The notes under the pieces were generated by a model. The model was given only the letters and a program-made list of their open reading frames with translations, searched no databases and was not told where the DNA came from. The position numbers were made by a program, and so were the translations under genes. A stretch of DNA of 64,000 bases from a virus. Taxonomy: Duplodnaviria > Caudoviricetes. This document shows positions 1-64,000 of the stretch, piece after piece. How positions within the stretch are numbered: position 1 is the first letter of the stretch; the number at the start of each line of letters is the position of its first letter. The DNA lies in IMG/VR virus record IMGVR_UViG_3300026484_000515, positions 1,711 through 65,710 of that record. The stretch is one strand, 5' to 3'.

Positions 1-835
1 TAGTTTGAATAGGAACAAAGGAAGCAACAGGGTCGTATTTGTTCATCCTATCTATAAACAAGATTCCAGGTTCTGCATAATTGTAATTTGATTCCATTAT
101 TTTTTGATAAAGTTCCCTTGCTTTTACAGTTTTATAAACTTTTACAGGATAACCTTTTTCTTTCCACTTCCTTATATTTCCATCCCACTCTTTTTCATAA
201 GCAGGATGATTTATATCAGGAAAAATTAATTTCCAATCTTCATCTTTTTCAACCGCTTCCATAAATTCATCATCCATTTCAATAGAAATGTTCATATTTT
301 TAAGTTTATCTTTTTCTCTTTTAGCAGAGATAAACTCTTCTATATCAGGATGCCATATTCCAAGAGAAGCAAGCATTGCACCTCTTCTATTTCCACCAGC
401 AGCTATTGTCTCACAAATAGAATTTGCTATTTCCATAAATGATACAGGTCCAGAAGATTTGGAATTTGTTGTTCTTATAACTTCACTTTTAGGTCTTAAA
501 ATAGAATAGCTCATTCCAACTCCACCACCGGATTTCATTGTTAAAGCAATTTCAGTAGCATGTTGCATTATTCCTTTCATAGAATCATCAGTTAAAGGAA
601 TAACATAACAATTTGATAAAGTTTGATTTTTTCTTTCTGTTCCAAGTGCATAAAGAACTCTACCACCCATGCAAATCTTATGTTCTTTGAAATACTTTAA
701 AAATTTATTCTTTTTTTCTTCATCATCCGAAAAAAGCGTTTTGGCTATTCTTTCATAAAATTCATCTTCTGATTCATTGTTAAAACGATACTTAAGATTC
801 CATACCTCTTTGGAAATAGGCATAAAGATGGGCAT
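1..835 (-). CDS. nrdJ: Ribonucleotide reductase, class II (adenosylcobalamin-dependent) type, N-terminal part; runs off the window edge
   Basis: Not in ORF track because truncated. Manual translation from ATG at 835 (GGAGG SD at 844-848): MPIFMPISKEVWNLKYR...GGRVLYALG...LSNCYV...SGGGVGMSYSILRP...SSGPVSFM...GGNRRGAML...WHPDIEEFI...NMNISI...AEPGILFIDRMN. These are RNR large-subunit motifs with no ATP-cone. Confidence 0.88.
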   Translation of the reverse strand, partial: MPIFMPISKEVWNLKYRFNNESEDEFYERIAKTLFSDDEEKKNKFLKYFKEHKICMGGRVLYALGTERKNQTLSNCYVIPLTDDSMKGIMQHATEIALTMKSGGGVGMSYSILRPKSEVIRTTNSKSSGPVSFMEIANSICETIAAGGNRRGAMLASLGIWHPDIEEFISAKREKDKLKNMNISIEMDDEFMEAVEKDEDWKLIFPDINHPAYEKEWDGNIRKWKEKGYPVKVYKTVKARELYQKIMESNYNYAEPGILFIDRMNKYDPVASFVPIQT

Positions 836-860
836 TTATCAAACCTCCTAAAAATTTTTG

Positions 861-1523
861 TTATTTCCAAGGTTTTCCGTTAAAAAGAGTAGTTCCCAGG
901 CAAATATTAGGATGTAAATCAGGAAAGTCAAGTAAAAATTCCAAAGTTTGATTTGACCAATTATGTTTCAATAAAATCCATCCCAGTTGACAAACTTGAG
1001 GAGAAAAAGGAAAATTACATCCTTTTATTTTCTCACATTCAGGAAATAATCCAACTAAACAAGCAAGCATTAATGAGAAAGTTGAATAAGGTTTACCATT
1101 AACAATATTGTTTACAGAAACACAATTACCAGTTGTTGAAGAAATAATTATGGGAATTCTTTTATTCTGACATTCAAAAATCTTTCCAGAATAACATGAA
1201 TCTATCAAAAGAACATATGCATTCAAATTTTCCAAAATTTTACACCAATTTATTTTTTCAAGACCTCTTTTATCTAACCAAAAACCTTTTTCCGGTTGTC
1301 CATAACCAGCTATGTAAATTATTTTTGCATAAAATCTTTTTTCTTTTATTTCTGAAATATTTTTCATTTCAAAATCATCATGAGGAAACATTCTTTCAAA
1401 AGTTTTCTTAACCAAAAGGCATGTATTTGTAGTTAATGAATCACCATAATTAAAACATAATATTTTCGCCTGCACTAAAGATACAAATCCTACGGCAATT
1501 AAAAATAATAATCCTTTTCTCAT
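861..1523 (-). CDS. Caspase-like (peptidase C14 fold) protein with N-terminal signal peptide
   Basis: Hydrophobic leader MRKGLLFLIAVGFVSLVQA; IYIAGYG (cf. YFSGHG), LLIDSCYSG (cf. IIDACHSG), IIISST, YSTFS in caspase-fold order. Confidence 0.6.
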   Translation of the reverse strand: MRKGLLFLIAVGFVSLVQAKILCFNYGDSLTTNTCLLVKKTFERMFPHDDFEMKNISEIKEKRFYAKIIYIAGYGQPEKGFWLDKRGLEKINWCKILENLNAYVLLIDSCYSGKIFECQNKRIPIIISSTTGNCVSVNNIVNGKPYSTFSLMLACLVGLFPECEKIKGCNFPFSPQVCQLGWILLKHNWSNQTLEFLLDFPDLHPNICLGTTLFNGKPWK

Positions 1524-1529
1524 GATTTG

Positions 1530-2060
1530 TCAAATAGAAATGTTTCTTATCTCATCAGGTGTAATTGTATTTAGGAAATCATCTAACAAATAAAAATCCC
1601 AAACATGTGGCTTATATATTCTCAAAATTCTCTTTGAATGTAAATTGTTTACACTTGCAAGTTTTTTAGAAATAAAAACATCTATTGCACACATAATAGG
1701 ATATCTGTCTAATTTGAAAATTAACCATCCATACTTTTTAAGAACACTTGCTTCAGATTTAAGTTTTTTAAGCCATTTTATAATTGGAAGTGATTTATCA
1801 CCTGCAATTAATCCAAAAAGATTAAACCTCTTTGTTCTTTTACATTCTATAACAAAAATATCAATCAAAGGTTTTCCTTCAGGAAGGAGGAAGGTTATAT
1901 CTCCAACCTGAGAACCAGAAATATGAGAAGCACCTCCCGATGAATGTGTTCTCCAGAAAACTAATTCTCCTTTTTTATACTTATTCTTGTCCCACCATTC
2001 AGATAAAATTTTTGCAACTTCCCGTTCAAACCCAGAACCCTTATTTTTTGGATTTTTCAT
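1530..2060 (-). CDS. Hjc-like PD-(D/E)xK Holliday junction resolvase
   Basis: KGSGFEREVAKIL...RTHSSGG...GDI...VIECKR motifs. Confidence 0.8.
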   Translation of the reverse strand: MKNPKNKGSGFEREVAKILSEWWDKNKYKKGELVFWRTHSSGGASHISGSQVGDITFLLPEGKPLIDIFVIECKRTKRFNLFGLIAGDKSLPIIKWLKKLKSEASVLKKYGWLIFKLDRYPIMCAIDVFISKKLASVNNLHSKRILRIYKPHVWDFYLLDDFLNTITPDEIRNISI

Positions 2061-2287
2061 TATTCTTCAACTATCACCTGTATCCTATTTGGATTCACGA
2101 TTATAGTTGTTGGATTTTCAACCAATTTCTGTTTTACCTTTGTTTCCCCATTTTCAACATCAAAATATGTTCTTTCCTGAATAAATTTACCTGTTATCTT
2201 CAACATTTTTATAGAAGTTCCAGGCAATACATAATCTTCCATAGAATCAACTTTTATAGGTGCATATCCATCAATCTTCACTATCAT
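2060..2287 (-). CDS. hypothetical protein
   Basis: 75-aa ORF coupled to neighbours, GGAG SD. Confidence 0.65.
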   Translation of the reverse strand: MIVKIDGYAPIKVDSMEDYVLPGTSIKMLKITGKFIQERTYFDVENGETKVKQKLVENPTTIIVNPNRIQVIVEE

Positions 2288-2292
2288 TTATC

Positions 2293-2697
2293 TTACTCCT
2301 TCATCTTTCTTCCAAGTTTTGCTGCTTTTGCTAAATCTTCAAAAAGAAGTGCCCATGCTTCCCTTTCCTCTTTCGTAAATCCTTCCTCAACGTCAAGATA
2401 CTTATCAGCTAATTTATCAAGTTTTTTAAGAAAATATCCAATAAGTTCTCTCATTTCGGGATCTTTTACACCTATATCACCAATTGCTTTTTCAATTTCC
2501 CTATGAAATTCCTCTTCTGTCAACTCTTCATTACTAACAAGTTTAGAAAGATATGTAAATGTAGCAGAAAGCTGATCTCCATATTCAGGTTTTGTCTTTA
2601 CAAGAGCATACACAACTGTTGAAAGAGCAGCAGAAACTAAATCAACATCAATGTTCTTTACTACTCCTTTTGTTTTCTTGAAAACTTGTCCCATCAT
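2293..2697 (-). CDS. hypothetical protein
   Basis: 134-aa ORF with GGAGG SD. Confidence 0.75.
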   Translation of the reverse strand: MMGQVFKKTKGVVKNIDVDLVSAALSTVVYALVKTKPEYGDQLSATFTYLSKLVSNEELTEEEFHREIEKAIGDIGVKDPEMRELIGYFLKKLDKLADKYLDVEEGFTKEEREAWALLFEDLAKAAKLGRKMKE

Positions 2698-2730
2698 ACC
2701 CTCCTTGATTATAATTTTTGCTATCTACTA

Positions 2731-3579
2731 TTAATAAGTTCTTTCTTCAAGTTTGCTTGTGTAAATAAAATATTTCTTAGATTGTATTCCTTTAGAAGAC
2801 AAATTTCTTATTTTAACAAGTTGTTCAAAATCAAGAGAACTAAAACTTTCATTTGTCAATGAATCAACAGAACCTTTACTTAAAGATTGAGCAATATTTC
2901 TTATAACTGTTTCTTCATTTGAATCTGGAATAGGTTTCAATGAAAACCAATTTTTAAATCTATCGGAATCCAATATTCCAACAAAAACAGAAAAGTAATC
3001 TTTTCTTAAAACTAAGAATATATCATCTTTAACATCAATCCACGGATTCTTTCCTTTCATTTTAAAAATGATTCTATCCGCTGAACTATAATAAAATACT
3101 ATATCTTTGAATTCAATATCTCCAAAAAGCATTCCAAGAAAAACAAAATTTGGAACATAATAATTTCTTTTTACCTGAAAAATAAGTTTAGCTTTTAAAG
3201 GTTCATTAAGTTGTTCAAATAATACATATCTTCCATTGTTAAAAAATGATGGTGCTTCCGATAATTCTTCTTGAAATTCCATCATAAAGGCATTTTTATC
3301 AATTTCAACTTCAACATCCAAAATTAACTTGTCTTCATAAACAATTTTATCTTTAATTTGAACAAATCTAAAAATTTCTTTCTCAAAATCCAAATATTTT
3401 ACATCTTGTATTCTAAAATACCTGTCAAAATGAATTCTAATTATTGAAGAACTAAAATATTTTGTTTTAAATGAACTTCCATTTTGAAACAAAAATATAT
3501 AAAATTCCTGGTCAGAATTAAATGGTGTTACAATAGGTGTTTCTCTACACCAATAACATCCACTAAAATAAACATTCAT
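2731..3579 (-). CDS. hypothetical protein
   Basis: 282-aa ORF in tightly packed minus-strand operon. Confidence 0.75.
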   Translation of the reverse strand: MNVYFSGCYWCRETPIVTPFNSDQEFYIFLFQNGSSFKTKYFSSSIIRIHFDRYFRIQDVKYLDFEKEIFRFVQIKDKIVYEDKLILDVEVEIDKNAFMMEFQEELSEAPSFFNNGRYVLFEQLNEPLKAKLIFQVKRNYYVPNFVFLGMLFGDIEFKDIVFYYSSADRIIFKMKGKNPWIDVKDDIFLVLRKDYFSVFVGILDSDRFKNWFSLKPIPDSNEETVIRNIAQSLSKGSVDSLTNESFSSLDFEQLVKIRNLSSKGIQSKKYFIYTSKLEERTY

Positions 3580-3581
3580 CT

Positions 3582-3995
3582 CTACACTATCCTTGACATT
3601 AAACTTCCAAAATGCAATTTTCTAATTGAACCATCTTTTTCGAAAAACAAATACAAATCATATCTTTTTCTTGCAATTTTGTAATCCTTTCCTTGTAAGA
3701 AATTCAATTTAGCTACACCAAGTTCTCCCCATCTTGATAGAACAACAAGATATGGAATATCTGCTTTATAAATTAAAGCAAACCGATGACTTACATGAGC
3801 AATTTGAACTTCTGAAAAATTTTCTACTTCATTTAAAGGATATTCATATAAAACACCAATTCCATAATAATTGTTGATAACCCTTAAAGGTTTAAAGGAT
3901 AAAAATACCCATTCTCCAAAGCAAAATAGATAATCCTGTTCTTCTCCTATCCGAACTATAAATGGCTTCTCAAAAATTACATCATAAGTAATCAT
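3582..3995 (-). CDS. hypothetical protein
   Basis: 137-aa ORF, overlaps upstream stop. Confidence 0.7.
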   Translation of the reverse strand: MITYDVIFEKPFIVRIGEEQDYLFCFGEWVFLSFKPLRVINNYYGIGVLYEYPLNEVENFSEVQIAHVSHRFALIYKADIPYLVVLSRWGELGVAKLNFLQGKDYKIARKRYDLYLFFEKDGSIRKLHFGSLMSRIV

Positions 3996-4261
3996 TTTAC
4001 TAAATTAACCACAAATCCTTGATTTGATATAACTAAAATTTTTTCATCATAAACATCATCATACACTTTTACTCTTATGTATATTTCAAATCCATCTTCA
4101 ACTGTATCAGGTATCCGTATTTCTAAAAGATCTCCCCATCTACTCACATCTATTCCCCTTGCTTCACATTCCTCTTTATTAACAACTTCAATTTTACTAT
4201 AAACACATCCTGTAATAATCGGTGATATGTAAACACTTTTTCCTTTTTCAACAAAATACAT
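3992..4261 (-). CDS. hypothetical protein
   Basis: 89-aa ORF, coupled to neighbours. Confidence 0.65.
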   Translation of the reverse strand: MYFVEKGKSVYISPIITGCVYSKIEVVNKEECEARGIDVSRWGDLLEIRIPDTVEDGFEIYIRVKVYDDVYDEKILVISNQGFVVNLVK

Positions 4262-5262
4262 TAATCTTCCTCAATTTTCAAACCTTTATACTCATATTTC
4301 TGTGGAACAGTATCAATTTCCATTTTTTCAAAAGTAATTAAAGCATCTTCTTGAATATTTTCTACATTAAAAGTTAATGGTTTCCAGTTAATATCCTTCA
4401 CTTGCATATCAACTTCCACAAATGAATCAAAAAACTGTTCCCATGAAAAAATTGAATTAAATTCTTCAGTAATATCCACTTTCTTTAGCTTCAACAAATT
4501 CCTTATATTTTTACCATTCCTAAAAAGATAAAACTCTCCTTTATCCTTATATTGATACATCCAGCGATCCCCATCAACATTCTTAACTTCTATTTTTATT
4601 TCTGGATTTGACAATTCTTTATCCAATACAACAGAAAAACGATTCATAATTTCAGCTGGTAAAACTAAAATTCCAGTTTCATAAGGAAAAACACTTATAA
4701 CCCAATCTGTTATTTTCGAAAAGAAATATGTCTGTTCTATCTCCTCATCATCAAAAAATAAAACAATAGGTATTTCAAGATATGTATTTCTTGAGCGTTC
4801 TTTTGAGATTAATTTCAATTTTGACATTTCTTCATCAGCTTGTTCAGCAGTTTCAAATTTTACGTATAAAAAGAATTCAGCAAAAGGTAAATTTTTACTA
4901 CTATTAGCAAAACGATCTAATTCATCAACATAAATTTCATAATCAATGGAATTTTCTATCAATTCACCTTCTAAATCATAAGTAAAAACTTTAACATTTT
5001 TATTTTTATCAAAAACAAAATGAGCAACATTTAGATCTTTCTTATCACTTCCATTATTAAAAACCATATCTAAATCATCATAAAAATCACCATCACCTAT
5101 ATAAAAACGTTCCAATTTCCAATCAATAGTTGAAATATCTACAATCCAATGTAACTTATTATTTGAAATCCATGAAAACGTAGGAATGCTTCTTCTTACT
5201 AAGAAGTCAGGAACTTTCATAGTATCCATTTCATAAAATTCTTTAAACTTAACCCAAATCAT
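4261..5262 (-). CDS. hypothetical acidic protein
   Basis: 333-aa ORF, GAGG SD. Confidence 0.75.
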   Translation of the reverse strand: MIWVKFKEFYEMDTMKVPDFLVRRSIPTFSWISNNKLHWIVDISTIDWKLERFYIGDGDFYDDLDMVFNNGSDKKDLNVAHFVFDKNKNVKVFTYDLEGELIENSIDYEIYVDELDRFANSSKNLPFAEFFLYVKFETAEQADEEMSKLKLISKERSRNTYLEIPIVLFFDDEEIEQTYFFSKITDWVISVFPYETGILVLPAEIMNRFSVVLDKELSNPEIKIEVKNVDGDRWMYQYKDKGEFYLFRNGKNIRNLLKLKKVDITEEFNSIFSWEQFFDSFVEVDMQVKDINWKPLTFNVENIQEDALITFEKMEIDTVPQKYEYKGLKIEED

Positions 5263-5269
5263 TTAAACC

Positions 5270-5863
5270 TCACACTTGAGGACCTTCTTCATCAAAAGAA
5301 TAAATTTTGTCTTTTTCATAATCATAAAATTCTACTTTAGTATTCCAATCTCTATCATAAGATAAGCAAACTTTCATATTTTCAGTTTTCCGTTTTCTAT
5401 AAGCTGGAAATCCTTTTTCATAGAAAAACCCCATTTCACCACTTTTCAAATTATAGGAAAATTTCAACACAAAGAACTTCTTATATGGATAACAAGTAAT
5501 GTAAAAATTGATTTCATCACCTTTTTTTCTTGATTCTACAATAACCATATTTAAATCCCTCATTTCTCCATCTGCTATTTCCCTAAGAGATTCCAAGGAA
5601 ATTGAAATCTTTTTCATTAACTCAACTTTATTACCACTTACAACATAAAAGATAAATTCTCCATAGCATGACAAAGAAGCAAAAACATATATTTTACCTT
5701 CACATTTATCAATGTAAACCGAAACATTATAATTATTCATTGAATCTCTATCCCACTCATAAAAGAGGTCTAAATCGTAAACTAAATTTTCACCTCTTTT
5801 TTTACATGGACGACAATTAATACAAGGTTTATCCTCAGTAACGGGCGTCATACTGGTTCCCAC
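5270..5863 (-). CDS. hypothetical protein
   Basis: 197-aa ORF with N-terminal CxxCxxC. Confidence 0.7.
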   Translation of the reverse strand: MGTSMTPVTEDKPCINCRPCKKRGENLVYDLDLFYEWDRDSMNNYNVSVYIDKCEGKIYVFASLSCYGEFIFYVVSGNKVELMKKISISLESLREIADGEMRDLNMVIVESRKKGDEINFYITCYPYKKFFVLKFSYNLKSGEMGFFYEKGFPAYRKRKTENMKVCLSYDRDWNTKVEFYDYEKDKIYSFDEEGPQV

Positions 5864-6813
5864 CCTCCAGAATTATATCCTATCATAACATAATTACCTA
5901 AAACAAAACCACCTTTCACATTCCTTACAATCACAGAACAATCATATGTTTTACCCTTCCCTGTAATCGTAAAATTGAAAGTTTTCTCAAAACCATCAAA
6001 ATCAGGAAAAACTACATCAAATTCAAACTCTCCTACTTTATCAACTAAAACATTTTCAGAATCAAAAACAACTTCCAAATCAGAAGCATGACCAGAAGCA
6101 ATAACTTTCAATCTATATCTTTTACCAGGTATAAAAATACAATTGTCTTCAACTTCCCATTCACATCCATAAATTTTAAATGTATCCACCTTAAGAGATT
6201 TTACCTGCCAATCCCATAAACAATATTCATTTTCAATTCCAACTTCAATCCACCAGTAACCATCTTCAAGTTCAAGATTCAAATTATTGTGCTGCTCCTT
6301 CACAAGTTCCCATCTGTTATTGTAAACTCTTACTACAATATCAATTATTTCCCTTCCAGGATTATCATAAGAAAGCGTTATTGAATAATGACCCTCATCA
6401 TCAACTTTGTTAATCTGAAATAAAGTTATCTCAGGAGTTAATCCTTTTACACTACCATTTTCTATATCTATTGGAAAAGTTCTTTCTATTACTTTACCAG
6501 ATTCAGGAAGAATTTCAATGAAATGTATTGTATATTTGCCAGAATAATTGTAAATATGCTCAACTATTTCTTCAGGATTTGAAGTTACATAAACATTTGG
6601 GTTATCTTTTGTAGCATAAGGGTCATCAAAATACCAGTAATAATACCTTTCTTCTCCATCATCACATTCTTCTGCACCAAACATGGATACATTTAGACGA
6701 ACTTTAGTTGCAAATTTATCCTCTATTATTTCAAAACACTCATTCCTACCATTTACCGGAATTTCATTTATAGCATATCCACCAAGAGGATATTTCTTTA
6801 CCCTTTTTGCCAT
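5848..6813 (-). CDS. PKD/Ig-like beta-sandwich protein, probable virion component
   Basis: YYYWYFDD...EHIYNYSGKYTIHF resembles the PKD motif (Y.WdFgD...h.Y..pG.Ytv); beta-rich. Confidence 0.55.
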   Translation of the reverse strand: MAKRVKKYPLGGYAINEIPVNGRNECFEIIEDKFATKVRLNVSMFGAEECDDGEERYYYWYFDDPYATKDNPNVYVTSNPEEIVEHIYNYSGKYTIHFIEILPESGKVIERTFPIDIENGSVKGLTPEITLFQINKVDDEGHYSITLSYDNPGREIIDIVVRVYNNRWELVKEQHNNLNLELEDGYWWIEVGIENEYCLWDWQVKSLKVDTFKIYGCEWEVEDNCIFIPGKRYRLKVIASGHASDLEVVFDSENVLVDKVGEFEFDVVFPDFDGFEKTFNFTITGKGKTYDCSVIVRNVKGGFVLGNYVMIGYNSGGWEPV

Positions 6814-6855
6814 TAAATAACCTCAAAGATTTTTCTCTTTTTCTATTAAAAGAAC

Positions 6856-6886
6856 TTGACAAAATTCAAACTGCATACTATAAATA
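6856..6886 (+). promoter_or_regulatory. Composite promoter: sigma70 TTGACA-N17-TATAAA overlapping a T4 late consensus TATAAATA
   Basis: TTGACA 6856-6861, TATAAATA 6879-6886, in the divergent gap upstream of 6916. Confidence 0.65.
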
Positions 6887-6915
6887 CTAATTGACTCTTC
6901 AGACGAGGAGCTAAT

Positions 6916-9372
6916 ATGCCAAAAACAAAGAATATAAAGTTAGAAATTTTACCTGAAGAATCAAAAGAATCTTTCCTTTTTAATCTTTTTCCAAATGAGC
7001 AATATGTTAAATTTCTTTTAGAAGAAGAGAATCTTTTTCTCATTTTCACCATCTTTAACAAAGACAAAGTTTCTAATATATATTACGTTTCTCCAAAAGA
7101 AATAGATGCTTTTTATCTTCAATACCTACCATATGAAGATAGACAAAGCAATGGCTATACATCTGTCCTTTATAAAACTTCCTATGTTTACAACAAAAAG
7201 TTTGTTTCCATAAGAACAGCTAAAAGAGAATGGAAATCTCTTAAAAACAGGTCAAAAATAATAGCTATTGACATAGACGAACCTTTTAAGAAAGTTGGTT
7301 CAAAACTTAAAAAGAAATTTCAGGAAATTGATAAAAACCTTTACAATTCAAGTGCTTTCATTAAAACACATGGAAAGAATGTAAGAATACTTATTTTTCT
7401 AAAAGAAGAGATAGATTTAGAAAGCAATGAATGGTCTATTTTAAAGCATTTTCTCATAAACATCATTTCTGACATAGCACCCATTGATAAAATCTCCCCA
7501 GTTTTGACTTTATGGGATACAAATGTCAAGACGCATTGGAAAAAGTTCAAAGAAAAAGGAAAAACAGATTTTCCAAAAATAGAAAAAGAATCTACTGAAT
7601 TCTGGAATTTCTCAAATGTTATACTAAAAGCATATAATGTTTCTAAACCAGACCTGAACTTTCTAAAAGAGCAAGAATATCCTTTAAACTTACCCATTCC
7701 TGAAGGATGTGAAACACTATTGAAAGAGGAAGATTTTGAAGACAACAAAAGAGAAAAAGTTTTGGAAGAGCATAGATATTACACTTCAGATACTTTTATG
7801 GAAAGATTCAAATATCATTTTGAAAGAAAATTCCCAGGATACAAATATGATATCATAAGAATGCCTTCAGGAAAAGTTTATGTTCATTGTCCTGAGTTGA
7901 AAATGAGACTCAAAAAAACTTTAACTTTTGTTTTGCAGGAAAGACCACACGAATTGAATATGCAATTTAACTTTAGAAAACTAATTTCAATCAACCACAA
8001 AGAAAAGAAAATAGTTCCACAAAAGAGAATTTCAAAACTTAAAAAATCCAATCCTTACAAGTTTACATTCATTTGTGATTCGAATATTCAAACATTAGCA
8101 TCTTTCATTTGTTGTGTTTCTGAAACTAAAGAGGAATTCTTATACCTAAAAAATCTTTGTTTGAACCTTATTAGCAATGAATTAGATAAATGGAAATTTG
8201 AAAATCTATACTACAAAAACATGAATCTTGTTGAATACAAATTTGAAAAAGAAGAAATTCTACAAGCAATAAGTAAAATGTTTGATTTCATTTGGAATCA
8301 TAACTTATACAATGAAGCAGGTGTAATTTACAATTTAATGAAAAATTATTCCCACATAATTACAAAATATCTAAATGACCCAAATAGACTTGAAAAGAAA
8401 TCTTATGTTTCTCCCAAATCTTTAACATTTTTCTTCACAAAAGTTTACTCCATGTTAGCTTATCACCACAATTTCAAATGGTATAACAGATATTACTCAA
8501 ATCATAAAGGATATCTGGTTCCAGCAAGAGAAATTTCAAAGATTGTTAATCAAGCGTTGAGAAAAGTGTATGGATTAGGTTTTAGAATTTTACTTCCAGA
8601 CGTTAAAGTTATCCTTGAAATGTTAGGAGTAGATTTTGAAATCAAAAAAGAAGGTTTTCATATCTACTTTGTTATCAAGAATTTTCCACAGTTGAAAGAA
8701 GAGGAAGTTGAAAGAAGATTAAGTAATGAAATCAAGAAGAGAATATACATCATTAAGAAGTTCTCAGATTTCAAGAAGTATTCTGTCAAAAGAGTTGTTG
8801 ATTTCTTTTCTCTCGTTTTAAAAACAGAGGGAATTATATTAGGAAGGGAAGGATGTAGTCGTCTCTTATATTCTTTTGAAGGAAAAAGATTATCAAATGA
8901 ATTAACAGAATTAGAAACAGAAATCTGGATATTATGGAATTTTAACGATTATGCTCTACCTGATTTTAATTTGATTTTTGATATGATAACAAAGAGAATG
9001 ACTACATATGAAATTGCAAGATATTTAGGAGCTAAACATTATGGTTATCTTGATTTGAATGGATTTGCAAAAGTTGTTAATATAATACAGGAGAAACTTG
9101 GAATAGAGAATAGTTTAAGAGTTAATAAAGATGAAGAAATAGATGAAAATGAGATTTATGAGATTTTTCTTGAACAATGGAAAATGAAGAAACAAGGAAA
9201 AGATAAAATTGTTGAAATCTTTAATCCATTCTTTAGTGAATTTAATCCTGGAAAAAGGGTTGAACAGAAGATAAAGAGAGGAATAAAGATTTTGAAAGAA
9301 CTTGATAAGGGGTATTTGTTATGGGTAAAAGAAGAATGGGAAAAGATGAAATCAAATGCTATGTGTGCTTGA
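6916..9372 (+). CDS. Large replication-initiator-like protein with degenerate AEP/RepB-primase N-terminal domain
   Basis: 818 aa; R...IIAIDID...SAFIKTHGKNVRILIFLKEEI...PID follows the RepB/AEP pattern; sits at the strand switch. Confidence 0.45.
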   Translation: MPKTKNIKLEILPEESKESFLFNLFPNEQYVKFLLEEENLFLIFTIFNKDKVSNIYYVSPKEIDAFYLQYLPYEDRQSNGYTSVLYKTSYVYNKKFVSIRTAKREWKSLKNRSKIIAIDIDEPFKKVGSKLKKKFQEIDKNLYNSSAFIKTHGKNVRILIFLKEEIDLESNEWSILKHFLINIISDIAPIDKISPVLTLWDTNVKTHWKKFKEKGKTDFPKIEKESTEFWNFSNVILKAYNVSKPDLNFLKEQEYPLNLPIPEGCETLLKEEDFEDNKREKVLEEHRYYTSDTFMERFKYHFERKFPGYKYDIIRMPSGKVYVHCPELKMRLKKTLTFVLQERPHELNMQFNFRKLISINHKEKKIVPQKRISKLKKSNPYKFTFICDSNIQTLASFICCVSETKEEFLYLKNLCLNLISNELDKWKFENLYYKNMNLVEYKFEKEEILQAISKMFDFIWNHNLYNEAGVIYNLMKNYSHIITKYLNDPNRLEKKSYVSPKSLTFFFTKVYSMLAYHHNFKWYNRYYSNHKGYLVPAREISKIVNQALRKVYGLGFRILLPDVKVILEMLGVDFEIKKEGFHIYFVIKNFPQLKEEEVERRLSNEIKKRIYIIKKFSDFKKYSVKRVVDFFSLVLKTEGIILGREGCSRLLYSFEGKRLSNELTELETEIWILWNFNDYALPDFNLIFDMITKRMTTYEIARYLGAKHYGYLDLNGFAKVVNIIQEKLGIENSLRVNKDEEIDENEIYEIFLEQWKMKKQGKDKIVEIFNPFFSEFNPGKRVEQKIKRGIKILKELDKGYLLWVKEEWEKMKSNAMCA

Positions 9373-9533
9373 TGTTGAAAGATTATGGTTTTAATGGAAA
9401 TGAATTTGAGGTTGAAAAAGAGAATGGAAGGTATATTTTAAAGATTAACAGGAAAGTTCCTTTATGTGTTATAGGAATGATAGAAAAGGGATTGAAAGAA
9501 GAGAAAGTGAATTTTGGTATAATGCTGGAGTAG
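9372..9533 (+). CDS. small hypothetical protein
   Basis: ATG overlapping upstream TGA (TGATG); MLKDYGFNG...; stop codon lies inside the tRNA. Confidence 0.45.
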   Translation: MLKDYGFNGNEFEVEKENGRYILKINRKVPLCVIGMIEKGLKEEKVNFGIMLE

Positions 9534-9596
9534 CTCAACTGGAAGAGCAGCGGATTTGTAATCCGCAGGTTGGGGGTTCAAATCCCCCCTCCAGCT
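9524..9596 (+). tRNA. tRNA-Thr (UGU), CCA not encoded
   Basis: Acceptor GCTGGAG/CTCCAGC, D-arm GCTC..GAGC, anticodon stem GCGGA/TCCGC with loop TTTGTAA, T-arm GGGGG-TTCAAAT-CCCCC; followed by a T run. Confidence 0.95.
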
Positions 9597-9618
9597 TTTT
9601 TTTTTTAGGAGGTGAATT

Positions 9619-10017
9619 TTGATAATACCTGAGAAATGGATAGAAGAAAGTAAAGAAGATTTGAAGTTTGATAGGGAGAATTTTGAAAATAATTTTGGAA
9701 TTGCAATGAAGATTGCAAAATGGTTGGAAAGAAGAGAAAAAGTTGTAAGTGAAATGATAGAATTGATGAAAAGAAAAAAGGAAGTTGAAAGGAAATTATT
9801 TGAGTATTACAAGACTGAGTATGATTTGGTGGTGAATACTAAAGAAGAGATAAAGTTGTTGATACAAAGTGATAGTGAATTTATGAAGATAGATGAAGAA
9901 GTAATGAAATGTGAACAGAAATTGAAGTTTATAGATAAAATTCTTGATGCTTTGAAGTTAAAATCATGGGAAGTTAAATATTATCTGGAATGGAAGAAAT
10001 ACTTTGAAGGGGTGTGA
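9619..10017 (+). CDS. uvsY: UvsY recombination mediator
   Basis: Coiled 132 aa ending ILDALKLKSWEVKYYLEWKKYFEG (UvsY C-terminus); directly upstream of uvsW. Confidence 0.8.
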   Translation: MIIPEKWIEESKEDLKFDRENFENNFGIAMKIAKWLERREKVVSEMIELMKRKKEVERKLFEYYKTEYDLVVNTKEEIKLLIQSDSEFMKIDEEVMKCEQKLKFIDKILDALKLKSWEVKYYLEWKKYFEGV

Positions 10018-10025
10018 ATTAACGA

Positions 10026-11651
10026 ATGGAATATGATGTTTTGATAGATAAGAAAGATGCTTCTTATTTTTATCTTGTTCCTTCCTATCAAACCTTAAAA
10101 GACTCATTTTATAAAGCATTTTCCTGGTATGTTGAAGGATATAAGTATATGCCTCAATACAAAAACACTCCGTGGGATGGGAAGATTTATTTTTATAAAG
10201 CTGGAACATGTGAAATGCCTCTTGGTTTATGGGATATGGTTATTGAGAAATGTAAGAATGAAGGATTGAATGTTGGATTTAATTGGAAATGGAAAGAAAG
10301 GAAAATAAGTAAAAGGGAGGTTAAGGATTTTATTAAAAGATTTTCTCCGTTTCCTTTGAGGGATTATCAGTTTAATGCGATTTATTGGGGTTTAAGGAAA
10401 AGGAGGTTGAGTATAGAAATTCCGACTTCTGGTGGAAAGACTGTTTTGATATATTTGTTTGCAAGGTGGTTTTATGAAAGCGGAAAAAAAGTTTTAATTA
10501 TTGTTCCGAGAGTTCAATTAGTTGAACAGACTTATGAGGAATTTTATGAATGGGATAAAGAGTGGTGCGAGAAAAATGTTTTGAGGATACATGGAGGTGT
10601 AGATTGGAAAGGGAAAGAGAAGGAATATAAAGTAATAATTTCTACATGGCAAAGTTTACATGAAAAGAAAAAAGTGTTTTTCAAACAGTTTGATGCATTG
10701 ATTGTAGATGAAGCACATAGCAGTAAGGCAAATGTTCTGAGAAAGATTTGTGAAAAATGTGTAAATGCATGGGATAGAATAGGATTATCGGGGACTTATC
10801 CAAGCAAAAAGTGGAGTGATTATTGGAGTATAGTGTCAAGCATAGGTCCTGTTAAGAGGTTTACTACATATAAGAAAATGGTTGAGAATGATTGGATTGC
10901 TGATTTTGAAATTGTTTCCATTATTTTAAAATATCCGAAAAAGTTTTTACAGGTTGTTGAAAAGTTGTGGAAAGCGTATCAGGATATAAAAGGAATAGAA
11001 TTTGATAATTATAGAAGCAGAATTATTAGATATAACTTTGAATGTGAAATTCAAATGTATTCTTATTTGAGGAATTTGTTTTTATTGGAAATGGCTAAGA
11101 AAATGAAAAAGAATTCAATTTTTCTCTTTACAAGAAGGGAACATGGAAAGATTTTGTATGAACTTTTTAAAAATGAAATAAAGGATAAGGAGATTTATTA
11201 TATAGATGGAACAGTAAAAGTTGAAGATAGAGAATTTTTTAAGCAAAGAATGGAAGAGAAGAACAATGTAATTATTGTAGCTTCTTATGGAACTTTTTCT
11301 GAAGGAATAAACATAAAAAATCTTCACAATATAGTTTTTTGTTCAAGTTATAAAAGTAAAATTAAAGTTTTACAAAGTATAGGTAGAGTTTTGAGAAAAT
11401 TGGAAAATAAAGAAGCAAAAATATTTGATATTGTTGATTACTTTCCTTTTGGTGGAAATGAAGAGAATATTCTTGTAAGGCATTTTAAAAGAAGGGAAAG
11501 ATATTATAAAATGTATGAGATGAAATATGAGGTGAAATGGGTAAATCTTACTAAATATGCAATTGAATTTGCTGACAAATTAGTTAAAAACGGAAAACCG
11601 GTTTGGTTTATAAGAGGTGCTTCAGGTAAAGAGAGTGAAATATGGGTATGA
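10026..11651 (+). CDS. uvsW: UvsW SF2 DNA helicase
   Basis: WDGKI, LRDYQ, PTSGGKT, ISTWQSL, VDEAH, GLSGT, ASYGTFSEGINIKNLHN, LQSIGRVLR. Confidence 0.95.
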   Translation: MEYDVLIDKKDASYFYLVPSYQTLKDSFYKAFSWYVEGYKYMPQYKNTPWDGKIYFYKAGTCEMPLGLWDMVIEKCKNEGLNVGFNWKWKERKISKREVKDFIKRFSPFPLRDYQFNAIYWGLRKRRLSIEIPTSGGKTVLIYLFARWFYESGKKVLIIVPRVQLVEQTYEEFYEWDKEWCEKNVLRIHGGVDWKGKEKEYKVIISTWQSLHEKKKVFFKQFDALIVDEAHSSKANVLRKICEKCVNAWDRIGLSGTYPSKKWSDYWSIVSSIGPVKRFTTYKKMVENDWIADFEIVSIILKYPKKFLQVVEKLWKAYQDIKGIEFDNYRSRIIRYNFECEIQMYSYLRNLFLLEMAKKMKKNSIFLFTRREHGKILYELFKNEIKDKEIYYIDGTVKVEDREFFKQRMEEKNNVIIVASYGTFSEGINIKNLHNIVFCSSYKSKIKVLQSIGRVLRKLENKEAKIFDIVDYFPFGGNEENILVRHFKRRERYYKMYEMKYEVKWVNLTKYAIEFADKLVKNGKPVWFIRGASGKESEIWV

Positions 11652-12000
11652 GATAAAATTGTGTAATGAAGAAATTGCGAAAGTTTTTGGTGAATTTAAG
11701 TATGTTCCGAGTAGTGAAAGGATAGCAGTATTTAAATATGATAACCTTTTCATAAAAGTTAGTCTCTTTCTTGACAAATTGTATATCATAGCTGGTAATT
11801 CTTTTTTGAAAATTACGGATTCATATTTTGAAACTATTGGTGGTAATGTAAGATTTTTTAATGGTAATTTTGAATGGACTTTAAACTTGACAAAAGGAAG
11901 AATAGAGGTTAACATAAGTAATGTTCAACGGTGTTTTGAAAGGAAAAGATTAGAAATAAGTAGAATGATGAAAAAATGGAGAGGATATAAAAATGAGTAA
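11617..12000 (+). CDS. hypothetical protein
   Basis: 127-aa ORF between uvsW and gp55. Confidence 0.6.
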   Translation: MLQVKRVKYGYEIKLCNEEIAKVFGEFKYVPSSERIAVFKYDNLFIKVSLFLDKLYIIAGNSFLKITDSYFETIGGNVRFFNGNFEWTLNLTKGRIEVNISNVQRCFERKRLEISRMMKKWRGYKNE

Positions 12001-12442
12001 AAAACGGAAGCATTATCTTGATAATGAAGAGTTTAAACAAATGATATTAGAGTATAAAAAATTGAAAGAACAGAATCCTGATGCTGAAATTCCTCCGAGA
12101 TTATTGAAAGCATTGCAAAAATTGATAGATAAGGTAGCAAGACGAGCAAATTTCTGTGGATATCAGTTCTTAAGGGATATGAAACAGGAAGCAATGTATT
12201 ATTGTTTGAGAGCACTTGAAAGATTTAATCCTACAAAATCAGATAATGCCTTTGCTTATTTCACTTCTGTTGTCTGGAATGCTTTTATTTCTGTGATTAT
12301 GAAAGAAAAGGAATATGTGAAATTTAAATTTGAATATGCTCAATTCTTTATGACAGATAAAGAGAAAAAGCGAGATTATAGAGTAAATGAAGAGTATCTT
12401 GATGAAATGACGAGATATTATCTTGAGTTGGATGAGGAATAA
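11993..12442 (+). CDS. gp55: Late-transcription sigma factor gp55
   Basis: HYLDNEEF...ANFCGYQFLRDMKQEA...FNPTKSDNAFAYFT...NAF...EK. Confidence 0.93.
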   Translation: MSKKRKHYLDNEEFKQMILEYKKLKEQNPDAEIPPRLLKALQKLIDKVARRANFCGYQFLRDMKQEAMYYCLRALERFNPTKSDNAFAYFTSVVWNAFISVIMKEKEYVKFKFEYAQFFMTDKEKKRDYRVNEEYLDEMTRYYLELDEE

Positions 12443-13525
12443 ATGAAGTATCTAATTGTTTCTGATACACATTTTGGAATCTCTTCTTTTAACAAAAAGA
12501 GATTTGAATATATGATAGCTTATTTCGAGAATGAAGTATTTCCATTTATTTTGGAAAATAAGATAAAACATGTTATTCATCTTGGTGATTTAGTGGATAA
12601 AAGGAATGTCATAGATTTTTACATTGATAATGGAGTGAAGAATAGATTTATAGATTGGTTTGAGCAAAATAAAGTTCATTTGTATTTGATTGTTGGAAAT
12701 CATGATATGTATTACAAGAATGAAAGAAGTATAAATTATTGCTCTATAAATTTTAAAGGAAGATTCAAATATGTGCATGTGATAGATGAGATAATGAAAA
12801 AGAAAATAGGTAAATTGAACTTTTTGTTTGTTCCCTGGATTGTGAATGAAATAGAACTTGAGATGATAAAAGATTCAGATGCTGATATTTGCTGTGGACA
12901 TTTTGAAATAAGTGGAGTTAAAATAGGAGAGAAAGTTTATCTTACACAGGGATTAAACCAATCAGTTTTTAAGAATTTCAAATTGACTTTAAGTGGACAT
13001 ATACATACAATTCAAAAACTTGGGAAAAATATTTTATATGTGGGAACTCCTTATCAATTAATGTGGGCGGATTATAATCAGGAAAAAGGAGTATGGCTTT
13101 TAAAAGATGATTTAAGTATAGAATTGATTGAAAATAAGATTTCTCCTAAATTTGTAAAGATTTTCTGTTATGAAAATTATTTTGAAATAGAAAATGAAAG
13201 ATTTGAAAGAATAGATGAAATTAAAGAAGTTATAGAAAATAACTTTTTCAAATTCATTATTTTGGAAAAGAGAAAAGACTTAGATGAAATATATGAGTTC
13301 CTTTCAGAAAATGCACAGTTTAAGTATGAGATAATAACTGAAAGTGAAGTGAAAGCATATCAAATATTGAATGGAGAAATAGATGTAAAAGTAAAAAGTA
13401 TAAACGAAATAATAGAGGAATCGCTTGAAGCAATGCAGATTGAAAGTGATAGAAAAGAGTTTATAGTAAGAGAATTTAATGAAATAATAACAAATGTTGA
13501 AAAGGGATCAATGAATGAAGTTTAA
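12443..13525 (+). CDS. gp47: Recombination endonuclease subunit gp47 (Mre11-like)
   Basis: SDTHFG, LGDLVD, IVGNHD, GHFE, SGHIH, YVGTPYQLMWAD. Confidence 0.93.
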   Translation: MKYLIVSDTHFGISSFNKKRFEYMIAYFENEVFPFILENKIKHVIHLGDLVDKRNVIDFYIDNGVKNRFIDWFEQNKVHLYLIVGNHDMYYKNERSINYCSINFKGRFKYVHVIDEIMKKKIGKLNFLFVPWIVNEIELEMIKDSDADICCGHFEISGVKIGEKVYLTQGLNQSVFKNFKLTLSGHIHTIQKLGKNILYVGTPYQLMWADYNQEKGVWLLKDDLSIELIENKISPKFVKIFCYENYFEIENERFERIDEIKEVIENNFFKFIILEKRKDLDEIYEFLSENAQFKYEIITESEVKAYQILNGEIDVKVKSINEIIEESLEAMQIESDRKEFIVREFNEIITNVEKGSMNEV

Positions 13526-15191
13526 AAGAGTTAAATGGAAGAATTTTTTATCATATCCGAATTCTTGGACAGAATATGAGTTCAAAAACGGATTAACTTT
13601 GATTCAGGGACCTATTGGTGCTGGTAAATCCACAATTATAGATGTTCTTAACTTTGCTCTTTTTGGAACACCTTACAGAAAAATAACTATTCCAAGGTTA
13701 GTGAATTCAAAGAATAAGAAAAATTTGCTTGTTGAATTGGAAATTGAGAAGAATGGAAAAGAGATCTTAATTAAAAGAGGTATTTCGCCAAATGTTTTTG
13801 AAATTTATGTAAATGGAAATTTAATTCCTCTTGAATCAAAGAAAAAGAAATATCAGGAAGTGCTTGAAGAGGTTCTTGGAATTAATGAGAAATTGTTTAA
13901 TCAGGTTCTGGTGAAATCTTTGGCTAAGGGTTCTTCATTTTTCACATTACCAAAGGGAGAGAAAAGAAAAATAATAGAATCTTTGTTTAACATAGAAATA
14001 TTTGGATTGGCAAATGAAGTTTTGAAAGAAAGAAAAAAGGAACTGGAAAAGGAATTAAACGATTTAAAACAGGAATTGTTTTTAGTAACAAGTTTGTTGA
14101 AGAGTGAAAGAGAAAAGATTTCAAAAATAGAGGAAATTTACAATCAGGAGATCTTTGAAGTTTACAACAGGAAAATTGATGAAATAGAAAGTGAAATAGA
14201 AAAAGAGAAGCAGAAATATGAAGAATTTTATGAGAAAAAGAAAAAGTATTTGAAATTCAAAGAGAAATTTGATAAGGTAAAAAATAAGCTGAGCAAAATA
14301 GAAAGGGAAATAGGAAAATACAAAGGTTCTGTTGAAACAATTGGAGTAATAAAGGAAATAATGGAAGAAATTTGTAATGAATGTGAAAAGAAGTGTGTGG
14401 TTATTTCAAAACTATATGATAAATGGAATTTGAATGAATTTGATAAGATGAAGAACAACAAAGAGAAATTTGAAGAGTGGCTAAAGGAAAAGGAAGGTAT
14501 AGTAGATAAAATCTCAAGAATTGATGTGGAATTGAAAGCTATTAAAAAGAATATTCAAAAGTTGGAAAGAGAGAAAGATAAAATTCTTAGGGAAAGGGAT
14601 AAGAAGTTAAAAATGAAGAATGAAGAGATAAATGATGAGAAAATAAAAGAGTATGAAGAAAGAATTAAAAACATTTCAAAGAAAATAAAAGAACTGAAAT
14701 GGAAACTGGATAATTATGAAATAATGATTTTCATGTGTTCGGAAGATGGAATTAAAAAACAAATAATTAATCAGTATCTTCCTTTGTTAAATGCAATACT
14801 TACGAAATATTTTGAGGAATTTGAAGTTAACTTTTCAATTCAATTAGATTCAGATTTCAATGAAATTGTAAATACAAGGTTTAGAGAAAATTTTGTTTAC
14901 TTTAACTTTTCTGAAGGTGAAAAAAGGATAATAGACTTGTCAATGCTATTTGCTTTTATTGAATTTGTTGAAAAGAAATCCAACCTGTCAGATTTAAATT
15001 TGTTAATACTTGATGAAATAACTACTGGATTGGATAGAGAAACAGATGAAATACTTTACAAGGTGTTAAGGAATATAGCAAAGAAAAAAGAAGTGATAAT
15101 AATGTCTCATACAAATTGGGATATAACAAGATATGATAGAATTTTTGATGTGAAAGTTGAAAAAGGATTTTCACGTTTAAAGGAGGTTTAA
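13515..15191 (+). CDS. gp46: Recombination ATPase gp46 (Rad50-like)
   Basis: WKNFLSY, GPIGAGKST, coiled coil with CxxC hook, FSEGEKRIIDL, LILDE, IMSH. Confidence 0.93.
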   Translation: MKFKRVKWKNFLSYPNSWTEYEFKNGLTLIQGPIGAGKSTIIDVLNFALFGTPYRKITIPRLVNSKNKKNLLVELEIEKNGKEILIKRGISPNVFEIYVNGNLIPLESKKKKYQEVLEEVLGINEKLFNQVLVKSLAKGSSFFTLPKGEKRKIIESLFNIEIFGLANEVLKERKKELEKELNDLKQELFLVTSLLKSEREKISKIEEIYNQEIFEVYNRKIDEIESEIEKEKQKYEEFYEKKKKYLKFKEKFDKVKNKLSKIEREIGKYKGSVETIGVIKEIMEEICNECEKKCVVISKLYDKWNLNEFDKMKNNKEKFEEWLKEKEGIVDKISRIDVELKAIKKNIQKLEREKDKILRERDKKLKMKNEEINDEKIKEYEERIKNISKKIKELKWKLDNYEIMIFMCSEDGIKKQIINQYLPLLNAILTKYFEEFEVNFSIQLDSDFNEIVNTRFRENFVYFNFSEGEKRIIDLSMLFAFIEFVEKKSNLSDLNLLILDEITTGLDRETDEILYKVLRNIAKKKEVIIMSHTNWDITRYDRIFDVKVEKGFSRLKEV

Positions 15192-15192
15192 A

Positions 15193-15465
15193 ATGAAAGT
15201 ATCAAAGTTGAAGAAAGGAATTATTGAAACAATGGAATTGTTTGGTTTAAGTAAAGAATCGGCTAAATTAATTGCAAATGCAATGATACAAATGAAGGAT
15301 GATGATGAGGTATCTTCAAAAGAAGCAGTAAAATTTGCTTTTATAAGTGGTTGGAATTTTGCTACTACGGTTTTAGAGATTGCAGAAAAAATGAAACAAG
15401 GAAATCTGGAAATTAAAAATGGAAATGCACTTATAATAGAAGATGAAGAAGATAAAATGAATTAA
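15193..15465 (+). CDS. hypothetical protein
   Basis: 90-aa ORF, GGAGG SD. Confidence 0.7.
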   Translation: MKVSKLKKGIIETMELFGLSKESAKLIANAMIQMKDDDEVSSKEAVKFAFISGWNFATTVLEIAEKMKQGNLEIKNGNALIIEDEEDKMN

Positions 15466-15475
15466 GGGGAGAAAG

Positions 15476-15736
15476 ATGAGTCATGAACCGATTTTTACAA
15501 GATTGGATAGAGAAGTTGTGGAACTTGCTAAAAAATGTGGAAGTTATCTGGATGCTATAAAAACTAAAATAGAAGAATTGGGATTAGATGTTTCAGAAGC
15601 AGATGAATTGTTCCATCCATTAATAATAAAGAAGTTAGAAGAGGAACTTTATGAGTTAAATCTTTTGAAAAAGGATAAAAATGATTCTGAGAGAAAGGCA
15701 AACTTGTTTATGTTTATACAGGACGATTCCACATAA
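15476..15736 (+). CDS. gp33: Late-transcription coactivator gp33
   Basis: SYLDAI...IEE...LIIKKLEEELYELNLLK matches the gp33 pattern. Confidence 0.75.
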   Translation: MSHEPIFTRLDREVVELAKKCGSYLDAIKTKIEELGLDVSEADELFHPLIIKKLEEELYELNLLKKDKNDSERKANLFMFIQDDST

Positions 15737-16214
15737 TTTAACAGCAATTCTACAGAAAGATTTTTATTATCCCATTGATAATGAAATTGTAATTTGTAAA
15801 GATCCATGTTGGTTTCCTGAAAGAGGAAATTTATATATCTGGGATGATGTAAAATATGAAGTGATACCGTATTTCAGGAAAAACGGAAAATTATATGCTT
15901 CTTGTGGAAGTAATAGAGTATTCAGAAAAGGAAGTAAAATTTATTACTTACCTTCAGTAAATTTACTTGAATTTTTGAAGTTAAACAAATTTTGTCAGAT
16001 ATTTTTCATCTTTTTTCAAACAATTCCCATGCCTGTTTGGGTTTTAGGAAAAATTAAAGAAAATTGTTGTATAACACTATTTTCAAAGGACTTAAGATTA
16101 CTGAAGCCAGAATCAATTAAATATGAAGAAGAAAAGCTAATCATAAAATTTGAAATACCAAGAAGTGGATATGCTGTTTTTGCTAATACAGGACAAATAA
16201 GAGTGGAGAGATAA
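15681..16214 (+). CDS. Tail/virion structural protein, apparent paralog of N-terminus of next gene
   Basis: Shares FP..G...YEV...F..GS and Q.....W....SGYA modules with 16220. Confidence 0.55.
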   Translation: MILRERQTCLCLYRTIPHNLTAILQKDFYYPIDNEIVICKDPCWFPERGNLYIWDDVKYEVIPYFRKNGKLYASCGSNRVFRKGSKIYYLPSVNLLEFLKLNKFCQIFFIFFQTIPMPVWVLGKIKENCCITLFSKDLRLLKPESIKYEEEKLIIKFEIPRSGYAVFANTGQIRVER

Positions 16215-16219
16215 ATCAA

Positions 16220-17734
16220 ATGGAATGCAAATTTGATAGCAGATGCGGATTTTATCTATATGCTAATAATGCCAAATCAAAATTAGCAGAAGATTTATCA
16301 TCAGATGATAATGTTTTGTATATAGATACAGTTGATTCACAATTGTTTCCGGATATAAAACCTGGAACAAAATATAATTTGTTGATAGTTAATCCAACAG
16401 ATGAAACACAATATGAAATAGTAACAGCAGTTTCAAAAACAAGAAATGCTTTTACAATAGAAAGAGGGCAGGAAGGAACACTTCCTAAATCTTTTCCTGC
16501 TGGTTCAAGAGTTGAATTAAGATTAACTTCTGAAATTCTTGAAAGTTTGAAAGTTGAAAACATTTATGATGTTTCTTATCTTCATGTTCAAGCAAAACCT
16601 GAAAAAATATGGTCTATTCCTCATAAGTTAAATTATTATCCAAACGTTTTAATCTTTGATGATAAATTCAACAGAATACTTGATGGTTTTAACATTTCTT
16701 ATCCAGATGAAAATACTGTTGAAATTTTCTTTAATGAAGAGAAATCAGGTTATGCTTTGTTACTTTGCGACCCATTAAAAGTTTATGAAGAAATAGTTAA
16801 AGCTGAAAACATAGCAGATGAAATACAGAAACATAGATTATCTATAAATGAAGTTTTTTCTGAGTTGATAGAAGAGTTAATATCAAGATTGGTTAATTGT
16901 CAGATAAGAGATGCTGCTACATTACAGGGTTATGAACCAAGTGATTTTCTTAAAGTGGAAAATGGAAGAGTTGGAATAGATAGACCTATTGTTTTAGGTG
17001 ATGGAAAACATAGATTGGCTGCTGTTTGGACAAGAGTTTTAATTGCAGATAGAGTAATTGGTTCTGTTGAATGTGCAGATAAATTGTGTCATGATGTAAC
17101 ATTTGTTTTTAAAGGTGATACAGATGGAAATGTTTCAACGAATTTTGAAGATAGAGTAATAAATGTGAATTTAAAGGTTAAATCAGTTGATGGACATATT
17201 CCATCTGTTACACCAAAACCTGGTGCAATTCCAGTAGCAGGTAATAATGGAAAGATTTCTTTAGATTGGTTAGATTTGCCACCTAAAGGATTAATGTATT
17301 TTGCTTATGTTGATATTCCTGCTCAATCTTCTGGAAGTCCTGTAACATTTCATTTTGATTTTTCTGAATGGTATGAAGATTATTGCTCTAAGGTTAAGTA
17401 TATAGAACCTAATGAATTTTTGGTTGTTCCTATTGCTACTTTTTCCATTTTCAGAGTTCCAAACCCACATCCCAAATATGAAAGTGGAACTCCTTCTCTT
17501 GGTGATTATTACTATGTTGATTACAATTGTTCTGCTCCTGAATATATTGGAGGAACCAAATATAAATTCAAAATGAAGTTGGGTGCAACAGGAACATCTT
17601 CATCTGGAAAAACACATAGTTATTCAACAAAGGGGTATTGTGGTTTTAGAATTTACTTCTATGGTGGACCTATTGGCGTGCTTTATAAGTATTATGGTGA
17701 ATTGACAGAACATGATAATAGGATTGAGGTTTAA
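16220..17734 (+). CDS. Tail fibre-like structural protein
   Basis: N-terminal TIERGQEGT...FPAGSRVELRLT domain; HVQ...WSIPHKLNYYPNV module; DAATLQG and IPVAGNNGKI fibre motifs. Confidence 0.7.
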   Translation: MECKFDSRCGFYLYANNAKSKLAEDLSSDDNVLYIDTVDSQLFPDIKPGTKYNLLIVNPTDETQYEIVTAVSKTRNAFTIERGQEGTLPKSFPAGSRVELRLTSEILESLKVENIYDVSYLHVQAKPEKIWSIPHKLNYYPNVLIFDDKFNRILDGFNISYPDENTVEIFFNEEKSGYALLLCDPLKVYEEIVKAENIADEIQKHRLSINEVFSELIEELISRLVNCQIRDAATLQGYEPSDFLKVENGRVGIDRPIVLGDGKHRLAAVWTRVLIADRVIGSVECADKLCHDVTFVFKGDTDGNVSTNFEDRVINVNLKVKSVDGHIPSVTPKPGAIPVAGNNGKISLDWLDLPPKGLMYFAYVDIPAQSSGSPVTFHFDFSEWYEDYCSKVKYIEPNEFLVVPIATFSIFRVPNPHPKYESGTPSLGDYYYVDYNCSAPEYIGGTKYKFKMKLGATGTSSSGKTHSYSTKGYCGFRIYFYGGPIGVLYKYYGELTEHDNRIEV

Positions 17735-17737
17735 AGA

Positions 17738-18286
17738 ATGATTGCATTTTTTGTTGACCCTGTATATTATATGATTGAAGGATTCATTCAAATAGGAAAA
17801 GTGAATAATTTAAGGAGTTTAACGGTAGAAGCACCTGTATCTTCAATAACAGGAAAACCTTGCAAAATAATAACAATGGAAGAAAAGGATGTTCCATTTA
17901 ATTACACAGTTTTATATGAAGTAGAAAAATATCTTTTATATCCCACAAAAAGATTTTATAGGAGACCTTATTTTAAAATAAAGGTTTTTGAAAACAATGA
18001 AGAAGTAAATCCGATGTTTCTTGAAGTTGAAAAGGAATATACAGTTGAAGTATCTTTGGAAAATCCGGATGGAATTTATTGGGGTGATACAATTAAAACT
18101 GTAAAAATAAAGGATAGAACAGGATTTCTTAAAGAATTTAGAAAGTCAAAAGCGGTAGATTTGGATAGGAAAAAGAAGTTTAGGTTTAAGATTTCTTCTA
18201 AATTTCCAGGAGTTTTTAAATTAAGAGTAAAGGACTTGAATTTTCTTGCTTATGTGTCTATATTAGAAGGTAAGTTTGTTCCATAA
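17738..18286 (+). CDS. hypothetical protein (possible tail fibre accessory)
   Basis: 182-aa beta-rich ORF directly after the fibre gene. Confidence 0.55.
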   Translation: MIAFFVDPVYYMIEGFIQIGKVNNLRSLTVEAPVSSITGKPCKIITMEEKDVPFNYTVLYEVEKYLLYPTKRFYRRPYFKIKVFENNEEVNPMFLEVEKEYTVEVSLENPDGIYWGDTIKTVKIKDRTGFLKEFRKSKAVDLDRKKKFRFKISSKFPGVFKLRVKDLNFLAYVSILEGKFVP

Positions 18287-18309
18287 CAAAAAGGCGGAGA
18301 AATGAAGCA

Positions 18310-19329
18310 ATGAAATTTGAAATTCCATTTAAGTTTTCAGAAAAATATCTTGAATTTGTAAATTCTAATGTAGAAAAAATATATTCTGTTTATTTTCCAG
18401 TCTTTTCTTTATTTCCTTTAACTGCAAGAATAGCATTTTACGAACAAAATGTGGATTTGTTAAAGAAAATTGATTTAAGAATCAAAAGGAAACTGCTTTT
18501 AAATGGAAAATTTATTCCTGAAAATTATTATTCTTCTTCTTTTCTAAAGAAGTTAAGAAGATTTATGAAGAAAAATGACATCTATTGTTGTGTAGTTGCG
18601 GATGGATATTTCGCAAAATTTTTAAATGATAATAAGATACCTATTCAATTATCTGTCAATTTTGGAATTTCTTCGCTAAAAGAGTTTAAACACTATGAAA
18701 TTTATTTTAGAGGACTTGTAAAAGATGTTTGTTTTGATAGGAAAATGAATCTTACAATGGAAATAAATGATGAAATCCAGAAAGCATTAGAGGAAGGTAT
18801 AACTCCGATACTTGTTGCAAATGAAGGGTGTTTATATAATTGTCTTTTTAAAGATAGTCATGATTTCATAATTTCTTTGTTTAATAGACAATTTGTTGAC
18901 CATAGAGTTTTAGTTTCTTTTGATTTTAAAAAACTTTCTCAGAATCATTGTAATTATTCATGTATAAATGTATATTCTAAAAGACCATGGCTGATGATGA
19001 CTTCACCTTTTATAAGACCTGAAGATTTGAAAAGTTATCCTGAAGGAGTAGTATTTAAAATAGCAAAAAGAGAATCAAATGAAGATGAACTTATTGAAAT
19101 TATTAAGTCTTATTTTAATGGAGAATATACTGGAAACTTAATAACTTTAATGGATACAACTTCTTTTCTAAATGAAAGGTATTGGGTTTTTAATGAGATA
19201 ATCACTAAGAAATTTCCTGATTTTCACTTAGTAAGAAGAAAGTGCAATAAGTATTGTTTAAAATGCCCATACTGTAGAGAAGTATTTAGAAGGGCAAGCC
19301 AAAAACTAAAAGGAGGTTATAAAAGATGA
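18310..19329 (+). CDS. Peptidase U32 family Fe-S protein
   Basis: VVAD, QLSVN, FDR..N, LVANEGCLYNCLF...H, FIRPEDL, FKIAKR, C-terminal CxxxCxxCxxC. Confidence 0.8.
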   Translation: MKFEIPFKFSEKYLEFVNSNVEKIYSVYFPVFSLFPLTARIAFYEQNVDLLKKIDLRIKRKLLLNGKFIPENYYSSSFLKKLRRFMKKNDIYCCVVADGYFAKFLNDNKIPIQLSVNFGISSLKEFKHYEIYFRGLVKDVCFDRKMNLTMEINDEIQKALEEGITPILVANEGCLYNCLFKDSHDFIISLFNRQFVDHRVLVSFDFKKLSQNHCNYSCINVYSKRPWLMMTSPFIRPEDLKSYPEGVVFKIAKRESNEDELIEIIKSYFNGEYTGNLITLMDTTSFLNERYWVFNEIITKKFPDFHLVRRKCNKYCLKCPYCREVFRRASQKLKGGYKR

Positions 19330-19691
19330 AAAAATGGAGAAATGTTGAAAAATTTTTACTTACTGTTTCCTTGAAAGGTTCTGAAGTAGGTGAATTTCAG
19401 AAAGTTTATGGAATAATGAAATTAGTTGCTGAAAATCCAAATCATGCAACAGAATTGATTTCAAATGATATTGATACTCTTGAAATGATTTATGAAAAAT
19501 TTATGGAATTTTTCAGAAGAGCAGAAGTAGGTGTTTCTGAAATAGGAGACTACATTACTTGTGAGAAATATCTTGAAGAATTGGTTGAATCTGTAAAAGA
19601 TATGATAATAGAAAAAACGAGAGAAAAGGAGGTGAAAGATGAAGTGCATAACATGTCAGAATCCAGTAGTAAAGGAGAGGGAGGAGAATAG
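19326..19691 (+). CDS. hypothetical protein
   Basis: 121-aa ORF, GGAGG SD. Confidence 0.7.
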   Translation: MKKWRNVEKFLLTVSLKGSEVGEFQKVYGIMKLVAENPNHATELISNDIDTLEMIYEKFMEFFRRAEVGVSEIGDYITCEKYLEELVESVKDMIIEKTREKEVKDEVHNMSESSSKGEGGE

Positions 19692-19836
19692 ACTCTTTGT
19701 TAAATGTGATAAATGTGGAAAAGTAGCTTTAGTGGAATTGAATTCCTGGGAATTAAAGAATCTCAATAAAATTGAATATGTTGATTTAGATTTTGCAAAG
19801 TTAGTTTATAAAAAACCTAAAAGTTTGGGGAGATAG
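19639..19836 (+). CDS. small zinc-ribbon protein
   Basis: CITC...CDKC; GGAGGTG SD. Confidence 0.65.
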   Translation: MKCITCQNPVVKEREENRLFVKCDKCGKVALVELNSWELKNLNKIEYVDLDFAKLVYKKPKSLGR

Positions 19837-20043
19837 ATGAAGTGTTTAAGATGTGATGAGAAACTTTTATACAGTAAGGTGGTAAATCCATTGTATGGAG
19901 TTGATGATTATCTGTATGAGTTGAAATGTCCAAAATGTAAAAATATTTGTTATCTTCCTGTTACAGATGCTTATGAAAATTACCTTGAAAATGAAACAGT
20001 CTATCTTGACATGGATTCTGGAATAATATATTTTGAAACCTGA
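19837..20043 (+). CDS. small zinc-ribbon protein
   Basis: CLRC...CPKC. Confidence 0.65.
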   Translation: MKCLRCDEKLLYSKVVNPLYGVDDYLYELKCPKCKNICYLPVTDAYENYLENETVYLDMDSGIIYFET

Positions 20044-20465
20044 TGGAAGCGAAAATAAGGAATATAGTCAAAAGAAATAAACATTTATTTTTGAATGAAG
20101 AACTTTATAAACTTTGCTGTAATTCAGGAGTTAATGAAGAAAAATTTAAGGAAATCTCAGAAAGTTTTGATGAAATCCTTTTGAAAAACCCTCTCATTTA
20201 TGCATATTGTTTTGGATTCTCTTTAAATCCTGAAAAAGAAAATGATAAAACAGAAGATGTAAACTGGAATTCTACATTATCTTTAGAAGATTTTAAACAG
20301 TTTATTGAAGAGTATTTTTCTGAAGATGACTTTTTTGGAATAATAAATTACTTGACACCAGAAGAGGAAAGAATCAGATTTCTCAAAGAAGGTCAAATTT
20401 ACTTAGAGGAAGCTATTACATTGATGGTAAAATTAGGTTTTTTAGATGGACATTATGAAATTTAA
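20043..20465 (+). CDS. hypothetical protein
   Basis: 140-aa ORF; resembles next ORF. Confidence 0.7.
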   Translation: MEAKIRNIVKRNKHLFLNEELYKLCCNSGVNEEKFKEISESFDEILLKNPLIYAYCFGFSLNPEKENDKTEDVNWNSTLSLEDFKQFIEEYFSEDDFFGIINYLTPEEERIRFLKEGQIYLEEAITLMVKLGFLDGHYEI

Positions 20466-20486
20466 AAAAAAAAGGAGGAATAAAAG

Positions 20487-20990
20487 ATGTTGTCTAATGA
20501 AATGTTAACCACAGTTTACAAAAGTGTTGTTAGAGGTCAAAATGTAATCTTTGACAAACATAAATTTGAAGACAGATTCTTGAGAAGGTTGTTTGAAACG
20601 ATAAACAAAGCAGAAGTGGAAAAATGTTTTGAAAAATTTGGAATTGATGAGGAATCTGTTAAGAATGTTTTTATAGCTTCATTTGTTATTGGTTATCTTG
20701 TAGGATTTCCTCAAGCGGATAATAAAACAGCAGAGATAAGGAATGAAGAAATAGAAATCTTTTCAAATGATGAATATACACTTGAAGAAATTAAACAGAT
20801 AGTGGATAATTTCTTTGTTTTTGATAAAGATGAAGAAAAATCAGTATTTGATGAAATGTTTGTTTATGTTTTGCCAAAGGATAAAAGTAAATTTACTTTT
20901 GATGAAGTTGTAGCTTTGTTTTTTAAGTTTGGATTGTTGACGAGAATATTGTCTGAAAAAATGGTAAAATTGGAGGTGAATGAAGAATGA
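20487..20990 (+). CDS. hypothetical protein
   Basis: 167-aa ORF, GGAGG SD. Confidence 0.7.
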   Translation: MLSNEMLTTVYKSVVRGQNVIFDKHKFEDRFLRRLFETINKAEVEKCFEKFGIDEESVKNVFIASFVIGYLVGFPQADNKTAEIRNEEIEIFSNDEYTLEEIKQIVDNFFVFDKDEEKSVFDEMFVYVLPKDKSKFTFDEVVALFFKFGLLTRILSEKMVKLEVNEE

Positions 20991-22024
20991 GTTTAATGAA
21001 AGTTTTAGAGAAATTAGATGTAAATGTGATAACGAAAGAAAATGAAGCGAAATTTAAAACAAAAGAGTGGATAGATACAGGAAATTATGTTTTAAATGCT
21101 ATTATATCAGGAGACCCATTTAAAGGAATTCCAAATAACAGGATAATTCAATTCGCTGGAATAGCATCAACAGGAAAATCCTTTCTTGTTCAGGAAATAG
21201 CAATAAATGCACAAAAACAGGGATATACTGTAATATATTTTGATTCTGAAGGTGCTTATGATTTTGAATCTCTTGTAAAAAGAGGATTTGATGAAGAAAA
21301 ATTAATTTATATTCCTGTTGGAACTGTTGAAGAGTTAAGAAAAGTAATGGTGAATATTGTAAAAGAGGTTTCTGAAGATGAAAAGGTTTTGTTATTGGTA
21401 GATTCTCTTGGTAATCTTGCAACAGAAAAAGAAGTTGAAGATGCTTTATCTGGAAAAGAAAAAGAAGATATGACCAGAGCAAGGAGATTGAAATCTTTAT
21501 TCAGGTTAGTAGCTACTGATGCAGCTATAAAAGGAATTCCCATCTTACTTGTAAATCATGTTTATACATCAATTAATTCTTTTATACCACAGAACATAAC
21601 TTCTGGTGGTTCAGGGCAATTGTATAATTCATCTGTAATTCTTGAATTGACAAAAGCTAAAGATAAAGAGTCATCAGGTAAACAAATAGGAGTTATAATA
21701 ACTGCTAAAATTCTTAAATCCAGATTTGTAAAAGAAGGTGTAAAAGCAAAATTAACAATCAATTTTAAAAAAGGATTGAACAGGTATTCAGGAATTTTGG
21801 ATGTAGCATTAGAAGCAGGGTTGATACAAAAGAGTGGAAGGAGTATAATATCACCTAATGGTGAAAAGGTATCTAAGCAAAAACTAACGAAAGAATTCTT
21901 TGAGCAATTCTTAAAGGATTATCTGTATGAGTATTTTGAAAATGAATGGAAATTGAAGGTTGAAAGAGATGAAAATCTTGTTACTGAAGAGGTAGAGGAT
22001 GGAGAAGCAGAAGAAGTGCAGTAA
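20987..22024 (+). CDS. uvsX: UvsX RecA-like recombinase
   Basis: IDTGNYVLNAIISG, AGIASTGKS, YFDSEGA, VDSLGNL, DMTRA, NHVY, SGGSG. Confidence 0.95.
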   Translation: MSLMKVLEKLDVNVITKENEAKFKTKEWIDTGNYVLNAIISGDPFKGIPNNRIIQFAGIASTGKSFLVQEIAINAQKQGYTVIYFDSEGAYDFESLVKRGFDEEKLIYIPVGTVEELRKVMVNIVKEVSEDEKVLLLVDSLGNLATEKEVEDALSGKEKEDMTRARRLKSLFRLVATDAAIKGIPILLVNHVYTSINSFIPQNITSGGSGQLYNSSVILELTKAKDKESSGKQIGVIITAKILKSRFVKEGVKAKLTINFKKGLNRYSGILDVALEAGLIQKSGRSIISPNGEKVSKQKLTKEFFEQFLKDYLYEYFENEWKLKVERDENLVTEEVEDGEAEEVQ

Positions 22025-22157
22025 ATGTAATAGTGAAATGCTGAGAATGATAATTTCAACGAAAGATCCTGAGATAAAAGAAGTATGGGAATGTCCAAAC
22101 TGTGGGTTAAGAGAAGCTATAATTGAAGATAAAAAGAAAAAATTGTTGAAAGGATAA
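21999..22157 (+). CDS. small zinc-ribbon protein (52 aa, below ORF-track cutoff)
   Basis: Manual translation MEKQKKCSKCNSEMLRMIISTKDPEIKEVWECPNCGLREAIIEDKKKKLLKG; fills the uvsX-22178 gap. Confidence 0.6.
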   Translation: MEKQKKCSKCNSEMLRMIISTKDPEIKEVWECPNCGLREAIIEDKKKKLLKG

Positions 22158-22177
22158 AAAAAAAAGGGAGGGAAGAA

Positions 22178-23185
22178 ATGAGAGAAATGATTGAACTATC
22201 AATTTTTGTTTTGGTTTTGTTTGCAATTATTCCTATACTTGCAAAATATGCAATGCCTGTCTTTTCCTCAATTTTGAAGTATATCAAAAAAGGAAAACTC
22301 GGATTGATATGGACTTCCATGGCACTTGGTTTCTTGCCTGTTCATGAAAGAATTTATGCTACTTCCGGAGTATTGAAATCCATGATTGATGGACACATAT
22401 TTGAATTTGAAACTGAGGAAGAAAAAAGAAATGCAGGAATTCTTATGTATATCTGGACTCATCATTTTTATCTTTGGTCTTTAATGGAAAAAACAATCTT
22501 AATTCCTATGACTTATTTTGGTTTATCTTATTATCACATGTTGAAAATTAACATATTGCCTTTAATAGGATACTTAATAGTTGGTCTTATAGCTTCTGTG
22601 TTGCTAATACCAAACGAGGTTGAAATAAACGTAAAACCAGAAGAAATTCCTCTTGAAAAGAAGAAAAATGGATTTATTATGTATGGTTTGTTAGCACTTA
22701 CACTAATTGCCATGATAAAATATGGGTTCCTTGCGTTTATAATAGGTGGTCTTTTGATTTTCCTTATGTTTATAGATGATTTTGATTATAGAGAAGTTAG
22801 ATGGAAACACGCTTTAATGTTGCTCTTGATAGTCTGGATAGGTTTCTTTATAAGAACTCAAATAGATGTTCAGCAGGTAGCAAAATCCATTCAGACTTCA
22901 TTGCCTGTTGCTTTGTTGCTTGCATTTTGTATAGCATTTATACTTGGTTCATCTTCAAGGTATTCACTTGTTGCCGTAATTCTTACAAGTGTATATGGTT
23001 TAAAAACTTTGCCTTTGTTCTTGACTTTTGAATTTCTTGGGTATTTAATATCTCCGTTCCATCAATGCACATTGGTTCCTCAGTTTTTGTTTGGGTGTGA
23101 TAGGAAAAAGTTTTACATTACAGCATCAGCTTTGGGTATAGCATCTGTAATAGGAGGAATACTTACTTACCTTTTTGTAGTTTAA
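22178..23185 (+). CDS. Multi-pass membrane protein, DUF401/ion-transporter-like
   Basis: About 9-10 hydrophobic segments; LGFLP, GYLISPFHQC motif typical of DUF401-like permeases. Confidence 0.65.
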   Translation: MREMIELSIFVLVLFAIIPILAKYAMPVFSSILKYIKKGKLGLIWTSMALGFLPVHERIYATSGVLKSMIDGHIFEFETEEEKRNAGILMYIWTHHFYLWSLMEKTILIPMTYFGLSYYHMLKINILPLIGYLIVGLIASVLLIPNEVEINVKPEEIPLEKKKNGFIMYGLLALTLIAMIKYGFLAFIIGGLLIFLMFIDDFDYREVRWKHALMLLLIVWIGFFIRTQIDVQQVAKSIQTSLPVALLLAFCIAFILGSSSRYSLVAVILTSVYGLKTLPLFLTFEFLGYLISPFHQCTLVPQFLFGCDRKKFYITASALGIASVIGGILTYLFVV

Positions 23186-23210
23186 CAAAAATCTGAATCG
23201 GAGGTGTAAA

Positions 23211-23615
23211 ATGAAAGATTTAGTAATGGATTTTATAAGAGAAAATAAGAATGACTTCATTGAAGAAATAACAGAAAGATGGAAAGAAAATGACTTTTAT
23301 CTTGATTGGGATTTAATTAGATTTGAATTTGAGAATTATGGAAGTTGTCAGGTCAGATATTTTAAAATAGAAGATTTTGAGGTGGATGATTTCATTTCCT
23401 GGATATGGATAGTTTTTCCGTGGTTGAAAGAAGATGAAATAAAAGAGACCCTTATTGAAATTGAGGAAGAGAATCCGGAATTAGGTTTCTTCTCTATTGT
23501 TTCAGAATTGATAGAAAGATTAAATGTTGAATTGATTAAAATATTGACAGAAGAATTGGGAACTTCTAAATTTTCCTTTAAAGGAAATACTATTATCTTT
23601 GAGAAAGAGGTTTAA
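23211..23615 (+). CDS. hypothetical acidic protein
   Basis: 134-aa ORF, GGAGGTG SD. Confidence 0.7.
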   Translation: MKDLVMDFIRENKNDFIEEITERWKENDFYLDWDLIRFEFENYGSCQVRYFKIEDFEVDDFISWIWIVFPWLKEDEIKETLIEIEEENPELGFFSIVSELIERLNVELIKILTEELGTSKFSFKGNTIIFEKEV

Positions 23616-25025
23616 ATGGAGACAATAGAACCTACTATTGTATCTCTTCTTTTATTTTCAGACAAATTTTTTTCAAAAGTAATACCATTTCTTGATTCAT
23701 CAATTTTCATTGATGAAAATCTGGCTACTTTTGTGAAATACTATGTCAAATATACAGGTAAAGAAAAGCGATTGAAGTTGGTGGATGTGATAGAGAAAAT
23801 AAAGAACGATGAGAAAATTTCAAAAGCAGAAAAAGAAAGAATAAAAGAAGCAATAAAGATTATAAAGGAGAAGGTAAAGGAATTAAAAGAGTATAAAGAC
23901 CTTGGACAAGAAATTAATATAGATGAATTTGTAAAAGAAACTGAAAAATATTTTAAAACCCGAAAACTTGAAAATGCTATAATTGAGTCTGCTCAAAGAT
24001 TAGAAGAGGGAAAAGGAATAAACTTAAAAAAGATAGAAGAAGCAATTGGATTTTCCTTTGATTCTTCCCTTGGATTGATATATTCTGATGTGGAAAGTAA
24101 ATTGAAATACTACAATGAAAAAGAAACATTCTTTCCTACAAATGTTAAAACTCTTGATGAAATGCTTGGTGGTGGATTTGTTAAGCACGCATTGTATGTC
24201 TTCACAGGAAAAACAAATATAGGTAAATCACTTCTCCTTTGTTCAATAGCTGTTGATTTAGTGAAACAGGGATACAATGTTTTATACATTTCAGGTGAAT
24301 TATCAGAAAGAATGGTTTTAATGAGAATAGATGCAAATGTTTATGATGTTTCAATTAAGCAATTAATGAACATGGATTTGGAAAGTTTGAGGGAATTGTT
24401 TGAGCAAAAGAAATTAAAAGGAGAATTAATTATAAAGGATTTTCCAACTTCTTCAACAAATACTGCTCAAATAAGAAGTTATCTTGACGATTTGAAAATG
24501 AAAATGAATTTTCAGCCAGATTTTATCATTGTAGATTACATTACGATATTTCTTTCTTCAAGACTTCCAATGTCTGCTATGAGAGATTCATATTCATATT
24601 TCAAAGCAGTAGCTGAGGAGTTTAGAGGTTTGGCAGGAGAATATGATTGTTGTGTAATAACAGCAACGCAGTTGAATAGAGAAGGAGCAAAGAAGAAAAA
24701 AATAGGTTCTCTTGATACAACATATATATCAGAATCATTTGGAGTTGCTTTTACTGCTGATTTTCAGGCTATTCTTTTCCAAACGGATGCATTAAGGGAA
24801 CAAAATATTATGCTAATGAAAGTGGTAAAATCAAGATTTGACTCAAATGTTGGAATGACATATAATTTTCATGTGGATTATGAAAAGATGAGGATAAAAG
24901 ATGTAGATGAAAATCTTTCTGATGAGGCAATAAATGAAATTGAAAGAGCAAAATATGAGATAGAATTTTCTGACGAAAAACCGTCTTTGGGTAATATAGA
25001 TGATTTGGAGTTTGAGGAGGTTTAG
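23616..25025 (+). CDS. gp41: Replicative DNA helicase gp41 (DnaB-like)
   Basis: KVIPFL, GKTNIGKSL, NVLYISGEL, RIDAN, LIIKDFPT, VDY, AEEFRGLA, TATQLNR, SESFG...TADF, KSRF. Confidence 0.95.
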   Translation: METIEPTIVSLLLFSDKFFSKVIPFLDSSIFIDENLATFVKYYVKYTGKEKRLKLVDVIEKIKNDEKISKAEKERIKEAIKIIKEKVKELKEYKDLGQEINIDEFVKETEKYFKTRKLENAIIESAQRLEEGKGINLKKIEEAIGFSFDSSLGLIYSDVESKLKYYNEKETFFPTNVKTLDEMLGGGFVKHALYVFTGKTNIGKSLLLCSIAVDLVKQGYNVLYISGELSERMVLMRIDANVYDVSIKQLMNMDLESLRELFEQKKLKGELIIKDFPTSSTNTAQIRSYLDDLKMKMNFQPDFIIVDYITIFLSSRLPMSAMRDSYSYFKAVAEEFRGLAGEYDCCVITATQLNREGAKKKKIGSLDTTYISESFGVAFTADFQAILFQTDALREQNIMLMKVVKSRFDSNVGMTYNFHVDYEKMRIKDVDENLSDEAINEIERAKYEIEFSDEKPSLGNIDDLEFEEV

Positions 25026-25637
25026 ATGATACAATGTTGGACAGCTGATTTTGTAAGATTATATGAGAAAAATCAGATAGAAAATATAACTGAAGAAACA
25101 GGAATAATATTTGTGGGAGCAAGTGATATAAAGGATAAGGAAAATGAAATTGAGGAAATATTATGTAAAGAAATGAGAGAATACAAAAGAGACATTGTTC
25201 TTCCGTTTTATGGATTTAGAGAAGTTTCACAATTTAGAAAGATAGAACCTGTTGTAAATGTTTTAAAGTATATAGAATCTGGGAAGAGTCTGGTTAAAGA
25301 TGTAAAAGTAAAAGTGAGTGAAAGAACAGCAATGTTGTTGAAGGATGTTGTTATTTTGATGCAATCTTTGGACTTGTTAAAAGAAAGAGGAAAATTTTTA
25401 GATTTCCTTGAAAAATTAAAAGAAGAGAATATAATTAAAGATTACGGAATAAATGAAAGGGATAGTGTTTTGTCTATCCATTCTGAAAAACATGTTATGA
25501 GGATTTTCTTTCATTCTCAAGAATTAATTGAAAGGAGTTTGCTTTCTTTGATAAATTTGACTTCAAAGAAATTTTATGAAGCTATGATAAGAGAAATAGA
25601 AGAATTCAAAACAAAAAAGGAGGAGAATGAAGAATGA
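25026..25637 (+). CDS. hypothetical protein
   Basis: 203-aa ORF. Confidence 0.7.
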   Translation: MIQCWTADFVRLYEKNQIENITEETGIIFVGASDIKDKENEIEEILCKEMREYKRDIVLPFYGFREVSQFRKIEPVVNVLKYIESGKSLVKDVKVKVSERTAMLLKDVVILMQSLDLLKERGKFLDFLEKLKEENIIKDYGINERDSVLSIHSEKHVMRIFFHSQELIERSLLSLINLTSKKFYEAMIREIEEFKTKKEENEE

Positions 25638-26158
25638 AATTAACATCAAATCATCACAATTATTTTCTTTTTACGAAAATCAGAAACGTAAAAACACCTT
25701 CAAGAGCACATTTTGATGATGCAGGAATTGATTTGTTTCTCCCTGAAATAGATGAACAGTTTATAGAAGATTTCAAAAAATTAAATCCCTATAATTACAG
25801 AATAGAAAAAGATGAAATAATTATTTTTCCGCATTCTTCTGTGAAAATACCATCTGGTTTAAAAGTTGTTGTTCCAAAAGGTTATGCTTTACTTGTTTGT
25901 AATCGCTCAGGTTTAGCATCAAGAACCGGATTGATATTTGGTGCTCATGTAATAGATTCCTCATATAGAGGTGAAGTAATCATAAATCTTATAAACACAT
26001 CGTATGAAATGAGAAAACTTAAAGGAGGTGATAAAATTGTTCAGTTGCTTTTGGTTCCAGTAGCTTTAATTGACTTTGTTGAAATTGATAATGAAGAGTA
26101 TGAAAGAGTTTTTACAAATGCTGAGAGAGGTGAAAAAGGATTTGGTTCAACAGGTTGA
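25634..26158 (+). CDS. dut: dUTPase (trimeric)
   Basis: AGIDL, NRSGLA, VIDSSYRGE, KIVQL, RGEKGFGSTG. Confidence 0.95.
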   Translation: MKLTSNHHNYFLFTKIRNVKTPSRAHFDDAGIDLFLPEIDEQFIEDFKKLNPYNYRIEKDEIIIFPHSSVKIPSGLKVVVPKGYALLVCNRSGLASRTGLIFGAHVIDSSYRGEVIINLINTSYEMRKLKGGDKIVQLLLVPVALIDFVEIDNEEYERVFTNAERGEKGFGSTG

Positions 26159-26217
26159 CAAGAAAAATAAAAGGGTTTTTTTAAAAACAAATAAAAAACT
26201 TTAAAGGAGGTTTTGAA

Positions 26218-27114
26218 ATGCTTAATTTGAACCTTAACATTGGAGAAGTAATTAAGAAAATGAAACCCACAAACTTTGAAAGAGATGAAAGGTATTGGGT
26301 TCCACAAGTAAAGAAAGGAGAAAGATATGAAGCAGTAATAAGATTCCTTCCTGATAAGACTTTGAAAAATGTAGTTGAGAAATTTTATGAACACATTTTC
26401 CAGGTTCCTCCAAGAATGTTTTATTGTGTTTGTCCGACAACTTTTGGTGAATATTGTCCTCTTTGTGAACATGTAGCTGATTTGTTTGAAAAAGGAAAAA
26501 CAAATGAGAATATAAGGAAAGTAGCTTCTGAAAGAAAAAGAATTCTAAGATTTGTATCAAATATCTATGTTGTAAATGATTCTACAAATCCGGAAAATAA
26601 TGGAAAAGTATTTCTTTTCAAATATGGGAAAAAGATAAATCAGATGCTTCAGGAAATGGCAGAAGGATTTGAAGAAGCAGAAAAGAAAGGAAAAGATTTC
26701 ATTGAAGAGGAGGTTTGTTTCCCATGGTATCCGGATGAAAGAGGTGGTTTCTTCAAATTAATAATAGATACTTCTGGTGGATTCTATGATTATTCAGCAT
26801 CAAGATTTTTCAAGATAGGAAGACCTCTCTTTGATGATGAAGAGAAGATTATGGAGATTTTGAAACAGACTTATTCTCTTGATGAAATAATGGAAGAAAT
26901 GAGAAATGAAGCAAGAAAGATTGAAGCAAAAATGAAAGAATTTAATCTTCTTAAGCTGGATATAGAACTCGGAAAGGATGAGAAAGAGTTGGAAGTGAAG
27001 GAAGAAAAGAAAATAAAGAAAATTGATGTTTCTGATGTTGAGATAGATGATGATTTAGATCTTGATGAACTTGATGAAGTGGATGATTTGGATGAACTTT
27101 TAGATGATGAATAA
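26218..27114 (+). CDS. gp32: Single-stranded DNA-binding protein gp32
   Basis: DERYW, AVIRFLP, CPTTFGEYCPLC, NIYVVND..NPENNGKVFLFKYGKKI, acidic C-terminal tail. Confidence 0.95.
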   Translation: MLNLNLNIGEVIKKMKPTNFERDERYWVPQVKKGERYEAVIRFLPDKTLKNVVEKFYEHIFQVPPRMFYCVCPTTFGEYCPLCEHVADLFEKGKTNENIRKVASERKRILRFVSNIYVVNDSTNPENNGKVFLFKYGKKINQMLQEMAEGFEEAEKKGKDFIEEEVCFPWYPDERGGFFKLIIDTSGGFYDYSASRFFKIGRPLFDDEEKIMEILKQTYSLDEIMEEMRNEARKIEAKMKEFNLLKLDIELGKDEKELEVKEEKKIKKIDVSDVEIDDDLDLDELDEVDDLDELLDDE

Positions 27115-27117
27115 AAA

Positions 27118-27150
27118 GAGGGGGGAAATTCCCCCCTTCATTCCTTTTTT
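27118..27150 (+). terminator. Probable rho-independent terminator after gp32
   Basis: Hairpin AGGGGGG-AAATT-CCCCCCT followed by a pyrimidine/T-rich tract. Confidence 0.65.
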
Positions 27151-27164
27151 GAGGGGGAAAGGTT

Positions 27165-27728
27165 ATGTTGGATGAGAAAATTATGAAGTATATTCTGGAA
27201 GTAGAAGGAGGATTTGTAAATCATCCAGCTGATAAGGGTGGACCTACAAAATATGGAATAACACAGAAAACATTACAGGATGCTTTTAAGAGAAAAATCG
27301 TAAATCATACAAATGTTAAAGAATTGTCAGAAGATGAGGCTAATTTGATTTACTATAAAATGTATTATATTCCATCTGAAGCTGAATGGATTGAAAAACA
27401 TTTTGGAAAGAAATTAGCTTTGATACATCTGGATGCAGCTATTAATCATGGGGTAAGGAATGCAGAAAAGTTTTTCCAGAAAGTAGTAAATCATATTGCT
27501 GAAAAGAATATTTTGAAGGTAGATGGATTTATAGGACCTGTTACAAAAAGAGTTTCTTTAGAAGTATTAGATTCAGTTTCTAAAATAAACTATGCTTGTT
27601 ATGTGTATCTCTGGAAAAGATTGGAGTTTTATAGAGATATTGTTATGAGAAATTATAAACAAAGAGTGTTTTTTGTAGGTTGGGTAAACAGGTTAATAAA
27701 ATTAGAAGACTATATAAGGAGAATGTAA
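27165..27728 (+). CDS. Glycoside hydrolase family 108 lysozyme (endolysin) with PG-binding C-terminus
   Basis: EGGFVNHPADKGGPTKYGIT, DAAINHG, VDGFIGP.T, FFVGWVNR. Confidence 0.92.
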   Translation: MLDEKIMKYILEVEGGFVNHPADKGGPTKYGITQKTLQDAFKRKIVNHTNVKELSEDEANLIYYKMYYIPSEAEWIEKHFGKKLALIHLDAAINHGVRNAEKFFQKVVNHIAEKNILKVDGFIGPVTKRVSLEVLDSVSKINYACYVYLWKRLEFYRDIVMRNYKQRVFFVGWVNRLIKLEDYIRRM

Positions 27729-27729
27729 A

Positions 27730-28458
27730 ATGAGTATAATTCCTTTCTGGGAAGAAGAGGATGAATTTAAAGATGAATTTATTGAAGAAGAAGATGAAAT
27801 ATTCAACTGCATAGAAGATAGATGGGAATATATATTTGTTTATGATACGCCTTCTTATATGGGAATGGTTCTTGATGATGAAGTAGAAATGGGATGGGTT
27901 TATGGATTTAACCATGATTTTACAGGGGTGGTAATTAGCAATAAGGTAAAAAATTATACAAGAATAGCTTTAATGCCATTAGAATTTGTTTACCAAACTT
28001 TCATAATACCATTTTTGATGGCTGGTTCATATAGATGGAGAAAAAGTGGAAAGTTTAGAAATAATCCTATAGTTAAGATATTTTCAAAGTTGTTTTATTA
28101 TCAATATTTCAACCTTCTAAATTTGAGAATATGGAGTTTCATAAATTACTTATATGAATTTGAATTGAATCGCTATGTTCCGATAGAAAGAATAGGTTCT
28201 CAACCTGAATTTTATTTGTTTACGAAGAAGAAATTAGAAGCTGGAAAAATGATTCCTTATTATATAGCTTTTGATAAAGCTAATGATTCGGAGTCAATAT
28301 ATTTCAAGATAATGGATGGATTAACATTTATGGAAGTGCAGTTGAGCATTTATTCTCATATTTTTGAAGTGGTATTAGATGGATTTGAGAAAATGAAAAT
28401 GGATTTTGAAGCAGAATTAGAATCAATGGGAATTGACTTAAAAGGAGGAGAAGAATGA
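27730..28458 (+). CDS. hypothetical protein
   Basis: 242-aa ORF. Confidence 0.7.
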   Translation: MSIIPFWEEEDEFKDEFIEEEDEIFNCIEDRWEYIFVYDTPSYMGMVLDDEVEMGWVYGFNHDFTGVVISNKVKNYTRIALMPLEFVYQTFIIPFLMAGSYRWRKSGKFRNNPIVKIFSKLFYYQYFNLLNLRIWSFINYLYEFELNRYVPIERIGSQPEFYLFTKKKLEAGKMIPYYIAFDKANDSESIYFKIMDGLTFMEVQLSIYSHIFEVVLDGFEKMKMDFEAELESMGIDLKGGEE

Positions 28459-29171
28459 GTTTACTAAAAGAAAAATTGGAACAAATACAAAAGAATGAGT
28501 ATATCTATCCGGTTGAGTTGCCATCTGGAAGGAAAGTATCTTTAAGGAAATTGAAAGTTAAGGATTTGAAAGAAGCACTTTCCTTGCAAGGAAAAGTTCA
28601 ACCTTATTATATTGCAATTCAGATACTTGAAAAATGTGTAGATAAAAGTGATATTGTTCCAAGATTGCCTAAGATAGATGTTTTAAAACTTTTAACTGAA
28701 TTGAAAAAGATTTCCTATGGTGAAACAATAGAATTGGTTTATCAATGTCCTAAATGTAATAGAGAAGGAACAATAGAAGTTAATCTTAGTGAAGATGTAA
28801 AGTTTAAACCGTTTGATACCAGACCGATAGAAATTAATCCGAAGATAAAGATAGAATGTTATCCTTTGCCTTTTGAAACGGAAATACAGCTTGAAGAAAG
28901 GTATTCGGACGATATTGTAGAATTTAATTTTAATTATTTGATTAAGAGCATTGTGAAAATAGAGATAGATGGTGAGGAAATAGAAGATTTTACTGAGGAA
29001 GAAGTTAGAGAATTTCTTGAAAATCTTAATGCTGAAGATTTTGAAAGATTGATAGAGGAATTTACTGAAAGAATAGGATATTTTACATTAGAAAAACAAG
29101 TGAAATGTGAATATTGTGGTCATGAATTTAAAGCTGAAGTGGCAAGGTTTGAAGATTTTTTACCTATGTGA
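28455..29171 (+). CDS. gp26: Baseplate hub subunit gp26
   Basis: VELPSGRKV..R.LKVKD, ISYGETI..CPKC, C-terminal CEYCGH. Confidence 0.85.
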   Translation: MSLLKEKLEQIQKNEYIYPVELPSGRKVSLRKLKVKDLKEALSLQGKVQPYYIAIQILEKCVDKSDIVPRLPKIDVLKLLTELKKISYGETIELVYQCPKCNREGTIEVNLSEDVKFKPFDTRPIEINPKIKIECYPLPFETEIQLEERYSDDIVEFNFNYLIKSIVKIEIDGEEIEDFTEEEVREFLENLNAEDFERLIEEFTERIGYFTLEKQVKCEYCGHEFKAEVARFEDFLPM

Positions 29172-29350
29172 TAATTGGCATAAGAATAGATGATTTTTAT
29201 TTGGTAAATAGATTTTTAATGAAATATGGAAATTTTTCATTAGTTGAAATTGAGAATATGTATCCTTATGAATATGAAATATACATGTATCTTGTAATGA
29301 AGGAAATCAAGGAGGAAATAGAAGCGAGAAAACAGGCAAGGCAGGGATAA
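29168..29350 (+). CDS. gp51: Baseplate hub assembly protein gp51
   Basis: LMKYGNFSLVEIENMYPYEYEIYM.L. Confidence 0.85.
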   Translation: MIIGIRIDDFYLVNRFLMKYGNFSLVEIENMYPYEYEIYMYLVMKEIKEEIEARKQARQG

Positions 29351-32124
29351 TGGATAAGAATAAGAGAGAAATACTTGAGAATGCCAGGTTTAAAAGAGAT
29401 GAGAATGTTAATGTTAGGACTAAAGTTGATATAAGGAATATTTCTAAGGAAATACTTTCAATATTAGAAGTTGAAAGAAAGTTGACAATTGATGAAATAG
29501 TAGAAATAGAGAAAAAATTTGCTGATTTAATCTCTTTACTTGGTGAATTTTCAAAAACTTCTCAAAATTTATCTGAGGAAGACCACAGAATTTTATATGA
29601 TTTACTAAAAGAAATTTCTAATCTTAAGAAAGATTTTGAAGGTTTGGAAAAACCTTTAGATGAAATTTCAAAAGAAATAAAGAGAGCGGATTTACCTGAA
29701 AACATTAAAAAGATTTATGAAAAACTTGATGAAGATATTAAGAAATTCAAATCTTATGTTCAACCTGAAGAAAGGGGAACATTTAAGGGAATTTTCAAAG
29801 CATTTACAAGGAAATATTCAGAACAAAGGGAAGCAGGAGAAGGAAGGGTTTCTGCATTTTTAAAAGGAGCTAAGGTTTCTATAAAAGAAGGTGTTTTTGG
29901 TTTAAAAGAACATGAGAAAATACTTTCCAAGGAAGGATTAAAGAAAGCAGCATTAGGTGGAAGTGGTGTTTTCTTAAAATCTTTTGGAATGATAACAGGT
30001 GATTTACCATTAATTTTTGGAGGTGAATATCTTCATAAGAAAGCATTTGAAAGAAAACCTTTAAAAGAATCTGTAAAGTCTGATGTTAAAGAAGCTGTTA
30101 GTAGAATAACAGAAAAAATTGATGTAATAGGTGAAAAAGTAGGAATAAAACCTTCTGAGTTTGTGAAAAAAGAACCTGTAAAACTTGAAAGTAAAGAAAG
30201 TGAAGTCAAAGAGATAGCTGGTGAATTGAAAGTAGGTTCTGAGGAAGTTGTTCAAAAATTAGATTCAATAGAGAAAAAACTTGATGAGCAAAATAAAATC
30301 CTAAAAGATACATTATCTTTTGAAAAAGAAGTTCAGCAAGATAAAGAATTAGCTTTTAAGAAAGAACTTAAGGCAAAAGAAGGAAAAGAAATTAAAAAAG
30401 AAGAACTGGAAAAAGGAATTTTGAAAACTCCAGAATCATCAGGAACAAGTTTATTTGATGAATTTGATTTCCTTAAAAAAGGATGGAATTGGTTTAAAAA
30501 TACCCGTTTAGGACAAAGATTAACACAATCAAGAGTTTTCCAGAAATTAGTTTCAATGAAAGATAGTTTAATGGGTAAATTATTTCAGGGTAAAGAAAAA
30601 CTATTTGAATTTGGTGGAAAATTTCTGGAAAGAGGAAAAGGTCTTTTTGGAAATCTTTTATCAAAAGGAACAGGATTTTTAAGAGAAGGCAGATTAGGTT
30701 CTGTTATAGGAAGAGGATTATCTTTTGTAAAAGGTGGTAGAATTGCTGGTTTACTTTCAAAAGGTGGTTCTTTATTTTCAAAAATTCCTGGAATTGGTTC
30801 AAAATTGTTATCTTTTGGTGGAAGAGCAGGTTCACTTTTAGCTGGTGCTGAAGGAGCAGCTACAACAGGAACATTATTAGGTTCTGGTGCTTTGGCAAGT
30901 GCAGGTTCGGTTGCTTTAGGTGCTTTATCAAAAATAGCATTGCCATTAATGATAGCTAAAGGTGCTTTTGATGCATTTAAAGGATGGAAACATGCAGCTG
31001 AAATTACAGGAAAGAAAGAAGGAGAATTAAAATGGTATCATAAAGCAGGTGCAGCTGCATCATCTGTCCTTTCAGGATTAACTTTAGGATTGATAGGTCC
31101 AAAATCAATTTATAAATTTGGTGAGAAAACAGTAGGTGTTCTCAAAAAAGCATGGGAATATTCACCTATGGGTTTAATGTTTAAAGGAGGAAAAAAACTT
31201 TTTGGATGGTTATTTGGAAAGAAAAAAGAAGAAAAAGCAGAAAAAGCAGAATTAAAAAGTAAAAAACCTGAAATGACAAAGATAGGAGAAAAGAAGGAAG
31301 AAGTTAAACTTGAAAAGAGTGAAGTGGAAGTTAAAAAACCTGAAATAATGAAAAAAGAAAAGAAGAGAGAAAAAGCTAAATTAGAAAAGGGTGAGGCAGA
31401 AATTAAGAAACCTGAAGAAAAGGAAGAATCAGTTATATCAAAAGTGTTTAAAAAGTCTTTGATGTTGACACCTATTGGATTAACAATTGCAGGTTTAAAG
31501 AAAATAACAGATAAAACAGATGTTGGTGAAAAGTTAAAGGCAACATTTGAGAAAACCAAAGAATATCTGAAAGAGGGTATAAAAACTTCTCCGATTTTGG
31601 CTGGTTTTAAAGTTTTGAAAGAAAAAGTCTTTAGTTCTGATGCCATTTTAAAAGCAAAAGATGTAATTAAGGAAAAAATGGTTTCTTTAGGTTCTAAATT
31701 ATCTTTCCCATTTAGAAAAATTGGAACATTTGTTAAAGAGCATGATACGTTAAAAACTGTTTTAAAAACAGCATTACCTTTAGGTGCTTTTGCTTCATTA
31801 GCAGCAAAAATAGGATTAAAACCAAAAACAGAAGAAATAAAGAAAACTGAAGCAGAATTAAAAACAACTTTAAAAACAGAAGCAGAACCTATGAAAACAG
31901 AAGAAATAAAACAAAAAGTTATGGAGAAATTCCCATTTTCTCCTACTGCTGTTACAATAAAAGAAAAAGCACAGTTAGAAGAAGCAAAAGGTAAGAAAAA
32001 GGAAGAACAACAATTCTTCCCTGCTTATTATACAACAGATAGAGAAAAATATCATCCAGAAGTAATAGTTGGTGATACAAGTTTCTTATCAATTTTAGGA
32101 AAAATGATAGCAATTTCGGTGTGA
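29350..32124 (+). CDS. gp29: Tape measure / baseplate hub protein gp29-like
   Basis: 924 aa helical with G/A/L-rich central region and K/E-rich repeats, between gp51 and gp48. Confidence 0.65.
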   Translation: MDKNKREILENARFKRDENVNVRTKVDIRNISKEILSILEVERKLTIDEIVEIEKKFADLISLLGEFSKTSQNLSEEDHRILYDLLKEISNLKKDFEGLEKPLDEISKEIKRADLPENIKKIYEKLDEDIKKFKSYVQPEERGTFKGIFKAFTRKYSEQREAGEGRVSAFLKGAKVSIKEGVFGLKEHEKILSKEGLKKAALGGSGVFLKSFGMITGDLPLIFGGEYLHKKAFERKPLKESVKSDVKEAVSRITEKIDVIGEKVGIKPSEFVKKEPVKLESKESEVKEIAGELKVGSEEVVQKLDSIEKKLDEQNKILKDTLSFEKEVQQDKELAFKKELKAKEGKEIKKEELEKGILKTPESSGTSLFDEFDFLKKGWNWFKNTRLGQRLTQSRVFQKLVSMKDSLMGKLFQGKEKLFEFGGKFLERGKGLFGNLLSKGTGFLREGRLGSVIGRGLSFVKGGRIAGLLSKGGSLFSKIPGIGSKLLSFGGRAGSLLAGAEGAATTGTLLGSGALASAGSVALGALSKIALPLMIAKGAFDAFKGWKHAAEITGKKEGELKWYHKAGAAASSVLSGLTLGLIGPKSIYKFGEKTVGVLKKAWEYSPMGLMFKGGKKLFGWLFGKKKEEKAEKAELKSKKPEMTKIGEKKEEVKLEKSEVEVKKPEIMKKEKKREKAKLEKGEAEIKKPEEKEESVISKVFKKSLMLTPIGLTIAGLKKITDKTDVGEKLKATFEKTKEYLKEGIKTSPILAGFKVLKEKVFSSDAILKAKDVIKEKMVSLGSKLSFPFRKIGTFVKEHDTLKTVLKTALPLGAFASLAAKIGLKPKTEEIKKTEAELKTTLKTEAEPMKTEEIKQKVMEKFPFSPTAVTIKEKAQLEEAKGKKKEEQQFFPAYYTTDREKYHPEVIVGDTSFLSILGKMIAISV

Positions 32125-32131
32125 GGCAAAA

Positions 32132-32815
32132 ATGGCTAATTTTCCTTTGGATGTAACAAGAGGACCTTACATAAATTTTAAAGCATTTGAAGTGAGTTAT
32201 CTTGGGCATAATCTAACTTCTGCTTATAAACTTAAAAAAGGCAGTTTATTATGGGAATGTAATTTATATGCACCTGGTGGATTTAATGATACTGTGAGAA
32301 CAAGGTGGGATTCTGAGAATGTTTCATTGTTAGGAAAAGTTTCTTCAGGACTTGGAAGTAGATTACCAAATTTAAAGAGAATGATAGAAACTTCAATGGG
32401 ACATGTTGTTGCTCCGAATGAAATTTTACTATTTCATTCATCTGAACCGATTTCAATAAGTTTGTCTTTTAAATTGTTACCAAAAAATTCAGCAGAAGCA
32501 CAACAGGTAAATGAAATTGTTGCAAAATTTAAGTCATTTAATACACCAAAATTAAAAGGTGGAATGTTTAAAATTCCTCCATTATGGACAATAACAGTAG
32601 TAACACAAACAGGAGATATTTCATCAAGAAATCTTGTAAGATATGATTATATGGCACTTAATACTGTTTCGGTAACATATTCAGAAGGAAGTGATAGTTT
32701 GTTATATTTTGAAAATGGGTTGCCGGTTGGAATAAACCTATCACTTGAATTTACATGTGTATTTCCTGCTTTTAGAAGAGATTCTGAATCAGCACAAGGA
32801 ACACCTGAGAGGTAA
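32132..32815 (+). CDS. gp48: Baseplate tail-tube cap gp48-like
   Basis: PNEILLF...FKLLPKNSAEAQQVNEIV..FK...PPLW...L..VSVTY...G.PV.I.LSLEF. Confidence 0.8.
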   Translation: MANFPLDVTRGPYINFKAFEVSYLGHNLTSAYKLKKGSLLWECNLYAPGGFNDTVRTRWDSENVSLLGKVSSGLGSRLPNLKRMIETSMGHVVAPNEILLFHSSEPISISLSFKLLPKNSAEAQQVNEIVAKFKSFNTPKLKGGMFKIPPLWTITVVTQTGDISSRNLVRYDYMALNTVSVTYSEGSDSLLYFENGLPVGINLSLEFTCVFPAFRRDSESAQGTPER

Positions 32816-32818
32816 AAA

Positions 32819-33367
32819 ATGGTTGAACAGGTGGAATATAAACATCCATTTCATTATTTTGACCAATTTCTTGATGTAGAAGTGGATTTAAAACCATACC
32901 AGAATTATATGTTGAAATTTGATAAAAAATTTCAATTTTCAAACTGGCAACCTCTTAAAACTAAGTTAAAGAATTTGTTCTATCAGCATCAAATTATAAA
33001 CAATTATGCAAGAAACAAAACCTTCTTTATAAGGTATCAGGTAAAAGATTATGAAACAATGGAATATGTAGCTTATAAATTTTATGAAGATGTAGAATTT
33101 TGGTGGGTTATAGCTGTATTCAATAACATAAAAAATCCTTTCAATGATTGGATTTTAACGAATGAACAGTTACAAATGATTGCTTTATGGTTAACTGAGA
33201 AGGAAGGAAAATATCCTTATGAGGTTTATTATAAATTGCTCTTTGAAAGGAATGAGGAAAAGAGAAATATAATTATTTTGAGACCTGAAGAATTGAATAA
33301 TCTTGTATGGGAATTTATTCAAAAAATTAGAGAAACACAAGTTCAAAATTCTATATTTGAGGATTAG
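32819..33367 (+). CDS. gp53: Baseplate wedge subunit gp53
   Basis: YQVKDYETMEYVAYKFYEDVEFWWVIAVFNNIKNPFNDW, NEEKRNIIILRPE. Confidence 0.88.
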   Translation: MVEQVEYKHPFHYFDQFLDVEVDLKPYQNYMLKFDKKFQFSNWQPLKTKLKNLFYQHQIINNYARNKTFFIRYQVKDYETMEYVAYKFYEDVEFWWVIAVFNNIKNPFNDWILTNEQLQMIALWLTEKEGKYPYEVYYKLLFERNEEKRNIIILRPEELNNLVWEFIQKIRETQVQNSIFED

Positions 33368-33369
33368 GA

Positions 33370-34668
33370 ATGGATTTAACAAAGCAATTTACAAAAGGTA
33401 TTCTTGAAAAAGTTGTCTTTAAATTAAAATGTGGTGCAACAATAGATTTAGATCCTTCTTTTGTATCAAAATTAGTTATCTATGAATCTATGAGTCAACC
33501 TGGGGTAACAGGATTAATTGAAATAACGGATTATCAACAATTAGTTTCTTATGATGGAAGTGGATGTGGTGGAATTGCAGTTGGAGATGAAGTTCAAATT
33601 GCTTATAGAAGTGGAGATGAAACAGGACAGGACCCAAGAATAGCTAAGAATTTTTTGATATATCATGTTCAGGATTATGGACTTGATGAAAGATATGAAT
33701 TTAACAAAGTTACTATTAGATTTTGTTCAAAATGGTTAATTCCTGCTTTATGTGGTGGCTGTCCTCCAAAATATTGGAAGAATAAAAGAGCATCTGATGC
33801 CATAATAGATGTTTTATCTTCTTGTGGTTGTCCTTTTGGAAAGACAGATAAAACAAAAATTAAACATGAAATAATAGTGGCACCTACCTGTTGGAGTCCT
33901 TTAGCTTTTGCTTGGTATTATTTGTCCAGGGAAGAATCTGAAAGTTTTCATGCAAAGAATTGGGTTCTTTATGAATCACTTCATGTTGGCGTTATAATGT
34001 GCACAAAGAAAGAAATAATTCAAAGAAATGCTGAAATTTTTGGTGTTTTAAGTGATGATTTTATAGAATTGAATTTCAAGAATACTTTTTGGAAGGGAAA
34101 TGCAGTTTTAATGGAATATAAATCCTTGCTTGATGCAACAACACTATTCCATGGTCTTTTCAATTCTTATGCACAGGGTTTATGGTATGATACAGATGAA
34201 TTATGGGAAGTGGGAATAAAAGCAGTTTCAGAATGTGATGATAGGCATGTTACAGAAGCATTTCCTATGAATTCTGGTTTAGGTATGAGTATTCCCAAAT
34301 CAATTAAACAAGTTGGTGCATATCCTCAAAAAACTAAAAAATTAACTTTTGAAGAATTTCATAAGCCATTAATATCTTATGTAGAACATACAGCAGGGAA
34401 AACATATTCCGATGTTGTGAAGTTAGTTGTTCAAGTTCCTCTTTCTACAAAAAGAAAATGTGGACAATTCATTCATGTAAATGTTTTAAGACCTAATAAG
34501 AAAAAACCAACTTATGATATGCGTTTGACTGGATGTTATTATATGCATACTATAATGACAGTTTTTGAAGCACAGAAGGCATATCAGTTTATAGTTTTAA
34601 CACAAGATGGATACCATAAAGCAAGACCTGATATGGTTACATGGAAAAATTGGTTCTGTCCTGTTTAG
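33370..34668 (+). CDS. Baseplate hub protein (gp27-like)
   Basis: LVIYESM..PGVTG.IEITD N-terminus; C-terminal G..I...LTGCYYM; lies between gp53 and gp5. Confidence 0.6.
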   Translation: MDLTKQFTKGILEKVVFKLKCGATIDLDPSFVSKLVIYESMSQPGVTGLIEITDYQQLVSYDGSGCGGIAVGDEVQIAYRSGDETGQDPRIAKNFLIYHVQDYGLDERYEFNKVTIRFCSKWLIPALCGGCPPKYWKNKRASDAIIDVLSSCGCPFGKTDKTKIKHEIIVAPTCWSPLAFAWYYLSREESESFHAKNWVLYESLHVGVIMCTKKEIIQRNAEIFGVLSDDFIELNFKNTFWKGNAVLMEYKSLLDATTLFHGLFNSYAQGLWYDTDELWEVGIKAVSECDDRHVTEAFPMNSGLGMSIPKSIKQVGAYPQKTKKLTFEEFHKPLISYVEHTAGKTYSDVVKLVVQVPLSTKRKCGQFIHVNVLRPNKKKPTYDMRLTGCYYMHTIMTVFEAQKAYQFIVLTQDGYHKARPDMVTWKNWFCPV

Positions 34669-34680
34669 TGAGGTGTTAAA

Positions 34681-34866
34681 ATGAGTTTGAAATGTAAAAA
34701 GTGTAATAAAGAAGTGACGTGTTTTAAACTTCTTTCAAAGAAAGATAGTAAAAAAGTATATTTTTGTCCAAATTGTAAAGAGTTTTTTTCAAAAACAGTT
34801 GATGATGACGAGGAAACTTTATATGTAGTTGATTTTGAAAATAAAATAATTGAAGAGGTAAAATAA
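34681..34866 (+). CDS. small zinc-ribbon protein
   Basis: CKKC...FCPNC. Confidence 0.6.
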   Translation: MSLKCKKCNKEVTCFKLLSKKDSKKVYFCPNCKEFFSKTVDDDEETLYVVDFENKIIEEVK

Positions 34867-34867
34867 A

Positions 34868-35188
34868 ATGTATGGATATGAGCATTATCCATTTAATGAG
34901 AAAATACCTAAAAAGTTAAATGGGTTATATCTTGCTCAGGTTGTAGAGAATAGAGACCCTCTTGGTCTTGAAAGGATAAGGGTGAGAATTATAGGAATTC
35001 ATGATATGAGTAATCAGGATAAAGAATATTCAGTATGGGCGAGAAGATGTGTGCCTTCAAAATATTTGAATAATGGTGATTTGCCAGAAATAGGAGATTG
35101 GGTATATGTAATGTTTTTAAATGGTGATTATCAGAATCCTGTATGGTTGGGATGGGCGAGAACAATAGCAAAGGAAGAGGAAGGATAA
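34868..35188 (+). CDS. Baseplate spike gp5, N-terminal OB-fold domain (stand-alone)
   Basis: AQVVENRDPLGLERIRVRIIGIH...WA...PEIGDWVYVMFLNGDYQNPVWLG. Confidence 0.88.
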   Translation: MYGYEHYPFNEKIPKKLNGLYLAQVVENRDPLGLERIRVRIIGIHDMSNQDKEYSVWARRCVPSKYLNNGDLPEIGDWVYVMFLNGDYQNPVWLGWARTIAKEEEG

Positions 35189-35189
35189 A

Positions 35190-35891
35190 ATGCAAAAGAA
35201 AAAGATAGAATATAAAAAGGAAAGGAAGAAATATTTTAAAAGAAAACCAGATGAATCAACGATTTCAAGGTTTTTGCAGTTTAAATTACCTGAGAGGAAA
35301 TCATTAAAATGTTCAGTTTGTAAAACAGAAGAAAAAAGGACAATAGCTTATCCGATTAATCAATCAAGATATAAAAACATAAAAATGTCAGCTTGTGGCG
35401 ATTCTCATGAATGGGAAGAAAAAAGATGGGATGTTGAAAAAATTGAATATTGTAAATGCCAAGTAATGAAATCAGGAACAGGACATTATATTATATGGGA
35501 TTCTACAAAAGACCATGTTGAATTCTGGATAATTCATCCTAAATTGTCTTATGTTTCCTGGAGAAATAAAGGTGAAAAGTATGAGAGAAATAGAGAAAAA
35601 GTTTATTCATTTAATGATAAATGTGTTTACATTTACATTGGAAAAGATAGAATAACTTTAATAAAAGGTGATGAAAAAATAGAAATAGATGGTGAAATGA
35701 AAATGGAAGTTCATGGAAATATTTGTGTGAAATCTCATAAATCTATAAATGTGGAAGCAGCAGATTCTATTACATTGAAAGCACCTGAAATCAAACTTGA
35801 TGGTGAAACAACAATAACAAAGAACTTGCATGTAGAAAAGAATGTTTACGTAAAGAAGGATGTTTATGCAGAGGATTGTCATTGTGATTAA
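35190..35891 (+). CDS. Baseplate spike gp5, C-terminal beta-helix part
   Basis: SGTGHYIIWDST...IIHP, 8-residue IGKD/IKGD/IDGE/VHGN repeats, ITLKAPEIKLDG. Confidence 0.78.
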   Translation: MQKKKIEYKKERKKYFKRKPDESTISRFLQFKLPERKSLKCSVCKTEEKRTIAYPINQSRYKNIKMSACGDSHEWEEKRWDVEKIEYCKCQVMKSGTGHYIIWDSTKDHVEFWIIHPKLSYVSWRNKGEKYERNREKVYSFNDKCVYIYIGKDRITLIKGDEKIEIDGEMKMEVHGNICVKSHKSINVEAADSITLKAPEIKLDGETTITKNLHVEKNVYVKKDVYAEDCHCD

Positions 35892-35929
35892 AGAGAGTTC
35901 CAAAATTTTCAAGTTGAGGAAAAAGAACC

Positions 35930-37045
35930 ATGATATCATTTAAAACTTTTCTTTTAGAAGGCGGCAATGTAAAAGTAGGAGAAAAACAGGCAGATACAAT
36001 TGAATTAACGAAGATTCAGAGGAAGAAGTTTGTAAAAGATTTAATTGATTTTCTATGGAATTTGAATTTAGAATTTGAGAAAAAATATGGTGTAAGGATA
36101 TGGATTGAAAAATCTCTTCTTGAAAATGGAGATGTATTTTCAGGTTCATCGGAGCATTTTGTTAAAGTAGAAGAAATACCAGATGAGGAATTTGCAAAAT
36201 ATAAACCTCAAGTAGGAGATATAGATGTTCAGGTTCCAAAAACTTTAGAAGAGGAAATACAGGAATTTTTAAAACCAGGATTAAAAATAAAAGGATGGGA
36301 ATATATAGGAAAAAGCGATACATCAATAGGACAGATTTCAACATTGTGGTATTCTGAAAAGTGGAAATTATACCCTCAAATAGATTTTGAATTTGTTGAT
36401 TTTATAGAAGAAGGATTACCATCTCCCTGGGATAAATTTGCTCATTCTTCTGACTGGAATGATATCAAAAAAGGAATAAAAGGAGTATTTCACAAATGGT
36501 TGCTTGCTTGTGTTGATTATGCGTTTCCCAAACAGATTTGGTTAATGAAAGGAAAAAGAAATCCCAAGATAGTGAGAGTCATGATTCATGAACATGCTTT
36601 TTCTGTTTTTAAAGGTTTAAGGAAAAAATATGATTTTGCAAGAGATGAAAATGGAGAAATAATAAAATACAAAGGAGAACCTGTTTATGTAGAAATTCCA
36701 TCTAAAAAAGCATCTTATACAAAAGATTTAGAAACAATTTTCAAACTTCTCTTTAGAAGAGAACCACAACCCGGTGATATTCAGAAGATGAAATCTTTCA
36801 CAGGTCTAATAGATTTGATAAGAAGGTATATAAAAGACTATGAACAGATAAAAATGATTGTAAATGCTTTTGTTGATTATTGTTTTTCACCAAAATCTCA
36901 AGTTTTGTATAGAAATGATTTGTTGAAAGATATAAAAGTTAAAGCAACTGCTCTTAATATCTTATCAGAAGAATTGGGTGTTCCATTGGATATAGAAAAA
37001 ATAATAGCAGATTATAAAAGAGCAAAAGAGCAAAAATTGAGGTAA
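35930..37045 (+). CDS. Pol-beta-superfamily nucleotidyltransferase with capsid-targeting-type leader
   Basis: MISFKTFLLE leader; FSGSS...GDIDVQV...QIDF catalytic pattern; KGVFHK. Confidence 0.65.
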   Translation: MISFKTFLLEGGNVKVGEKQADTIELTKIQRKKFVKDLIDFLWNLNLEFEKKYGVRIWIEKSLLENGDVFSGSSEHFVKVEEIPDEEFAKYKPQVGDIDVQVPKTLEEEIQEFLKPGLKIKGWEYIGKSDTSIGQISTLWYSEKWKLYPQIDFEFVDFIEEGLPSPWDKFAHSSDWNDIKKGIKGVFHKWLLACVDYAFPKQIWLMKGKRNPKIVRVMIHEHAFSVFKGLRKKYDFARDENGEIIKYKGEPVYVEIPSKKASYTKDLETIFKLLFRREPQPGDIQKMKSFTGLIDLIRRYIKDYEQIKMIVNAFVDYCFSPKSQVLYRNDLLKDIKVKATALNILSEELGVPLDIEKIIADYKRAKEQKLR

Positions 37046-37047
37046 AA

Positions 37048-37911
37048 ATGCTAAGCAGAATTTTAAAACATCGTAAGAGAATTTTAGGAAATCAATTTCA
37101 GTCAAAAATAATTGATTTATTTCCATCTTTTAAAATCTTTTTAGCAGAAGGAGATATATACATAGATTTTTATGCTGGGAATGATAATAATTCGGGAAGG
37201 ACAAAAGACAAACCTATAAAGACACATCATAGGTTATTAGAAATAATGAATGAGATGAAAAACAATGGTGCTACAAGGATTGTTGTTTCAGTTATTCCAA
37301 GATGGTATCAAGTGGATTTTGGTGTTGATTATAGGGACCATACAGGTTGGTTGCCTGTATTAGATATACAAGAAACAGTTTATGAATTTAATGGAGCAAT
37401 AATTGATGGAACTGGATATAAATTTGGTGCAAGAGTAATTTATATGCAAAATAGGAATAGTTCAATTATAAGAAAATGTTATGTAAAGAATTGTATGATA
37501 ATTAATACAGTTGGTGGTGCTTTTGCAACCGGATTTAATACAGTAGCATTTCCTAATTATTATCAGGGAGATTATGATACTGCTCCTTGTGAATTACATT
37601 TGGAAAATATAAAGGCATTTAATCGTCATGTGGGGTATACTAATAGTTATGCTGATAAAATAATTGTGGAAAAGGAAGTAGAACATTATTATTCAGAAAC
37701 TTCAGCTTTTATTTACTGTAATGAAATAGATTATGTGAATTTTAAATCTAAAACGATTGTTCCTGGGGTTATTTTCAGACGTAATTCAGGTGGTATATAT
37801 GGTTCTGAAAATGTTGATACAAATGGAATTTGCACATTGGATGAATTTAAATCAAAGTATTCAAGTTGGTTTGAAAGTGCAGGAGAACCAGTTTATGTAA
37901 AAATATCATGA
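37048..37911 (+). CDS. Right-handed beta-helix (pectin-lyase-like) protein
   Basis: DIYIDFYAGNDNNSGRTKDKPIKT cap motif; GAIIDG. Confidence 0.6.
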   Translation: MLSRILKHRKRILGNQFQSKIIDLFPSFKIFLAEGDIYIDFYAGNDNNSGRTKDKPIKTHHRLLEIMNEMKNNGATRIVVSVIPRWYQVDFGVDYRDHTGWLPVLDIQETVYEFNGAIIDGTGYKFGARVIYMQNRNSSIIRKCYVKNCMIINTVGGAFATGFNTVAFPNYYQGDYDTAPCELHLENIKAFNRHVGYTNSYADKIIVEKEVEHYYSETSAFIYCNEIDYVNFKSKTIVPGVIFRRNSGGIYGSENVDTNGICTLDEFKSKYSSWFESAGEPVYVKIS

Positions 37912-37919
37912 GGTGAAAA

Positions 37920-38861
37920 ATGAGATTTTTGAACAGAATAAAGTTTGTAAAGGATAATAAAAAGAGATTTTTTAATTATCATTTGCATTTTACAAAAGCT
38001 GAATTGTTTAAAACCAACATTTTAAAATGGAGTGATGGTGATATATATGTAGATTTCATAGAAGGTTCTGATGCTAATGATGGTTTTTCTAAAAATAGAC
38101 CGATAAAAACTCATTTGAAGTTATTTGATACAATAAAGAATCTTTTAACTCAAGGAGTGAGAAATATAACAGTTTCATTTAAACCAGGATGGTATAGAAT
38201 AAAAGGTGATTCTGTAAATGGTGATTGCTGTTGGTTAGGAATACCATATGTGAATCAGAAATATAATATAACTTTTGAGTTTAATGATTCTATTTTAGAG
38301 TTTATAAGTGGTGTTCCTGTAAGATTGTTTGGTTGTCCTGATAAGGGAAGTAATGTTTCATATACTCTTGCTCCTGATGTTACAGTTCAAAATGCTATTT
38401 TTTCATATGCAACAGAAAGCACTATAAGGGGTGGAAGTTATTTTTCTGCTGGCTATAAAGTTGATTTATATCCTTCTACACATCATGGTTGGTATGATGA
38501 CAATACACTTACTTATCATGTAAAAAATGTGAAATGTTTTGAACATGGTGATGCTTTTTATTTGAATTCATCACAAGATATTGTTGAGGTAGAAGACTTT
38601 GAAATATACTCTACAGGTGAATATGAAGGAAATTATTGGTATAAAGTGTTTTATGTTAATAGATGCAAGTATGTGAAAATTCTTAACACAATGTATTATT
38701 CTTGTCCTGACCTTTATAGAAATGCACAACCTATAAATGCTCATTTGGCTATAAAAGTTCCATATATGACTTATGAAGAATTTAGACAAAAATTTAAATC
38801 TTGGTATGATAAATTTAAAACATATAAATTGTTCAAAATGGCAACATCTTATGAGAATTAG
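37920..38861 (+). CDS. Right-handed beta-helix protein, paralog of 37048
   Basis: DIYVDFIEGSDANDGFSKNRPIKTH cap motif; shared C-terminal EEF..KF.SW. Confidence 0.6.
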   Translation: MRFLNRIKFVKDNKKRFFNYHLHFTKAELFKTNILKWSDGDIYVDFIEGSDANDGFSKNRPIKTHLKLFDTIKNLLTQGVRNITVSFKPGWYRIKGDSVNGDCCWLGIPYVNQKYNITFEFNDSILEFISGVPVRLFGCPDKGSNVSYTLAPDVTVQNAIFSYATESTIRGGSYFSAGYKVDLYPSTHHGWYDDNTLTYHVKNVKCFEHGDAFYLNSSQDIVEVEDFEIYSTGEYEGNYWYKVFYVNRCKYVKILNTMYYSCPDLYRNAQPINAHLAIKVPYMTYEEFRQKFKSWYDKFKTYKLFKMATSYEN

Positions 38862-38870
38862 GAGTAGAAA

Positions 38871-39104
38871 ATGACTTCAACAGGAGATATAGCAAAAGCT
38901 GATTTTGTAATTTCAGATTTATTAACAAGAGACAATCAGTTATTGACACTTGCTGTAAGAAGTGCTAAAAATACAAAATATCTTCCAGATTTGTATCAGC
39001 ATTTAAAGAAATACTATAAGGATTTAATTCAGGAAATGGAATATACGGTGGATGATTTTGTAGTTGAATTAATAGGATTTGTGAATTCTCATTTAGAGAG
39101 GTAA
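38871..39104 (+). CDS. hypothetical protein
   Basis: 77-aa ORF, GGAG SD. Confidence 0.65.
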   Translation: MTSTGDIAKADFVISDLLTRDNQLLTLAVRSAKNTKYLPDLYQHLKKYYKDLIQEMEYTVDDFVVELIGFVNSHLER

Positions 39105-39109
39105 GAAAG

Positions 39110-39613
39110 ATGGCAAAGATGACACAGTTAGAAAAAGAAGTTTATAAAATATTTTCTGGCAATACAGATATAATAAATCTTGCAAAAGAGATAAATTCAA
39201 CAAAAGATACAGAAAAATTTGAAAGGTTGGTAAAAGAAATAAGCAATAATAAGAAAGTTAAACAAATGAAAATGAATCCTGAAGAAATTGCTTTGATAAT
39301 ACTTGATTTAGTTGATAGGAAGATTTTAAAAGAAAAGTTTTCTTATGTAGATTACTTTGTAAATGTTTTAGTAGAAGAACAGGATGAGGAGGGAGAAGAA
39401 GAAATGAATTTAGATGTTTTTCTTGATGATTTAAACTATCTTTTGGAAAATGCAGATACGGATTTGGAAATTGCATTAATTGAATTTATAAGAGAACTCG
39501 CTTATGATGAAGTTATTAGTGATGAATGGATAGAAAGATTTTATGAAATTTTGGAAGAAGTAGCTGCTGAATTGGTTGATAATCTTGAAGGTGAAGAAGA
39601 AAATGAAGAATGA
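39110..39613 (+). CDS. Acidic protein, possible prohead core component
   Basis: Very E/D-rich C-terminal half with L-x-E sites; next to the gp68-like gene. Confidence 0.5.
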   Translation: MAKMTQLEKEVYKIFSGNTDIINLAKEINSTKDTEKFERLVKEISNNKKVKQMKMNPEEIALIILDLVDRKILKEKFSYVDYFVNVLVEEQDEEGEEEMNLDVFLDDLNYLLENADTDLEIALIEFIRELAYDEVISDEWIERFYEILEEVAAELVDNLEGEEENEE

Positions 39614-39746
39614 GGAAATTGATGAAATTCTGGAAACTGTTAAAGAATTGAAGGAAAAATTTGGAAAAAATGATGAAACATTGAAATTTGTGGAGGAATA
39701 TTTAAAATCCTTAAAAGAGGAAGAAGATGGAAAAGAAGATTTTTAG
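39603..39746 (+). CDS. small hypothetical protein (47 aa)
   Basis: Manual translation MKNEEIDEILETVKELKEKFGKNDETLKFVEEYLKSLKEEEDGKEDF; fills gap. Confidence 0.5.
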   Translation: MKNEEIDEILETVKELKEKFGKNDETLKFVEEYLKSLKEEEDGKEDF

Positions 39747-40161
39747 TGGGTATTTTATTTGTCCTGTTTGTAATCAGGTAAAAGAAATTCCATGGTTGAT
39801 TACGGAAGAGCAAGATGTTGTTATTCAGTTTACTCCATCTGGAATTAAAAAGATGAAATTTGAATGTGATTGTGGAGCAAGATGGGAAGTAGGAATAATG
39901 GAACAGAATGAGTTAGAAGAACAAAGAAAAATTAAATGGGTAGTAAGACATGGAAAGAAAGTGAGGAAAATAGAATGTCCTCCTGGATATAAGGTGGTTG
40001 ATGGACAATGTAGAAGAATGACTGCTCAAGAAAGGATAAAGAGAAAGAAAGCAGCTAAAAAGAGATTAAGAAAAATAAGACCTAAATTGAGATTGATTTT
40101 AAGGAAGAGGAGATTCTCTTTAAAGAAGAGAAAGACTTTAGGATTAGATAAAAGGAAGTAA
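39727..40161 (+). CDS. Prohead core protein gp68-like with N-terminal zinc ribbon
   Basis: C-terminal basic helix RMTAQERIKRKKAAKK...RKRRFSLKKRKTLGL like T4 gp68; CPVC...CDCG at N-terminus. Confidence 0.65.
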   Translation: MEKKIFSGYFICPVCNQVKEIPWLITEEQDVVIQFTPSGIKKMKFECDCGARWEVGIMEQNELEEQRKIKWVVRHGKKVRKIECPPGYKVVDGQCRRMTAQERIKRKKAAKKRLRKIRPKLRLILRKRRFSLKKRKTLGLDKRK

Positions 40162-40572
40162 ATGATAGAATTTGAAACAAGATTCTACATAACAAATTTA
40201 AACAAATTTGTTGATTTTATCTTCCTTCCTACCTTTGAAACTGGTTGTCAAATCTTTCTTTCTAAAGAATTAGGTAAAGTTCTTTACTGGTTTGATTCAT
40301 GGGAATTAGATGGATATGAAATTTATTTTGCTATTGACATCCAGGATAGAATTTCCTATCTTAATCCAAGAGGTTTGTTTTTAATGTATGATGTAGAGTT
40401 TGCAATTTTAGATGGTGATAAAATGACTTTCTTTGATGCAGATTGGATAAAAGAAAAGGTGTTAAAAGAAGAAATTGATGATGAATTGTTGACAAGTTAT
40501 ATTGTTCTTGAATATTTTAGAAAACAAGTAAAAACAAAAAAAGGAGGACAGGAATGGGAAAATTGGTTTTGA
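40162..40572 (+). CDS. hypothetical protein
   Basis: 136-aa ORF. Confidence 0.65.
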   Translation: MIEFETRFYITNLNKFVDFIFLPTFETGCQIFLSKELGKVLYWFDSWELDGYEIYFAIDIQDRISYLNPRGLFLMYDVEFAILDGDKMTFFDADWIKEKVLKEEIDDELLTSYIVLEYFRKQVKTKKGGQEWENWF

Positions 40573-41303
40573 CAGATACTGATGTTAGTTTCCTTTCAAC
40601 AATAGCTACTCTTGATTCTGTAATCTTCCATCCGGAGAAAAAAGCATTTTTTGCTGTTGATAATGAAGGTTCTATGTGTGTAAAAATAGTCCCTGAGAAA
40701 TCCAATGAAATAGAAGTTGATAACATAATTTATCTAATTAACATTCGCCAGATTGCGAATATCTTAAAGAGGTTCCTTTCAAAGAGAAAGGAAGTTCCGA
40801 ATATTGTTGAATTGAAAGTGGAAAATACAAGGATTATTTTCAAGGATAATGAATCAAATATAACTTACAGATTCATACTTGGAAATGAAACTCTTGTGGA
40901 GGATTTTATCAAATTTGTAGAAAAATTTGATTCATGGCTGGATTCATTTGAATCTATTTGTTCATTCACATTGACTTCAGATAAGAGAAAAGAATTACTT
41001 TATGCCCTTTCATCTTATAAGGATGGAAAAATAGGATTTGAATCCAGGGATGGAAAGATATATGTTGTGATATTTTCTGGTTCATCTTCTCTTGAAGAGA
41101 AAGAGTATTTCTTTGAAATGGAATTGCCTACATTAAAGAATATATCTAAGGAAATTTTTGTTGTTATAGAACCCAAATTCCTGAAATATCTTTATGATGT
41201 GGAATATGATGTTGAAATTCTTGAAAATGAAAAGAATGTAAAGATTATAAAGATGCAGAAAAACAATTTAATGTATGTTGCTGTTGAACAGTTTCTTGAA
41301 TAG
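40554..41303 (+). CDS. gp45: Sliding clamp gp45
   Basis: 249 aa, directly upstream of gp44/gp62, acidic, C-terminal YDVEI...YVAVE. Confidence 0.7.
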   Translation: MGKLVLTDTDVSFLSTIATLDSVIFHPEKKAFFAVDNEGSMCVKIVPEKSNEIEVDNIIYLINIRQIANILKRFLSKRKEVPNIVELKVENTRIIFKDNESNITYRFILGNETLVEDFIKFVEKFDSWLDSFESICSFTLTSDKRKELLYALSSYKDGKIGFESRDGKIYVVIFSGSSSLEEKEYFFEMELPTLKNISKEIFVVIEPKFLKYLYDVEYDVEILENEKNVKIIKMQKNNLMYVAVEQFLE

Positions 41304-41328
41304 AAGTGAAAAAAATCGGAGGTTGTAA

Positions 41329-42282
41329 ATGGATATTTGGGCGGAAAAGTATAGACCAAAGAAATTTGAAGATTTGATACTTCCTTCAACAGTTGAAAAT
41401 CTTTACAAGAAAATTCTTGAAACAAAAGAAATTCCTAATTTACTTTTGTATTCTTCACCTGGAACAGGAAAAACATCGTCTGTAAAGGTTCTTGCAAAAG
41501 AATTAGATTATGAAGTTTTATATATCAATGCTTCTCTTGAAAACACAATAGATGTAATAAGAACAAAAGTTCAAACTTTTGCTGCTTCTAAATCATTCTT
41601 TGGAAAAAGGAAACTATGTTTTCTTGATGAGGCAGATAGAATTTCAATAGATGGTTTAAATTCACTAAAAGTGTTGATAGAACAGTTTTCTTCTAATTGT
41701 TCATTTGTAATAGCAACTAATTACATTGCAAAATTTCCTGAACCAATTATTTCAAGATTCCAAGTGGTCAATTTTGAAGAATATGATGAGGAAGAGGAAA
41801 GAGAATTACAGAAAAAATATGCTGGAAGATTGTTAAAAATTCTGAAAAATGAAGGTGTAAAAAATGTTGATAAGGAATTAAAAAGAGCACTTATAAGACT
41901 TGTTCAAAAAACTTTTCCTGACTTAAGAAAAGCAATTGTAGAGTTGCAAAGATTGTATTATTCTTATGGAGAAAATATTACAGTAGAAGCAGTTGATAAA
42001 CATGTGAAGGATTTTATTGAAGAAACTATCAAAAAGATTTATCAAGGAAAGTATAGAGAAGTGGTCAAAGAAATTCTTTCTAAACTTACTCCTGAACAAT
42101 TTTATGTGGAAGTTTATCGGAAAATGAAGAAAGCAGTAAACGTTTCTGATGAAGATTTAATGGGTGTAATGATGATTCTTGCCAAGTATGCTCACCAGCA
42201 TTATATTACAGTTGATAGAGAATTAAATCTTGCTGCTTGTATAGCTGAGTTAATTACATTCCTTATGAAGGAGAAAAAATGA
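41329..42282 (+). CDS. gp44: Clamp loader large subunit gp44
   Basis: WAEKYRP, IPNLLL..SPGTGKT, INAS, LDEAD, FSSNC.F, SRF, FPDLRK. Confidence 0.95.
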   Translation: MDIWAEKYRPKKFEDLILPSTVENLYKKILETKEIPNLLLYSSPGTGKTSSVKVLAKELDYEVLYINASLENTIDVIRTKVQTFAASKSFFGKRKLCFLDEADRISIDGLNSLKVLIEQFSSNCSFVIATNYIAKFPEPIISRFQVVNFEEYDEEEERELQKKYAGRLLKILKNEGVKNVDKELKRALIRLVQKTFPDLRKAIVELQRLYYSYGENITVEAVDKHVKDFIEETIKKIYQGKYREVVKEILSKLTPEQFYVEVYRKMKKAVNVSDEDLMGVMMILAKYAHQHYITVDRELNLAACIAELITFLMKEKK

Positions 42283-42692
42283 ATCCTTTTGAACTTGCAA
42301 AGAAATTAATGAAAGGTGAAGCAATTACAGATGATGAATACCGTTTAATTCAGAAACATTACTATCTTTTAAGGCGGATATTTGCTTCCAGAATGTATTT
42401 TGCATATGTTTTGAATAATACTAACATTTACACATTTACACCAGAAATGATAGCAGATTATATGAAGTATGTAATTCCATATGTGGTTTATCATTATCGT
42501 TTGAAAAAAGAGCAATATCTCAAAAATATCTTTCCTAAAAAGAAAGATAAAGAGGAAAAGAAAGAATTTTATGAGTATCTTACAAGACTTGGATATGATT
42601 ATAAAACTTATGAAATGGCAAAAGAAATGAGTGAAGAATATAAGGAAATAGAAAAAGAATTCAAAAAAGTTAAAAAGGAGTTAAAGAAGTGA
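42279..42692 (+). CDS. gp62: Clamp loader small subunit gp62
   Basis: MNPFE start, size and position after gp44. Confidence 0.65.
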   Translation: MNPFELAKKLMKGEAITDDEYRLIQKHYYLLRRIFASRMYFAYVLNNTNIYTFTPEMIADYMKYVIPYVVYHYRLKKEQYLKNIFPKKKDKEEKKEFYEYLTRLGYDYKTYEMAKEMSEEYKEIEKEFKKVKKELKK

Positions 42693-43813
42693 AAGATGCT
42701 TTTTATTTGAGAATTTTGAAAATACCTTTTAAAGAAAGGATATATCATCGTTTTTATGAGAATGGTAAGAGAAAAGAGGAAATTTTTGATTTTCCTGTTT
42801 CATTTGTTATCAAAAACAATGCTTCATTAAATGACTATCCGGAACATTGGGGAGTTTATAAGAAATTCATTAGCAATGAAGAGTATTTGTTAGTAAAAGA
42901 TAAGAAGATTGATACAGATTCTTATAAAGTTGAAAAACCTGATATAAAAACTCTTTTTACAATTTTAAAATATCCAGAACCTATTAGATATGATAAATCA
43001 AAAATTCGGATTTTAAACATAGATATAGAAGTTCATTCGGAAAAAGAATTTCCAAAACCAGAAATTGCAAAACATCCGATTGTGTCTATTACATGTCAGG
43101 ATATGGTAGAGAATAAATTTTGGGTTTTTGCTTTAGGAAAAGAAGTGGAAATAAAACAACCAAATGTGAAAGCATTCTTTTTTGATTCAGAAAAAGAATT
43201 GATTGTTAAATTCTTAAAATTTTATCAAAAATTCCATCCGGATATCATAACAGGATGGTATATAAGTGGATTTGATATCCCTTATATTCAAAATAGAATT
43301 GTCAATCTTTTCCAGAATTCTGAAAAAAGATTAATTGCTCTTGCTACATTTTCTTTAATTTCAAAAAAGTTAATGAAAGAAGTTATAGATGTATATCTAT
43401 CTAAGAGACCTTTGAAAGATTTAGAAGATTACCTAAAAACAAAAATCCATGGTGCAGCTGTTCTTGATTACATAGACCTTTATAAAAAATTTCAACTTAA
43501 AAAGTTATCATCTTATTCTCTTGATTCTGTTGCTTCATTTGAATTAGGGGAGCATAAGATTGATTATTCGGAATATCTTTCTCTTAAAAATTTGTATAAG
43601 GAAAACTTTCAAAAGTTTATAGAGTATAACATACGAGATGTTGAGTTGGTCTATCTTATAGACAAAAAAGTAAAGTTTATTGACTTGACGTTGCTTATGA
43701 GTTATGCTGCAAGAAGTGATTTTGAAGATGTTCTTGGTGTAGTTAAAAGATGGGAAAAGAAAATATTCTATTATTTGATGACTGAGTATAAAACATTTAT
43801 TTGCAAAAATTAA
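42689..43813 (+). CDS. gp43: DNA polymerase gp43, N-terminal/3'-5' exonuclease half
   Basis: ExoI DIEV, ExoII DIITGWYISGFDIPYI, LDYIDLYKK, SYSLDSVA..ELGE.K, ExoIII YNIRDV. Confidence 0.92.
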   Translation: MKDAFYLRILKIPFKERIYHRFYENGKRKEEIFDFPVSFVIKNNASLNDYPEHWGVYKKFISNEEYLLVKDKKIDTDSYKVEKPDIKTLFTILKYPEPIRYDKSKIRILNIDIEVHSEKEFPKPEIAKHPIVSITCQDMVENKFWVFALGKEVEIKQPNVKAFFFDSEKELIVKFLKFYQKFHPDIITGWYISGFDIPYIQNRIVNLFQNSEKRLIALATFSLISKKLMKEVIDVYLSKRPLKDLEDYLKTKIHGAAVLDYIDLYKKFQLKKLSSYSLDSVASFELGEHKIDYSEYLSLKNLYKENFQKFIEYNIRDVELVYLIDKKVKFIDLTLLMSYAARSDFEDVLGVVKRWEKKIFYYLMTEYKTFICKN

Positions 43814-43832
43814 ATTTTTGATGGTGAAAATT

Positions 43833-45962
43833 ATGATGTCCCTTATTAAAATTTCTGAAATATCAGAAAAAGATTTAAATTTATTGAAGATAAAAGATTT
43901 AGTTGAAATAAAAGAAGCTAATCAGTTTAAAAAACTTTTAATTAATGATTTGTATTATTATTTGAGAAATCATGGAATAGAAGAAGATGAAGTTTTTGAA
44001 ATTATCATGAATCTGTTTCTTATGAAAATTTATGATGAATTAAAACATATCGATAAGCCAGAAGAAGAACTGGATTTTCAAATAAAACCAGAAGATTATT
44101 TTAATCCTGATAATTTTTATAAGAGAATGAAAAAATTGTTATTTGAAGTTTATACTGAATTGTTTTATGAAGATGTTGAAATAGCAAGAAAAAAAGAAAT
44201 TTTAAAACATAAGGAAAAAGAAAAAATTCTTTTAGAAATTGTTTTTCATCTTCAAAAATTTAAATTTAGAAGTTTAAGGTTTTTGGATGAGGATATTATT
44301 GGAGATATTTTTCTTAATTTTTTACATTCTATTTTCAGACAAAATAAAGGTCTTTTCTTTACTCATCCTAATATATGTCAATTTGTATGTAAATCTTTAG
44401 GTATAGAGAAAGTTAAAGATGATTTAATTGAAAAACAGTCTTGTAAATTTATACTTGATCCATCTTGTGGTTCAGGTGCTTTTTTAATATCAGCTTTGCG
44501 TTTATTGTTTTTGAATTGTAGTGAAGTAGATAAAAGAAAATTTGCATCTAAAATTTTATACGGAATTGATAGTGATCCTAAGAACGTAATTTTATGTAAA
44601 GTGAATATGTTTGTTCATGGTGATTGTTTTGGAAATATCTACAAAGGAGATGCTTTAGAACCTCTTATTGATTTACCATTTCCTTTTGTAAAAGAAGAGA
44701 ATATTGAAAGATTTGATAATGGAGTAACTAAAGAAAGTTTAAAGGGAGGAAATGGAGTAGATTTCATTATTTCTAATCCTCCATTTAGTTTAAAGAAGAA
44801 ATTTAAAGAATGTGAACATTTTAGAATGAAAGATTTTATTCCTTTTAAGAATGGTGTTACTAATGCTTCAGAATGTCTTTTTATTGAAAGATGGTTTCAA
44901 CTTCTTAAACCGAAAGGTCGTTTGGGTGTTGTTTTACCTTGTGCATTATTTGATAGTAAGGAATATTTAGAAGCAAAACTATTATTTTCATGTTATTTTA
45001 AAATTGTGGCAATTATAAGTCTTCCTGAACATGTTTTCTTTCCTTATGCGCAACAGAAAACGGTTTTAGTTTTTGCAGAGAGAAGGGATATTAAGGAAAG
45101 TAATGAACTTTATAATGTTTTACTAAAAAACGGAAAGGAAGGATTAGTAAAAAGAATAGGAACAGAAAAGATTATCTGTTTTAATGTTGAAAATATAGGT
45201 TATAGAAGGTTAAAAAGACAAAGAAATATCATTACAGAAAAAGTGGATAAAAATGATCTTACAGATGATTTAGCAAAAATAATACTTGACGCATTTGAAG
45301 GGAATTTTACTGAATCTTCTAAAGTAATTGTAAAAAGTTTAAAAGATTTTTGGCAAAATCAAAATTTGCATGTTTCTTCTTTCAAGAAAGATAGAGAAAC
45401 TATTACACTTAAGGAAATGGGTTGGAAAATAGTAGCTGTTGAAAAAATAGAATATGAAGAATTGAAGGATATAGATGTTGAAAATTTATTTTTGTGCGAA
45501 ACAGGTGACATAGTTTCTGGCGGAGCAGGTATTATAACGCCCAAAAAACTTAGTGCCACTACTTCGTCCAATAGAGAAAGAATTTTAAAGAAAATAAAAA
45601 GCGGAAAATTCGGTCGTCTTAAGGAAGGGGATGTAATTATAGCGCCTGTTAGAGTTTATCAAGGCAAGATAGCTGTTGTGCTGGGGGAAGCGTCTAATTT
45701 TCTCTTTTCCAAGGACTTTATAGTTCTCAGAAAGGAAGATATTACTGATCCCCTGGAGTCTCTTTTTGTGTTCAAAGTTTTAACTGAAAAGGAAAATCTT
45801 GATAGACTTATGGAACTTTCATCTACGGGGAAAAGTGGGTATCCTAAAATAAAAGACAAGGAGAAAATTTTGGAAATTGGATTTTTTAAACTTGAAATTG
45901 AAAAGAAAGAACTTAAGGAACTTAAAAGTCTTTATGAAACAATTTATAAGAAACTTTTTTAA
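43833..45962 (+). CDS. N6-adenine DNA methyltransferase (HsdM/type IIG-like) fused to C-terminal target-recognition domain; no nuclease domain
   Basis: KIYDE, KGLFFTHPNI, ILDPSCGSGAFL, YGID, ISNPPF, LFIERW..LLKPKGRLGVVLP, ISLPEHVF; TRD-like L..GDVII...Y.GKIAV...FIVLR; GGTGA SD supports ATG 43833 (ORF track start 43818). Confidence 0.9.
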   Translation: MMSLIKISEISEKDLNLLKIKDLVEIKEANQFKKLLINDLYYYLRNHGIEEDEVFEIIMNLFLMKIYDELKHIDKPEEELDFQIKPEDYFNPDNFYKRMKKLLFEVYTELFYEDVEIARKKEILKHKEKEKILLEIVFHLQKFKFRSLRFLDEDIIGDIFLNFLHSIFRQNKGLFFTHPNICQFVCKSLGIEKVKDDLIEKQSCKFILDPSCGSGAFLISALRLLFLNCSEVDKRKFASKILYGIDSDPKNVILCKVNMFVHGDCFGNIYKGDALEPLIDLPFPFVKEENIERFDNGVTKESLKGGNGVDFIISNPPFSLKKKFKECEHFRMKDFIPFKNGVTNASECLFIERWFQLLKPKGRLGVVLPCALFDSKEYLEAKLLFSCYFKIVAIISLPEHVFFPYAQQKTVLVFAERRDIKESNELYNVLLKNGKEGLVKRIGTEKIICFNVENIGYRRLKRQRNIITEKVDKNDLTDDLAKIILDAFEGNFTESSKVIVKSLKDFWQNQNLHVSSFKKDRETITLKEMGWKIVAVEKIEYEELKDIDVENLFLCETGDIVSGGAGIITPKKLSATTSSNRERILKKIKSGKFGRLKEGDVIIAPVRVYQGKIAVVLGEASNFLFSKDFIVLRKEDITDPLESLFVFKVLTEKENLDRLMELSSTGKSGYPKIKDKEKILEIGFFKLEIEKKELKELKSLYETIYKKLF

Positions 45963-45973
45963 AAGGAGGGAAC

Positions 45974-47578
45974 ATGTCAGACAAAAAAATAATAGGTGCT
46001 TATGTAAAAGATATAAATCCTGGTGTTTATAAGAATGTATGTGTCTTTGATATAACATCTTCTTATCCTAATCAAATAATTCATTGTAACATTTCACCAG
46101 AAACTTATATTCCGGAAATTCCTGAAGATTTGAGATACATTTTAACAGAAAGACTTGAAGATCACTTAATAAGACCACCTAAAATTCAATCAGAATTAGA
46201 TGATATTTTGAGGAAAGTTTTCTTTGATTTGGATTGGTTTGAAGAGAAAGTAACACCATATTTGAAAGCAAATGATTTAATCCTTACAGCAAATTTAACT
46301 CTTTTTAGGAAAGATAAAATAGGTTCATTTGCAAGATTGACAAAGATAACTTTTGAAAACAGAAAAAAGTGGAAGAGAATTTATCAAGCGCTTGAGAGAT
46401 TATACGGTTTACTTGAAAAAGGTGAAATTTCTCAAGAGAATTTGAAGAATGAAATAAAAAAGCTAATTGAAACATATCAGGAGAATTTTGAAATTGTAGC
46501 TTTCTTGAAAGAACTTTTGAGTAATGAAAGAATAACAAAAGAAAAATTGCATGATTTTATGACAACTGCTGATTTGATTCAGTATGCTCTTAAAGTTGAA
46601 ATCAATGCATTTTATGGTGCTTTTTCTAATACAGGGTTTATGTTCTTTGAGAAAAATATGGCACAGACCATTACAGCTATGGGACAGTTATGTATAAGAG
46701 GAGTTGCTAATGAAATAGAAAAAAGAATTAAGGGTTGTGTTAACATATACAATGATACAGATTCTTGTTTCCTCATGTTTCCTGAAATAGAAAACCCTTA
46801 TGATATTCTGAAAAAAGAAGAGGAAATTAACAAAGTAATTAATGATTATTTTGATAGACTGACAGAAGTTTTAAATTTAACTGAAAGAAGAATTTTTATG
46901 GAAATGGAAACAGTTTCTGATATTTCAATTTTCATGGCTAAAAAGAAATACATAATGAAATTGATTTGGAAAGAAGGTGTTGAATATGATAAAGATGAAA
47001 AGCCATATCACTATAAGATAAAAGGATTTGATGTAATAAAATCTTCTACGCCAGAATTTGCAAGGGAAAGACTTGAAAAGGTTATAGATATGACGTTTGA
47101 TTACTTGATGGGTAAAAGTGATTTGAATATTATAAGGAAATATTTGCAAGATGAATACAGAAACTTTCTTAAAGCACCTGTTGAAGATATTGCTTTTGCA
47201 AGACAGGTGAACAATATTGGTAAGTTTTTGTCAAATTCAGGACTTTACAAAAAAGGAACTCCTGTTCATGTTAAAGGAGCAATCATTTACAATCGGTTGG
47301 TAGATATTCTGAATTTGCCTGTTGATAAGATATATGATGGTGATAAAATAAAGTGGTTATATGTTCATGAAGATGGGAAGTATAAGACAAATTCTATTGC
47401 CTTTAAACATTTTATGCCGAAAGAAATATTAAGAGAATTTAAGATAGATTATGAGAAGCAATATCAAATGGGAATGCTTGCACCTCTTGAACCTTTATTC
47501 AAGGCAGTTGGTTGTTTGGATAAGATAAGTCTTGAAACTGAAAAACTGATGAGTCAAAAGAGAAATAGATTATTTTGA
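45974..47578 (+). CDS. gp43: DNA polymerase gp43, C-terminal polymerase half
   Basis: GAYV, FDITSSYPN, NISPET, K.EINAFYGA, ITAMGQ, YNDTDS, AKKKY, KSSTP, TPVHVKGA; own GGAGG SD; C-terminal clamp-binding-like LF. Confidence 0.93.
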   Translation: MSDKKIIGAYVKDINPGVYKNVCVFDITSSYPNQIIHCNISPETYIPEIPEDLRYILTERLEDHLIRPPKIQSELDDILRKVFFDLDWFEEKVTPYLKANDLILTANLTLFRKDKIGSFARLTKITFENRKKWKRIYQALERLYGLLEKGEISQENLKNEIKKLIETYQENFEIVAFLKELLSNERITKEKLHDFMTTADLIQYALKVEINAFYGAFSNTGFMFFEKNMAQTITAMGQLCIRGVANEIEKRIKGCVNIYNDTDSCFLMFPEIENPYDILKKEEEINKVINDYFDRLTEVLNLTERRIFMEMETVSDISIFMAKKKYIMKLIWKEGVEYDKDEKPYHYKIKGFDVIKSSTPEFARERLEKVIDMTFDYLMGKSDLNIIRKYLQDEYRNFLKAPVEDIAFARQVNNIGKFLSNSGLYKKGTPVHVKGAIIYNRLVDILNLPVDKIYDGDKIKWLYVHEDGKYKTNSIAFKHFMPKEILREFKIDYEKQYQMGMLAPLEPLFKAVGCLDKISLETEKLMSQKRNRLF

Positions 47579-47588
47579 GGGGTGAATA

Positions 47589-48509
47589 ATGATACTAATT
47601 GATTTTACTCACTTGTTTTATAGGAATTTGTTTATGAACATTGATAAAATTGCAGCGAATGAAAACTTTTTATATCATGTAATTTTACAGGATTTGGTAT
47701 TTTATGGAAAGAAATTTAATCACAATAAAAGAAATAGATTAGTAATTGCTTGTGATAATGGTTCATGGAGAAGAAAATTTTTTAAGGAAAACAAAGATAG
47801 ATTTCCAGAATATCAGCAACAGGATATAGGAAAATACAAGGGGACAAGAAAAAGACAGGAAATTCCTTTTTCTTATGAAAGAGCATATGAGATTATGGAT
47901 GATACTATTGAAAAAATGGATAAATGGACAAATTTTGTGGTAATGAAAGTGAAAGATGCAGAAGCTGATGATATAATAGCAGTTTTAACAAAGAATTTAA
48001 AAGATGAACCTGTTGTAATTGTATCTTCGGATAAAGACTTTAAACAATTATTCAGATATAGAGATGATTTAATTATTTTTGACCCGATAAAGAAAAAAGA
48101 AATAAGAAGAAGAGATGTGATTAATCCTGACTTTTTCTTAAAAAAGCATATTATTATGGGTGATAGAATAGACGGAATACTTCCGATTAAGAAGAGATGT
48201 GGAGAGAAGACAGCTGAAAAAATGGCAAAAGAAATTGATAAATTACTCGCTTTAAACCCTGAAATGAAAGAAAGGTATGAGTTTAATGAAGTGTTAATAT
48301 CTTTTGATAAAATACCTGAAGAAATTGAAAGGAAAATAATGGATGAGTGGGAAAAGAAAAAAGATGAATATAATTACAATGAAATAGAATTGATGAGATG
48401 GCTGAATTCAAAATCCTTGAAACAACATTCAAGAAACATAAAGTTGTTTAAGGAAAATAGAGAAACGGATATAATGAAAAGGACATATTCATTATCAGAT
48501 TTACTTTAG
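47589..48509 (+). CDS. rnh: RNase H / 5'-3' flap exonuclease
   Basis: ILIDF, IACD..SWR, YKGTR, AEADDII, VSSDKDF.QL, MGDRIDGI; C-terminal SLSDLL clamp motif. Confidence 0.93.
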   Translation: MILIDFTHLFYRNLFMNIDKIAANENFLYHVILQDLVFYGKKFNHNKRNRLVIACDNGSWRRKFFKENKDRFPEYQQQDIGKYKGTRKRQEIPFSYERAYEIMDDTIEKMDKWTNFVVMKVKDAEADDIIAVLTKNLKDEPVVIVSSDKDFKQLFRYRDDLIIFDPIKKKEIRRRDVINPDFFLKKHIIMGDRIDGILPIKKRCGEKTAEKMAKEIDKLLALNPEMKERYEFNEVLISFDKIPEEIERKIMDEWEKKKDEYNYNEIELMRWLNSKSLKQHSRNIKLFKENRETDIMKRTYSLSDLL

Positions 48510-48519
48510 AGGTAGGAAA

Positions 48520-49422
48520 ATGATTTCGTTTAAGGGATTTCTATTTGAACAATTTAAAAGGGGAAAAGGAATTCAACATTTAATTGGAATGAAACCTCTG
48601 GATTTTCTTCAACTATTACAAAAAATAGAAAAAGAATTGCCTAATGTAAAAGTTAAAATAACGGAAAAAGTGGATGGTGCTGCACTTACAATAGGATTGG
48701 ATAATGAAGGAAAATTCTTTATTCAGACAGCAAGAAGTGATAGAATTTATCATGGTAGTGAATTTGTAAAATTTGCTAAAGAAAGAAATAAACCATTAGA
48801 TATAGCAAAAGCATATGAAAATCTGTTTAATTTTCTAAAGAATTATCAACCTTTACAAAAAGTTTTACGGAAGTATTTTAATGGAAAAGGATATGGAATA
48901 CGAGGAGAAGTTTTATGGATTGAACTTGCACAGGAAATAAAGGAAAAAGGAATTAGATTTGTTGCTATTGAATATGATAAAAACAAAATAGGACAGAAAT
49001 TAACTTTTGTTCCTTTTAAAGTTCTTTATCTTGATGGAACAGAATTTGAAAAAGAAAAAGAATTGATAGAAGATTTGAAAAAGATAAGCAATAGGGAAGT
49101 GAAAATAGAAACTCCAGATTTGGAAGTGGGAGATTTAAATTTTGAAATAGTTTTAAGAGATTACAGGGAGTTGTTAAAGAAGTATAAAGACATTGAAAAA
49201 ATTTTGAAGTCAAGAAAAAAGAAAGATAAAGAGGTAAAAGAAGTTCTGAAAAAGTTGATTCAGGAGTTGCAAAGAAAGTTGGCAAATGAAATTATGCAGA
49301 AAGTTAAACATGGAAAGTTTGGAGATGAAATTGAAGGATTGGTTATTGACTTTTGTGGTGTTCAATGCAAAATTCAGTCTGAAACATTTAAAAAGAAAAA
49401 ATTTGGTGAGGGTAAAGAATGA
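48520..49422 (+). CDS. ATP-dependent ligase-like (covalent nucleotidyltransferase) protein with capsid-targeting-type leader
   Basis: MISFKGFLFE leader; IQHL; motif I TEKVDG, III RGEVL, IV EGLV, V KIQ. Confidence 0.65.
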   Translation: MISFKGFLFEQFKRGKGIQHLIGMKPLDFLQLLQKIEKELPNVKVKITEKVDGAALTIGLDNEGKFFIQTARSDRIYHGSEFVKFAKERNKPLDIAKAYENLFNFLKNYQPLQKVLRKYFNGKGYGIRGEVLWIELAQEIKEKGIRFVAIEYDKNKIGQKLTFVPFKVLYLDGTEFEKEKELIEDLKKISNREVKIETPDLEVGDLNFEIVLRDYRELLKKYKDIEKILKSRKKKDKEVKEVLKKLIQELQRKLANEIMQKVKHGKFGDEIEGLVIDFCGVQCKIQSETFKKKKFGEGKE

Positions 49423-50081
49423 AGATAGTTACTTTTTCTGGATTTGCTTGTAATGGAAAAAGCACAATGATAGATGTTTTTTCAAAAATATTTGGAAATG
49501 AATATAACGTCTGGATTTTTAAAGAAACAGCAAGATTAGTAGATGATACAATGGCTTATTTTGAGGAGAATTTAGAAATTGGAGATTTTGAAAAGAATAT
49601 TCTTTGTTCAGAAGTATTTTGCCATGATATAATGTTTGAAATGAAAAAGAAAAATGAAGATGGATTGATATTGAAAGACAGAAGCATCTTTGATGTTCTT
49701 GCATTCATGGTTTTGAGAAATGAAACTGATATATGCAATGTTTTGGATTTTTTAAGAGAAAATTATGATGGTGAAAAGCATTTATCAAACTTGTATGATG
49801 AAATCCTTTTTATAAGAGGAACAAGTGATGAGAATTTTATAAGTTCCATTTTAGAAGAAGATGAATTGCGAAAAAAGACTATATCAAATTTCTTTTCTTT
49901 ACAGGATAAGTTTGAGGAGGTATGGAAAAGAATAGTAAAAACATATGAAGAGGAAACAGAAAAGTCATTAAATGTAAAAGTATTTTCTCATCCCCATGAG
50001 TCTAATTTGACAATGTGGTTAATATATGCTAATATATGTTCCCTTTTGGGAAAGAAAAGTAATTTTGTAAAGGAGTTTTAA
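49419..50081 (+). CDS. P-loop nucleotide/nucleoside kinase (AAA_28/dNMP-kinase-like)
   Basis: SGFACNGKST, ETAR, DRSIFDVLAF. Confidence 0.75.
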   Translation: MKIVTFSGFACNGKSTMIDVFSKIFGNEYNVWIFKETARLVDDTMAYFEENLEIGDFEKNILCSEVFCHDIMFEMKKKNEDGLILKDRSIFDVLAFMVLRNETDICNVLDFLRENYDGEKHLSNLYDEILFIRGTSDENFISSILEEDELRKKTISNFFSLQDKFEEVWKRIVKTYEEETEKSLNVKVFSHPHESNLTMWLIYANICSLLGKKSNFVKEF

Positions 50082-50082
50082 A

Positions 50083-50226
50083 ATGGCTGATAGGAAAAAT
50101 AAATGGGATATGTGGGTATATACGGTTTCTAAAACCAAGGCAAGAAGAAGAGTGAAAAGATTGAGAAATAAAGCAAATAGAAGGATAACCAAGAGACAGA
50201 TACGAGAGGAGTTAGAGGATTACTAA
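50083..50226 (+). CDS. small Arg-rich protein (47 aa)
   Basis: Manual translation MADRKNKWDMWVYTVSKTKARRRVKRLRNKANRRITKRQIREELEDY; GGAG SD; fills gap. Confidence 0.55.
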   Translation: MADRKNKWDMWVYTVSKTKARRRVKRLRNKANRRITKRQIREELEDY

Positions 50227-50411
50227 TGAAAAGGAGATTTGATGGATATTTCTGTTATTATAGGGAAAAATGGAAAGGATGTAAGAAACACAACAATATA
50301 TGTTGCTATGTATGTGAATATTTCAATGAATGCAAAAAGGAATTAGAATTTAGAAAGTGGATGAATAAACATTGTGAATTTGAAAAAACTTATTGTCCAA
50401 ACATGGTGTGA
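50226..50411 (+). CDS. small Cys-rich protein
   Basis: 61 aa with C...C...CCYVCEYFNEC...C...C. Confidence 0.6.
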   Translation: MKRRFDGYFCYYREKWKGCKKHNNICCYVCEYFNECKKELEFRKWMNKHCEFEKTYCPNMV

Positions 50412-51403
50412 TGAAATACCTTCCTAAACATGAAGAAGAACAGATAGTCTGGTTGCTTCCATTAGATTTATTAGAACAGAAACCAGCAGGGTTTTGGTTT
50501 AGATGTCCCGTTTGTGGTGATTCAAAAATTTCGTATAAAAAGAAAAGAGGATGGATTCTAACAGGAAGAGAACATTTAGTTTATTATTGTTTTAATTGTG
50601 GCTATACTGCTTCATTTAAGAGATTTCTTAGAGAATATTTTCCGGAAATATACAAGGAATATTATGAAAAGAAACTGAAGGAGTATTGGAAAGAAGTAAA
50701 GAAAGAAAAAACAATTGTTTATAAGAAAAAAAGTGAAATAAAAGTAGAAAAAGAAGAAACAGAAAATGAAATTAAACTAATTTCAATTGATAAGTTTAAG
50801 TGGATAAATGTGGAAAATTCACTTGAAGCATCAAATTTTCTTAAAAAAAGGAAAATACCAGAAGAGAAGTGGAATTTCTTTAGATATTCCTTGGATGAAG
50901 AAAATGATAAAGGATTTTTGATAATTCCTTTCTTTTATAAGAATGAAAGTCAGATTTATGGTTATCAAATTCGTTCTTTAGTAGATAAAGTTTTCAAGAT
51001 TAGAATTCCGGAAGGAAATCCAAAAGTTTGGAATTTGTTCAATGTTGATTGGAATAGAGAAGTCTTTGTTTTTGAAGGTGTATTTGATGCTATTTTTGTT
51101 GAAAATTCAATAGCTTTACTTGGTGCGGATATTCCTAAGTATCTTGAAGGGAAATTGAAAAATTGTATTTTTGTTTTTGATAATGATTTAACAGGTCTGG
51201 AAAAAACTGAAAAATATCTTAAAAAAGGATTAAAATGTGTAATCTTCCCTTTGAATTTTTATTATAAGGATATAAATGATTGGGTAAAAGAGGAAAATCC
51301 TGAAGGTATTGAAGAATTTTTGAAAAATCATATCTATGAAGATTGGAGAAAAGCTAAAGTTTTAATAGGAATGAAAAAGAAAATTCTAAAAAGAGGTTTA
51401 TAA
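50411..51403 (+). CDS. gp61: DNA primase gp61
   Basis: FRCPVCGDS..KKRG, YCFNCG zinc finger; TOPRIM FEGVFDA, FDND, KDIND; start taken at ATG 50411 (ORF track 50393). Confidence 0.93.
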   Translation: MKYLPKHEEEQIVWLLPLDLLEQKPAGFWFRCPVCGDSKISYKKKRGWILTGREHLVYYCFNCGYTASFKRFLREYFPEIYKEYYEKKLKEYWKEVKKEKTIVYKKKSEIKVEKEETENEIKLISIDKFKWINVENSLEASNFLKKRKIPEEKWNFFRYSLDEENDKGFLIIPFFYKNESQIYGYQIRSLVDKVFKIRIPEGNPKVWNLFNVDWNREVFVFEGVFDAIFVENSIALLGADIPKYLEGKLKNCIFVFDNDLTGLEKTEKYLKKGLKCVIFPLNFYYKDINDWVKEENPEGIEEFLKNHIYEDWRKAKVLIGMKKKILKRGL

Positions 51404-51942
51404 TGGATAAATTGAAAGCACTTGAAGAAAAGTTGAATTTAGCAAAAGAAGCGGTAAAGGAAACAAAATTAATTAAAAAGCAGGTTAAAGAGGATATGGA
51501 GGAAATAATACATGAACAAAGTGTTGATGCTCAAGAACAATATTTGAATAGATTGAGAACTGATTTGGAAATTATAAGGAACAATTTAATTAAGTTAATA
51601 GATTATGGACAAAATCTTTTGAGAGAATTGCAAACATTACCTGCAATAGATTTAAAAGCATCACAATTAATGGCAATATCTGACTTACAAAAAACAATCG
51701 GTCAGAATACAAAACTGTTATGGGATTTGTATAAGGAATTATCAGAATTGGAAAATATGAAAAAGAGAACTGAATTGAGGGAAAGGGAAATTGAAATAAA
51801 AGAAAAAGAAATTGAAATTAAATCAAGACAGGTGGAAGGGAAATTAAATGTGGAAAAGGCAGAAAAAGTCCAGAATATCTTTGTTGGAACAACAGCAGAA
51901 TTGTTAAAATTATTGCAAGAGGCAAAAGATAAAGATGTATGA
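51403..51942 (+). CDS. gp16: Terminase small subunit gp16
   Basis: Helical, NIFVGTTAELLKLL C-terminal motif, upstream of gp17. Confidence 0.85.
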   Translation: MDKLKALEEKLNLAKEAVKETKLIKKQVKEDMEEIIHEQSVDAQEQYLNRLRTDLEIIRNNLIKLIDYGQNLLRELQTLPAIDLKASQLMAISDLQKTIGQNTKLLWDLYKELSELENMKKRTELREREIEIKEKEIEIKSRQVEGKLNVEKAEKVQNIFVGTTAELLKLLQEAKDKDV

Positions 51943-53605
51943 ATCTTATAAGATTTCTGATGGATTTAGAGGAAATCCAAAATTAAAACCGGCAGGAGTT
52001 GCTCTTGAATATACAAAAGAACAAGTTGAAGAGATTTTGAAGTGTAAAAATGATATTATCTATTTTGCTGAAAATTATTATCATATAATAACACTTGATA
52101 AAGGTCTTCAAAAGATAAAACTTTATGACTTTCAAAAGGATTTACTTAAAACTATTCAAAATGAAAACAGAATAATAGTTTTAGCTTCAAGACAAGTTGG
52201 TAAAACTACTACTTATGCAATATTCTGTTTGTGGTATATTCTTTTTTATCCAGAAAAATCAATTGCGATTACTGCTAATAAAGAAAGAACAGCGATAGAA
52301 ATCTTGGATAGAATTAAAACAGCTTATCAAGAATTGCCCTGGTGGTTACAACAGGGAATAGTTAATTGGGGGAGAAGGGAATTAAGGTTAGAAAATGAAT
52401 CCAAAATAATAGCAGTATCAACATCTTCAACAGCCATTCGTGGTTTCTCTATGAATGTTCTCATAATAGACGAGATGGCTTTTATACCAAGGAATATTTT
52501 CAATGATTTCTGGAATTCAGTTTATCCTGTTATATCATCCGGTAGAGATTCAAAGATAATAATTGTTTCTACACCTAACAAGAAAAATCATTTTTATAAG
52601 TTTTGGATAGATGCTAAGGAAGGAAGAAATGGATTTAAACCTATATTTGTGCATTGGTCTCAAGTTCCAGGAAGAGATGAAGAATGGGTTCAAAAAACAA
52701 AACAAGCTGTGGGTGAATTAACATGGATGCAAGAATTTGAATGTAGATTTATAGGAGCATCGGATACACTAATAGACCCTTCAGTTTTGGAACAATTACA
52801 ATACAAAAAACCTTTAGATTATACAAAACTGCATGAAAGGATATCTGATTTCAATGAATACTTATTTGTTTATGAAGAACCAAAACCTAATCACATGTAT
52901 GTCATAGGAGTTGATAGTTCAAAAATAAAATCAGGAGAAACAACAGGAGATGGTGTATCTATACAAGTTCTGGATGTAACTGATATTCCTTTTAAACAGG
53001 TTTGTCATTTCTATACTGAACCACCAACAAAGTTTCATTATCTTGATACAATTCCGGTAGCTTATGAAATAGCAAAATATTACAATAATGCTTTAATTTT
53101 TGTAGAAAACAATGATATAGGGCAGGAAATTGCAGATGGAATAGCTTTTGATTATGAGTATGAGAATGTTTATTTCCAGAAACCAAATTTACCTGGATAT
53201 AGACAAACAACAAAGACAAGACATATAGGGATAATGAATTTGAAGACTCTCATAGAAAAATTTGAATTGATAATAAATGATTGGATTACGCTTGAGCAAT
53301 TAGCAGCATTTGTTAAAAAAGGAAAGAAATTTCAAGCAGCACCGGGAAATTATGATGATGCCGTAATGGCTTTAGTTCATGCTTTATTTTTCTTACAAAC
53401 ACCAGAATTTGATTGGATAGTAACTAAAAGAGAATTAGTTCAAAAGCAAAAAATAAAGGAAAGAATGGAACAGTTTAAGAAAAAGTTAAAGGAAAATATT
53501 CAGGAAACCATGGAAGATTTGCCATGGTTAAAAGAAGCAGAAGAAGAGAAAATAGTTGATGGTTATTTAGTTTGGGAAGAGGTTTTGTATAAGGGTTTTA
53601 TGTAA
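51935..53605 (+). CDS. gp17: Terminase large subunit gp17
   Basis: GNPKLK, KCKNDIIYFAENY, LYDFQ, SRQVGKTT, IRG, IDEMAF, VSTPN, QEFEC, DDAVMA. Confidence 0.96.
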   Translation: MYESYKISDGFRGNPKLKPAGVALEYTKEQVEEILKCKNDIIYFAENYYHIITLDKGLQKIKLYDFQKDLLKTIQNENRIIVLASRQVGKTTTYAIFCLWYILFYPEKSIAITANKERTAIEILDRIKTAYQELPWWLQQGIVNWGRRELRLENESKIIAVSTSSTAIRGFSMNVLIIDEMAFIPRNIFNDFWNSVYPVISSGRDSKIIIVSTPNKKNHFYKFWIDAKEGRNGFKPIFVHWSQVPGRDEEWVQKTKQAVGELTWMQEFECRFIGASDTLIDPSVLEQLQYKKPLDYTKLHERISDFNEYLFVYEEPKPNHMYVIGVDSSKIKSGETTGDGVSIQVLDVTDIPFKQVCHFYTEPPTKFHYLDTIPVAYEIAKYYNNALIFVENNDIGQEIADGIAFDYEYENVYFQKPNLPGYRQTTKTRHIGIMNLKTLIEKFELIINDWITLEQLAAFVKKGKKFQAAPGNYDDAVMALVHALFFLQTPEFDWIVTKRELVQKQKIKERMEQFKKKLKENIQETMEDLPWLKEAEEEKIVDGYLVWEEVLYKGFM

Positions 53606-53626
53606 ATAATTGTTGAAATTTCCTAA

Positions 53627-53920
53627 TTGAGGAGGATTATGATGGAATTTGAAAAGATGGTTGAAAAAGTTTTTAAAGTGGAAAAACTTGAGGAAAGTGT
53701 TAAAGAATTTCCTCTTGGAATAATGGTAAAAAATGCTTTGTATGCTGAATGGGATGGCTCAAAACTTTCAATTAAAATAGCAGGTATAGAACTTGTTCAG
53801 TTTAATTTTGATGATGATATGAATCTTGAATCATTTACTACAATTCAGGATGAAGCTGATAAGTTTGAAAAGTGGGTCAAAAAGAATTTCAAAGAGTGGA
53901 AAAAAGAACAGGAGGGATAG
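53627..53920 (+). CDS. hypothetical protein
   Basis: About 97-aa ORF; likely start at ATG after GAGGAGG. Confidence 0.65.
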   Translation: MRRIMMEFEKMVEKVFKVEKLEESVKEFPLGIMVKNALYAEWDGSKLSIKIAGIELVQFNFDDDMNLESFTTIQDEADKFEKWVKKNFKEWKKEQEG

Positions 53921-54223
53921 ATGGAATTTATTTTAAAATTTTTAAAATCTATTGATCCTGCTATTATTTTAGGTGGATTAGCGGGTGTTTTAGCTTTTCT
54001 TTTTGGTCAACAGAAAATGAAAAATAAACAATTAAAAGAAACCATTAAAGCAAATGAACAGGTTAGACAGGAAGAGAAAAAGTATGAGAAAAAGAGTGTT
54101 GATTTTGAGGAAGAAATTGTGGATTTGAAGGATAATTTAAAAGAAAACGATGATGAAAAGAAAAAAATAGTTCAAGCTATTGAAAATAATGAGGAGATAG
54201 TGATAGATGAGGAAGAGATTTAG
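53921..54223 (+). CDS. Probable i-spanin (Rz-like)
   Basis: N-terminal TM helix followed by coiled coil; overlaps downstream lipoprotein gene. Confidence 0.6.
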   Translation: MEFILKFLKSIDPAIILGGLAGVLAFLFGQQKMKNKQLKETIKANEQVRQEEKKYEKKSVDFEEEIVDLKDNLKENDDEKKKIVQAIENNEEIVIDEEEI

Positions 54224-54515
54224 TATTCTTTTTCTTGTATTGTTTTTGTTTGCTTGTTCACAACCTGTAAGATATAAAATTGTTAAACCACAAATTCCTG
54301 AGTTAAAAAAGTATGGACGGGTTCAAATCCCGAAAACAAAATGGAAACCGATAAATTACAATGGCACATTGTTATATTGCACTTCTAAAGAAGAACTGAT
54401 AAAGTTTATGAATGCTTTTATTGAATTGAAAAAAGCAAAGAAGTTTTGTGATACAGAAATTGACAAGTATAATGAATTCAGGAAAGAATATATAAAAGAT
54501 GTAGAGGTAAAATAA
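54207..54515 (+). CDS. Probable o-spanin (Rz1-like lipoprotein)
   Basis: MRKRFSILFLVLFLFAC lipobox; Pro-containing linker. Confidence 0.65.
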   Translation: MRKRFSILFLVLFLFACSQPVRYKIVKPQIPELKKYGRVQIPKTKWKPINYNGTLLYCTSKEELIKFMNAFIELKKAKKFCDTEIDKYNEFRKEYIKDVEVK

Positions 54516-54568
54516 GTTTGCCTACTATAAAATCTTTGATACAAAATACTAAAAAGAGGAGGAAAAGA

Positions 54569-54907
54569 ATGAATGTAAAATTTTTGCATTTAATCACAGG
54601 AATGAAAATAATAGGAGATGTAGAAGAAAGAGAAGAAACTTATCTAATCAAAAAGGGTGTAATAGTGGATTTTGTTCCCGTTGCTCCTGGTAAGATGGGC
54701 ATGGTAGTTATACCTGTTTCTATGAAAGAACCTTTGATTAGGGATAAAGAAATAAGGAAGGATTTTGTTTTATGTTGTGAAGAAGATTCTGAATATGAAA
54801 GGATGCTAATGGAAATATCTTTACAATCTTCAGGTTTAACAGTAGCAACTAACATTCCTGAAGAGGAAGACAAATCAATAATTGATATAACAAAACTTAG
54901 ACAGTAA
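54569..54907 (+). CDS. T4-like Sm-like fold protein
   Basis: VKFLHLITGMKIIGDV...SGLTV pattern of conserved T4-like Sm-like proteins; GGAGG SD supports ATG 54569. Confidence 0.55.
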   Translation: MNVKFLHLITGMKIIGDVEEREETYLIKKGVIVDFVPVAPGKMGMVVIPVSMKEPLIRDKEIRKDFVLCCEEDSEYERMLMEISLQSSGLTVATNIPEEEDKSIIDITKLRQ

Positions 54908-54919
54908 AAGGAGGATATT

Positions 54920-55201
54920 ATGAAGTATGTTGTAATAGCACCTAATGGATTTGATGTTTCTCTTTCATTGAAAAGTGGAGTATATAGATTTTTTAATGGT
55001 GATGTTATAGATGATGAAAAATATCCAAAAGAAATGTTTGAATTGTTTCCTGAGATTTTTAGACCATTGCCTGAAGAGAAAAAAGTGGAAGTGAAAAAGA
55101 AAGCTAATAAGGAAGAGCAGAAGAAAGAGGAGAAAGTAGAGGAAAAGAAATTGGAAAAGAAGTCAAAAAGAGTTCAGAAAAAGGATGCTAAAGAAGAATA
55201 A
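54920..55201 (+). CDS. hypothetical protein with K/E-rich tail
   Basis: 93-aa ORF, GGAGG SD. Confidence 0.7.
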   Translation: MKYVVIAPNGFDVSLSLKSGVYRFFNGDVIDDEKYPKEMFELFPEIFRPLPEEKKVEVKKKANKEEQKKEEKVEEKKLEKKSKRVQKKDAKEE

Positions 55202-55941
55202 TGGGAGCTAAGGTTCCTTACATAAAGTCAAAAAATGAGTTAAAAGAATATATAAAAAGAAGATTGGGTTATCCTGTTGTAAATGTAGAAATAACAGATG
55301 AACAGTTAGAAGATGTAATAAATGAAACAATAGAAAAGTTTATAGAAGTAGCTTATCCTGGTATTCAATTACGACTTGGAAGATTACGAACAGAAAATGA
55401 GAAAATGGAATATGAATTGCCTTATGAAGTTGCTGCTGTTGTAAAAGTGTTTGCACCGGGAGAAGGTGGTGGTGGGATGATGGCTGCTCCTTTTGGAATG
55501 GCAGCTACAATGGCACAATCATTGGAAAATGTGTATTTCCAGAAATTGGATTTAGTTTCAATTGAATTAATGATGGAATACATAGAAACATTAAGTGTTA
55601 TGTTTTATCGTGGAACTGAATTTGATTTCAATACAATGACTAAGAAATTGTATCTTTTCAAAAATCCTGGTGATGGAGAATTGGGTCTTCTGTTTTATGA
55701 ATATGTTTCAGAAAATGATTCTCTTTATATCTATGACCATAGATGGGTTAAAAAATATGCAACAGAATTGGCAAGATTACAATGGGGAAGAAATCTGATA
55801 AAATATGCAGGTTCAATGTTGCCTTCCGGATTACAGATGAATGCTGAAGCGTTAATTTCTGAAGCAAAAGAGGAACTGGCTAAATTAGAAGAAGAGTTAG
55901 AAGATAAGTATCAATTACCTATTGACTTCTTTATAGGTTAA
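55201..55941 (+). CDS. gp13: Neck protein gp13
   Basis: ELKEYIKRRLGYPVVNVEITDEQ, RWVKKYA..LARLQWG.NL.KY. Confidence 0.93.
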   Translation: MGAKVPYIKSKNELKEYIKRRLGYPVVNVEITDEQLEDVINETIEKFIEVAYPGIQLRLGRLRTENEKMEYELPYEVAAVVKVFAPGEGGGGMMAAPFGMAATMAQSLENVYFQKLDLVSIELMMEYIETLSVMFYRGTEFDFNTMTKKLYLFKNPGDGELGLLFYEYVSENDSLYIYDHRWVKKYATELARLQWGRNLIKYAGSMLPSGLQMNAEALISEAKEELAKLEEELEDKYQLPIDFFIG

Positions 55942-55942
55942 G

Positions 55943-56485
55943 ATGAAAGAGAAGACTAAAGAACTAATAAAACCTTTTCTGAATCAAATTTCTTCGGAAA
56001 TACAAATTTTAGCTAATCAAACTAAGAGTTTAGTTGATTTAAAAACATATCTGGAAATTGGATATACTGTTAATGAAAATATTGAATATGAACAAATTCC
56101 TGTTTTTGCTGATGATTTTGAAAAAAGATTTATGAAATTTTTCTTTTTGAAAATTTACAAAACAAATGAAAAAATCATATCTGCAAATTTAAAACTTGTG
56201 AATCATTTTCAGAAAAGAAGTAAAATTGAAATACAAATTCCCATTAACCTTGAAGTGGTGCAGAATTTAATCAACCAAAACATTTCTTACATTTATGAAT
56301 TTTCCTTTGAGGAAAAAGAAAATGAAATAAGAAAAAGGTTAGAAGATAAGAAAAATTTGATACAAGCAATTCAAAAGATGATTCAGGAACTTCCTTTTCA
56401 TGAGAAAGAATTAGAATGGTTAATAGAGGAATTAGAAGATTTTCTGAGAAAGAAGGAAGAATTCTTTAAAAAACCACAAGTTTAA
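55943..56485 (+). CDS. hypothetical protein
   Basis: 180-aa ORF. Confidence 0.7.
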   Translation: MKEKTKELIKPFLNQISSEIQILANQTKSLVDLKTYLEIGYTVNENIEYEQIPVFADDFEKRFMKFFFLKIYKTNEKIISANLKLVNHFQKRSKIEIQIPINLEVVQNLINQNISYIYEFSFEEKENEIRKRLEDKKNLIQAIQKMIQELPFHEKELEWLIEELEDFLRKKEEFFKKPQV

Positions 56486-56519
56486 ATAGATAGAGAAAAT
56501 TTATTGGGAGGAGAAAAGT

Positions 56520-57206
56520 ATGAAAGTTTTTGGTAAAATGGATTTCAATCTTAACGAAGTTTATAAATTTGTAGTAGAACCTTATGATGGTTCTGCTAAT
56601 CCTGATAAACCTTTCCCTGATTATGCAAAACAGGGTCTTCTACTCTTCAGAACAGATGAACAGATGCTTTATATTTGTGTTTCTGAAAACCCTGCTGTTT
56701 GGATTCCTCTTATAAAGCTAAATGCTTCTTATGTTCATAATCAGGATTCGGTTGCTTCTGAATGGAATATAGTTCACAACCTTGAAACACAGAATGTAAT
56801 GGTTCAGGTTTTTGATGTAAGTGGAAATAAATTTGTTCCTGAAGATATACAGATTGTGGATAACAATACAATAAAAGTTGTAGTTAATCCTCCATCTGCT
56901 GGAAAAGCATTGGTAATAGCTCTTGATGCTCAGGTTGGTCTTTTTGTTCAGCATAATCAGCTATCTCTTGATATTCTAAAATCCAGACAGGAAATAACTC
57001 AGGTAGATTATGATGAAAATGATAATCCTGTTAAGGTTTATTATGGTGATGGAACAATCTGTGAAATAACTTATAGAACTTCTGATCCTGCTGTTGGTGA
57101 AATTGATACAATAACATTCTATTCTTCTGGTGGAACTATCCTTGAACAATGGCAGTATATCTATGATGACCAGGGAAGAATTTCTCAGTTGAGGAGATTA
57201 GCTTAA
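56520..57206 (+). CDS. Virion structural protein
   Basis: LLFRTDEQMLYIC; YVHNQ...EWNIVHNL module shared with 16220; YD-like C-terminus. Confidence 0.65.
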   Translation: MKVFGKMDFNLNEVYKFVVEPYDGSANPDKPFPDYAKQGLLLFRTDEQMLYICVSENPAVWIPLIKLNASYVHNQDSVASEWNIVHNLETQNVMVQVFDVSGNKFVPEDIQIVDNNTIKVVVNPPSAGKALVIALDAQVGLFVQHNQLSLDILKSRQEITQVDYDENDNPVKVYYGDGTICEITYRTSDPAVGEIDTITFYSSGGTILEQWQYIYDDQGRISQLRRLA

Positions 57207-57213
57207 AGTAGCG

Positions 57214-58806
57214 ATGAAAATAGATTGGGTGATAAAGCGATTTAGTAAAAACGAAGTGGTTCCATCTTGGAACGATGAAAGAAATATATGGTTTAATGTT
57301 TCAAATAGAGGTGCAAAATTTGAAATTTATCATGGTTTAGAGTTACCAGAAGACCCTTTAGGAGACGGAAGTGAAATAGCATTTTTCCCTTTGAATGGAG
57401 TGTTAGAAGATAAACATGGAAATTATTCTCTAATTCCATCAACAAGTTTTTCTTATGAAAAATCACCTTGGGACGTGGCTGTAAATTATAGGAATAAGGA
57501 CAATTCTTATTATTTGAAAACTTCTGAAAAGATAAGAAGAAATGAGAAAAAAGAAATAACTATTTCGGGTTGGATATATTTGGTTAGTGGTTGTTATGAA
57601 TGGAATTCAATTTGGCATTTATCACCAGATGATAATGATAATACAGGAAATTCAAGACAACCTGCTTTATGGCTTCATATGACTTATCAAAGAAACTTTC
57701 ATATTTGTTGTGATTGTGAAAAATATAAGAACTATAGAATAGAAATTTCTTCAGGAAAATTACATTATAATAGGTGGTCATTTATTGTTCAAACGGTTTC
57801 TCTAACTTCAATGAAATTATATATCAATGGTATTTTAACTGATGTTTTGAACACAAATAGTTCAACAGGTAATTTTCTTTTCAATGATGGTTATTTTTAT
57901 ATAGGTGATAAGTGGTATAATAAAAGTCTTTTGATAGCAAATGTTAGAGTTTTCCTTAAAGAACTATCTTCTGAAGAAATTTCATATCTTTACGAGTTAG
58001 AAAAACCTTTTAAAGCAGAAGATGAAGGTAAAAAGGTATTTGTGTTCTTTAATGATTTTGAAAAAATGGATAATTGGTTAGTTGATTATGCTGGAAATGG
58101 TGTTTCAGTAAAAGATTCACTTTTAGAAGCAAAAACAGATGGGCAATCAAGAGTTATCCTTAAAAATTCAAATGATTTGAATATTACTTCTCCTTTTTTG
58201 GTTTTTGGAAAGTTTTCAACGGAAGAATGTAATGATATTTCAACATTTTTAGATATATCAACAACAGATAACTTTACAAATTCAATTGCTTCAATTTATT
58301 GGGGATGGAAAAATGAAAAACATGGAACGTATAAGAATTTAAATGGAAAAGTTTCTTTTAATGAAGGTGCTTACAGAGATTTTTATTCTCCTGAATTTGG
58401 AAAATTCTATTATTATGGGTTGTTGTATGAAAATGACTATCAATACCATCTTTTTCCTCAAGAATTTTTTGAATTAAATTTTGACAATTATATCCCTAAT
58501 CAATCTTTTAGAAATGAGATTTTCAAAAAAGTTATTTTAGCTTTTTCTTATAATTGTTCCTCAACTTTTAATGTTGAATTTGTTGCAGTTGCTAAATTTT
58601 CAAAAGATTTTGATTATGTTATTCTTGATGAAGAATCAGGAAATTATGAATTAAATGGAAAGATTTTCAAAAAGAAGACTAAGATTAAAATTACAAAATT
58701 ACCATTAAATACTCAAACTGTTTTTGTTTCATTGAATAATGGTGCTTTTGGTGAAGTTAAGCAGGTTTCTGGACAAATACCATTTTTTGTTAAAAAGAGG
58801 ATATAA
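57214..58806 (+). CDS. LamG/concanavalin-A domain virion protein
   Basis: ITISGWIY...NRWSFIV...KLYING...FYIG...IANVRVF.KELS.EEI..LY; VFVFFNDFE. Confidence 0.78.
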   Translation: MKIDWVIKRFSKNEVVPSWNDERNIWFNVSNRGAKFEIYHGLELPEDPLGDGSEIAFFPLNGVLEDKHGNYSLIPSTSFSYEKSPWDVAVNYRNKDNSYYLKTSEKIRRNEKKEITISGWIYLVSGCYEWNSIWHLSPDDNDNTGNSRQPALWLHMTYQRNFHICCDCEKYKNYRIEISSGKLHYNRWSFIVQTVSLTSMKLYINGILTDVLNTNSSTGNFLFNDGYFYIGDKWYNKSLLIANVRVFLKELSSEEISYLYELEKPFKAEDEGKKVFVFFNDFEKMDNWLVDYAGNGVSVKDSLLEAKTDGQSRVILKNSNDLNITSPFLVFGKFSTEECNDISTFLDISTTDNFTNSIASIYWGWKNEKHGTYKNLNGKVSFNEGAYRDFYSPEFGKFYYYGLLYENDYQYHLFPQEFFELNFDNYIPNQSFRNEIFKKVILAFSYNCSSTFNVEFVAVAKFSKDFDYVILDEESGNYELNGKIFKKKTKIKITKLPLNTQTVFVSLNNGAFGEVKQVSGQIPFFVKKRI

Positions 58807-59507
58807 TGGCAAGAGATTATCCATTTTATTTTAACAACAATATAGATAATCCGGAAGCAGATACATTAGAAGAGATATATGATGAAGCAATAGCATTACA
58901 TTCTTATCAGGTTTATTACATTGTAAGAGAATTTGCAGGGGAAATTGTTGGATTTGGTGAATTTCAAACTAAAGTAATGAAAAAAGCGATTCCGGTAAGA
59001 ATGTATATAGAAGAAATAGATGATTTTGGTGGACCTGGAGAATTATTTTCCAAATTTGGTTATGTTTTAAGGGAATCAATTACTCTTTATGTTTCAAAGA
59101 AAGAACTTGAAAGATGTAAAATAGTGCCTAAAGTTCAGGATTTAATATTTGTTCCTGTTATGAACAATAAGGTTTTTGAAATACAATTTGTTGATGATGA
59201 TTCAAGGACAGGTTCATTTTATACTTTAGGTAGATGTTTTGGATATAAATTAATTGCTAATTTGTTTAATTTTGATTATTCTGAAATCTGTGATGATATT
59301 TCTGAATGTAAACATCCTGAATGTCTTATGAGAACAAATGAAGAAAGAATGAAGCAGGATATAGAAAAACTTGAAAGATTACTTGACATTGAAATACAAA
59401 ATTATGATGGAATTGTAAATGAATTAATTGATGAAAATGAAGCACCAGAATCTGCTGATGAAATTGTTGATGATACAGAAAAACACAAATTGGGGTTGTT
59501 AGACTAA
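58806..59507 (+). CDS. gp14: Neck protein gp14
   Basis: EAI...YYIVRE...FGE, MYIE..DDFGG.GELFSKFG, P...DLIF.P...FEI.FV, FYTLG. Confidence 0.92.
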   Translation: MARDYPFYFNNNIDNPEADTLEEIYDEAIALHSYQVYYIVREFAGEIVGFGEFQTKVMKKAIPVRMYIEEIDDFGGPGELFSKFGYVLRESITLYVSKKELERCKIVPKVQDLIFVPVMNNKVFEIQFVDDDSRTGSFYTLGRCFGYKLIANLFNFDYSEICDDISECKHPECLMRTNEERMKQDIEKLERLLDIEIQNYDGIVNELIDENEAPESADEIVDDTEKHKLGLLD

Positions 59508-59508
59508 A

Positions 59509-60306
59509 ATGATTTTCCATTATCCTAAAAATATAACGTTAAAATCGCTTATAGCGTTTATGGATTTGTTTAACAACATTCAAATTGCAAAATGGGATGA
59601 ACATGGGAATATAACAAGAATTTTTAGAGTTCCTATAAATTTTGCTTCAAGGGAAAAAATATTAGCAATTCTTGAAAATCCTGCTTTATTAGAACCATTG
59701 AATTTACAAGAAGGAACACCTATGGAAGTGAATCTAAATTTAATTCTTCCGAGGATAGCAGTTTCTTTAAATGGAATTTCTTATGATTCTTCAAGGAAAG
59801 TCAACAAGTTGAATAAGTTTTATGATAAAGAAGGGCATCAGTATTTATATATGCCTGTTCCTTATAATATAGAAATATCAATGTTTATCATCTCAAAAAC
59901 AATTTATGATTTATTCCAGATAATAGAACAAATTTTGCCTTTCTTTTCACCTGAATACACAATAGATATCAAATTTCTTGGTGATGAATTTCCTTCTGAA
60001 TCTGTTCCGATTGTTTTGACAGGTGTTAATTTGGATATTCCGCCTGAATTAGGACCTGAAGAGGAAAGGATAATTAATGCTGAATTAAACTTTATTATGA
60101 AAGTAAATTATCACTTCTTTAAACTTGATGCTAAGAAGATACTCAAAATTGATACAAACTTCCTTGATTTAGATACATACAAAAAATTTGAAACTTATCG
60201 TTTGAAAGCATTAAATACTGAACCGCTATATCCTAAAGAAGAAAGAGATAAAGAACCGGTAAAAGAGGAAATTATTAATTGGATAGAGGATGAAGAAAAT
60301 GACTAA
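59509..60306 (+). CDS. gp15: Tail sheath stabiliser/terminator gp15
   Basis: F.DLFNNI, VPI.FA.REK, ILPRI, YD..RK.N, PVPYN, QIIEQILPFF.P. Confidence 0.93.
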   Translation: MIFHYPKNITLKSLIAFMDLFNNIQIAKWDEHGNITRIFRVPINFASREKILAILENPALLEPLNLQEGTPMEVNLNLILPRIAVSLNGISYDSSRKVNKLNKFYDKEGHQYLYMPVPYNIEISMFIISKTIYDLFQIIEQILPFFSPEYTIDIKFLGDEFPSESVPIVLTGVNLDIPPELGPEEERIINAELNFIMKVNYHFFKLDAKKILKIDTNFLDLDTYKKFETYRLKALNTEPLYPKEERDKEPVKEEIINWIEDEEND

Positions 60307-60457
60307 TTGGTATGAAATAGAAGATTTGTTTGAAAGATTTGAGGAATTAGTTGAAAAATACAAAAAGGTTAAAGAAAAGGATAAAGATGAAGATGAGAAA
60401 AAAGAAAGAGAATTTTTTATAAAACTTCCTAAAAAGGAAAGAAGGAGGAGGAAATGA
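60299..60457 (+). CDS. small hypothetical protein (52 aa)
   Basis: Manual translation MTNWYEIEDLFERFEELVEKYKKVKEKDKDEDEKKEREFFIKLPKKERRRRK; fills gap. Confidence 0.5.
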   Translation: MTNWYEIEDLFERFEELVEKYKKVKEKDKDEDEKKEREFFIKLPKKERRRRK

Positions 60458-60744
60458 AGTATCTATTTCGCTGTGAAAAATGTGGAATAGAAAGAGAATA
60501 TGAAATGAGTATTTCTGAATATGAAGAGAAAAAGAACAATCTTTTTTGTGAATGTGGTGGTAAAATGAAAAGAGTTTATCATGTTGTGAATTTTATTCTC
60601 AAAGGAAGTGGATGGTATAGAGATCATCTTTATGGAATAACAGATAGAGAAATGCAAAGAAATAGAGATGAAGATATGAAACTTGAGGAGCAAGTAAATT
60701 CTGGAAAACTAAAAAGAGAAGAGGCACTCTTAGAGAGGAAATAA
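60454..60744 (+). CDS. FmdB-family zinc-ribbon protein
   Basis: YLFRCEKCG...CECGGKMKRV...FILKGSGWY.. Confidence 0.85.
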   Translation: MKYLFRCEKCGIEREYEMSISEYEEKKNNLFCECGGKMKRVYHVVNFILKGSGWYRDHLYGITDREMQRNRDEDMKLEEQVNSGKLKREEALLERK

Positions 60745-61055
60745 TGAAAAGAAAGGAAAAGATTAAATTAGCAAACATCTATAAAAGATCTTTTTCAACG
60801 ACAAGAAAATTTGAAGAAGACGTAAAAAATTTTCACAGGTTAAATTACTATCTGGTAAAATACATTCAATTTAGAAAGCAATCATTAAAGAATGAATTGA
60901 TTTCCATTTTAAAATATCTTAACAACATTTTTGGTTTAAAAGAAATAATTGAATTAGGTATTTTTCATAACGTAATAAAAAAGGACTATTTTCCTCTATT
61001 GAAAGAAATTATTGAAATCTACTTTAATTTGGAGATACAAGATGATTCTAAGTGA
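60744..61055 (+). CDS. hypothetical protein (conserved T4-like type)
   Basis: FEEDVK.F..L...L.KY...LNNIFG pattern seen in T4-like phages. Confidence 0.6.
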   Translation: MKRKEKIKLANIYKRSFSTTRKFEEDVKNFHRLNYYLVKYIQFRKQSLKNELISILKYLNNIFGLKEIIELGIFHNVIKKDYFPLLKEIIEIYFNLEIQDDSK

Positions 61056-61569
61056 ATCATTAACAGATACATACATCGTTTATCTTATAGTTAAAAAACT
61101 CCTTAAACCATGGAAAGAATGGGATGCATATAAACTTGGTATAATAGACGAAAATGGAAATAAGATTAAAAAACCTAAAACTCCTGAAGAGAAAAAAGCA
61201 TGGACAATTCTTGATCGTTTAATTTGGAAAGTAAAAAGATTACTTGAAAAATTTGTTGGAAAGAATAAACTTATTCAATACTTTGCTATAGCATATCTTT
61301 TAAAAGAGGATTTTAAAGTTATTGCTCGTGCTAATTCTAAATATCTTCAATTACTAGAAGAAACTATAAAAAACGAAAATCCTCAAGTTATATTATATTC
61401 GTATAAACTATTAAAGGAAATTGAACCTATTCTTAAAGAAAAAGTTAGACCTGTTTACGACATAAATGAAGGTGAATTCTTAGCAGTTTTAACTGAAATA
61501 GACACTATTGAAGATCTATTTGAAGAAAATGAATATCTTAAAATGTTAGAAAAAGAATCATTTAGATAA
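61042..61569 (+). CDS. Conserved T4-like hypothetical (likely head) protein
   Basis: KKLLKPWKEWDAYKLGIIDENGN...EEKKAWT.LDRL...KRLL; GGAG SD supports ATG 61042. Confidence 0.7.
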   Translation: MILSESLTDTYIVYLIVKKLLKPWKEWDAYKLGIIDENGNKIKKPKTPEEKKAWTILDRLIWKVKRLLEKFVGKNKLIQYFAIAYLLKEDFKVIARANSKYLQLLEETIKNENPQVILYSYKLLKEIEPILKEKVRPVYDINEGEFLAVLTEIDTIEDLFEENEYLKMLEKESFR

Positions 61570-61604
61570 ATAAAAATGAATTCAAAAACTTGGAGAGGTA
61601 GATA

Positions 61605-62231
61605 ATGGCTGAAAACGTAAATATAACTTCTGCTTCATCTGTTACTGATATGGGCGGTTCTGATGATTGTTTAGATCCTAAATTCTGGAAAGGTGATCCT
61701 TATATGGACGTTGAAAAATGGGAAAATCCTCTTCCTAAACAAATTAAAAAAGCTAAAAAGATCGTAATAGACGATACAAATAAACCAGATGAGTTTATTT
61801 TTGGAGAGCCTTGTTTTATAATAGAAGACGACGAACTTTGTAACTTTTTAACAGGTAGAAAAGTTCATTGGAGATGGTTAAAACAAACAAAAAATGAAAG
61901 GTTAAGAAATTTTGCTAAAAAGAATCCTGGAATTTCTTTCTTTATTAAGACCAAAAATGGTGAATATTATAAAGTATATTATCCAAAATCATTTAAGGGG
62001 TCTAAGATGATAGAGAGAAAGTTTATAAACGTATTAAAAGATGGTAACAAGTTAATAATTGAATTCAAAGAAAGAGAAGGTTTTAATGCTTTTATGAAAG
62101 GATTAAAAGAAAATAAGAACTTCTGGATGATGCATCCTCATACAAAAGAAATGGTAGAAGAAATTAAAAGTGACGTAAAACATAGATATATTTTCGTAAA
62201 ATATGGAGACTTTTATACCCAAATCAAATAA
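61605..62231 (+). CDS. hypothetical protein
   Basis: 208-aa ORF, GAGG SD. Confidence 0.7.
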   Translation: MAENVNITSASSVTDMGGSDDCLDPKFWKGDPYMDVEKWENPLPKQIKKAKKIVIDDTNKPDEFIFGEPCFIIEDDELCNFLTGRKVHWRWLKQTKNERLRNFAKKNPGISFFIKTKNGEYYKVYYPKSFKGSKMIERKFINVLKDGNKLIIEFKEREGFNAFMKGLKENKNFWMMHPHTKEMVEEIKSDVKHRYIFVKYGDFYTQIK

Positions 62232-62252
62232 CTTTAGAAGGAGGAATCTATA

Positions 62253-62441
62253 ATGAGAGTAATTGAAGAAGCTAAGAAAACCCTAATCAACAAACCTGTA
62301 AGAGTTTATCTTTCTAACAAAGTTATGTTAGAAGGAAAATTAACTAACATTGACGAAGTTGGTGTTGTTTTAGATGGAAAAACATTTGCATTTCTTTCAA
62401 ATGTTATTTCTGTTGTCCCTGATGAAGAAAAGAAAGAATAA
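62253..62441 (+). CDS. Hfq/LSm-like RNA-binding protein
   Basis: NKPVRVYLSNKVMLEGKLTNIDEVGVVL...FAFLSNVISVVP aligns with Hfq [26 protein letters not shown]...MVYKHAISTVVP; GGAGG SD. Confidence 0.7.
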   Translation: MRVIEEAKKTLINKPVRVYLSNKVMLEGKLTNIDEVGVVLDGKTFAFLSNVISVVPDEEKKE

Positions 62442-62477
62442 ATGAAGGAGGGATATAAGATGGTAGGAGGATAAATT

Positions 62478-64000
62478 ATGGAAATGTTAAGCCCTGGAGT
62501 TCAAATAGTAGAAAGAGATATAAGTTTAACAGCAAAACAAGTTCCATCATCTATAACTGCTATAATTTGTCGTTCTGATTGGGGTGAAGCACTAAAACCT
62601 ATTCCTGTTACTTCTGAAGCAGAACTCGTAGAAAAGTTTGGAAAACCAGATAATTGGAATTATGAAGATTGGTTTCAAGCATGGAATTTCCTTCAATATT
62701 CAAGAAATTTATACGTAATAAGACCAATTAATCCAGAAGTTAGAAATCCTGGAATTCTTCTTGATAAGGATTCTTCTGATTCTCTAAAAGCAAACGTTCA
62801 ATATGCATCATTTGAAAAGTTTTATAATTCAGATCAAGCTGAACTCCAGATTTCTAGAATGACCTCTTCAACTAAATTAACTTTTATTTTCAAATACGTT
62901 TCTTCAAAAGCAAAAGATTTTGGTATTGCTGTATGTTCATCTGCTGAATGTTGGAATAAACCTATAGCAGTTACTTCATTTGTTCTTCCTGATAAAACAG
63001 CTGGTGAATATGATATCTCTGGATTCGAATTTAAGACAAAACAAGTAGTAGTAGTTTATTATGAAAATGGTATTACAAAATACCTTAAAGAAGGAATAGA
63101 CTATACTATTGATTGGGATCAAAAGAAATTAAACTTGTTAAGAGACGTCCCCTCTAATCCTGAAGTTAGAAATATTGTATTTGATGCAACTATTCAGCCA
63201 GTTGATGGTTCACCTCCACTTCCATTTAGTGAATTCTTTGAATACGAACCTGATTGGGAAAATAATGAATTTGCTGTTTTAGTGTTCCAGAAAGATGAAG
63301 AGACTGGATTGTATTCTCTTGCTGAAAGTTTCATTTGTAATTATCAACCTAATAAGAGAGATGCTTATGGAAGGAATTATTTCGTAGAAGAAGTGTTCTT
63401 ACATCGTTCAAAATACTTCTATGTTAAAGTTGGCGAAGGAGAAAAAGTTAATACTGCTAATAATACTCTCATCACTGTAAAATTTTCAGATGATATGAAC
63501 GTTTATCCTCATAAAGGATCAGTTGCTACAAATGATTTAGATTATGATGGATCAGCATGGACAGAAGCTGACATAATGAATGCTGAACAGCTTCTCTCAA
63601 ATCCTGAAGAATTTAAAGTGAACTTAATAGTTGCTCATAAACTTGATATTAATGGATTACCTACAATAGCAGATCAAAGAAAAGATTGTTTCTGTATAGT
63701 TCCTCTTTACGATCAAGAAATATTAGGTTTATCTGCTTCAGATGCTACTGCATACATTATAGAGAATTACGGAACAAGATCACCTAAAATTGATAAACCA
63801 TTTAATGCTTACAATTCCTATACTGGATTATACGGTAACATCAAATATCAATATGATAAATTCAGTGACGTAAACAGATGGATTCCTGTTGGTGGAGATA
63901 TAGCTGGTCTAATTGCACAAATGGATAAGAATTACGATCCATGGTGGGCACCTGCTGGATTTGATAGAGGTAAAATAAGAAACGTTATAAAACTTGCTTT
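62478..64000 (+). CDS. gp18: Tail sheath protein gp18 (truncated by window end)
   Basis: Manual translation MEMLSPGVQIVERDISL...FG.P...NFLQY...RKDCF...YDKFSDVNRWIPVGGDIAGL...PWWAPAGFDRG.I.NVIKLA. Confidence 0.95.
   Translation, partial: MEMLSPGVQIVERDISLTAKQVPSSITAIICRSDWGEALKPIPVTSEAELVEKFGKPDNWNYEDWFQAWNFLQYSRNLYVIRPINPEVRNPGILLDKDSSDSLKANVQYASFEKFYNSDQAELQISRMTSSTKLTFIFKYVSSKAKDFGIAVCSSAECWNKPIAVTSFVLPDKTAGEYDISGFEFKTKQVVVVYYENGITKYLKEGIDYTIDWDQKKLNLLRDVPSNPEVRNIVFDATIQPVDGSPPLPFSEFFEYEPDWENNEFAVLVFQKDEETGLYSLAESFICNYQPNKRDAYGRNYFVEEVFLHRSKYFYVKVGEGEKVNTANNTLITVKFSDDMNVYPHKGSVATNDLDYDGSAWTEADIMNAEQLLSNPEEFKVNLIVAHKLDINGLPTIADQRKDCFCIVPLYDQEILGLSASDATAYIIENYGTRSPKIDKPFNAYNSYTGLYGNIKYQYDKFSDVNRWIPVGGDIAGLIAQMDKNYDPWWAPAGFDRGKIRNVIKLA

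Follow-up and report, generated by a model that had tools for sequence, protein, structure and literature searches.

A nucleotidyltransferase and an RNA-ligase-like protein with T4-type leaders in a tailed phage: a probable injected toolkit for the repair of broken nucleic-acid ends

Results

Two enzyme genes that share a leader

The window, by which we mean the whole stretch of DNA analysed (64,000 nucleotides of a virus of the Caudoviricetes, Duplodnaviria; positions 1,711 to 65,710 of IMG/VR record IMGVR_UViG_3300026484_000515), holds two plus-strand ORFs whose products begin almost alike: one of 371 amino acids at 35930-37045, encoding a nucleotidyltransferase (NTase), and one of 300 amino acids at 48520-49422, encoding a ligase-like protein. 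The NTase gene follows baseplate genes; an RNase H gene ends 10 nt ahead of the ligase gene, which stands amid replication genes and whose stop codon is overlapped (ATGA) by a kinase-like ORF. The features are as follows.

34868..35891, plus strand: gp5-like baseplate hub or spike encoded in two ORFs, directly upstream of the NTase gene (Phage_base_V, E 1e-9; phrog_430)
35930..35959, plus strand: leader of the NTase, residues 1-10, MISFKTFLLE, a candidate capsid-targeting propeptide; cut predicted after Glu10 (L-L-E)
35960..37045, plus strand: predicted mature Pol-beta-superfamily NTase, residues 11-371 from GGNVK, plus stop codon (AF2 model, structural neighbours)
36143..36148, plus strand: G72-S73, the hG[GS] motif of the NTase fold (invariant in both family alignments)
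36218..36226, plus strand: D97-I-D99, metal-binding DxD on strand 97-103 (invariance; strand from the AF2 model)
36383..36391, plus strand: D152-F-E154, third carboxylate on the neighbouring strand 150-156 (D152 invariant, E154 invariant or nearly so)
36443..36496, plus strand: signature H172 to K189, HSSDWNDIKKGIKGVFHK, candidate NTP or nucleic-acid binding residues (role suggested by family invariance)
37048..37911, plus strand: ORF with a 34-residue N-terminal extension ending SFKIFLAE-GD (37126-37149), a possible third leader-bearing cargo (weak)
48520..48549, plus strand: leader of the partner, MISFKGFLFE (likeness to the NTase leader; conserved in the close family)
48550..49422, plus strand: RNA-ligase-like covalent nucleotidyltransferase, putative functional partner, with KxDG at 48667-48678 (fold matches, motifs, NTase linkage)
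49419..50081, plus strand: P-loop kinase-like ORF, possible end-healing kinase, with no leader (weak AAA_28 and thymidylate-kinase matches)

The kinase-like ORF matches AAA_28 at E 1.4e-5 in Pfam, under the cut-off, and thymidylate-kinase PHROGs weakly, and a sequence search found no relative of it among solved structures. The ORF at 37048-37911 has an ATG start with GAGG upstream; SFKRFLRE also occurs inside the primase ORF, which weakens SFKIFLAE-GD as a leader.

A reading made earlier from the sequence alone had pointed to the near-identity of MISFKTFLLE and MISFKGFLFE and had held that no other ORF starts in this way, and both points were borne out. Residues 2-10 of the two proteins are identical at 7 of 9 positions, against 4 of 9 for the next best pairs (8 pairs), when 88 non-overlapping ORFs of at least 50 aa are compared in 3,828 pairs. 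A degenerate DNA pattern of the leader matches just these two places in the 65.7-kb record, and a six-frame scan for leader-like starts added only a 29-codon ORF. The two 30-nt stretches differ at 8 bases, and different codons encode 4 of the 8 residues that are identical, so the likeness is held at the protein level and is no recent DNA copy.

The NTase has a Pol-beta-type fold outside any Pfam family

The AF2 model of the NTase is of high quality (pLDDT 94.9, pTM 0.90), with leader residues 1-9 disordered (pLDDT below 50). The GSS (G72, S73), GDIDV (D97, D99) and QIDFE (D152, E154) motifs on which the Pol-beta assignment had been based are all present; G72, S73, D97, D99 and D152 are invariant in family alignments of 31 and of 57 sequences, and E154 is invariant among the 31 and kept in at least 90% of the 57. 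In the model D152, the third catalytic carboxylate, lies on the strand adjacent to that of the DxD. The spacing from GS to DxD is 23 residues, longer than the canonical 9-13. Further downstream, H172, D178, G182, K184, G185, H188 and K189 are invariant across the 57 sequences.

In three structure searches the neighbours were Pol-beta-fold NTases, and over residues ~25-175 those from Foldseek and VIA-align were NTases; a Foldseek search with an AlphaFold model was one of the checks that the sequence-only reading had proposed. The top match was the cGLR 8gjw (Z 7.2, 131 residues), followed by TUT7 (Z 7.0), Pol beta (Z 6.7 over 190 residues) and ASFV PolX (Z 6.4 over 163/176 residues); Pol lambda, Pol mu and TdT aligned over 174-185 residues, and CdnG (Z 5.7), OAS, MenT and small alarmone synthetases were also among the matches. 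A structure search of the Atlas gave PolX clusters (TM 0.41) and AbiEii clusters. All of these Z-scores are middling, at less than 8. A distant structural relative comes from phage Atu_ph07, for which a virion proteome has been described.

Pfam and NCBIfam searches of the protein gave no family. SMODS, Mab-21 and AbiEii of Pfam had no match in the NTase or in the family members examined, the PolX Pfam domains (palm, thumb, fingers, HhH) had none in the query or the 57 members, and sequence searches of solved structures with the NTase or its family profile returned nothing meaningful. The protein does match phrog_19290, of unknown function (E 1.5e-36), and its family numbers 797 clusters at 50% identity among 1.84 billion representatives and is encoded on 246 IMG/VR contigs. 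We are thus confident that the ORF has a Pol-beta-superfamily fold outside any Pfam family, and it is predicted to be catalytically intact.

The NTase travels with a ligase-like domain, fused or separate

We surveyed 81 sources of the NTase family, 80 IMG/VR loci and the window itself. A ligase-like domain was found in 73 of them: in 54 it follows the NTase as an in-frame fusion, and in 19 it has an ORF of its own. It was absent from 8 (plus strand of the DNA retrieved). The sequence-only reading had proposed that the two window proteins form a pair and had named the co-occurrence of NTase and TEKVDG (ligase-like) proteins across phage genomes as a check; this count makes them true partners, by a link stronger than that reading had known. 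An HxGH-type NTase domain usually comes third, after the NTase and ligase-like domains, and gave no match in the window, a weak negative as the profile was built from the last seed only. Some fused relatives also carry cell-wall hydrolase domains (LysM with Phage_lysozyme; YceG), which are of a kind typical of ejected proteins. The window NTase is a single-domain, split form.

As judged from these comparisons, the NTase is a module of a set widespread in T4-like phages, comprising the NTase, the RNA-ligase-like enzyme and often the HxGH nucleotidyltransferase, and in the window phage the set appears split into separate genes, each with its own copy of a T4-type leader. The fused forms bear on this: at their joints a [LIVMF]-x-E site stands 5-14 residues ahead of the first conserved motif of the ligase in 43 of 43 distinct cases, and the leaders of stand-alone ligases end at the same place in 9 of 10 distinct cases, which suggests that every separately made piece has its own tag.

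The ligase-like partner is closest in fold to RNA ligases, its best match being 5cot (Z 8.1 over 186 residues), with REL1, T4 Rnl2 and Rnl1 at Z 6.7-6.9 and DNA ligases close behind at Z 6.6-5.2 (T4 DNA ligase 6.4, LigIV 6.3). Its model is of modest quality (pLDDT 71) and comprises a helical C-terminal region and no OB domain. The covalent nucleotidyltransferase motifs I (KxDG), III, IIIa, IV and V are present, and K50, D52, G53, E130, F147, E272, G273 and K284 are invariant in 58 ligase-like sequences. Among these 58, Pfam found RNA_ligase (PF09414, E <=0.01, best E 4.1e-8) in 4 and RNA_lig_T4_1 in 1 and no DNA-ligase family; the window protein itself matches PF09414 at E 0.0075, below the cut-off. 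The partner had no match in GenBank phages by tblastn, and a sequence search of solved structures with the ligase profile gave nothing meaningful. A DUF6267 domain fused to the ligase of one relative gave a probability of 0.1% in hhalign against the NTase profile, a comparison of low sensitivity with a single-sequence template, and a complex prediction with NTase residues 11-371 and ligase residues 11-300 scored 0.00, which is informative neither way.

The leader resembles the T4 capsid-targeting sequence

The leaders of T4 ipII and ipIII read MKTYQEFIAE (NC_000866), and in this capsid-targeting sequence (CTS) residues 4 and 7 are reported to serve targeting and residues 8 and 10 processing, the gp21 protease cleaving after L/I-x-E (PMC9026906). 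The NTase leader offers F4, F7, L8 and E10 against Y4, F7, I8 and E10 of T4, and among the 78 sources in our survey that could be parsed, 70 have a leader ending in [LIVMF]-x-E immediately before G[GS]N (GGN invariant). The suggestion that this is a T4-type CTS is therefore strengthened, both by the match at residues 4, 7, 8 and 10 and by the gp21-type motif that closes the leaders of the relatives. Counted as distinct leaders, 51 of 56 end in E, and the P3 residue is one of LIVMF in 51 of 51, while leader lengths range from 6 to 38 residues and the sequences vary widely. The homologue in Firehammervirus CP220/IBB_35 (AEF56792.1) has the leader MKLSELMFILE before GGN; the virion proteome of IBB_35 is described as comprising 38 proteins (PMC3322345). 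In the ligase-like partner's four close family members, M-I-x-F...E10 is kept in all four.

Leader-like N-termini are also concentrated around the NTase gene, being found on 68 of 322 distinct ORFs at most 3 genes away and on 13 of 343 beyond 8 genes, with 220 of 8,810 among internal-Met controls. This distance-binned count supersedes an earlier shared-leader control which had a high background (31 matches, with ~16 expected). The leader is not universal: 45 of the best 150 cluster representatives start at GGN, and the homologues in cultured phages X1 and Va1 start MGGN, so the family does not require it. The prohead protease family PF03420 had no match in the record, which is an incomplete fragment (37%) that lacks the head gene block. 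Neither gene has the T4 late-promoter word TATAAATA nearby; it occurs twice in the window against 9.65 expected, which is uninformative. The position of the ligase gene amid replication genes fits less well with late expression at the time of head assembly.

Discussion

Relation to known systems

The nearest parallel for the leader is the set of T4 internal proteins IPI, IPII, IPIII and Alt, which likewise bear a ~10-residue N-terminal peptide with aromatics at 4 and 7, an aliphatic residue at 8 and Glu at 10, and in which, as in the window, a single phage has one leader on proteins that are otherwise unrelated. Genes of the packaged T4 Alt family are reported to adjoin baseplate genes (PMC5512222), as the NTase gene does here. 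The cargo differs: that of T4 consists of small restriction inhibitors and an ADP-ribosyltransferase, whereas that of the window would be an NTase and a ligase, if they are indeed loaded, and in the relatives it takes the form, unlike in T4, of a multi-enzyme polyprotein with cut-type sites at its domain joints.

In stringing together disparate enzymes, sometimes with a lysozyme, the long NTase relatives (556-2135 aa) also resemble the polyvalent injected proteins of Iyer et al. 2017 (PMC5512222), and their polypeptide is probably likewise delivered with the DNA. The Pol-beta NTase of that study is minimal, is fused to ArdC-N and occurs mainly in conjugative elements of firmicutes; a term search of the text gave RNA ligases only in a passage which states that they are not associated with the 2H domains of polyvalent proteins, and gave no 'cytidylyltransferase'.

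The role that we propose for the NTase is that of RlaP, also a Pol-beta-superfamily NTase tied genomically to RNA ligases; RlaP NTases are reported to adjoin these ligases and, ahead of ligation, to extend damaged 3' ends of RNA by 1-2 NMP (bioRxiv 10.64898/2025.12.29.696909; PMC7824862). The NTase is not itself of the RlaP family: PF10127 was found neither in the protein (Pfam, E up to 0.1) nor in the 65.7-kb record (E up to 10), and hhalign against T4 NrdC.11 gave a probability of 0.9%, again with a single-sequence template and low sensitivity. Head targeting and fusion to a ligase are absent from the descriptions of RlaP, as far as their available parts go. With family X polymerases (Pol beta, ASFV PolX) the NTase shares a palm-plus-thumb-like arrangement over 163-190 residues and the GS, DxD and D layout, yet the Z-scores are just 6.4-6.7 and no PolX Pfam, 8-kDa or fingers domain was detected. 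The partner, like ATP-dependent RNA ligases of the Rnl2/Rnl5 type, has KxDG, the motif III Glu, the motif IV EG and the motif V Lys, with 5cot at Z 8.1; it differs from them in that PF09414 is found in only 4 of 58 members and in a C-terminal region that is no known Rnl accessory domain.

A possible injected repair pair and its alternatives

Taking leader and linkage together, we suggest from the sequence comparisons that these two enzymes are probably injected together to repair broken ends of nucleic acids, and we favour, with some reserve, the more specific proposal that it consists of end-healing and sealing enzymes which are loaded into the head, trimmed by the prohead protease and injected, and which act most likely on RNA. 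The 10-residue leader would dock each protein into the prohead core; the prohead protease would then cleave after L-L-E10, where the motif is present, leaving a mature NTase with GGNVK at its N-terminus; and the enzyme would be packed alongside the DNA and ejected with it into the cell. There the NTase may extend damaged 3' ends by adding nucleotides, and the ligase may then seal these ends, as the fusions and the analogy with RlaP and its RNA ligases suggest, the likeliest substrate being RNA such as tRNA cleaved by host defence nucleases. Repair by injected enzymes would be ready ahead of any phage gene expression. Three functions had been offered for the NTase from sequence alone, and of these the linkage to a ligase favours the mending of nucleic-acid 3' ends over nucleotidylation of host proteins or interference with immune signalling.

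An injected kit might instead serve DNA, the NTase being a minimal PolX-like gap-filling or end-extending polymerase which, with the ligase, mends nicks, gaps and breaks in the incoming phage genome, possibly with ribonucleotide patches; packaging damage and restriction or nuclease cuts would be sources of such damage. The structural comparisons do lean this way in part, since the longest alignments are with family X (Pol beta, 190 residues; Pol lambda, Pol mu and TdT, 174-185; ASFV PolX, 163/176), PolX clusters came up in the Atlas search at TM 0.41, and T4 DNA ligase (Z 6.4) and LigIV (Z 6.3) come close to the RNA ligases in Z. Moreover, we take 5cot to be one of the class of ligases that join nicks in duplexes where the 3'-OH strand is RNA, and in bacterial NHEJ ribonucleotide addition precedes sealing. 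The Z-scores fail, however, to separate PolX from terminal RNA NTases, neither the query nor the 57 members contain a PolX Pfam domain, and the ligase model has no OB domain and its family matches only RNA-ligase families of Pfam, so that we consider a DNA kit unlikely.

We hold it improbable, too, that the NTase and ligase are a conventional RNA-repair pair of the phage, produced and active within the infected cell, with the shared peptide reflecting translation start context, regulated turnover or assembly and being no head-loading tag. The leaderless representatives (45 of the best 150, with X1 and Va1) indicate that the enzymes work without a leader, the ligase gene sits among replication genes, and the 37%-complete record contains no protease gene, all of which would suit such a pair. 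It would have to account, though, for leaders that vary in sequence and length and yet nearly always end in [LIVMF]-x-E, for the same site at the internal joints of the fused forms (43/43), for leaders of the same kind on unrelated small neighbouring ORFs and for the residue-by-residue match to the experimentally mapped T4 CTS; the differing codons of the two leaders also count against a common translation-start element. To an injected effector of non-repair chemistry, which would nucleotidylate host proteins or make or consume signalling nucleotides in the manner of CD-NTases and cGAS independently of the ligase, we give very little weight. In its favour, the cGAS-like receptor 8gjw is the top single structural match, OAS, CdnG, MenT and small alarmone synthetases are also among the matches, and T4 Alt is a precedent for an injected protein-modifying enzyme (PMC5512222). 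These matches span the minimal NTase core only, no SMODS, Mab-21 or AbiEii Pfam match was found, and the ligase to which the NTase is constantly fused or adjacent has its KxDG, E and K motifs intact, which argues for polynucleotide ends as the common substrate.

Returning to an injected pair that heals and seals RNA ends, we suggest more tentatively a wider reading, in which many T4-like lineages would load such a repair kit, either as a polyprotein that the prohead protease cuts up or as separate proteins, each with its own tag. Its members would be a new Pol-beta NTase, a new branch of RNA ligases and the HxGH nucleotidyltransferase, injected with the genome, and damage done by host defence nucleases to tRNA or to the entering DNA might thereby be undone ahead of the earliest phage gene expression.

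Implications

No description of a head-tagged NTase-ligase kit was found in the open-access literature searched. The wider reading, if true, would make the kit the first RNA-repair system to be packaged, and its members a new class of T4-type internal proteins, enzymatic rather than inhibitory. If the proposal of an injected pair is right, the idea of the T4 internal protein, as it stands for Alt and the small restriction inhibitors, would widen to take in a repair module of several enzymes. A large phage family without annotation (PHROG 19290, no Pfam) would also gain a context linked to function. The split and fused forms that occur in nature, in which each separately made piece bears a tag, would amount to a comparative test of what a capsid-targeting signal requires. 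For the phages themselves, it would mean that defences which cut tRNA or nick DNA may be forestalled as the phage enters.

Two unrelated phage proteins begin with nearly the same leader

The sequence-only reading had noticed that two otherwise unrelated proteins begin almost identically, and this paired-leader observation was confirmed: the Pol-beta-type nucleotidyltransferase (NTase) starts MISFKTFLLE and its ligase-like partner MISFKGFLFE, sharing seven of nine residues at positions 2-10, where the runner-up pairs share four of nine (3,828 pairs, 88 ORFs). The 30-nt leader stretches differ at 8 bases and use different codons for four of the eight shared residues, so the likeness is selected at the protein level. 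The genes concerned, and their neighbours, are:

35930-37045, + strand: NTase ORF, 371 aa, directly 3′ of two gp5-like hub/spike ORFs
48520-49422, + strand: ligase-like partner ORF, 300 aa, starting 10 nt after RNase H
34868-35188: gp5-like cell-puncturing protein, first ORF (OB domain)
35190-35891: gp5-like cell-puncturing protein, second ORF (beta-helical spike)
27165-27728: endolysin-like ORF, 7 kb upstream of the gp5-like ORFs
49419-50081: P-loop kinase-like ORF, without a leader, overlapping the ligase stop codon

The source is an uncultured T4-like phage fragment (window G+C 29%; IMG/VR record of 65,710 bases, estimated completeness 37%). PHROG matches in the window include replication, recombination and transcription proteins (UvsY, a UvsW-type helicase, gp55, gp46/47, UvsX, gp41, gp32, clamp and clamp loader, a split DNA polymerase, RNase H and primase) and virion or packaging proteins (baseplate hub and wedge, terminase, neck and tail-completion proteins). 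No lysozyme domain was found in either gp5-like ORF. Separate ORFs carry the N and C parts of the T4-type polymerase (phrog_262) in the span 42689-47578 (ORFs 42689-43813, 43818-45962 and 45974-47578); the ORF between them encodes 714 aa and has a match to phrog_2713 and a weak one to a DNA methyltransferase PHROG. The whole window has two copies of the T4 late-promoter word TATAAATA, where shuffles predict 9.65; the late promoters of this phage are thus probably unlike those of T4.

In T4 (NC_000866), ipII and ipIII start MKTYQEFIAE and ipI starts MKTFKEF. A review of work on T4, PMC9026906, reports that the first 10 residues are enough for head loading, that residues 4 and 7 serve targeting and residues 8 and 10 processing, and that the gp21 prohead protease cleaves after L/I-x-E. 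The proposed likeness to this capsid-targeting sequence holds at those mapped positions, F4, F7, L8 and E10 being present in both window proteins.

Among relatives (80 IMG/VR loci plus the window, 81 sources, 78 of them parsed), leaders differ in sequence and range from 6 to 38 residues, but 70 of the 78 end in [LIVMF]-x-E right before an invariant G-G/S-N; P3, the third residue before the predicted cut, is hydrophobic in all 51 distinct leaders ending in E, and three loci start MGGN. Among the 150 best cluster representatives of the family, 67 have a leader of up to 45 residues ending in [LIVMF]-x-E before GGN, 11 a longer N-terminal part with the same ending, 45 start leaderless at GGN and 11 have other N-termini (16 unparsed). 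Since leader-bearing and GGN-starting members occur in one family, the leader is an add-on to a domain starting at GGN, and its cleavage would regenerate the N-terminus of the leaderless members.

An internal SFKRFLRE (50606-50635), within the primase ORF 50393-51403, is similar to the core of the leader. A primase motif or chance probably accounts for it, and it cautions that not every such peptide is a tag. Just downstream of the NTase, the paralogous ORFs 37048-37911 and 37920-38861 share the motif GDIY[IV]DF..G.D.N.G....PIKTH, which looks like the beginning of a fibre or spike protein of the beta-helix (pectate-lyase-like) kind. In the former, GD is preceded by an N-terminal extension of 34 residues that ends SFKIFLAE, and in the latter by ..ILKWSD; neither matches Pfam or PHROG.

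The nucleotidyltransferase belongs to a large viral family

The GSS...DID...QID signature read in the NTase body was recovered: GS (72-73), DID (97-99) and D152 are invariant in alignments of 31 and 57 family members, and E154 is invariant in the 31 and nearly so in the 57. No Pfam or NCBIfam model matches the NTase; PHROG 19290 ("unknown function") does (E 1.5e-36). The predicted Pol-beta fold was borne out by a confident AlphaFold2 model (31 homologues; pLDDT 94.9, pTM 0.90, disorder confined to residues 1-9), whose N-terminal two thirds found only Pol-beta-fold nucleotidyltransferases in structure searches; Foldseek gave weak matches of the same kind. VIA-align placed cGLR best (Z 7.2, 131 residues), then TUT7 (Z 7.0), Pol beta (Z 6.7, 190 residues) and ASFV PolX (Z 6.4, 163 of 176), with TRAMP, GLD-2, OAS, ANT(2''), MenT and alarmone synthetases ranking lower, and an ESM Atlas search returned only viral clusters first, then DUF6267 (TM 0.50) and PolX (TM 0.41). 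With all these scores below 8, the matches identify the superfamily clearly but not the subfamily. The NTase is part of a large viral family, with 797 clusters (50% identity) in a set of 1.84 billion representatives, 246 IMG/VR contigs, and 39 GenBank phage records (Campylobacter Firehammervirus; Vibrio, Xanthomonas and Stenotrophomonas T4-like phages), each annotated "hypothetical".

The ligase-like partner is coupled to the nucleotidyltransferase

The 300-aa partner has only three close relatives in a 5.8-billion-protein index, all with the identical leader type. A six-frame count with a broad partner-family profile showed that the pairing is widespread: 73 of the 81 sources have the ligase domain, in 54 of them immediately after the NTase in one open reading frame. 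It lies on a separate ORF in 19 (in 15 of these starting within 27 nt of the NTase frame end), and none was found on the + strand of the DNA covered in eight. The 11.5 kb between the genes in the window is the most dispersed case. In each of the 43 distinct fused forms an [LIVMF]-x-E occurs 5-14 residues ahead of the first conserved ligase motif, and this is also where the leader ends in nine of ten distinct stand-alone ligases. Thus separately translated pieces are each tagged and fused pieces have a cut-type site at the joint, as head-loaded, protease-processed cargo would require.

The partner's structure model is of modest confidence (pLDDT 71). RNA ligases rank first among its fold matches (5cot, Z 8.1; REL1, 6.9; T4 Rnl2 and Rnl1, 6.7), followed by DNA ligases (Z 6.6 and below). 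All 58 family sequences compared keep KxDG, the motif III Glu, the EG of motif IV and the Lys of motif V; among them Pfam found RNA_ligase (four) and RNA_lig_T4_1 (one) and no other nucleic-acid-enzyme families.

Further components of the module

In 65 of the 81 sources an HxGH-signature domain follows the ligase, as NTase+ligase+HxGH (43), ligase+HxGH (10) or separate ORFs (12), several of the last with their own leader. In Pfam it matches CTP_transf_like (29.8 and 27.2 bits; cut-off 21) and, weakly, FAD_syn; a search of the window with the last seed's profile found none. Among 72 NTase-bearing ORFs of these sources that passed the motif filter, 47 are 556-2135 aa long, some with LysM and phage lysozyme, Amidoligase_2, a second NTP_transf_2 or DUF6267; YceG is present in one database homologue. 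Ejected proteins often have cell-wall hydrolase domains. In Xanthomonas phage X1 the NTase, a hypothetical protein, the ligase-like protein and the HxGH enzyme are separate leaderless genes in the same order, adjoined by a baseplate hub gene.

Leader-like N-termini are found in 68 of 322 distinct ORFs within three genes of the NTase, in 37 of 454 lying 4-8 genes off and in 13 of 343 at greater distances (control, internal methionines: 220 of 8,810). The window's kinase-like ORF (AAA_28, E 1.4e-5, under the cut-off) may be an end-healing or a NadR-type kinase. Other neighbours in relatives are:

L028 (relative's locus), 9613-9981: example of a conserved ~124-aa ORF
L001 (CP220), 4978-5937, and L086 (phage X1), 1-720: radical-SAM/QueE-like genes (7-deazaguanine synthesis)
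L087 (Vibrio phage Va1), 734-2080 and 7472-8926: genes flanking a leaderless NTase homologue

The ~124-aa ORF (start MLLKEFFG or MKLYEFFG) immediately precedes the NTase gene in 19 of its cluster's 20 loci (L020, L027, L028 and about 17 others), and further small families starting M-R-A-x-E-F-[IV]-x-E lie downstream; these look like small internal proteins, and none of the flanking small families matches Pfam. The QueE-like genes of two cultured phages, adjoining the NTase gene or 4 kb off, could reflect chance or a connection with DNA modification. The Va1 homologue is flanked by an annotated CCA-adding tRNA nucleotidyltransferase and by a protein of 484 aa with a K-T-D-G ligase motif, surroundings that fit RNA repair.

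A candidate head-loaded repair module

The NTase has an intact active site and a T4-like leader ending in a protease motif, and is tightly coupled in evolution to an RNA-ligase-like enzyme. We propose that both enzymes would be loaded into the prohead via the leader, trimmed after Glu10, ejected with the phage DNA and act jointly on broken polynucleotide ends, a reading that we hold to be somewhat favoured. Against this reading we count that about a third of the NTase family is leaderless, that the ligase gene lies within the replication-gene block, that the structural scores are middling, that the HxGH domain has no explained role and that the 37%-complete record has no prohead protease gene.

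If the enzymes do mend ends after ejection, RNA is the likelier substrate and DNA a serious alternative: the PolX likeness of the NTase and the DNA-ligase likeness of the partner would suit DNA repair. Functionally, the closest precedent is RlaP (PF10127), which the NTase family resembles in genomic context; PMC7824862 and bioRxiv 10.64898/2025.12.29.696909 describe RlaP as a Pol-beta NTase beside RNA ligases that adds 1-2 nucleotides to damaged RNA 3′ ends, making over-trimmed tRNAs functional again after ligation. The NTase family is not RlaP itself: the NTase has no Pfam match, PF10127 has no match in the record, and alignment of the family profile with T4 NrdC.11 reached a probability of only 0.9%.

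Searches of open-access papers and bioRxiv found no capsid-targeted NTase or RNA ligase and nothing on this NTase family. The Pol-beta NTase in the relevant portion of a polyvalent-protein study (PMC5512222) is a different, minimal one, and that portion does not report RNA ligases as parts of polyvalent proteins. Comparative evidence supports the interpretation of a packaged NTase and ligase, a module that would join two known kinds of system, T4-type head cargo and ligase-associated NTase repair.
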